From positions 1 through 32,907 of the forward strand of contig JACPJY010000157.1 of the NCBI GenBank assembly GCA_016187325.1: a stretch of 32,907 nt of DNA, read 5' to 3'. The notes beneath the pieces are model-generated. The model ran no database searches and was not told the DNA's origin. It was given only the letters and a program-made list of their open reading frames with translations. This DNA is from Rhodospirillales bacterium. Its GTDB lineage: Bacteria > Pseudomonadota > Alphaproteobacteria > Rhodospirillales > Casp-alpha2. The translations under genes were made by a program, and so were the position numbers. How positions within the stretch are numbered: the first letter of the stretch is position 1; each line of letters starts with the position of its first letter. Shown piece after piece: positions 1-32,907 of this stretch.

Positions 1-2355
1 CGCTGCCCTGACGGCACCAGCACCATGCACAGCGACTTGACCAAGGTGCGCCAGACCTTGTTCAACCTTCTCTCCAACGCCTGCAAATTCACCGACCGCG
101 GGCGGATCGTGCTCGACGTGTCGCGCCATGGAAAAGGCAGCAAGACACGGTACCGCTTCGCCGTCTCCGACACCGGCATCGGTATGTCGGAGGCCGAGAT
201 CGCCAGGGTTTTCGAAGCCTTCGCTCAGGCCGGTGCCGGCACGTCGTCGCAATTCGGCGGCACCGGGCTCGGGCTCGCCATCACCCGCCGTTTCTGCGAG
301 TTGCTCGGCGGCGGCGTGACGGTGACCAGCCAAAAGGGCAAGGGCTCGACCTTCGTCATCGAGCTTCCCGCCGATCTCAAGGCGGCGACGCTGCCGGCGC
401 GCACCGTCGATGCCGACCGGGCACCGGCCGCCGGCGCCGCCGCCGGGGTCAGGAAGCCAACCGTGCTGGTGATTGACGACGACGCCGTCGTCCGCGATCT
501 GCTCCGCCGCTACCTGACGCGTAACGGCTATAACGCGGTGCTCGCGGAAAGCGGCGAGGAGGGAATCCGCCTTGCCGGCGAGATGTCGCCCGACGCCATT
601 ACGCTCGACGTGCTGATGCCGCAAATGGACGGCTGGGCGGTTCTGAAGGCGCTGAAGGACGATCCGGCGGTTGCCGATATTCCCGTCATCATGCTGACCA
701 TCGTCGACGACAAGAACCTCGGCTTCTCGCTCGGTGCGGCGGATTATCTGGCGAAGCCGGTGGACCAGGCGAAACTGATTCAGATTCTCGAACGGCATTG
801 CCCGAAGGCCGGCCAGGCGCGGGTGCTGGTAGTCGAGGATGAAGAATCGACCCGCCGCATGATGCGCCTGATCCTGGAGCGCGAGGGCTGCGTCGTCGCC
901 GAGGCCGAGAACGGCCGCGTCGCCCTCGAGCGGCTCGACGCGGGCCCACCCGATCTAATCGTGCTCGACCTGATGATGCCCGAAATGGACGGATTCGAGT
1001 TCCTGGCGGAGTGCGGCAAGAACGAAACCTGGCGCAAGATCCCAATCGTCGTGATGACCGCCAAGAAGCTGACCGCCGCCGACCGACGGCGCCTGGAAGG
1101 GGGCGTGGCGATGCTGCTGGAGAAGAGCGACGACGACCTGGATGCGCTGCTGGCGTTGCTCCGCGACGTGATCGCCAAGCGGCCCGGGCCGACGCCGGCG
1201 GCCGCCCCTCCCGCGTCGACGGCGAAAACGGCCGACGATCGAGCAGTTTCCCAGATTCCGGTCATCAAAGGCTCAGCGGCGGTCGCCGGCCGGCCGCTGA
1301 CGACCGGCCACGTCCTGGTGGTCGACGACCTGGAGACCAACCGCGAGCTGCTGAAGCGCCATCTCGTCCGCGACGGCCACACCGTGACCCTTGCCGACGG
1401 CGGCCGGCAGGCGTTGGCGGTCGCCGACCGCGAGCCGTTCGACGTCATTCTCCTCGATTTAATGATGCCGGACCTGAACGGATTCGCCGTGCTGTCCCGC
1501 CTCAAGGCCGACGGCCGGACCGAGAACATCCCGGTCATCATGATTTCAGCGTTGAACGAGGAGAAGCACGCCATCCAATGCATCGAGGCCGGCGCCGAGG
1601 ACTATCTTACCAAGCCGTTCGATATCGTGCTGCTGCGGGCACGGATCAACTCCTGTATCGAGCGCAAGCGCGCCCACGATCGCGAGGAGGTCTACCGGGT
1701 GCGCCTGGAGGCGGAAAAGGAAAAATCCGAGGACCTGCTGCTCAACATCCTGCCGCCGAAGATCGTCGATCGCATCAACGCCGGCGAGGAATTGATCGCC
1801 GATCGGTTTGATAGCGTCAGCGTGCTATTCTCGGACTTGGTCGGGTTCACCGAGATTTCGGCGTCGATGGGGCCGTCAGAGCTGGTCCATAGTCTCAACC
1901 GGCTATTCTCCTGCTTCGATCTTCTGGCCAAGCAGTTCGGAGTCGAGAAGGTGAAGACCATCGGCGATGCCTACATGGTAGTTGCCGGCCTGCCCGACCC
2001 GAAGCCCGATCATAAGGAGGCTTGCGCCGAAATGGCGCTCGGCATGATCAAGGTGCTCGACGAGATCAACCCGACCTTGGCCAAGCCGTTCGACATCCGG
2101 ATCGGCATCCACAGCGGTCCCGTGGTCGCCGGCATCATCGGCAAGCACAAGTTCGTCTACGACGTTTGGGGGAGCACGGTGAACGTCGCCAGCCGCTTCG
2201 AATCATACTGCATTCCCAACCACATTCACGTATCGGCCGAGTTGGCCGGCCCGCTGGCGGAAAAATTCGTTTTCGAATCCCGGGGATTGCTGAAGATGCG
2301 CGGCGTCGGCGAAATCGAGACGTTCTTCCTCAAGGGCCGCAAGGGCGCCGCCTGA
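1..2355 (+). CDS. Hybrid sensor histidine kinase (5' end outside window) fused to three receiver domains and a C-terminal class III adenylate cyclase domain
   Basis: Frame 1 is open from nt 1 (no stop before the ATG at 25), so the gene starts upstream. HATPase_c boxes: [10 protein letters not shown] (N), DTGIGM (G1), GGTGLGLAI (G2). Three REC domains have phospho-Asp contexts [22 protein letters not shown] and [11 protein letters not shown]. The C-terminus has class III cyclase motifs [16 protein letters not shown] and [13 protein letters not shown]. The Lys/Asp specificity pair suggests ATP as substrate. Confidence 0.9.
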
Positions 2356-2386
2356 GCCTGAGCGGCGCCAGCCCGGACGGCCGCCG

Positions 2387-2782
2387 TCACGTCTTGGCGG
2401 GGAAAAATCCCGTCACGGCAGCGCGCAAGGCATCGAGCGAGAACGGTTTCGGCAGGATGGCGTCGGCGCCAATCCTTTCCGCCGCCTTCAGCGCCGCCTC
2501 GGGGGTCATCTCGGAGTAGCCCGCCGAGGTGGCGAGAATCTTTGCTTCGGGGCGCATCCGGCGCATCTCCTGGATGCCTTTGATCCCGCCCATCCCGGCC
2601 ATGAAGATGTCGGTGACGACGAGCGCGTAGTCCAGCCGCTCGAAGTCCTTGAGCGCGTCTTCCATGTTGAGCGCGATGGTCACCCGGAAGCCTTCGCGCG
2701 ACAGTGCCCGGCTGAGGATGTCGAGGGTGTTTTTGTCGTCTTCGACGACCAACACGTTTCGAACGCCCTTGGCTCCCAGCAT
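2387..2782 (-). CDS. Single-domain response regulator (receiver only)
   Basis: The ATG at 2782 is preceded by GAGGGA. The track start at 2821 would overlap the stop of the upstream gene. REC landmarks: VLVVEDD, VVTDIFM, ILATSAG, LPKPF. No output domain. Paralogue of 3307..3708. Confidence 0.88.
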   Translation of the reverse strand: MLGAKGVRNVLVVEDDKNTLDILSRALSREGFRVTIALNMEDALKDFERLDYALVVTDIFMAGMGGIKGIQEMRRMRPEAKILATSAGYSEMTPEAALKAAERIGADAILPKPFSLDALRAAVTGFFPAKT

Positions 2783-2789
2783 CGTTCCC

Positions 2790-3164
2790 TCAGCTTTTCG
2801 ATTGTGGCAGCAAGTTCTCAATTTTCTCGAGCAGCCGGGACAATTCGATCGGCTTGGTGTCGTAATCGTCGCACCCGGCCGCCAAGGCCTTCTCCCGGTC
2901 TCCGGTCATGGCATGGGCGGTGAGCGCGATGATCGGGATGGCGGCTGTTTCGGCCGCCGCTTTCAGCCGCCGCGCCGTCTCCCATCCGTCGATCCCGGGC
3001 AGGCTCAGGTCCATCAGAATGAGGTCGGGGCCGCCCTGGGTAGCCGTACCGATGCCGGTTTCGCCGTCGGCCGCGAGCACCACCTCAAAGCCTCTGCGTC
3101 GAAGCCGCCGCGCCAGCATGTCGCGGTTCATCTCATTATCCTCGATGACCAGAACCTTGGCCAT
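2790..3164 (-). CDS. Single-domain response regulator, DivK-like pattern
   Basis: The ATG at 3164 is preceded by GGGGAGG. Sequence landmarks: MAKVLVIEDNEMNRDML, LILMDLSLPGIDG, IIALTAHAMTGD, DYDTKPI. The stop lies 7 nt before the next receiver gene, so the two are probably co-transcribed. Confidence 0.88.
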   Translation of the reverse strand: MAKVLVIEDNEMNRDMLARRLRRRGFEVVLAADGETGIGTATQGGPDLILMDLSLPGIDGWETARRLKAAAETAAIPIIALTAHAMTGDREKALAAGCDDYDTKPIELSRLLEKIENLLPQSKS

Positions 3165-3306
3165 GTCCTCCCCCTGGGAAGGTCCGCCACCGAGGCGGCT
3201 GGCGGTTAACGGCAATCGCGCTGACGACGGCGCGAATTGCGGGCCGGCCAAGTATAATCGGAAACGCCGCGATCGGAAGAAATTTGTGCCCGGCCGGAGA
3301 CCACGG

Positions 3307-3708
3307 TCATTTCCCGGGACGCCGGTTTTCCAAAAGCCGCGTCATGGTGAGGCGCAGATCGGCGAGCGGGAAGGGCTTCGGCAGGATGGCGTCGGCCCCC
3401 ACCTCGCGCGCCGTTTTCAGCGCCGCTTCCGCCGACATGTTGGAAAAACCGGCGGAGATGGCGATGATCGGCACCTCCGGCCGCGCCTGGCGCATGCCGG
3501 AGATTCCTTTGATGCCGCCCATGCCTTCCATGAACACGTCGGTGATCACCAGGTCGTACTTCCGGCCCTGGAACCTGGCGAGCCCGTCCTCGGCGCGGTG
3601 CACTACGTCCACATGGTGGCCATTCTTGGAGATGACGCGGGAGATCAGCGAGGCGTGGGATTCCTCGTCGTCGATCACCAGTACGTTTAATGGCGATGTG
3701 GCCGGCAA
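3307..3708 (-). CDS. Single-domain response regulator (receiver only)
   Basis: Landmarks: NVLVIDDEE, LVITDVFMEGMGGIKGI, IIAISAG, LPKPF. By hand alignment, about half of the aligned residues are identical to the 2387..2782 product. Confidence 0.88.
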   Translation of the reverse strand: MPATSPLNVLVIDDEESHASLISRVISKNGHHVDVVHRAEDGLARFQGRKYDLVITDVFMEGMGGIKGISGMRQARPEVPIIAISAGFSNMSAEAALKTAREVGADAILPKPFPLADLRLTMTRLLENRRPGK

Positions 3709-3770
3709 ACATGCCCCCCCTGGCCCTGGGCGGTGCCGATCATAGCATATTTGCCCCGATTGTCGGCGCT

Positions 3771-5129
3771 TCAGCCCCCGAACTTGGCAAATCCTTTGAG
3801 ATCGGCCTGCTCGAACAGGTCGCGACAGTAGCGCCGGAGCGCCTCGGCGCGGGTTTCCGGCCAGCCGCCGAACGCGGCATTGGCGTGGAACTTAGCCGCC
3901 AGCTCGTCGTCGGAAAGAGGTTCGCGCGCGCCGCCCCTGAGATGCGGTTGCGTCGCCTCGCGGCCGCTGCCGTCCTTCAGGGTGACGCTCAGATGGCCCG
4001 TGTAGTTGCGCGGGTATTCGTTGGCTGGGTCGATCCGGTAATGCACCTTTTCGGCCAGCTTGAGCAGTCGTGCATCGGCGATGCGTTGCTCGGTGTATTG
4101 GCCGAGCCCGGCGGCGCCGTCGACGAACGCGATGGCGACCGAGAACGGCACGCTGAACTTGGCCGAATAGGGCGTCGTGGGGCGCGTCTTTTCGGCACGC
4201 GGCTCCCACAGGCGGTGCACGGTGCCCTCGCCGACGTCGCAGCGCACCTCGACGATGTCGTCGGCGGCGACGCCGGCGCCCTTGAGCTTCAGCGCCGCGT
4301 CGATGAACGGCTGGCACATGGTGCCGCAGGCATAGGGCTTGAAAGCGATGCCGGTCATCCGCCAGGTCCGGCCGAGGCGGTCGGTGAGCGCGCCGAAGTC
4401 GGGCGCGATGCCTTCGCTACCGAATGCCATGAAGAAGCCGTGTTTACCCTCGAACACCGTGCGCGGTCCGTTAAATCCGGCGCGCGCCAGCATCGCCGCC
4501 CGGAGTCCGGCCTGCGCCGCCCAGCCGGGGTGCAACCGCTTCGTCCACGCCCCCTCGGCAAGGTACTCGATGATCCCCGATGCCAGGCTGCCGGCGATGC
4601 CGAGCGCGTCGGTGATCTGCCGGGCGTCGAGCCCGAGCGCGGCGCCGGCGCCGGCGGCCGCGCCCATCGCCCCGATCACCGCCGTCGGATGGAAGCCGGC
4701 CCGGTGCTGCGCGGTCGGTGCCACCAGCGCCATCCGGCACATCACCTCGGCCGCCACCGCCATGCCCTTCAGCGCGTCGGCGCCCGAGCGGCCTTCGGAC
4801 TCGCACGCCGCGAGCGCCATCGGCACCGCCACGGCGCCGGTGTGCACCGGCGTGCCTTCGAAGGTGTCGTCGAAATCCTCGCCGTGGGCAGCAGTCCCGT
4901 TGACGACCGAGGCGCCGGCGGCGTCCATCGTGCCCACGTGGCCGATGGCGGTGGCCTTGCCGGTGCCGCCCCAGCCGGCCTTGACTGCGGCGACGTAATC
5001 CGTGCGTCTTGCCGCCACGCACAGTCCGGCAACGTCGAGTAGCGAGCGACCGGCGGCCTGTCCGTCGAGGCCGACCGCCCATTCGGCAATGGTCTCGGCG
5101 ACGGCGGCGCCCGCTGGCGGGGTGCTCAT
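3771..5129 (-). CDS. MmgE/PrpD family protein (2-methylcitrate dehydratase-like)
   Basis: I moved the start to the ATG at 5129 (MSTPPAG...), which overlaps the tctA stop as ATGA. The longer track ORF (to 5459) would run inside tctA. Family-typical stretches: NGTAAHGEDFDDT, FHPTAVIGAMGAAAG, SLASGIIEYL. Confidence 0.85.
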   Translation of the reverse strand: MSTPPAGAAVAETIAEWAVGLDGQAAGRSLLDVAGLCVAARRTDYVAAVKAGWGGTGKATAIGHVGTMDAAGASVVNGTAAHGEDFDDTFEGTPVHTGAVAVPMALAACESEGRSGADALKGMAVAAEVMCRMALVAPTAQHRAGFHPTAVIGAMGAAAGAGAALGLDARQITDALGIAGSLASGIIEYLAEGAWTKRLHPGWAAQAGLRAAMLARAGFNGPRTVFEGKHGFFMAFGSEGIAPDFGALTDRLGRTWRMTGIAFKPYACGTMCQPFIDAALKLKGAGVAADDIVEVRCDVGEGTVHRLWEPRAEKTRPTTPYSAKFSVPFSVAIAFVDGAAGLGQYTEQRIADARLLKLAEKVHYRIDPANEYPRNYTGHLSVTLKDGSGREATQPHLRGGAREPLSDDELAAKFHANAAFGGWPETRAEALRRYCRDLFEQADLKGFAKFGG

Positions 5130-6622
5130 GGCGCGGGTTCCGATGGCGCGGCGCGGCGCCGGAAGCGCGGCGCCAGGGCCGGCCACGCCAGCCCGACCAC
5201 CGTGAGCACGAAGAACACGACCACGATCGGACTGTCGAAGAAGCGCAGCCAGTCGTTGTCGAACATGATCATCGATTGCGACAGCCGCTCCTCGACCATG
5301 GCGCCAAGGATCAGGCCCATCACCAGCGGCGCCGGGCCGAATCCGTGCCGGTTCATCACGAAGCCGCCGATGCCGGCCGCCAGCATCACCCACACGTCGA
5401 ACAGCGAGCCGGAGAACGAGTAGGCGCCGATCATCGAGAACACGAACACCGACGGCCATAGAAAGGTGGGCGGGATCATAGTGATGCGCGAGAACACCTT
5501 GGCCCCGGCCAGCCCGATACCCAGGAAAAGGAAGTTGGCGACCAGCATCGCCCCGAAGATGGCGTAGATAAACTCCGGCGTCTGCTGCACCAGGTACGGT
5601 CCGGGACGGAAGCCGTGCATGATCAGCGCCGCCAGGATCAACGCCGTGGTGCTGCTGCCGGGGATGCCGAGCGCCAGGGTCGGCACCATGGCGCCGCCAG
5701 TGGCGGCGTTATTGGCGGCCTCGGGTCCGGCGACGCCCTCGATGGCGCCGTGGCCGAACTCGCCTTTGTGCTTGGACCAGCGCTTGGCCTCGTTGTAGCC
5801 GATGATCGCCGCCACGGTCGAACCCTCGGCCGGCAAGATGCCGACGAAGGTGCCGATCACCGACGACCGAAGGATGGGGCCGCGGACCTTGCGGAAATCG
5901 TCGCGGCTGGGAAGCCGGATCACCACCGAGGTGATGCGCTCGTAGAGCACGTCGAGGGTGCGCGATTGGCTCAACAGCTCGGACATCGCGAACAGGCCGA
6001 TCAGCACCGGCACGAAGTGGATGCCGTCGGCGAGTTCCGGGACCCCGAAAGTGAAGCGCTGCACGCCGGTGGTCAGGTGGATACCGGCGGTGCCGATCAG
6101 CACGCCGACGGCGCCGGCGATCAGGTTGCGCACCGGCGAGCGGCCGCTAACCGTCGCCAGCATGGACAGCGCGAACACTGCCAGCGCGAAGTACTCCGGC
6201 GGCCGGAAGCTCAACGCCACCTCGGCCAGCCACGGTGTCGCCAGCAGGAACACCAACAGGCTGAAGACGCCGCCGATGACGCTCGCCACCGCCGCCATGC
6301 CGAGCGCCCGGCCGGCTTCGCCTTTCTTGGCCATCGGATAACCGTCGAAGGCGGTCGCCACCGCCGGCGGCGCGCCGGGAGCATTGATCAGGATGGCGGT
6401 GATCGAGCCGCCGAAGGTGCCGGCGCAATAGAGCGCTGCCAGCATCGAGATCGCCGGCACCGGGTCCAGCGTCACCGTGAACGGCATCAGCAGGGCGACC
6501 GCCATCGGCGAGCTCAGGCCCGGCAGCGCGCCGACGACGACACCGACCAGCACGCCAGCCAGGATCAGCGCCAGGTTGAACGGCTGGGCCACGAGCATAA
6601 GGCCGTGCAGCACCGGGTCCAT
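5126..6622 (-). CDS. tctA: Tripartite tricarboxylate transporter large permease TctA
   Basis: 498-aa polytopic membrane protein. GALPGLSSPMAVALLMPFT and GGSITAILINAPGAP are typical of TctA. It sits after tctB and tctC on the same strand. Confidence 0.9.
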   Translation of the reverse strand: MDPVLHGLMLVAQPFNLALILAGVLVGVVVGALPGLSSPMAVALLMPFTVTLDPVPAISMLAALYCAGTFGGSITAILINAPGAPPAVATAFDGYPMAKKGEAGRALGMAAVASVIGGVFSLLVFLLATPWLAEVALSFRPPEYFALAVFALSMLATVSGRSPVRNLIAGAVGVLIGTAGIHLTTGVQRFTFGVPELADGIHFVPVLIGLFAMSELLSQSRTLDVLYERITSVVIRLPSRDDFRKVRGPILRSSVIGTFVGILPAEGSTVAAIIGYNEAKRWSKHKGEFGHGAIEGVAGPEAANNAATGGAMVPTLALGIPGSSTTALILAALIMHGFRPGPYLVQQTPEFIYAIFGAMLVANFLFLGIGLAGAKVFSRITMIPPTFLWPSVFVFSMIGAYSFSGSLFDVWVMLAAGIGGFVMNRHGFGPAPLVMGLILGAMVEERLSQSMIMFDNDWLRFFDSPIVVVFFVLTVVGLAWPALAPRFRRRAAPSEPAP

Positions 6623-6631
6623 CGCGTGGCT

Positions 6632-7153
6632 TCAGTCGACGCCGAGCAGCGGCGCCAACAGGCCCGGCTCGAACGGCACCTTCAACAGGCCTGAAAATAC
6701 CAGCGCCACCGCGCCCGGGAACAGCAGCGCGAAAGGAATCACCCGCGTCATCCGCCGTTCGCCCCACAGTGCCGGCAACAGCAGGCAGGCGAGCACCATC
6801 GATGCCAGGGTGCCGATCCAGGCCATCGACGCCGCCACCGCCGCCAGCAGCGTCGCCGTCATCCAGGTCATCACGGGAATCGGTGCCGATCTTCGCCTCG
6901 CGCCGCGGCGTTTCAAAATCAATGGCTCGAACGGCAGGACCAAGGCCAGCACGACGATGGTAACGAGCACCAGCCGGGGGAAGAACTCGGGGGGAATGTT
7001 CTGCGCCAGCAGCGTCGACACCGCTTCGAAGGTTGTGGTTTCCAGCCACAGCGCCAGGGCGACAGTGAGGATGACCAGCGTCACCCCGATATCCGTTCGC
7101 GTCGCGGGCTCGGGTTCGCCATTGCGGCCGCCGTTTCCGGGGATGCTGGTCAT
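6632..7153 (-). CDS. tctB: Tripartite tricarboxylate transporter small membrane protein TctB
   Basis: 173-aa hydrophobic protein with about 4 TM segments, lying between tctC and tctA with gaps of 19 and 9 nt. ATG confirmed at 7153. Confidence 0.8.
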   Translation of the reverse strand: MTSIPGNGGRNGEPEPATRTDIGVTLVILTVALALWLETTTFEAVSTLLAQNIPPEFFPRLVLVTIVVLALVLPFEPLILKRRGARRRSAPIPVMTWMTATLLAAVAASMAWIGTLASMVLACLLLPALWGERRMTRVIPFALLFPGAVALVFSGLLKVPFEPGLLAPLLGVD

Positions 7154-7172
7154 GGCGTTGCGGCCGCGTCCG

Positions 7173-8153
7173 TCATTTGAGCAGGCCCAGCGACTTCAGG
7201 GTCTCCCGAGCGGCCGCGTACTCTTCCTTGATCTGGCGGTCCCAGACGTCGTGGCCGGCGACGTTGGTCCCGGCATCGAGACCGACGCCCTTCAGGTAAT
7301 TAGCGAACGCCGGCTCGCGCATGGCGGCGACAAAGGCTTTCGACAACGCCTCAACGCGCTCAGGGGGCGCGCCCTTCAGCACCCAATAGCCGCGGGTAGT
7401 CGAAGTCTTGACCTGGTAGCCGAGCTCGAAGGTCGCTGGCACGTCAGCGAACTCCGGCAGCCGCTTCTCCGCCATCACCGCCAGCGCCCGCATGGTGCCG
7501 TCCTTGATCTGCTGGCCGCCCTCGCTGACGTTGGGGAGCGTCGCGTCGATGGCACCCGACATCAGCGCCTGCACCATCTGCGCGCCGGAGCCGAACGGCA
7601 CCACCTTGAATTTGATGCCGGCGGCGGTCGCGAGCTGGGCGAGACCGATGTGCTCGGTGCCACCGACGTTGGCGATGCCCCAGTTGAGCGCGTTCGTCCT
7701 CGAGGCTTCGATCAGCGCCGCCAGCGTCTTATGGGGGCTGGTCTTGGCGACGGCAACGAAGGTGGGGTCGTCCATCGCGCGGGCGACGCCGACCACGTCG
7801 TCGATCGTCAGAGGCGAGCCGCCGCGGGCGATGGTGTAAAGGTGCGTCTGCGTCATCGCCAACACAGTGTGGCCGTCGCGCGGCTTGCTCATCGCGTACT
7901 GATGCGCCTTGGAACCGCCGCCGCCGCGCTTGGCGACGACGGTGAAATCGGCGCCGAGGATGCGCTTGGCGCCGACGATCATCATCCGCGCCGTGGTGTC
8001 GGTACCGCCGCCGTACTTGGAATGGATCACCACCTCGATCGGCTTGGCCGGGAATTTCTCGGCCGCCGCGGCGGCGACGGCCGCTAGCGCCAAAAGGGCG
8101 GCCGATGCCGCCCGGACAATGCGCCGACAGGGCCGCCGCGCACGATTGATCAT
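7173..8153 (-). CDS. tctC: Tripartite tricarboxylate transporter substrate-binding protein (TctC/Bug family)
   Basis: The ATG at 8153 (MINRARRPCRR...) is preceded by GGGAGGGG. Signal peptide ALLALAAVAAAAAE. FPAKPIEVVI...GGGTD and VVPFGSGAQ fit the Bug-family pattern. Confidence 0.85.
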   Translation of the reverse strand: MINRARRPCRRIVRAASAALLALAAVAAAAAEKFPAKPIEVVIHSKYGGGTDTTARMMIVGAKRILGADFTVVAKRGGGGSKAHQYAMSKPRDGHTVLAMTQTHLYTIARGGSPLTIDDVVGVARAMDDPTFVAVAKTSPHKTLAALIEASRTNALNWGIANVGGTEHIGLAQLATAAGIKFKVVPFGSGAQMVQALMSGAIDATLPNVSEGGQQIKDGTMRALAVMAEKRLPEFADVPATFELGYQVKTSTTRGYWVLKGAPPERVEALSKAFVAAMREPAFANYLKGVGLDAGTNVAGHDVWDRQIKEEYAAARETLKSLGLLK

Positions 8154-8469
8154 CTGGAACCCCTCCCGAGAACGGGACCGTTGGGTCGCCGCCCCTTGGC
8201 GAAAAGGTGCGGCCGTCCCGCGTCGGCTGTCAACCGCTAACACCGGCGCCCCCGGGCTCGCGAATCGACCGCCGCAAAACCGCCGCCGGGCCTCAGCGGA
8301 AGCCTGGCGGCGCCTCGGTCATCCAAGAAAAACAACTGATTTTTCAATAAGTTATGTTATGTGACCGCCGTCACTTCCGATTGCTTGGGGATAGGCTAAT
8401 CTCGCCTCCAACGTTCGCGGGCTGACTGCCCCGAAGACACACCCAGGCGGGCAGTCCGGTTTCCCTCGA

Positions 8470-8546
8470 AAAGGCAAACCATCGGAAACGATGGGACGCA
8501 ATACCACCGGCCTAAGGCCACTGGCTATGGCAGCGGGGTTGCCGAA
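8470..8546 (+). promoter_or_regulatory. c-di-GMP-I (GEMM-I) riboswitch aptamer
   Basis: The RNA reads GGCAAACC-AUCG-GAAA-CGAU-GGGACGCAAUACCACCGG-CCUAAG-GCCACUGGC-UAUGG-CAGCGGGGUUGCCGAA. This matches, block for block, the Vc2/GEMM-I aptamer as I recall it. P1: 8473-8477 pairs with 8539-8543. P2: 8479-8484 pairs with 8489-8494, capped by a GAAA loop. The 11-nt tetraloop-receptor halves are at 8511-8516 and 8526-8530. The aptamer ends 3 nt before the AGGAG SD of the next gene. Confidence 0.85.
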
Positions 8547-8559
8547 AGGAGAAACGAAA

Positions 8560-8718
8560 ATGTTCTACATCTTCAAGTCGATCATTGACGGGCTCTGGGG
8601 CTTCTGGAGTGGGATTTTCACGCCCCTGCCCTACGGTAACCCCTACATCGCGACCGTCGTGCTGTTCGTAGCGGTTGCCGTCGTCTGCAAACTGCTCAGT
8701 GGAAGAGGGACCACCTAA
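8560..8718 (+). CDS. Small (52 aa) hypothetical membrane peptide
   Basis: The ATG at 8560 lies 8 nt after AGGAG (8547-8551). Sequence: MFYIFKSIIDGLWGFWSGIFTPLPYGNPYIATVVLFVAVAVVCKLLSGRGTT, with one clear C-terminal TM helix. Its stop overlaps the PilZ start (TAATG). The track start at 8491 lies inside the aptamer. Confidence 0.65.
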   Translation: MFYIFKSIIDGLWGFWSGIFTPLPYGNPYIATVVLFVAVAVVCKLLSGRGTT

Positions 8719-9023
8719 TGACAAAAGCAATGTGTGCACCGGAACGGCGGCAAAACGAGCGGTTTCCGTTGACTCTCAAGGCCGAGGTCAGTTTCGGGGA
8801 AGGCGAACTCGACGCGAAAATCTACGACCTGTCGTCTTCGGGGGCGAAGCTGCGGCTTAAGAAGAACCTGCTGAAGAGCATCGTGCTCAGCATACCGCCG
8901 TTCGGGGTTTTCGAAGGCGAAGTCGCTTGGACCGATGAAGAATTCATCGGCATCAAGTTCAACGAGGATCACAAGGCGATCATCAACCTGATCCTCGAGC
9001 ACGTGGCCGGGACCGCTCCCTGA
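8718..9023 (+). CDS. Stand-alone PilZ domain protein (c-di-GMP receptor)
   Basis: 101 aa. RRQNER matches the RRxxxR motif and DLSSSG matches the D/NxSxxG motif, with the usual spacing of about 30 residues. Confidence 0.85.
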   Translation: MTKAMCAPERRQNERFPLTLKAEVSFGEGELDAKIYDLSSSGAKLRLKKNLLKSIVLSIPPFGVFEGEVAWTDEEFIGIKFNEDHKAIINLILEHVAGTAP

Positions 9024-9046
9024 TCCCTGCTCCCGGCCCGGGCTCT

Positions 9047-9109
9047 CGTGCCGGAATCCACGGGGCCGGCACGATAAGGCGGCGGCGGTACCTCCCAACC
9101 GCCGCCGCC
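9047..9109 (+). terminator. Two tandem GC-rich hairpins downstream of the PilZ gene (putative terminator, no U-tract)
   Basis: Hairpin 1: CGTGCCGG (9047-9054) pairs with CCGGCACG (9066-9073). Hairpin 2: GGCGGCGGCGG (9078-9088) pairs with CCGCCGCCGCC (9099-9109). No T-run follows either one. Confidence 0.4.
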
Positions 9110-9198
9110 GAGCCCGCGTCGGCCGCCTAATCACAAAACCGGAAGATACCGGCGCTCGGACGCATCCGGCCGGCCTCGCATGGCAGGAGGGGAAACCC

Positions 9199-9204
9199 TA
9201 TAAT
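9199..9204 (+). promoter_or_regulatory. Candidate -10 box (TATAAT) for the LysR gene
   Basis: Perfect TATAAT about 40 nt upstream of the ATG at 9243. The -35 region is weak (TCGCAT at 17-nt spacing). Confidence 0.3.
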
Positions 9205-9242
9205 CGCGGTTGCATCGCCCGCACGCGGGCCGCATCCAGCGG

Positions 9243-10226
9243 ATGGTCATGAGTCATCGCGATAATTTGCAACCGCTCGACGAGCAAGGGAATGACGGCA
9301 GCACGCCCTCTTGGGACGGCTTCGAGGCGCCGCTCCGCTACGACTGGCACGATATCGTCTTCTTCCTGGAGTTGGTCCGCCACGGCCAGCTCGTCGGTGC
9401 GGCCAAGCGCCTGAAGGTCAACCACACGACCGTGAGTCGCCGCATGCGCGAGCTCGAGCGCGCCCTGAAGACCAAACTGTTCAGCCGTACCAAATCCGGT
9501 TTCGTGCTGACGGAAGCGGGATTGAAGATCCTCGAACATGCCGAAGCCATGGAGTACCAGGCGAACTCCATCGCCCAGGCGGTCGGCATCGAGGGCGAGG
9601 AAGCCGGCGGCGCCGTGCGCATCGCCACCATGGAGGGAATCGGCAGCTTCTATCTGGGACCGCGCATCAAGCGGTTCCACGATCTTCACCCGGCCGTCCT
9701 GATCGAATTGGTGACGTCGTCCGGACTGATCAACCTATCGCGGCGCGAGGCCGACATTTTCATCAGCTTCCCGCGCCCGGCGGAGCGCCGGCTGTCGGTT
9801 CGCAAGATCGGCGAATTCCAGGTCGGGCTGTTCGCGTCGTCGGCCTATCTGAGGCGTCGCGGCGTGCCGGAGCGGAAGGCGGAACTGGAGGGGCACGATT
9901 TCGTCGACTACATCGACGATATGATCCAAATCCAGGCCGTCCGCTGGCTGACCGACGTGGTGGTGCCGCGCAACGTGGTATTCCGATCGACCAGCCTGAT
10001 CGCCCAGTACACCAGCGCCTCCATGGGGCTGGGGGTCGCCATGCTGCCGACTTTCGTCGCCGCCCATAATCCGGATCTGAAGCGGGTGCTGCCGAAGCTG
10101 TCTGCGACCCGCGACATCTGGCTGTCGGTGCATGAGGACCTGCTGCACACCTCGAAGATCAACGCCGTCATCCGCTTCATCACCGACCAGGTGCGCCGCG
10201 ACCAGGATTTCCTGCTCGGCCAATAA
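9243..10226 (+). CDS. LysR family transcriptional regulator
   Basis: HTH: FFLELVRHGQLVGAAKRLKVNHTTVSRRMRELERALKTKLFSR, followed by a LysR substrate-binding domain. The track start at 9210 is a TTG that overlaps the TATAAT box. ATGs at 9243 and 9249 are more plausible, so the exact start is uncertain. Confidence 0.88.
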   Translation: MVMSHRDNLQPLDEQGNDGSTPSWDGFEAPLRYDWHDIVFFLELVRHGQLVGAAKRLKVNHTTVSRRMRELERALKTKLFSRTKSGFVLTEAGLKILEHAEAMEYQANSIAQAVGIEGEEAGGAVRIATMEGIGSFYLGPRIKRFHDLHPAVLIELVTSSGLINLSRREADIFISFPRPAERRLSVRKIGEFQVGLFASSAYLRRRGVPERKAELEGHDFVDYIDDMIQIQAVRWLTDVVVPRNVVFRSTSLIAQYTSASMGLGVAMLPTFVAAHNPDLKRVLPKLSATRDIWLSVHEDLLHTSKINAVIRFITDQVRRDQDFLLGQ

Positions 10227-10432
10227 GGTCGAGCGGCCCAAACTTGTGTGCATTTTTGCACATTATGTTTCCGATTTTTGTCTTTCATTCTGCAAGAAAC
10301 TTCATCATCGTCTTGCTATCAGCGGCGCAATAAACTGAAAAACGGCGGCTGCCCGGTTGACCGCCACGCCGTTGCCGGACCGTGGACCGGCGCCCGCCGG
10401 TTTCGAACGGCGACCGCAAGGGAGGGGCTTCG

Positions 10433-11293
10433 GTGTCCGATCTCGTCATCATCCTGGCCATGAACGGCTTGGTGTGGGGGCTGATCATCGCGCTCATCGC
10501 GCTCGGGCTCTCCATCATCTTCGGGCTTCTCGACATCATCAACGTGGCGCATGGCGATTTCTTCATGGTCGGCACGGTGTTCGCCTGGACCGTGATTTTG
10601 ATCACCGGCAACTTCTGGCTCGCTTTCCTGATCGTGCCGTTGATCGGCATGCTGCTCGGCTCGCTGGTCGAGCGCGCGGTGATCCGACCGGTGGAGAACT
10701 CGGCGGCGCTCAGCATCGTTGCCACCTTCGGGCTCAGCCTGATCCTGCAGGAAGCCGTGCGCGCCACCTTCGGCGCCACCCCGAAGCGGATCCTGGATCC
10801 GATCGGCGTCACGGTACCGATCCTCGGCCTCGACTACCAAGTGTACCGCCTATTCGCCGCCGCGATCGCCATCGCCGCCATCGTCGCCTTCTTCCTGTTC
10901 CTGCACCGCACCAAGTTCGGTACCTGGATGCGCGCTACCCGCCAGGACCGCGACACCGCCATCGCCATGGGCGTGCCGTCGAACCGCATCTTCGTCGTCA
11001 CCTTCGGTCTCGGCACCGCGTTGGCCATGCTGGGCGGCGTGGTGGCGGCGCCGATCACCACCGTCGAATTCCGTTTAGGGCTGGACGTGCTGCCGCTGTG
11101 CTTCATGGCGGTAATCATCGGCGGACTGGGCAATCTTCCCGGAACGGCGACGGCGGCGGTGTTGCTGGCGTTCGTCGAGGGCATCATCACTAGTTTCGCC
11201 GAGCCGACGACGGCGCGCATCTTCTCGCTGATCTTCATGAGCGGTGTGCTGCTGCTGCGCCCGCAGGGCATTTTCGCGAGGTCGACCCGGTGA
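10433..11293 (+). CDS. Branched-chain-amino-acid-type ABC transporter permease (LivH family)
   Basis: The GTG at 10433 follows GGGAGGGG. NGLVWGLIIALIALGLSIIFGLLDIINVAHGDF is the typical LivH N-terminus. The stop overlaps the next start (GTGA). Confidence 0.88.
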   Translation: MSDLVIILAMNGLVWGLIIALIALGLSIIFGLLDIINVAHGDFFMVGTVFAWTVILITGNFWLAFLIVPLIGMLLGSLVERAVIRPVENSAALSIVATFGLSLILQEAVRATFGATPKRILDPIGVTVPILGLDYQVYRLFAAAIAIAAIVAFFLFLHRTKFGTWMRATRQDRDTAIAMGVPSNRIFVVTFGLGTALAMLGGVVAAPITTVEFRLGLDVLPLCFMAVIIGGLGNLPGTATAAVLLAFVEGIITSFAEPTTARIFSLIFMSGVLLLRPQGIFARSTR

Positions 11294-12315
11294 CGGCGGC
11301 GGGCGTCGCGCCCGCCGGGCCGACGCCCGGCGCATTCTTCGCCGCTGGCGCCGCCGGCTGGGGCTTCGGCGGGCTTGCCGCCGCGCTCGCCCTGTTGCCG
11401 CTGGTGGTGCCCGACTATCAGCAGGTGTTCGTCGCCGAGATCTTGGTGTGGGGCCTGTTCGCGATGTCGTTCGCAATCGTGTTCGGATTCGGCGGCATGC
11501 TGTCGTTCTCGCAAGCGGTGTTTTTCGGCATGGGCTGCTACGGCTTCAACCTCGGCACTCTGTATTTCGGTTTCAACACCTGGGGCGCGGTGGTTTCCGC
11601 CGTGCTCGCCGCGGCTCTGCTCGCGCTACCGGTCGGCTACATCGCCACCCGGGTACGCCACCACCATTTCCTGATTGTCACCGTCATCATTTCGGTGTTG
11701 GTGACGACGGTGCTCGAATCCGGGCACTGGCGCTGGATCGCCGGGCCCTATGTCACGGTGTCGCTGACTTTCGTGCCGGAAGTGCCGCTCGGGTTCACCC
11801 GCTTCAGCTTCATCGATGAATGGGTCGCTTATTATTTCACCGTGGTCATGGTGGCGGCGGCGTTCTTCCTCGCCTGGCGGATCGTTCATTCGCCGTTCGG
11901 CCGCGCCATGCTGGCGATCAAGGACAACGAGATGCGGGCGCAGATGATCGGACTCAACGTCAACAAGCTGCGCTGGATGCTGTTCGTCCTCGCCGCCGGC
12001 ATCGCCGGGCACGCTGGCGCGCTGTACGCGCTGCTGGCCCGCTACACGAACTTGGAGTTTTTCCACTGGATCTATTCCGGCAAGGCCATCGTCATGGCGA
12101 TGATCGGCGGCGTCGGCTCGCTGGTCGGGCCGTTCGTCGGCACCGCCTTTTACATGCTGTCGACCGAGTATCTGTCGCGCTACTTCCAGCAGTTCATCAT
12201 CGTGTTCGGGTTCATCCTGCTGCTGGTCGTTCGCTACGCGCCGGACGGCATCTGGGGCATGGTGTTGCGCGGGGCCAGAGGATTGGGGCGTCATGGGCAG
12301 GCTTCGAAACCTTGA
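11290..12315 (+). CDS. ABC transporter permease, LivM family (copy 1, divergent)
   Basis: GTG start at 11290 overlaps the upstream stop. GGMLSFSQAVFFGMGCYG and AIKDNEMRAQMIGLN fit the LivM pattern. Confidence 0.82.
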   Translation: MTAAGVAPAGPTPGAFFAAGAAGWGFGGLAAALALLPLVVPDYQQVFVAEILVWGLFAMSFAIVFGFGGMLSFSQAVFFGMGCYGFNLGTLYFGFNTWGAVVSAVLAAALLALPVGYIATRVRHHHFLIVTVIISVLVTTVLESGHWRWIAGPYVTVSLTFVPEVPLGFTRFSFIDEWVAYYFTVVMVAAAFFLAWRIVHSPFGRAMLAIKDNEMRAQMIGLNVNKLRWMLFVLAAGIAGHAGALYALLARYTNLEFFHWIYSGKAIVMAMIGGVGSLVGPFVGTAFYMLSTEYLSRYFQQFIIVFGFILLLVVRYAPDGIWGMVLRGARGLGRHGQASKP

Positions 12316-13300
12316 ACCGATGCAGATCCTGGGTCTGCTGGGCGCGCTGTTCTTCCTGACGGCACCTTACGCGCTGCCGCTGGTGGTTCCCGGCTTCTGG
12401 GTCAACATCACGGCCGAGATCATGATTTGGGCCCTGTTTGCGGCCAGCGTCAATTTGCTGTTCGGGTACACCGGGCTGCTGTCGTTTGGCCAGGCGCTAT
12501 ATTTCGGCATGGGTGCCTATGGGGTCGCACTGTCGATCGAGTTTTTCCACTTCTCGTTCTGGCCGGCGGCGCTGACCGGCATCGCGGTGGCGACGCTGAG
12601 CGCCTTCGTCACCGGCATCTTCGCGGCGCGCCTGACGTGGCATTACTTCGCCATCATCACCGTCGTGTTCTCGTTGATCTTCTTCTTCTTCGCCGTCGGC
12701 TGGAAGGACGTCACCGGCGGCGACGACGGGATGCCGTTCACCATGCCGCCGGTGCTGAAGGTCGGCGGCCTCGAGTTGAGCCTGCTCGACCTCACGTTCC
12801 AGTATTATTTCATCCTGGCGGTCGTCGGCGCCTGCTTTGGGATGATGCATCTGCTCCTGAAAAGCCCGCTCGGCTACGCCTTCATCGCGGTGCGCGAGAA
12901 CACGGCCAGGGCCGGTCTCGTCGGCTACAACGCCTACATGGTGCGGTTGTTGTCGTTCGTCTTCTCTGGCTTCTTCGCCGGCGTCTCGGGGGTGCTGTTC
13001 GCGCTGTTCTCGCGCTACGCGTCGGCGCATTTCCTGTTCTGGACGGTATCGGGCGAGGGCGTGGTGTGGGCTGTCGTCGGCGGCGCCGGCACGCTGTTCG
13101 GCCCGGTCCTCGGCACCGCGTTCCTGATCGTCATCCGCGAAGAGCTGAGCGCCTATTGGGAGCACTACCTGCTGGTCGTCGGCGTCATCGTCATCCTGTT
13201 CGTGACCTATGCACCCCAGGGCATCATGGGCTTGCTGAGAAAGGCCATCGCCCGCTACGCGCGGCCGGCGGCCGGCGATGGAAGGGGGGCCAGGCCATGA
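12293..13300 (+). CDS. ABC transporter permease, LivM family (copy 2)
   Basis: The ATG at 12293 comes after GAGGA. Matches: TGLLSFGQALYFGMGAYG, VTGGDDGM, AVRENTARAGLVGYN. It overlaps the previous gene by 23 nt and the next as ATGA. Confidence 0.85.
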   Translation: MGRLRNLEPMQILGLLGALFFLTAPYALPLVVPGFWVNITAEIMIWALFAASVNLLFGYTGLLSFGQALYFGMGAYGVALSIEFFHFSFWPAALTGIAVATLSAFVTGIFAARLTWHYFAIITVVFSLIFFFFAVGWKDVTGGDDGMPFTMPPVLKVGGLELSLLDLTFQYYFILAVVGACFGMMHLLLKSPLGYAFIAVRENTARAGLVGYNAYMVRLLSFVFSGFFAGVSGVLFALFSRYASAHFLFWTVSGEGVVWAVVGGAGTLFGPVLGTAFLIVIREELSAYWEHYLLVVGVIVILFVTYAPQGIMGLLRKAIARYARPAAGDGRGARP

Positions 13301-14064
13301 CCGGGCCGGTACTCGAAACCCAGAGCCTGACCAAGAGCTTCGGCGGCTTGGTCGCCGTCGACCATGTCGACTTCACGCTGCCGGGCGGCGGGCTGCACGC
13401 CATCATCGGCCCCAACGGCGCCGGCAAGACGACGTTCTTCAACCTGATCTCGGGGTTCCTGCCGGTGACCGCCGGGCGGGTGGTGTTCCATGGCCGAGAC
13501 ATCACCGGCAAAAGGCCGCATGAGATCAGCCGCCTCGGCATCGCCCGCACGCTGCAGATCAAGAGCGTATTCAACGGGCTTACAGTCATCGACAACGTGT
13601 GGATCGCGGCCAAGGGCCAGTCCCGCTTCCTGCACCCGTTCCGTCCCGCCTCCAGCTATACCGACGTCGCCCGCGAGGCCGAAGCATTGCTCGACGACAT
13701 CGGACTCGCCGGCCATCGTGACGAGATCGCCGGCAACCTGTCGTACGGCGACATCGCGCTCCTCGAGATCGCCATCGCGTTGGCGACCAAGCCCAAGCTG
13801 CTGCTGCTCGACGAGCCGGTGTCGGGCATGAGCCCAAACGAGACCCAGCGTACGGTCGAAATCATCAAGAACGTCTCCAAGCGGCTCGACGTCATCCTCA
13901 TCGAGCACGACATGGAGGTGGTGTTCGGCGTCGCCGACGTGATCACGGTGATGACCCAGGGAACGATCCTGTGCCAGGGATCGCCGGATGCCGTGGCCAA
14001 AGATACGCGGGTCCAGGAGGCGTATCTGGGCACGCCCGAAGACGAGGAGGCGGCTGGTGCTTAA
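13297..14064 (+). CDS. ABC transporter ATP-binding protein (LivG family)
   Basis: Start at the ATG at 13297 (MTGPVLETQSL). The long track ORF from 12427 is a frame artefact across the permease gene. Walker A GPNGAGKTT, signature LSYGD, Walker B LLLLDEP, H-loop IEHDM. Confidence 0.9.
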   Translation: MTGPVLETQSLTKSFGGLVAVDHVDFTLPGGGLHAIIGPNGAGKTTFFNLISGFLPVTAGRVVFHGRDITGKRPHEISRLGIARTLQIKSVFNGLTVIDNVWIAAKGQSRFLHPFRPASSYTDVAREAEALLDDIGLAGHRDEIAGNLSYGDIALLEIAIALATKPKLLLLDEPVSGMSPNETQRTVEIIKNVSKRLDVILIEHDMEVVFGVADVITVMTQGTILCQGSPDAVAKDTRVQEAYLGTPEDEEAAGA

Positions 14065-14764
14065 GCTCGAGGGGCTGCATACTCATTACGGCAAAAGCCA
14101 CGTGCTGCAGGGCGTCGACCTCGAGGTGAGGGACGGCGAGGCGGTGGCGCTGTTGGGGCGCAACGGCGTCGGCAAGACGACGACGCTGCGCAGCATCATG
14201 GGCCTGACCAAGCCCTCGGGCGGCGCCGTGACCTTCGCCGGCACCCGGCTCGACCGCATCCAGCCGCATCTGATCGCCGGTCTCGGTCTCGGCTACGTGC
14301 CGCAGGGGCGGCGCATCTTCCCCAACCTCAGCGTGCTGGAGAATCTATGCATCGGGCTCGCCCGGCCGCCGGGCAAGGCCGCCCTCGACGACATCTATTC
14401 CCAGTTCCCGATCCTCAAAGAGCGCGCCGGCCAGGCCGGCGGCACGCTGTCGGGCGGCGAGCAGCAGATGTTGGCGATTGCGCGCTGCCTGATCATGAAG
14501 CCGAAGATGCTGCTGTTGGACGAACCCACCGAAGGCATCATGCCGAAGATGGTGACGACGCTAAAACACAAGATCCGCGCCGTCAACGAGGCCGGCATAT
14601 CCATCCTGCTGGTCGAGCAAAATTTCGTGATGGCCCTGGCCCTCTGCCCGCGTATCTACATCATGGAGAAAGGTGTAATATGCTACCAGGGCACGGCCCA
14701 AGAACTCCACGACAACCCCGACATCGCGCACCGCTTTCTGGGCGTTGCTGTCGACAACCGTTGA
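14057..14764 (+). CDS. ABC transporter ATP-binding protein (LivF family)
   Basis: The GTG at 14057 follows GAGGAGG and overlaps the LivG stop. Walker A GRNGVGKTT, signature LSGGEQQ, Walker B LLLDEPTEG. Confidence 0.9.
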   Translation: MLKLEGLHTHYGKSHVLQGVDLEVRDGEAVALLGRNGVGKTTTLRSIMGLTKPSGGAVTFAGTRLDRIQPHLIAGLGLGYVPQGRRIFPNLSVLENLCIGLARPPGKAALDDIYSQFPILKERAGQAGGTLSGGEQQMLAIARCLIMKPKMLLLDEPTEGIMPKMVTTLKHKIRAVNEAGISILLVEQNFVMALALCPRIYIMEKGVICYQGTAQELHDNPDIAHRFLGVAVDNR

Positions 14765-14798
14765 AGGTTTGATTTTTCATTTTCCAGGGAGAAGAACC

Positions 14799-16079
14799 AT
14801 GAAGAAGACGTCACGGCGAAGTTTCATGAAAATGGTGCTGGCGGGAGGCGTCCTGGGTCAGGGGCTGAACTTGACGCTGGCGCGCGACTTATTCGCCAAG
14901 CCGACGGGCGCGCCGATCGTCATCGGCCACCAGTGCGACCTCACGGGCGGCATCTCGTCCTGGGGCTACTGGCTGGACAAGGCGGCCAAGGCGGCATGCG
15001 ACCACCTGAACGCAAACAACGGCATCGCCGGCCGGCCGGTCGAATACGTGGTCGAGGACACCGAGACCAACCCGCCCACCGGCGCCCGCAAGTTCCGCTC
15101 GCTGGTGCAGCGCTCGAAGGCGGATTTCGTCATCGGCTCCGTTCACTCCGGCGTCAATCTCGCCACGGTGCCGATCGCCAAGGAGCTGAAGACCATCTAT
15201 ATCCCGCAGGGCATGGCCAACGAGATGACCGGCGCCAAGGGCAACCGCTATACCTTCCGCGTCGGCAGCGACACCTATTCGCAGGCCGCCGCTGGCGCCG
15301 CCTGGGCGCTCAAGAACCTGGGCAAGAAGTGGAGCTTCATCTTCGCCGATTACGGCTGGGGCTGGAGCCACTTCAAGGAGCACGAGGCGGTGCTGAAGGG
15401 CCTCGGCGGGGCGAAGATCAACGCGCCGATCGCCGTGCCGCTGGATGCCAAGGACCTGCTGCCGTATCTGGCCAAGGTGGAGAAGGACACCGAACAGCTC
15501 TACTCGATCTTCTTCGGCTCGCAATCGGTGGCCTACTACACCCAGTCGAAGTCGCTCGGCATGGACAAGCGAATGAACCGCTATTCGGTTCTCTGCACCC
15601 ATGAATCCATCTCGCCGAAGGAGATGGCAGGCGCCTCGGAAGGCATCTTCCTCCTCGAGTACCACCCGCGCATGCTCAAGTACAAGGATACGCCACACAA
15701 CAAGAAGGTCCGCGAGCTGATGAAGGTGGACCCGGTGGACGGCCGCGAGGACGGATCCAACCGCATTCTCGCCAGCAGCCACTACTGGGCGACCTGGGAG
15801 AGCGTCTTCTTCATCCAGAAGGCGATCGAGAAGTCGGGCTGGAAGGCCAAGAAGGACACGCCCGAGTTCATCAAGGCGCTCGAGGGCATGCAGGTGAAGG
15901 AATCCTTCGAGCACCCGCAGGGCAACAAAGTCATGCGGGCCAAAGACCACAAGGCGGTGATCGACTTCTACATGAGTCGGATCGAGAACGGCGAAATCCA
16001 CGTCAAGCACAACATTCCGGCGGCCGACGTGGAAAGCCGCTTCCCGCCGCAGTTCGACTTCACCAAGGAGTCGTTCTAA
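14799..16079 (+). CDS. Periplasmic substrate-binding protein (Liv/amide-type, Peripla_BP_6-like) with twin-arginine signal
   Basis: ATG at 14799 (MKKTSRRSFMKMVLAGG...). SRRSFMK is a near-consensus Tat motif. The mature part has the type I periplasmic binding-protein pattern (VIGHQCDLTGG, VVEDTETNP, VIGSVHSG). Confidence 0.85.
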   Translation: MKKTSRRSFMKMVLAGGVLGQGLNLTLARDLFAKPTGAPIVIGHQCDLTGGISSWGYWLDKAAKAACDHLNANNGIAGRPVEYVVEDTETNPPTGARKFRSLVQRSKADFVIGSVHSGVNLATVPIAKELKTIYIPQGMANEMTGAKGNRYTFRVGSDTYSQAAAGAAWALKNLGKKWSFIFADYGWGWSHFKEHEAVLKGLGGAKINAPIAVPLDAKDLLPYLAKVEKDTEQLYSIFFGSQSVAYYTQSKSLGMDKRMNRYSVLCTHESISPKEMAGASEGIFLLEYHPRMLKYKDTPHNKKVRELMKVDPVDGREDGSNRILASSHYWATWESVFFIQKAIEKSGWKAKKDTPEFIKALEGMQVKESFEHPQGNKVMRAKDHKAVIDFYMSRIENGEIHVKHNIPAADVESRFPPQFDFTKESF

Positions 16080-16095
16080 CCGAGCACCCCTCCCG

Positions 16096-16123
16096 GGGCG
16101 GCGCATCCGGCGTTACGCCGCCC
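16096..16123 (+). other. Intra-operon GC hairpin between the binding-protein and nitrilase genes
   Basis: GGGCGGCG (16096-16103) pairs with CGCCGCCC (16116-16123), with a 12-nt loop. Only a short TTT follows. Confidence 0.3.
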
Positions 16124-16166
16124 TGGGGGCTTTCCCGATTCGATCGCCGGAGCGAGGGGTATTTCG

Positions 16167-17231
16167 ATGGCGACTTATCCCGCCTACAAGGTAGCGGCTG
16201 CCCACGTGGCGCCGGTGTTCCTCGACGCCCCCGCCACGGTGGAGAAGGCGTGCGCGCTGATCGCCGAAGCCGCCAGGAACGGCGCCCGGCTGATCGCCTT
16301 TCCGGAAACCTACGTGCCGGCGTTCCCGGTGTGGTCGGCGCTGCGCGCGCCGATCTACAACCATGATCTGTTCAAGCGGTTGGCGGCGGGCGCGGTCCGG
16401 GTGCCGGGGCCGGAGGTGGCGAAAATATCGGCCGCCGCCAAGAAGGCCGGCATCTTCGTTTCCATCGGCGTCAACGAGGGCACGACGGCGAGCGTCGGCT
16501 GCATCTGGAATTCGAACATCCTAATCGGTGACGACGGCGCCATCCTCAACCACCACCGCAAGATCGTGCCGACCTACTTCGAGAAGCTCACCTGGGCCAA
16601 TGGCGACGGCGCCGGCTTGCGCGTCGTCGAAACGGCGCTCGGGCGCATCGGCGCGCTGATCTGCGGCGAGAACACCAACCCGCTCGCCCGCTTCACCCTG
16701 ATGGCAGAAGGCGAGCAGCTGCACATCTCCAGCTACCCGCCGGTGTGGCCGACCCGCGACCCGAAGGGCGGCGGCAACTACGACCTCGCCGCCGCCATCC
16801 GCGTGCGCGCAGGCGCCCATTCATTCGAGGCAAAGTGCTTCACCATCGTCGCCTCCGGCTTCATGGACAAAGCGATGCGCGACCAACTCGCGGGGCTCGA
16901 CAAGGAGGCCGGAAGGATTCTTGATAACAGTCCGCATGGCGTTTCTATGGTGCTGGCACCCGACGCCTCGATCGTCGGCGACACCTTGAGCGGCGGGGAG
17001 GGCATCCTCTATGCACCGATCGACCTGGAGGCCTGCGTCGAGCCGAAGCAGTTCCACGACGTCGTCGGCTATTACAACCGCTTCGACATCTTCAAGCTCA
17101 CCGTCGACCGTTCGCGCAACCGGCCGGTGACATTCGCCGCCGAAGACGTGATCGGTGAAGCCGCCGCCACGCCGTCGGCGGGTGAGGGCCGCGGCCGCCG
17201 CGGCCCGGCGAAGCTGGAGATCGCCGGCTGA
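16167..17231 (+). CDS. Nitrilase-superfamily carbon-nitrogen hydrolase (nitrilase-like)
   Basis: The ATG at 16167 follows GCGAGGGG. Catalytic triad contexts: AFPETY (Glu), HHRKIVPTYFEKLTW (Lys), GALICGENTNPL (Cys). Confidence 0.88.
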   Translation: MATYPAYKVAAAHVAPVFLDAPATVEKACALIAEAARNGARLIAFPETYVPAFPVWSALRAPIYNHDLFKRLAAGAVRVPGPEVAKISAAAKKAGIFVSIGVNEGTTASVGCIWNSNILIGDDGAILNHHRKIVPTYFEKLTWANGDGAGLRVVETALGRIGALICGENTNPLARFTLMAEGEQLHISSYPPVWPTRDPKGGGNYDLAAAIRVRAGAHSFEAKCFTIVASGFMDKAMRDQLAGLDKEAGRILDNSPHGVSMVLAPDASIVGDTLSGGEGILYAPIDLEACVEPKQFHDVVGYYNRFDIFKLTVDRSRNRPVTFAAEDVIGEAAATPSAGEGRGRRGPAKLEIAG

Positions 17232-17860
17232 TGCGCGCCGCCGTGCAAAAGGTCGCAACCGCCGCCGCGCCGGGCGCGGCGTTGCCCGCCCGCGCGTTGT
17301 GGGTCGGCGGCATGGTGGCGCTGGTGCTGGCCCTGCCGCCGCTGATCTACGCGGTGCTGGCCTGGCGACAGGCCGGCTTCCTCAACGTCAGTGGGTTCAT
17401 CCCCTACGAGGAACTGATGGGCGCCATCGAATCCGGTGATCCCGAGCTGGTGCTGGCGGCGGCGCTGGTGTCGGTGAACATGACCAGCGGCGACATCCTT
17501 GCCAACATGTACCAGCTGACAGTCGAGCAGCTGTTGTTGTCGGCGGCGCTGGGGGCGGCGATCGGCCTCACCCTCGACGCCCAGGTCCGGCTCAGCAAGG
17601 CGTGCGCGCCGGGCGCCGTGGGTGGCTCGGCGGCGGCGGCCGGCTCCGGCCTCGCCGCCACGGTGGCGGCGTCGTCGACCGGCATCCTCGGCTGCTGCGG
17701 CTCGGGGCTGGCCGGCGGCGTGCTGGCGCTCGCCGGCATCACCGGCGCCACCGCCGCCCATATCGCCGAGTATTCGTATTTCGTGCAGTTGGCGCTGATT
17801 GGGGCGTTCGCGTTCGCCTATTTACGCTTCGCTCGTCGTCTGAAGGCACTCGCCGCCTGA
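17231..17860 (+). CDS. Hypothetical integral membrane protein (about 5 TM, GCCGSG motif)
   Basis: The ATG overlaps the nitrilase stop (TGATG). Third codon positions are strongly G/C in this frame. Hydrophobic segments include LWVGGMVALVLALPPLIYAVLAW and YFVQLALIGAFAFAYL. I recognise no family. Confidence 0.6.
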   Translation: MRAAVQKVATAAAPGAALPARALWVGGMVALVLALPPLIYAVLAWRQAGFLNVSGFIPYEELMGAIESGDPELVLAAALVSVNMTSGDILANMYQLTVEQLLLSAALGAAIGLTLDAQVRLSKACAPGAVGGSAAAAGSGLAATVAASSTGILGCCGSGLAGGVLALAGITGATAAHIAEYSYFVQLALIGAFAFAYLRFARRLKALAA

Positions 17861-17885
17861 CGACCCGTCGAAACAACCAAAAACC

Positions 17886-18650
17886 TCACCGTCCGAGCTG
17901 GGTGTATACGGCGTCGGCGAGTTTCAAAAGCTCTTCGCGCGTCATCTTGCCGGCGAGCGCGTAGCCGAGCGGCCCGTCGATCCAGTAGAAGATGGCGACG
18001 CCTTTCTCCTCGGCGTAGCGGAACGCGGTCTTTCCGCGCTGTGCCGGATCGGTGACCACGTAGAGCGTCAGACGACGGCCGCCCTTGTCCTCGTACATGA
18101 ACTGGGCCGCCGGCCCGTCGGTCGCCGACAGCAGCCGGCCGCCGACCAGCAAATACCCGGCATCGACCAGGCGCGGCGCCCTGAGCGGCGCGCCCAGCAC
18201 ATTCGACAGCCAAGTCACCAGGTGCGCTTCCTCGTCGCCGCGGACCTCGACCGGATGGCGCTTCTGCGGCGTGAATACGGCGTGCGCGACCGCGGCCTGG
18301 TGGACCACCGCGGTGCCGGGCGCGGCCGCCGGCGTGAACATCCCGCCGGCCTGCCAGCCGAGGACGCCGCCGGCGACCAGCAGTACTGCCGCCGCGGCGG
18401 CCCAACGCGCATGCAGCGTCCGGCGGCTGGCTGTCGGCAGCCCGAGTTGCCGCGGCAGGGGTTCCTTGAGGATCGGGTCGAATGCGGCCTTGAGCGCTGT
18501 CTTCTGCGTCCGATAGGCGGCGACGCGGGCGGCCGCCTCGGGATTTTCGGCAAGGTGCGCCGCCACCTCGCGCTGCCGGGCCTCATCGAGCTGGCCGTCG
18601 ACGAAGGCGTGCAGGTCCATTTCGCTCACGGGTTCGGAAGGTTTTGTCAT
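17886..18650 (-). CDS. Anti-sigma factor (single-pass membrane protein, Cys-less zf-HC2-like N-terminus)
   Basis: The ATG at 18650 (MTKPSEPVSEMDLHAFVDGQLDE...) overlaps the sigma gene stop as ATGA. One TM segment (WAAAAAVLLVAGGVLGW), followed by a periplasmic domain. Confidence 0.8.
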   Translation of the reverse strand: MTKPSEPVSEMDLHAFVDGQLDEARQREVAAHLAENPEAAARVAAYRTQKTALKAAFDPILKEPLPRQLGLPTASRRTLHARWAAAAAVLLVAGGVLGWQAGGMFTPAAAPGTAVVHQAAVAHAVFTPQKRHPVEVRGDEEAHLVTWLSNVLGAPLRAPRLVDAGYLLVGGRLLSATDGPAAQFMYEDKGGRRLTLYVVTDPAQRGKTAFRYAEEKGVAIFYWIDGPLGYALAGKMTREELLKLADAVYTQLGR

Positions 18651-19174
18651 CGCTTTCGTCCCTGTTGGCTGGTGCGGGTGTCGTTGCCGGGATTGTCGCC
18701 GGGATTCGCCATCAATTCCCGCAGCCGCTCGCGTCCGCGGTGGATCCGCGACATCAGTGTGCCGACGGGGATGTCGAGGACGGCGGCCGCATCCCCATAG
18801 CTCATCTCCTCGACCGAGATCAGCAGGATTGCGGCGCGTTGCGGTTCCGGCAGGCGGCCGAACGCCTGCCACAGGTCGCGGACGTTCAATTCGTCCTCCT
18901 GCGTCGGCCGCACCGGCAAGTCCGCCGCCGCGGCATCGAATGACCTCGGCTGGCTATTGTGCCGGCGGGCGGCGTTGATGTGCAGGTTGTGCAGGATGGT
19001 GAACAGCCAGGCGCGGATGTTGGTGCCGGCCCGCCACAAGTGCATCCGGCTCCACGCCCGCTCCAGGCAGTCCTGCACCAGATCATCGGCCTGCTCGCGA
19101 TCCCCCACCAACGCCCGCGCGTAGCGGCGCAAGTGGGGGATCTGATCGACGATCAACTGACGTACCTCCGGCAT
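18647..19174 (-). CDS. ECF (group IV) RNA polymerase sigma factor
   Basis: ATG at 19174 (MPEVRQLIV...). Region 2: DLVQDCLERAW and RAWLFTILHN. Region 4: SYGDAAAVLDIPVGTLMSRIHRGRERL. Confidence 0.9.
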   Translation of the reverse strand: MPEVRQLIVDQIPHLRRYARALVGDREQADDLVQDCLERAWSRMHLWRAGTNIRAWLFTILHNLHINAARRHNSQPRSFDAAAADLPVRPTQEDELNVRDLWQAFGRLPEPQRAAILLISVEEMSYGDAAAVLDIPVGTLMSRIHRGRERLRELMANPGDNPGNDTRTSQQGRKR

Positions 19175-19240
19175 CCGCCGAGCATAGCGCAAATTCGCCC
19201 CGCCCGGGGCGGCGCTTTGCCCGGCGATGCCGGCAAAGGG

Positions 19241-19480
19241 CTACTTGCCGATGAGCTTCAACGCCTGGGCCAGCTTTTCGACGGATTCTTTGTGCTTGCC
19301 GGCCTTGTGCAGTGCTTCGCCTTCGGCGCGCAGCGCCTTGACCTTGTCCTTCATGTCGCCGCCCTTGCCCGCGGCGAGCGCCGCGTCGATGGACTTCATG
19401 TCCTTCGGGCATTGAGAGGCGAACGCCGGCGTCGCCATGAGGGTGAGCACGGCAGCGGCGGTAAGAATACGCTTGATCAT
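19241..19480 (-). CDS. Small secreted Lys/Ala-rich protein (79 aa, Sec signal)
   Basis: Strong SD (AAGGAGA) before the ATG at 19480. Signal peptide MIKRILTAAAVLTLMATPAFA-SQ. The mature part of about 57 aa looks helical and has a single Cys. Confidence 0.75.
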   Translation of the reverse strand: MIKRILTAAAVLTLMATPAFASQCPKDMKSIDAALAAGKGGDMKDKVKALRAEGEALHKAGKHKESVEKLAQALKLIGK

Positions 19481-19544
19481 GGGTTTCTCCTTGGTTTCAG
19501 AACGGTGGCTGGTGACTTGGGGATGAATCTCCCCCCATTTCCAT

Positions 19545-19570
19545 AAACACCGCCAAGGCCGGATTATTCC
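19545..19570 (-). promoter_or_regulatory. Candidate ECF-type promoter (GGAATA-N16-GTTT) upstream of the small secreted protein gene
   Basis: On the minus strand, GGAATA (19570-19565) is followed after 16 nt by GTTT (19548-19545). TGGGGAATA is directly repeated (19565-19573 and 19577-19585 on the + strand, as TATTCCCCA). Confidence 0.35.
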
Positions 19571-19585
19571 CCAGGCTATTCCCCA

Positions 19586-20728
19586 TCAGCGCTCGTCGAT
19601 CGGCACGTATTTCCTGGGTTCCGGTCCGGTGTACTTGAGGAGCGGTCGGATCAGGATGTTGTTCTGCATCTGCTCGAGGGCCTGCACCGTCCATCCCGGT
19701 ACCCGGCCGACGGCGAAGATCGGCACGAACAGGTCGCTCGGGATGCCGTGCAGGTAATAGATGACGCCGGAATAGAAATCGACGTTGACGTTGACGCCGT
19801 GCCGCGCATAGGGCGCCATCGCCGTCACCACTGCCTGCAGAATCTCGTACCACTGCGGCTCGCCCATTTCCTTCGACAGCCGCTCGACGCCGTCGCGCAT
19901 GTGCCGGGCCCGCGGATCCTCGGCGCGGTAGACCCGGTGCCCGAAGCCGGTCACCGGCTGGCGGTTTTTGCGCTTCGCCGCCACGTAGTCGGCGGCCTTC
20001 GCCGCCTCGCCGATCTCCTTCGCCATCCTCATCACGTCCTCGGCGGCGCCGCCGTGCGCCGGGCCGGACAGCGCCGCGATGGCGGCGGTGACGGCGGCAT
20101 GCAGGGGTGCCTCGGTGCTGATGACGACGCGGGCGGTGAACGACGATGCGTTGGAGCCGTGCTCGGCGTGCAGCACGAAATCGGTGTCCATCAGCTTCGC
20201 CGCGTCGGCCGACGGCTTCTCGCCCTTCAGCATCCACAGGAAATTGGCGGCGTGGCCCAATCGCGCGTCCGACTTGGCCGGCTTCCTGCCGTTGCGGATG
20301 TGGTGATGGGCGGTGACGATCATCGGCACTTGCGACGTCAGCCGGATGCCCTTGCGGAGCGTCGCCTCGGGCGATTTGTCCTCGGCGTCCGGATCGAAGG
20401 CGGCAAGCGCCGACACCGCGGTTCTGAGCGCGTCCATCGGGTGCGCCGCCTTCACCGTCTCGATCAGGCCATAGATGGGGTCGGGCAGGCGGCGTGCGGC
20501 CTTCAGCTCGGCATCGAAGGCGGCGAGCTCGGCGCGGGTCGGCAGCGCGCCCTTGAGCAGCAAATACGACGTCTCCTCGAACGTCGAATGCTTGGCGAGG
20601 TCGTGGATCGAGTAGCCGCGATATCTGAGCTCGCCGGCGCGGCCGTCGATGAAGGTGGTCGGCGAGCGCTCGAAATAGACGCCCTTCAGTCCGCGGTGAA
20701 TCTTGTCCTCGGCCTCGTCGTCGCTCAT
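19586..20728 (-). CDS. Citrate synthase / 2-methylcitrate synthase family (about 380 aa type)
   Basis: ATG at 20728 ([17 protein letters not shown]...). The track extension to 21061 overlaps pta. Motifs: [32 protein letters not shown]. Confidence 0.88.
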
Positions 20729-20780
20729 CGCTGTCCCCGTTTGCGGATCACCGCCGTCATCGTGCCCAAGCGGGCCGACG

Positions 20781-20809
20781 TTTACAAGCGCCAGGGGCGG
20801 TTCTAGGGT
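20781..20809 (+). promoter_or_regulatory. Candidate sigma-70 promoter for pta (TTTACA-N17-TAGGGT)
   Basis: TTTACA at 20781-20786 and TAGGGT at 20804-20809, with a 17-nt spacer, about 47 nt upstream of the ATG at 20856. Confidence 0.3.
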
Positions 20810-20855
20810 GGCTGCCGTCGGGCCCAGGGAAGTGGACGCGGACGTAGACGCGCAC

Positions 20856-21842
20856 ATGGACGTAATCCAGACTTTCATCGCCGCGGCGAAGAGGAAACCG
20901 CGCACGGTGGCGCTGCCGGAAGGCGCCGAGCCGCGCATCCTCGCCGCCGCGCGCCGGCTGGCCGAAGAACGTATCGCCCGGCCGTTGCTGATCGGCCCCG
21001 CCGACGCGATCAAGGCGGCAGCCAAGACGGCCGGAGTCGATCTCGCCGGCATCGCCACCATCGACCCGGGCGCCAGCGGCGAGCTTGACCGTTTCGCCGC
21101 CGCCTACGCCAAGGCCCGCGGCACCGTCGAGCCGAAGATCGCCCGCCGCCTGGTCAGGAAGCCGCTCTACTTCGCCGGCATGATGGTCAGGGAAGGCGAC
21201 GCCGACGCGGTCGTCGGCGGCGCCGACAACCCGACGCGGCGGGTGATCGAGGCCGGGCTGCTGACCGTCGGCCTGGCGCCCGGCATCAAGACGCCGTCGA
21301 GCCTGTTCCTGATGACGGCGCCGGACTTCTTGGGGCAGGGCCCGCGCACCTTCGTGTTCGCCGACTGCGCCGTCAACGTCGAGCCGGACGCCGAGGCGCT
21401 GGCCGACATCGCGCTGGCGTCCGCCGCTAGCGCGGAAAAGCTGCTCCGCGAGCAGCCGCGGGTGGCGATGCTGTCGTTCTCAACCCACGGCAGCGCCCGC
21501 CACAAGCGGATCGACAAGGTGATCGAGGCCCTCGCCATCGCCCGCAAGCGCGCGCCGGATTTGAAGATCGACGGCGAACTGCAGGCCGACGCCGCCCTGG
21601 TGCCGGCGGTCGCGGCGAAGAAGCTCAAAGGCGACAGCGCCGTCGCCGGGCGCGCCAACGTGCTGGTGTTCCCCGACCTCGATTCCGGCAACATCGGCTA
21701 CAAGCTGGCGCAGTATTTGGGCGGCGCCCAGGCGGTGGGGCCGATCCTGCAGGGGTTCGCCAAGCCGGTGGCCGACCTGTCGCGCGGCGCCAGCCCCGAC
21801 GACATCGTCGCCACCTGCGCGGTCACCCTGGCGCTGGCTTGA
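20856..21842 (+). CDS. pta: Phosphate acetyltransferase (short PTA_PTB form)
   Basis: ATG at 20856 ([29 protein letters not shown]). Later motifs: [36 protein letters not shown]. Confidence 0.88.
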
Positions 21843-21884
21843 GTCGAATTCGATGGCGCCATTAAAATATCCGTTGTTCTTTAC

Positions 21885-22328
21885 TCATATGATTTGATAA
21901 ACTATAATTCCAGTAATTCTTCCGACTTTATTGTTACTAAGCTCTATCGTTATTGTAGCTTCATCACCGAACCACAGCTTTTGCACACCTCGTCGCATGT
22001 CAAAAACGCCGGCATACGCCTCATCATACTTTGCCGAGTCAAAGGCCTTTTTATCCGTTGCTGGATATATTTTGAAGCCGTTATCTCTCATGACGTTTAG
22101 AGCGGTGGCTTTATCCGTTCCAATTTTTATGTGGCGTTCAACAACTCTTGTAACGTCAATTATCGCGCGGTCTCTTTCTTTCCGTGCCGCTCTCAAATCG
22201 TCGACAAGAGTATTTGGCCCTCCGGTGTCAGAGCACGAAACAGCAGCCAGAAACATCGCAATAACAAAACATCGAGAAAAACTCAGATGTTTTCTAGGCA
22301 AACTGGTGCGCTTGCCAACAAATATCAT
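21885..22328 (-). CDS. Hypothetical lipoprotein encoded in a low-GC island
   Basis: ATG at 22328, 9 nt after the xsc stop. MIFVGKRTSLPRKHLSFSRCFVIAMFLAAVSC has a charged n-region, a hydrophobic core and a lipobox-like AVSC. By hand count the DNA is about 45% GC across 21901-22320, against about 65% in the flanks. Confidence 0.65.
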   Translation of the reverse strand: MIFVGKRTSLPRKHLSFSRCFVIAMFLAAVSCSDTGGPNTLVDDLRAARKERDRAIIDVTRVVERHIKIGTDKATALNVMRDNGFKIYPATDKKAFDSAKYDEAYAGVFDMRRGVQKLWFGDEATITIELSNNKVGRITGIIVYQII

Positions 22329-22339
22329 CAGTTGCCGAA

Positions 22340-24115
22340 TCAAACGGGCTGTTGCGGCCTCATGTCGCGGCGGTCGATTCCGGCGACCTTGACCGGCGCC
22401 TTCATCGCATCGCGCCGGAACGGCTCGCCGAGCTCCTGATTGAGGATCACCTCGATGAACGTCGTCACGCCCTTGGCTTGCGCGGCGCAGGCCTCCTTCA
22501 GGGCCGTCGTGAGCTCGGCCTGGGTCCTGACGACGACTCCCTTCAGCCCGCAGCCCTCGGCGACCTTGGCGAAGCTCAAATCCGGATTCAACTCGGTGCC
22601 GACGAAGTTGTTGTCGTACCAGAGGATGGTATTGCGCTTTTCCGCGCCCCACTGGTAGTTGCGGAAGATGACCATGGTGATGGCCGGCCATTCCTTGCGG
22701 CCGCACGAGGTCATTTCATTCATGCTGATGCCGAAGGCGCCGTCGCCGGCGAAGCCGACCACCGGCACGTCCGGACAGCCGATCTTGGCGCCGAGAATGG
22801 ACGGGAATCCGTATCCGCAAGGCCCGAACAGGCCCGGGGCGAGGTATTTCCGGCCCTTGTCGAAGGTCGGATAGGCGTTGCCGATGGCGCAATTGTTGCC
22901 GATGTCGGTGGAAATGATCGCGTCTTTCGGCAGCCCGGCTTGAATCGCGCACCACGCCTGCCGCACCGACATCCGGTCCGGCTCCCGCTTGCGCGAATCC
23001 GCGTTCCAGGTGGTGCCGGGATCGTCGTCCTCGTGGTCGAGGCTGCTCAACGTCTGCAGCCACGCCGACTTGGTCTGGTGGATCAGCGCCTTGCGTTCCT
23101 CGCGGCCCTTGTCGCCGGCCGTCGGCGCGAGCTGCGCCAATATTTGCCGTGCCACCAATTTGGCGTCGCCGCAGATTCCGACCGATACCTTCTTCGTCAA
23201 ACCGATGCGGTCGGCATTGATGTCGACCTGAATGATCTCGGCCTTCGTCGGCCAATAATCAATGCCGTAGCCCGGCAGGGTCGAAAACGGATTGAGCCGG
23301 GTGCCGAGCGCGAGGACGACGTCGGCCTTGGCGATCAACTGCATCGCCGCCTTGGAGCCGTTGTAGCCCAACGGCCCGACCGCCAGCCGATGCGAGCCCG
23401 GGAAACTGTCGTTGTGCTGGTAGCCGCAGCAAACCGGTGCATCCAGACGCTCGGCGAGGGCGACGCAGTCGGCAATGGCGCCGCCGATGACGACGCCCGC
23501 GCCGGACAGAATCACCGGGAACTTGGCCCCGGACAGGAGCTTGGCCGCCCGGGCGATGGCCTCGGCCCCGCCGGCGGGCCGTTCGATGCGAACGACCTGG
23601 GGAAGCTCGACGTCGATCACCTGCGTCCACAAGTCGCGCGGCACGTTTATCTGCGCCGGCGCCGAACCGCGGATCGCCTTCTCGATGACGCGATTGAGCA
23701 CCTCGGGAACCCGGCTGGCGTCACGCACTTCCTCCTGGTAGCAGACCATGTCCCTGAACAGGGCCATCTGCTCGACCTCTTGAAATCCGCCTTGGCCGAT
23801 CGTCTTGTTGGCGGCCTGCGGCGTGACCAGCAGCATCGGCGTGTGGTTCCAGTACGCCGTTTTGACCGGCGTCACGAAATTGGTAACGCCCGGCCCGTTC
23901 TGGGCGATGATCATCCCGATCTTTCCGGTCGCGCGCGTGTAGCCGTCACACGCCATCCCGGCGTTGCACTCGTGGGCGCAGTCCCAGAACGTGATGCCGG
24001 CTTTCGGGAAGAGATCCGAGACGGGCATCATCGCCGAACCGATGATCCCGAATGCATGCTCGATGCCATGCATTTGCAAGACCTTCACGAAGGCTTCCTC
24101 GGTTGTCATTTTCAT
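22340..24115 (-). CDS. xsc: Sulfoacetaldehyde acetyltransferase (ThDP-dependent)
   Basis: The ATG at 24115 follows AGGGAA. The N-terminus MKMTTEEAFVKVLQMHGIEHAFGIIGSAMMPVSDLFPKAGITFWDCAHE matches Xsc as I recall it. ThDP motif: GDGAFGISMNEMTSCGRKEWPAITMVIFRN. At 591 aa the length is typical for Xsc. Confidence 0.82.
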   Translation of the reverse strand: MKMTTEEAFVKVLQMHGIEHAFGIIGSAMMPVSDLFPKAGITFWDCAHECNAGMACDGYTRATGKIGMIIAQNGPGVTNFVTPVKTAYWNHTPMLLVTPQAANKTIGQGGFQEVEQMALFRDMVCYQEEVRDASRVPEVLNRVIEKAIRGSAPAQINVPRDLWTQVIDVELPQVVRIERPAGGAEAIARAAKLLSGAKFPVILSGAGVVIGGAIADCVALAERLDAPVCCGYQHNDSFPGSHRLAVGPLGYNGSKAAMQLIAKADVVLALGTRLNPFSTLPGYGIDYWPTKAEIIQVDINADRIGLTKKVSVGICGDAKLVARQILAQLAPTAGDKGREERKALIHQTKSAWLQTLSSLDHEDDDPGTTWNADSRKREPDRMSVRQAWCAIQAGLPKDAIISTDIGNNCAIGNAYPTFDKGRKYLAPGLFGPCGYGFPSILGAKIGCPDVPVVGFAGDGAFGISMNEMTSCGRKEWPAITMVIFRNYQWGAEKRNTILWYDNNFVGTELNPDLSFAKVAEGCGLKGVVVRTQAELTTALKEACAAQAKGVTTFIEVILNQELGEPFRRDAMKAPVKVAGIDRRDMRPQQPV

Positions 24116-24211
24116 GATTGTGTTCCCTGCATTTCCCGGTCCGGCCGGGGACGGTCGTCGGTTGACTACTGTTTTAAACGCCGGACCGTCACGCGGCAAT
24201 GGCTTCGCCGG

Positions 24212-24239
24212 TTGCAACGCCGGCCGCGCCTGTCATAAT
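24212..24239 (+). promoter_or_regulatory. Candidate sigma-70 promoter for the aminotransferase-mmsA unit (TTGCAA-N16-CATAAT)
   Basis: TTGCAA at 24212-24217 and CATAAT at 24234-24239, with a 16-nt spacer, about 47 nt upstream of the ATG at 24286. Confidence 0.4.
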
Positions 24240-24285
24240 CGGCCGACAATCGCCGATCAAAACGCCACCCGCCGGGAGGAATTCC

Positions 24286-25599
24286 ATGCACTACACCGCC
24301 AACACGCTCGAAAGCCATTGGATGCCGTTCACCAATAACCGCGACTTCAAGGCCAATCCGCGGCTCCTGGTCAAGGGCGACGGCATGTACTACTGGGACC
24401 ACAAGGGCGGCAAGATTCTCGATGGCTCGTCGGCGCTGTTCTGCTCGGCCGCCGGTCACTGCCGGCCGGAAATAGCCGAGGCCGTATACAAACAGTTGAA
24501 GGAGAACGACTACGCGCCGCCGTTCCAGCTCGGCCACCCGGCGTCCTTCGAACTCGCGCAGAAGGTGATCAGGCTTACTCCCGACGGCCTCGACCACGTC
24601 TTCTTCGCCAACTCCGGCTCCGAGGCCGTCGACACGGCGCTGAAGATCGCCATGGCCTATTTCCGCGCCAAGGGCGAGGGCCAGCGCACCCGGTTCGTGT
24701 CGCGCGAGCGCGCCTACCACGGCGTCAACATCGGCGGCACCAGCTTGAGCGGCATGGTCAAGAACCGCGAGGTGTTCTCCGGCATCATGCCGGGCGTAGT
24801 GCTGATGCGCCACACTTGGTTGGAGGAGAACCGCTTCACCAAGGGCCAGCCCGAGCACGGCGCCTATCTCGCCGACGACCTCGAGCGCTTTGCCCAGACT
24901 TACGGACCGGCGACCATCGCCGCCTGCTTCGTCGAACCGATCGCTGGTTCCACCGGCTGCCTGCCGCCGCCGAAGGGGTATCTCGAACGTCTGCGCGCGA
25001 TCTGCGACAAACACGGCATCCTGCTGGTGTTCGACGAGGTGATCTGCGGCTTCGGGCGCACCGGCAAGCCGTTCGCGGCACAGGCGTTCGGCGTCACCCC
25101 CGACATGATCACCATGGCCAAGGCGCTGACCAACGGCGCGGTGCCGATGGCCGCCGTCGCCGTCAAGGACGACATCTACTCGACTGTCGTCAACGCCGCG
25201 CCGGAAGGCGCCATCGAGCTATTCCACGGCTACACCTACTCCGCGCACCCGGTAGCGTGCGCGGCCGGGTTGGCGGCCCTCGCCATCTACGAGAAGGAGG
25301 GTGTGTTCGAGAACGCCGCCAAACTCGCGCCCTATTTCCTGGACAAGGTGTTCTCGCTGCGTGACCTCGACATCGTCACCGACATCCGCGGCTACGGGCT
25401 GCTCGCCGGCGTCGACATCAAGCCGGGCAAGGCTCCAGGCGCCCGCGGCACGCAAATCCAAAAGGACCTGTTCTGGAAGGGCCTGCACGTCAAGTTCACC
25501 GGCGATACCGGCATCATCGCGCCGCCGCTGATCGCCAAGCGCGAGCACGTCGACGAGATCGTCAGGATCATGCGCGAAACTTTGAGCGCCATAAAATAA
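24286..25599 (+). CDS. Class III omega-amino acid:pyruvate aminotransferase (beta-alanine/taurine:pyruvate transaminase type)
   Basis: The ATG at 24286 follows GGGAGGA. HWMPFTNNRDF, FANSGSEAVDTALK, LVFDEVICGFGRTG and HGYTYSAHPVACAAGLAAL closely follow the beta-alanine-pyruvate transaminase pattern. Confidence 0.85.
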   Translation: MHYTANTLESHWMPFTNNRDFKANPRLLVKGDGMYYWDHKGGKILDGSSALFCSAAGHCRPEIAEAVYKQLKENDYAPPFQLGHPASFELAQKVIRLTPDGLDHVFFANSGSEAVDTALKIAMAYFRAKGEGQRTRFVSRERAYHGVNIGGTSLSGMVKNREVFSGIMPGVVLMRHTWLEENRFTKGQPEHGAYLADDLERFAQTYGPATIAACFVEPIAGSTGCLPPPKGYLERLRAICDKHGILLVFDEVICGFGRTGKPFAAQAFGVTPDMITMAKALTNGAVPMAAVAVKDDIYSTVVNAAPEGAIELFHGYTYSAHPVACAAGLAALAIYEKEGVFENAAKLAPYFLDKVFSLRDLDIVTDIRGYGLLAGVDIKPGKAPGARGTQIQKDLFWKGLHVKFTGDTGIIAPPLIAKREHVDEIVRIMRETLSAIK

Positions 25600-25626
25600 C
25601 GGCCTGCAGCGACGAGCGGAGAGGGA

Positions 25627-27135
<1,509 letters not shown>

Positions 27136-27153
27136 GGCTGGAATCAGAAATGC

Positions 27154-27290
27154 GCAGCACACCCCCCACCCGCTCGCTGCCGCTCGCGGCCTCCCCCGCA
27201 AGGGGGGAGCCCAATCACTACTACGGCACGCAGAATCGCCTCCCCCTCGACGGGGGAGGTCGGCGCGCAGCGCCGGGTGGGGGTGACTCG
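27154..27290. repeat. Nested palindromic extragenic element (REP/BIME-like): an outer stem enclosing two C-run/G-run hairpins
   Basis: Outer arms: CACCCCCCACCCG (27158-27172) and CGGGTGGGGGTG (27274-27285), with a one-base bulge. Inner hairpin A: CTCCCCC (27191-27197) pairs with GGGGGAG (27203-27209). Inner hairpin B: CCTCCCCC (27239-27246) pairs with GGGGGAGG (27252-27259). Confidence 0.6.
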
Positions 27291-27330
27291 CGTATTCGCG
27301 AATGCGGGTACTAAGGCGGGGAATCGTCCC

Positions 27331-27777
27331 GTGAAAGCCGTCCTGCAGCGCGTCGCCGGGGCCAGCGTCGACCTCGACGGCGAGACCATCGCCGCCATCG
27401 GCTTAGGCCTGGTGGTGCTGGTGTGCGCCGAAAAGTCGGACGACGAAGCCGAGGCCGACTTCTTCGCCCGCAAGATCGCCCACATGCGCCTGTTCGCCGA
27501 CGCTGAACGCAAGACCAACCGGTCGCTGCTCGACGTCAAGGGCGAGGCGCTCGCGATCAGCCAGTTCACGCTCGCCGCCGATTGGCGCAAGGGAAACCGG
27601 CCGAGCTTCTCGGACGCCGCCGATCCGGCGACCGCCGAGCGGCTTTACGAACACTTCTGTGAAAAACTGGCGGCCGAGGGCGTGCCGGTGAAGAAGGGCC
27701 GCTTCCGCTCGCACATGCGGGTCAACCTGGTCAACGACGGGCCGGTGACGATCTGGATGGACAGCGCCGACCGCTGA
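27331..27777 (+). CDS. dtd: D-aminoacyl-tRNA deacylase
   Basis: The GTG at 27331 follows AAGGCGGGGA. The track start at 27277 lies inside the palindromic element. VKAVLQRV..., SQFTLAAD, GNRPSF and NDGPVTIW are classic Dtd motifs. The length of 148 aa fits. Confidence 0.88.
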   Translation: MKAVLQRVAGASVDLDGETIAAIGLGLVVLVCAEKSDDEAEADFFARKIAHMRLFADAERKTNRSLLDVKGEALAISQFTLAADWRKGNRPSFSDAADPATAERLYEHFCEKLAAEGVPVKKGRFRSHMRVNLVNDGPVTIWMDSADR

Positions 27778-28686
27778 TTATCTACCCAGCACCAATATCA
27801 AAATGCCGCCGACGATCAACGCGATGCCGACCAGCTCGACCATCTTCGTCCGCTCGCGGAAGAACACCGCCGAGGCGATGAAGGTGAACACCAGCTCGAT
27901 CTGGCCGACCGCCCGCACCAAGGCCGCGTTCTCGAGCGTGAACGCCGAGAACCAGAAGATCGAGGCCAGCACGCCGGCGACGCCGACCGACAGCGCCGGC
28001 CGCCAGTTGCGGACCACCGCCGTCATCTGCCCCGGCTCGCGCACCAGCAAATAGCCGCCCATCATCAGCGTCTGCATCACCACCGAGACGGCGAGCGTGA
28101 AGGCGGCGCGCATCAGGAAATCGTCGTTGCCGAGCGCCAGCGCGCCGCCGCGGAACAACACCACCGACGCGCCCAGGAACGCGCCGCAGACGAGGCCGAT
28201 CAGCGTCGGCTTCTCGGCAAGACCGGTGAATAGGTTCTTGACGGTGATCCTGGCGTCCACCACCGACAGCGCGAACACGCCGACCAGACTGACGGCAATG
28301 GCGACCACGGCAGTAACGCTCAAGGTGTCGCCGAGGATGAGCAACCCCAGGATCGCCACCTGCGCGGTCTCGGTCTTGGAATAGGTGGTGCCGACGGCGA
28401 AATTGCGGAACGAGAACAGCCACAAAAGCAGGAACGTGAAGATGATCTGCGACAGCCCGCCGAGGAAGCAGTAGAGCAGGAACTTCGGGTTCGGCTCCGG
28501 CACCGCGAACCCGCCGAACCTCGCCAGCGCCCAGCAATAGACGACGGCGAACGGCCAGGCGTAGAAAAACCGCACGTAGGCCGCGCCGGCCGTCGACAGC
28601 CGCGACTTCAGGTGCTTCTGCAGCGCCGAACGGAGGTTCTGGAAAAACGCGGCGGCGAAGGTGAGGGGAATCCAAAGCTCGGGCAT
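27778..28686 (-). CDS. EamA/DMT superfamily transporter
   Basis: 302 aa with about 10 TM segments and two EamA-like halves. The ATG at 28686 was verified. Its stop codon abuts the dtd stop. Confidence 0.82.
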   Translation of the reverse strand: MPELWIPLTFAAAFFQNLRSALQKHLKSRLSTAGAAYVRFFYAWPFAVVYCWALARFGGFAVPEPNPKFLLYCFLGGLSQIIFTFLLLWLFSFRNFAVGTTYSKTETAQVAILGLLILGDTLSVTAVVAIAVSLVGVFALSVVDARITVKNLFTGLAEKPTLIGLVCGAFLGASVVLFRGGALALGNDDFLMRAAFTLAVSVVMQTLMMGGYLLVREPGQMTAVVRNWRPALSVGVAGVLASIFWFSAFTLENAALVRAVGQIELVFTFIASAVFFRERTKMVELVGIALIVGGILILVLGR

Positions 28687-28818
28687 GGGCGGGGGATTAT
28701 ATCGGCGACGATCCGGGTGTCACACCAATTTACACCACCGTCCCGATTTCCAATCGCGCGCGCCTTCGTTACCGACTAGGATCGCCGGCAACGGACCTCG
28801 GAGGGAAAAACCTTGGCA

Positions 28819-31260
28819 ATGGTGCCGCCGAAGCGGGCCCGGGTCGTGATCATCGGCGGCGGGGTCATTGGTTGCTCCGTCGCCTATCATCTGACCAAGA
28901 TCGGCTGGAACGACGTAGTGTTGCTGGAGCGCAAGAAGCTCACCTGCGGCACCACTTGGCACGCCGCCGGGCTGATCGGGCAGCTCCGCGACAACCGCGA
29001 CATGACCAAGCTCGCCAAGTACACGGCCGACCTCTACGCCTCGCTCGAGGCGGAGACCGGACAAGCCACCGGCTACAAGCGCAACGGCTCGCTTTCCATC
29101 GCCACCAACGAAGGGCGCATGGAGGACCTGAAACGCCGCGCCGACATGGCCAAGGTGTTCGGGCTCCAGGTTGACGTCGTCGGGCCTAAGGAGTGCAAGG
29201 CGCGCTACCCGCTGATCGACGTCTCCGACGTGATCGGCGGCATCTTTTTGCCGTCCGACGGTCAGGCCAACCCGACCGACGTGACCATGGCACTGGCTAA
29301 GGGCGCCCGCGCCGGCAGCGCGCGGATCTTCGAAGACACCAAGGTCACCGCCATCCTGCACTCGGACGGCCGCGTCACCGGCGTATCGACCGAAGCCGGC
29401 GACATCGCCGCGACATTCGTGGTGCTGGCCGCCGGCATGTGGAGCCGCGACATCGCCGCCACCGTCGGCATCAGCGTGCCGCTGCACGCCTGCGAGCATT
29501 TCTACATCTTGACCGAGCCGTTCGCCGGCGTGACGCCGGACCTGCCGGTGTTCCGCGATTACGACGCGCATGCGTACTACAAGGAGGACGCCGGCAAGAT
29601 GCTGCTCGGCGCCTTTGAGCCCAAGGCCAAGCCGTGGGGCATGGACGGCATTTCCGAAGATTTCTGCTTCGACCAACTGCCCGACGACTTCGAGCATTTC
29701 GAGCCGATCCTCGAGATGGCGCTGAAGCGCATGCCGGCGCTCGCCGACGCCGGCATCCAGAGCTTCTTCTGTGGCCCGGAGAGCTTCACCCCCGACAACC
29801 GCTACCACATCGGCGAGGCGCCGGGGCTGAGGGGCCTGTTCGTCGCCGCCGGCATGAACTCGATCGGCATCCAGTCGGCCGGCGGGGTGGGCTGGGCGCT
29901 GGCTCAGTGGATGCGCGACGGCCGGCCGCCGATGGACCTGTGGACGGTCGATGTGCGCCGCAACCTGCCGTTCCAGATGGACCGCCGATACCTGCGCGAG
30001 CGGGTCACCGAATCTTTGGGACGCCTCTACGCGGTGCATTGGCCGTATTACCAGTTCCGCACCTCCCGCGGCGTGCGCAAATCGCCGCTGCACGACCGCT
30101 TGGCCGCACGCGGCGCCTGCTTCGGAGAGATGCGCGGCTGGGAGCGCCCCAACTGGTACGCGCCGGCCGGCGTCAAGCCGGAGTACGAATACAGCTTCGG
30201 CCGCCAGAACTGGTTCGAGCACTCGGCGGCCGAGCACCGGGCGGCGCGCGAGGCGGTGGCGCTGTTCGACCAGACATCGTTCGCCAAGTTCACCCTCGAG
30301 GGCCGCGACACCGAATCCGTGCTCAACCGCGTCTCGGCCAACAACGTCGCGCAGGCCCCCGGCCGCGTCGTCTACACCCAGTGGCTCAACGAGGCGGGCG
30401 GCATCGAGGCCGACCTCACCGTTACCCGCACCGCCGAGGACCGCTTCCTGATCGTCACCGGCGCCGCCTCGCAGGTCCGCGATTTCCACTGGCTGAAGGA
30501 CCACATCCCGGCCGGCGCCGACGCCCGGCTCGCCGACGTCACCGACCGAATGGCGGTGCTCGGCGTCATGGGGCCGCGGTCGCGCGAACTGCTGCAGCGC
30601 CTGACCGGCGAATCGCTTGCCAACGACGCCTTCCCGTTCGGTGCGTCGAAGGATATCCGCTTCGACCATGTGCAGGCCCGCGCCTCGCGCATCACCTACG
30701 TCGGCGAGCTCGGTTGGGAGCTCTACGTCGACAGCCGACAGGCGCCCGCCTTGTACGACGCCGTCGTCGCCGCGGGGACGGAGCTGGGGCTGGTTCACGC
30801 TGGCTATCACGCCATGGATTCGCTGCGCATCGAGAAAGCCTATCGCCGCTGGGGCGCCGACATCGCCGACCGCGACACGCCGCTCGAGGCGGGGCTGGGA
30901 TTCGCCGTCGCCTGGGACAAGAACGGCGGCTTCATCGGCCGCGACGCGCTCATCCAGCAGCGCCAAAAGGGCGTCGTCCGACGCCTGGTGCAATTCGCGC
31001 TCGACGATCCGGGACCGCTGCTTTACGGCAACGAGCCGATCTGGCGCGACGGCCGCATCGTCGGCTCGCTGACGTCGGGCATGTACGGCCACACGCTGGG
31101 CCGCGCCATCGGCCTCGGCTACGTCGAGAACGCGGGCGGCGTCGATCGCGCCTTCGTCGAGGCGGGGACCTATGAGATCGAAGTCGCCGGCGTCCGCTTC
31201 GCGGCGCGTCCTTCCTTGCAGCCGCTTTACGACCCCCAGTCGTCGCGCGTCAGGGCCTGA
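28819..31260 (+). CDS. FAD-dependent oxidoreductase fused to a GcvT-type aminomethyltransferase domain (dimethylglycine/sarcosine dehydrogenase family)
   Basis: ATG at 28819; the track uses a TTG at 28813, and GGAGGG lies upstream. Dinucleotide fold: VVIIGGGVIGCSVAYHL. GTTWHAAGL matches the covalent-FAD His context. The C-terminal folate-binding GcvT domain is present (ITYVGELGWELY). Confidence 0.88.
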   Translation: MVPPKRARVVIIGGGVIGCSVAYHLTKIGWNDVVLLERKKLTCGTTWHAAGLIGQLRDNRDMTKLAKYTADLYASLEAETGQATGYKRNGSLSIATNEGRMEDLKRRADMAKVFGLQVDVVGPKECKARYPLIDVSDVIGGIFLPSDGQANPTDVTMALAKGARAGSARIFEDTKVTAILHSDGRVTGVSTEAGDIAATFVVLAAGMWSRDIAATVGISVPLHACEHFYILTEPFAGVTPDLPVFRDYDAHAYYKEDAGKMLLGAFEPKAKPWGMDGISEDFCFDQLPDDFEHFEPILEMALKRMPALADAGIQSFFCGPESFTPDNRYHIGEAPGLRGLFVAAGMNSIGIQSAGGVGWALAQWMRDGRPPMDLWTVDVRRNLPFQMDRRYLRERVTESLGRLYAVHWPYYQFRTSRGVRKSPLHDRLAARGACFGEMRGWERPNWYAPAGVKPEYEYSFGRQNWFEHSAAEHRAAREAVALFDQTSFAKFTLEGRDTESVLNRVSANNVAQAPGRVVYTQWLNEAGGIEADLTVTRTAEDRFLIVTGAASQVRDFHWLKDHIPAGADARLADVTDRMAVLGVMGPRSRELLQRLTGESLANDAFPFGASKDIRFDHVQARASRITYVGELGWELYVDSRQAPALYDAVVAAGTELGLVHAGYHAMDSLRIEKAYRRWGADIADRDTPLEAGLGFAVAWDKNGGFIGRDALIQQRQKGVVRRLVQFALDDPGPLLYGNEPIWRDGRIVGSLTSGMYGHTLGRAIGLGYVENAGGVDRAFVEAGTYEIEVAGVRFAARPSLQPLYDPQSSRVRA

Positions 31261-31272
31261 GGCGGTCGCAGT

Positions 31273-31299
31273 GCGGCGTTCAGCCGCGCCGCGGTTTTT
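31273..31299 (+). terminator. Rho-independent terminator after the dehydrogenase gene
   Basis: GCGGCG (31273-31278) pairs with CGCCGC (31287-31292), followed by GGTTTTTCCTTT. Confidence 0.6.
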
Positions 31300-31416
31300 C
31301 CTTTGCCTGGAATCGGTTAGCGGCTAAAGTTTACGCAAGAACCCGCGCAATCGTAATCGGGCCGCAACGCAGCCTGTGCTCTTGGGGAAGCGAACGACGG
31401 GTTCCAGCGCGACACG

Positions 31417-32604
31417 ATGAACAAACCGACCAAACAAAAAGCACCGCCCGGCGCCGCCTTGCTGCAACGTCTGCGGACGATGGAGCCGAAGAGCGCCCAG
31501 GGTCTGTCGCTGATCCTGCTGTCGCTCAGCGCCCTTCCCACCGGCAGCGCCGAGGACAAATTCTGGAACGGCATCGACGAGTTGCTGTGGGGCTACAAGC
31601 AGCGCTACGAGGGAGAGCTCTACGAGCTGTCGCAGGCCGACCGCGCGCTGCTGATCAAGTTTTCCGAATTCAGCGAGATCGGCATGCTCAGCGACCTCAA
31701 GGTCGCAATCCTGCGGCTGATCCAGCAATATCTGCCGGAGCATTTCGGCTTGGTCGACCAGACCCGACTGCTCCGCAACATCGACCTTCGCGTCAAGCTT
31801 TCAAACGCCGTCAAGTTCCTCGAGCACTACGAGAAACAACCGGGCAAGACCGGCGACAAGGGCGTCAAGCTCCGCCCGCTGCAGGAGGGTGACATCGACA
31901 TGGTGGTCGACGTCAACAAGAAGGTCGGCCACGCGCAGTTCAGCAAGATTTTCGTTCAGCACCAGAAGATCGCCCAGGTCGCCCCCGGAAAGCCGCCGAC
32001 GCCGGTGATGAACGAATACTTCATCGGCATGGACGCGCTGAAGAAGCACGTGTTCACCAACGTCGAGCTGCGCGCGTCCGGCAACCTGTTCAATCAACTG
32101 ACGATAACCCTCGACCGGCTGTTGATCGAGGCCTTTCAGGAAGTCAATCCCGAACGCAAACGATGCTCCATCAATCTCAACGTCGAGAGCGTCTTCACCC
32201 GCACCTTCGAGACTTTTCTTGGCGACGCGGACAGCAAGGCGCTGACCGACATCCTGTTCGAATTCCGGCAGGCCAATATCCTGCAGCACTTCGATGAATT
32301 CGAGATCGCCGCCAACCTGATCCGGTCGCGCGGCGGCACCATCGCCATCGATGCCATCTTCGCCGAGACCGTCGGCCTGGTGAACCTGTCGAAACTACGC
32401 GCAGCGGTGGCCAAGGTCTTTTGGCGGCCCGGCGCCGAATCGATGCTCCCCAAGCAGCATGCCGAGATCAAGAGGATGCAAGACGCCGGCGTGATCTTCG
32501 TGATCGCGCGACTCGACGACGAGGTCGGCATCCAGGTCGGCCAGCAGCTCGGCATCACGCTGTTCCAGGGATTCCACGTCGACCAACTTCTGAAGACGGC
32601 CTAG
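31417..32604 (+). CDS. Hypothetical protein with an unrecognised N-terminal half and a degenerate EAL-like C-terminal domain (RimA-like position)
   Basis: 395-aa ORF, about 58-60% GC. The C-terminal landmarks align by eye to an EAL domain: GMDAL, INLN, ILFEF, IAIDAIF, VAKVF, VIARLDDE, FQGF. No clear SD precedes the ATG at 31417; an alternative ATG lies at 31480. Confidence 0.7.
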   Translation: MNKPTKQKAPPGAALLQRLRTMEPKSAQGLSLILLSLSALPTGSAEDKFWNGIDELLWGYKQRYEGELYELSQADRALLIKFSEFSEIGMLSDLKVAILRLIQQYLPEHFGLVDQTRLLRNIDLRVKLSNAVKFLEHYEKQPGKTGDKGVKLRPLQEGDIDMVVDVNKKVGHAQFSKIFVQHQKIAQVAPGKPPTPVMNEYFIGMDALKKHVFTNVELRASGNLFNQLTITLDRLLIEAFQEVNPERKRCSINLNVESVFTRTFETFLGDADSKALTDILFEFRQANILQHFDEFEIAANLIRSRGGTIAIDAIFAETVGLVNLSKLRAAVAKVFWRPGAESMLPKQHAEIKRMQDAGVIFVIARLDDEVGIQVGQQLGITLFQGFHVDQLLKTA

Positions 32605-32709
32605 GCGGCGGGATCGAAAAGCGGGCCGATTTCCGCCCCCGGCGACTGGTGGAGCGAGGGCGCCGGTTTTTCTGTCGCTGGCGGCCGTTCTTTTTGGCAA
32701 GATAAGGCG

Positions 32710-32907
32710 ATGGAAAAAAAGCGAAAACGCGCCGCCGGTTGGCGGGAGTGGGTGAGCTTGCCATCCATCGGCGTCGGTTCCATCAAGGCGAAACTGGACA
32801 CGGGGGCAAGAACATCCGCGCTGCACGCCTTCAACATCGAAACCTACTGGTCGAACGGCGAGCTGTGGGCGCGCTTTTTCGTTCATCCGTATCAAGAGAA
32901 TGACGCC
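32710..32907 (+). CDS. Retropepsin-like / 'ATP-dependent zinc protease' (DUF785) family protein, RimB-like; 3' end outside window
   Basis: Not in the ORF track because it has no stop inside the window. From the ATG at 32710 the frame is open to the window end: [67 protein letters not shown]-x-E-W-V-x-LP, IKAKLDTGA and TSALHA are hallmarks of this family. Confidence 0.72.

Follow-up and report, generated by a model that had tools for sequence, protein, structure and literature searches.

Class I c-di-GMP riboswitches (GEMM-I) have a first hairpin with a GNRA loop and, when this loop is GAAA, a tetraloop receptor on the second hairpin; the linker between the hairpins is almost universally AAA, with 2 exceptions in 322 sequences, and the Alphaproteobacteria are absent from the groups listed as rich in these elements (PMC1950547). 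In Vc2, located in the 5' UTR of tfoY in Vibrio cholerae, formation of the P1 helix by the ligand-bound RNA represses translation (PMC11705072). In the pilM GEMM-I RNA, P1 forms only with ligand, and Cd1 and some other members bind the ligand without P1 (PMC9262584). On the protein side, the closest counterparts of the receptor described below are PA4608/MapZ and PA0012 from Pseudomonas aeruginosa, which share with it a length of around 100 residues, the RxxxR and D/NxSxxG motifs, and a six-stranded barrel with a C-terminal helix, and the single-domain PilZ receptor DgrA from Caulobacter crescentus, likened here by description alone. For none of these three receptors is a riboswitch ahead of the gene, or coupling to a small membrane peptide, known to us.

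The locus analysed here lies in a stretch of 32,907 nucleotides (the window, meaning the whole stretch of DNA analysed) from an uncultured soil Rhodospirillales bacterium. In this window, a c-di-GMP-I aptamer stands directly 5' of the gene for a small membrane peptide, which is followed by a PilZ gene on the same strand, as had been described in an earlier note on this DNA. The element resembles Vc2 in belonging to the same Rfam family, in its GAAA tetraloop and receptor, in its aligned ligand-contact nucleotides, and in the lack of a terminator, with control at the level of translation (here predicted) and a ligand-stabilised P1 linked to repression. The masked ribosome-binding site of Vc2, in the work of Inuzuka et al. 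in 2018, is said to be distant from the aptamer. In the window, in contrast, the Shine-Dalgarno (SD) sequence itself would be the 3' strand of an extended closing helix, 1 nt past the aptamer; further additions in this leader are a competing sequence upstream, UCGCGGG, and P0, a hairpin with covariation. It differs also in its regulated genes, which have no relation to tfoY, and in its alphaproteobacterial host.

A cmscan search against Rfam 15 matched RF01051 (c-di-GMP-I) on the plus strand with 81.5 bits (gathering score of 35; E = 9.3e-15) over the full model, positions 1-87 of 87, and this was the only Rfam match anywhere in the window. The earlier assignment to this class is thus upheld at more than twice the gathering score, and all the aptamer blocks then pointed out are in place (Table 1). 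The element shows two adjacent hairpins, the first with a 2-bp stem (G8474-C8499 and C8475-G8498), a 3-nt internal loop (AAA, 8476-8478) and a 6-bp stem, together with the GAAA loop and its receptor, as is characteristic of the family. What had been read as P1, namely GGCAA (8473-8477) with UUGCC (8539-8543), is indeed complementary, but it is not the closing helix, since it conflicts with the Rfam consensus pairs G8474-C8499, C8475-G8498, and U8539-A8503; furthermore, because both strands are consensus blocks of the family, their complementarity is not independent evidence. The closing helix of the aptamer would instead be the one formed by the anti-SD (8459-8466) with the SD. The distance of 3 nt formerly given between the end of the aptamer and AGGAG also needs correction, as the Rfam match ends 1 nt and UUGCC 4 nt before it.

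Table 1. Features of the riboswitch-peptide-PilZ module in the window (MFE, fold predicted as most stable).
Feature	Position	Strand	Basis or remark
CRP-type palindrome TGTGA-N6-TCAC(T), centre 8367.5	8360-8375	+	putative CRP/FNR-family activator site
-10-like hexamer TAATCT (TAnnnT)	8397-8402	+	fixed spacing to palindrome
Proposed anti-anti-SD UUCGCGGG, 5' strand of helix A	8414-8421	+	can pair with CCCUCGAA (8463-8470), central C.U mismatch
Leader hairpin P0, GACUGCCC (8424-8431) with GGGCAGUC (8449-8456)	8424-8456	+	covarying
Anti-SD GUUUCCCU, 5' strand of helix B, extended P1	8459-8466	+	pairs with 8547-8555 in MFE fold
c-di-GMP-I (GEMM-I) aptamer	8463-8546	+	RF01051, pair map, covariation within module family
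Aptamer block GGCAAACC	8473-8480	+	
6-bp stem of first hairpin, CCAUCG/CGAUGG	8479-8484/8489-8494	+	
GAAA loop capping first hairpin	8485-8488	+	
Aptamer block GGGACGCAA	8493-8501	+	
Halves of 11-nt tetraloop receptor, CCUAAG and UAUGG	8511-8516 and 8526-8530	+	
Aptamer block CAGCGGGGUUGCCGAA	8531-8546	+	
SD region AAGGAGAAAC (AGGAG, 8548-8552), 3' strand of helix B	8547-8556	+	7 nt before ATG, MFE fold
52-aa peptide ORF MFYIFKSIIDGLWGFWSGIFTPLPYGNPYIATVVLFVAVAVVCKLLSGRGTT	8560-8718	+	hydrophobic C-terminal segment, ORF list
101-aa single-domain PilZ protein	8718-9023	+	PF07238
Two GC-rich hairpins 3' of PilZ stop (9046-9054/9066-9074; 9078-9089/9098-9109)	9046-9109	+	no T tract

By alignment to the model, G8473, A8500, and C8542 are the equivalents of the ligand-contacting G20, A47, and C92 of Vc2, a numbering which we take to be that of the crystal structures. 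A G at position 20 is associated with recognition of c-di-GMP, and an A with cGAMP. The position equivalent to G20 is a G in 16 of 16 aligned aptamers, where the equivalent of A47 is likewise invariant; the two Cs of the 3' GCC block, to which the C92 position belongs, hardly vary. The linker between the hairpins is AAU in the window (8500-8502), AAC in two relatives (L002 and L003), and AAA in more distant clades; all of these retain the intercalating A at the first position, and AAU might weaken ligand binding.

The aptamer fold is further supported by covariation within the module family, including a compensatory change from U-A to C-G at 8482/8491 of the first hairpin in seven sequences, with compensatory change in the second hairpin as well. 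Across 18 aligned leaders, 12 of 36 pairs are changed on both sides, compared with a shuffled mean of 5.4 (none of 500 shuffles reaches 12), and 92% of the cells are paired, compared with 29-45% when the partners are slid; most of this signal comes from P0, and the aptamer helices contribute 5 of the pairs changed on both sides. The match stops 13 nt short of the ATG of the peptide gene (8560) and lies on the same strand, a 5' regulatory position. As judged from its sequence, it is a genuine c-di-GMP class I riboswitch with a canonical aptamer of a known class, so nothing here challenges the present understanding of this class.

Residues 28-48 of the peptide average about 2.5 on the Kyte-Doolittle scale, and the peptide matched no Pfam or NCBIfam family. 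Its homologues form 39 clusters, almost all of 50-64 aa. Alignment of the peptide shows 20 invariant columns, including PLPYG.PY and KLL.GR. A longer ORF of 75 aa, from an ATG at 8491, was rejected, since its start falls within the aptamer and lacks an SD, and all homologues start at the equivalent of 8560. Starts of the longer type are annotated in some databases (P0011 and P0014).

The second protein matches PF07238 with 45.9 bits (cutoff of 22.5) and carries the motifs formerly described as intact, RRQNER at residues 10-15 and DLSSSG at residues 37-42; within these motifs, R11, R15, and G42 do not vary among 13 relatives. Its AF2 model (pLDDT of 72) has six strands and a C-terminal helix, and its best Foldseek matches in the PDB, PA4608/MapZ, PlzA, PA0012, and VCA0042, are all PilZ structures, at sequence identities to solved structures of 14-26%; a sequence search of the PDB gave a marginal match to VCA0042 alone. 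The score, the motifs, and the predicted fold point to a PilZ domain of the canonical c-di-GMP-binding type. The start of the PilZ gene overlaps the stop of the peptide gene (TAATG in the window, TAATG or ATGA in all homologues), which implies translational coupling. Downstream, the two GC-rich hairpins were not called by the terminator scan and may mark the end of the operon.

The order of aptamer, peptide, and PilZ recurs in 26 other contigs, with PilZ identities from 99% down to 38%. In total, 28 other contigs have the aptamer directly 5' of the peptide, 26 of them with PilZ and two (L046 and L047) with a non-PilZ second gene; an aptamer was absent from eight contigs with PilZ relatives but no peptide, in which at least about 260 nt of upstream sequence were available. 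Since the peptide-less PilZ relatives lack the aptamer and two contigs keep aptamer and peptide next to a different gene, it is the peptide, rather than PilZ, that is the constant partner of the aptamer. A survey of synteny placed the aptamer directly upstream at every peptide-PilZ locus with enough upstream DNA, except for the most distant one (L045), where the peptide is present and neither an Rfam scan at E <= 1 nor a purpose-built model found an aptamer. Degenerate copies occur in the clade of L038, L039, L040, and L042, in which Rfam scores drop to 59-71 bits: in L040, the 3' GCC block to which C92 belongs has AA instead of its two Cs, and in L038 the SD is weakened. The module is spread among uncultured Rhodospirillales-like bacteria sampled in soil, groundwater, and marine settings, a taxonomic breadth that rests on metagenome contigs and one peptide labelled Magnetovibrio, and the scan of species-representative genomes yielded one locus only, in a Rhodospirillales MAG. 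A full-text literature search, with incomplete coverage, found no description of a c-di-GMP riboswitch before a PilZ gene or before this peptide, in agreement with the earlier opinion that no such module had been characterised.

Upstream of the leader, the CRP-type palindrome occurs once in the window (0.06 expected). All module loci have it at one and the same offset, with half-sites that do not vary around a spacer that does. From its centre downstream to the first position of the TAnnnT hexamer, the distance is exactly 29.5 nt in each of the 21 leaders examined. Placing this hexamer at -12 to -7 would put the palindrome at -41.5 and the start of transcription near 8409, an arrangement similar to that of class II CRP/FNR promoters, whose activator site is centred near -41.5 and overlaps the -35 region. 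No canonical or consensus sigma-70 promoter was found in the scan, which fits an activator-dependent promoter with a -10 element and no -35 element; activation from -41.5 by a regulator of the CRP/FNR family is probable. An EcfG-type promoter (GGAAC-N16-17-CGTT), considered because an ECF sigma factor neighbours the module in some loci, was dropped, as the alignment showed the -35 region not to be conserved between clades. A PAS-kinase-receiver-class III nucleotidyl cyclase is encoded at 25-2355 of the window, and a cNMP-binding protein adjoins the module in L012; the tie between the palindrome and these genes is circumstantial.

Between the putative start and the peptide gene, the leader is predicted to adopt two mutually exclusive folds of similar stability. 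In fold A, the anti-anti-SD would pair with the 5' end of the aptamer region (helix A), enclosing P0 and leaving the SD free, whereas in fold B the anti-SD would pair with AGG(A)GAAAC at 8547-8555 (helix B) in an extended-P1-like closure that buries the SD. Both duplexes have a predicted energy of -9.0 kcal/mol, reached by 1.8% of shuffles for helix A and 0.75% for helix B. Among the aligned leaders, helix A is paired in 96% of cells with zero covariation, because it never varies: (U/C)GCGGG, which is UCGCGGG at 8415-8421 in the window, is invariant in 18 of 18, with a start that follows the -10 hexamer by 12 nt in 20 of 21 leaders (10 nt in L046), and together with CCC.CGA it is kept across clades in which even the aptamer stems vary. 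Such invariance could have another cause, for example a constraint on the initially transcribed region or a site for a protein. Helix B is paired in 93% of cells, with a compensatory change from U-A to A-U at 8466/8547 in L021, both strands of its outer part altered in L046, and mismatches at the inner or outer end in four to five sequences; its support consists of one compensatory pair and one rearranged homologue, which counts against the fold model. A hairpin at the position of P0 is predicted in 19 of 19 leaders despite their differing sequences, with six of its eight pairs changed on both sides.

Fold B is the MFE structure of the window sequence and fold A that of L009 and L046, and across most of the clade of the window the constrained ensemble energies of both differ by no more than about 3 kcal/mol. 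In several distant homologues, fold B, when forced, comes out far less stable than fold A, which counts against the model. In the thermodynamic calculation, moreover, imposing the aptamer constraint hardly alters how far the SD of the window is masked, so that secondary-structure energetics alone show no switch and decide neither for an ON nor for an OFF direction. As for the level of control, the terminator scan found no intrinsic terminator on the plus strand of 8463-8560, in line with the earlier claim for the interval between aptamer and ATG; a terminator-like call at 8494-8479 corresponds to the minus-strand reading of the first hairpin of the aptamer. Together with the position of the SD, with AGGAG starting 1 nt after the end of the match, this suggests control at the level of translation.

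The reading to which we lean, with slightly more confidence than doubt, is that of a translational OFF switch, in which high c-di-GMP would block translation of both the peptide and PilZ. Upon binding to the three-helix junction (G8473, A8500, and C8542), the ligand would stabilise the closing helix, as it does in this class, thereby shifting the leader towards fold B and repressing translation of the peptide and, by way of coupling, of PilZ. Most of the receptor would then be synthesised while c-di-GMP is low, a down-regulation by its own ligand. Since Cd1-type members bind the ligand without P1, the argument from P1 for this direction is not compelling alone. What the analysis shows is the identity of the aptamer, the structure and conservation of the operon, hairpin P0, the complementary sequences with their invariance, and the geometry of the promoter; the transcription start, ligand binding, the switch direction, and the physiological logic are inferred. 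A fuller version, which we offer as a possibility rather than an expectation, is a two-messenger logic gate around a new family of membrane micro-proteins, the PLPYGDPY peptides, where CRP-type activation by a cyclic mononucleotide is combined with a bistable c-di-GMP OFF riboswitch, and where a membrane-tethered receptor is preloaded and the peptide, not PilZ, is the primary effector. If true, peptide and PilZ would be translated only at low c-di-GMP, and the receptor would report the next rise of c-di-GMP and then not be replenished, as an incoherent feed-forward with a pulse-type response.

The opposite direction, in which c-di-GMP frees the SD so that peptide and PilZ are made only in the presence of the ligand, as a coherent feed-forward, is in our view unlikely. 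This class does hold ON members (Vc1 and, for cGAMP, pilM) as well as OFF ones (PMC11705072, PMC9262584), the ligand-free model of the window already masks the SD, and synthesis of a receptor only alongside its ligand is biologically plausible. The ligand-free pairing of GGCA with UGCC can, in addition, extend the closing stem, as in the fold of L005, and a ligand that breaks this pairing could loosen the stem. However, the 3' half of the aptamer lacks the complementarity to the SD of the usual ON translational design; the sole anti-SD lies 5' of the aptamer, so that formation of P1 brings it onto the SD, and the literature ties ligand binding to formation, not loss, of P1 (PMC11705072, PMC9262584).

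An action at the level of the transcript, through ligand-dependent Rho termination or RNA decay with masking of the SD secondary or absent, we consider improbable. The lack of an intrinsic terminator is compatible with it, and an mRNA whose leader-proximal ORF is no longer translated commonly becomes accessible to Rho, which also speaks for it. For Vc2, control of RNA stability is reported as well (bioRxiv 10.1101/617340). Against it, no obvious sequence feature points specifically to a Rho-utilisation site, and the juxtaposition of aptamer and SD with a conserved anti-SD is most simply explained by control of initiation. Least probable of all is that the aptamer senses another cyclic dinucleotide, such as 3'3'-cGAMP, or is a structured leader without ligand, as might be thought from the AAU/AAC linker variant in the clade of the window (PMC1950547) and from the degenerate L040 and L038, given the G at the discriminating position in every aligned aptamer, the very high RF01051 score, and a core strongly conserved across clades with differing stems.

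c-di-GMP is classically sensed by riboswitches and by PilZ receptors, which the literature searched treats as parallel branches; in this compact and conserved module, one of the two sensors would control the synthesis of the other. The module also defines an unannotated family of small membrane peptides, comprising the 39 clusters, whose gene has the closest association with the aptamer, and the leader of the module, with clear alternative pairings, suits mechanistic study. With its CRP-type site and its neighbouring nucleotidyl cyclase, it is likely a junction of cyclic-mononucleotide and c-di-GMP signalling. If the OFF direction is true, the abundance of the receptor would be tuned inversely to its ligand, a simple design for adaptation or pulse signalling.

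The only Rfam 15 match in the entire window is to the c-di-GMP-I class (GEMM-I, RF01051), at 8463-8546 on the forward strand, where it covers the complete model and scores 81.5 bits (gathering score 35). The class I c-di-GMP aptamer proposed in an earlier note from the sequence alone thus passes the covariance-model check, and all the sequence blocks named there were found where it had placed them when 8200-9300 was read. As an aptamer it is canonical, and its class has been known since 2007-2008. The P1 helix proposed in the same note, GGCAA with UUGCC, had to be given up. With the Rfam consensus structure mapped onto the window, G8474 pairs with C8499, C8475 with G8498, and U8539 with A8503, so GGCAA/UUGCC is not the pairing of the family, and we rejected it as two consensus blocks that are complementary by happenstance. 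By alignment, G8473, A8500, and C8542 correspond to G20, A47, and C92, the ligand contacts of Vc2, the c-di-GMP-I riboswitch of Vibrio cholerae. The inter-hairpin linker, AAU, is a small deviation from the AAA of nearly all GEMM family members (PMC1950547).

Features of the module, its leader, and its surroundings (window coordinates unless a contig is named)
Feature	Position	Strand	Remark
Truncated cyclase gene	25-2355	+	C-terminal part: histidine-kinase ATPase, three receivers, class III adenylate/guanylate cyclase
Three single-domain response regulators	2387-3708	-	After the cyclase gene
Palindrome TGTGA-N6-TCAC	8360-8374		Conserved in upstream alignment
-10-like hexamer TAnnnT			Starts exactly 29.5 nt from palindrome centre in 21/21 leaders
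Helix A (putative alternative pairing)	8414-8421 with 8463-8470		UUCGCGGG with CCCUCGAA
Hairpin P0	8424-8431/8449-8456		Predicted in all leaders
Helix B	8459-8466 with 8547-8555		GUUUCCCU, directly 5' of aptamer, with AGG(A)GAAAC, the strand with the SD
Aptamer block		+	GGCAAACC
Aptamer 6-bp stem		+	CCAUCG/CGAUGG, GAAA cap
Aptamer block		+	GGGACGCAA
11-nt GAAA receptor	8511-8516, 8526-8530	+	Halves CCUAAG and UAUGG, both present
Aptamer block		+	CAGCGGGGUUGCCGAA
SD AGGAG	8548-8552	+	7 nt 5' of ATG 8560
Peptide ORF	8560-8718	+	52 residues
PilZ ORF	8718-9023	+	101 aa; ATG overlaps TAA stop of peptide
Magnetovibrio-labelled module	L046 2257-2703; L047 928-1374		Aptamer, peptide, and 63-aa helical ORF

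The first gene behind the aptamer encodes a peptide with a strongly hydrophobic stretch (residues ~28-48) and no family match in Pfam or NCBIfam. A search with its profile returned 39 clusters, nearly all of 50-64 residues, whose alignment has 20 invariant columns, among them PLPYG.PY and KLL.GR. The second gene matches PilZ in Pfam (45.9 bits, cutoff 22.5) and carries, as had been claimed, intact motifs (RRQNER and DLSSSG). Its AlphaFold model (pLDDT 72) comprises six strands plus a helix at the C terminus, and a structure search with it matched PA4608/MapZ, PlzA, PA0012, and VCA0042 in the PDB. The stop of the peptide gene overlaps the start of the second gene, as TAATG or ATGA, in every homologue.

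A word-indexed search recovered close relatives only (at least 78% identity) for both proteins. An exhaustive HMMER search returned one cluster at 50% identity or more, followed by relatives at 30-53%. The nearest genome is a Rhodospirillales MAG, and annotation in the cluster is limited to PilZ domain-containing proteins of Rhodospirillales MAGs. Among contigs gathered by protein identity and by a metagenome scan with the PilZ alignment, 26 besides the window share its order of aptamer, peptide, and PilZ, with PilZ identities to the window from 99% down to 38%. The complete Rfam aptamer matches score 59-81.5 bits, and the aptamer of one contig (L048) was detected by our own model. The synteny survey proposed earlier thus found the arrangement beyond the window, with some exceptions. 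Two contigs (L046 and L047), whose peptide carries the NCBI label Magnetovibrio sp., retain aptamer and peptide, but in place of PilZ a 63-aa ORF without a Pfam or NCBIfam family is coupled to the peptide gene. A distant contig, L045, has a peptide homologue and a PilZ-like gene at 30% identity (500-880), preceded by two tandem TGTGA-N6-TCAC sites, and its leader of ~130 nt shows no recognisable aptamer (no Rfam family at E <= 1, no match to our own model); here the sensor may have been replaced or lost. Eight contigs with a PilZ relative and no peptide, each with at least ~260 nt upstream, have no aptamer. Since aptamer and peptide persist without PilZ, and PilZ genes without the peptide also go without the aptamer, the comparison of these contigs identifies the riboswitch-peptide pair as the constant core and PilZ as its usual partner. 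On the 500-kb contig of L001 lies a paralogous small PilZ gene (L014, 3001-3306; 39% identity) with neither peptide nor riboswitch, adjoining the genes for a large PAS protein and a response regulator; judging from its sequence, this genome places only one of the paralogues under the riboswitch. Seemingly decaying aptamer copies were seen at L040 2250-2352, where AA replaces both Cs of the 3' GCC block containing the ligand-pairing C (C92) and the start is TTG, and at L038 2247-2349, where the loop is GAAAAG and AGGAAAA stands in place of AGGAGAA. In their clade (L038, L039, L040, and L042), Rfam scores fall to 59-71 bits.

Alignment of the upstream regions yielded four conserved leader elements beyond the aptamer: the palindrome, the hexamer, the motif (U/C)GCGGG, and P0. 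The palindrome has invariant half-sites around a variable spacer and keeps a fixed offset across all module loci; the window contains it once, where 0.06 occurrences would be expected. Placing the hexamer at -12 to -7 puts the palindrome centre at -41.5, the position of class II CRP/FNR activators, and the predicted transcription start therefore near 8409. A palindrome of this type also lies ~60-100 nt 5' of the start of a PilZ relative with 47% identity, without peptide or aptamer (L013, 160-173); the riboswitch association may have arisen later than CRP-type control. Two further stretches, GCGAATCG ~100 nt 5' of the palindrome (8260-8267) and the AT-rich TTTTCAATAAGTTA directly 5' of it (8341-8354), are conserved though upstream genes differ between loci.

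Downstream of the predicted transcription start, (U/C)GCGGG is invariant and begins 12 nt past the hexamer in 20 of 21 leaders (10 nt in L046), and the sequence of P0 varies by clade, with 6 of 8 pairs changed on both sides. P0 lies between the 5' strands of two candidate pairings: helix A, which would leave the SD free, and helix B, which would pair an anti-SD with it. Helix B is found in minimum-free-energy folds, closing the aptamer as an extended P1 would, and helix A is the minimum-free-energy fold of L009 and L046. As isolated duplexes both reach -9.0 kcal/mol, each better than >98% of shuffles, and across most of the window clade their constrained ensemble energies lie within about 3 kcal/mol of each other. 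Because helix A, with a central C.N mismatch retained in all sequences, never varies, covariation speaks neither for nor against it. Helix B shows one compensatory pair (L021), and both strands of its outer part are rearranged in L046 (GUUU/AAAC to GCC/GG(A)GC); in the L046/L047 lineage P0 is much shortened, and both strands carry changes in the anti-SD and SD flanks.

The interval between aptamer and ATG is, as the earlier note held, without a terminator-like site, and control is probably exerted at translation initiation. In Vc2, the P1 formed on ligand binding represses translation (PMC11705072), and in another GEMM-I RNA P1 formation requires ligand (PMC9262584). From this behaviour, c-di-GMP would be expected to shift the balance from helix A to helix B and so mask the SD, giving an OFF switch on translation of the peptide and, through coupling, of PilZ. 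By this analogy we lean slightly towards OFF. ON control by the same riboswitch is its closest rival. Cd1, however, binds ligand without P1 (PMC9262584), which makes the P1 argument for direction less compelling, and folding with and without an aptamer constraint gave no aptamer-dependent shift in SD accessibility from plain thermodynamics. Action via Rho or RNA decay would compete with the translational reading that we consider probable. Altered ligand specificity of the aptamer is the weakest rival. A functional c-di-GMP riboswitch is very likely.

The flanks of the module vary among close relatives (upstream TctC or response regulators; downstream LysR or an anti-sigma/ECF sigma pair), and the module itself is inherited as one unit. 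In the window, PrpD and TctABC come after the three response regulators; this block is absent upstream in L002 and L005. Relative to L001, the window has an insert of ~8.7 kb (9100-17900) that separates the PilZ gene from the anti-sigma/ECF-sigma pair and carries genes for a LysR regulator and a branched-chain-amino-acid-type ABC transporter together with a nitrilase-family gene. The module lies between indel-prone blocks. The cyclase/response-regulator block stands near the module in several relatives; L002 has a complete 1327-aa version (PAS-histidine kinase-3x receiver-cyclase), and in L012 a gene for a cNMP-binding protein immediately adjoins the module. Together with the CRP-type site, these genes circumstantially suggest a cyclic-mononucleotide input to transcription, for which the cyclase block could be the supplier. 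The ORF at 31417-32604 (+) matches the EAL domain below threshold (24.5 bits, cutoff 31.3) and may encode a degenerate c-di-GMP phosphodiesterase-like protein.

A full-text literature search found no described aptamer-peptide-PilZ module, in line with the earlier claim, nor any description linking this aptamer to a PilZ gene or to the peptide family, or of a conserved c-di-GMP-I module in Alphaproteobacteria, which the 2007 survey did not name among the GEMM-rich groups (PMC1950547). The module offers a well-defined expression platform that is open to test, and its main cargo is an unannotated peptide family.
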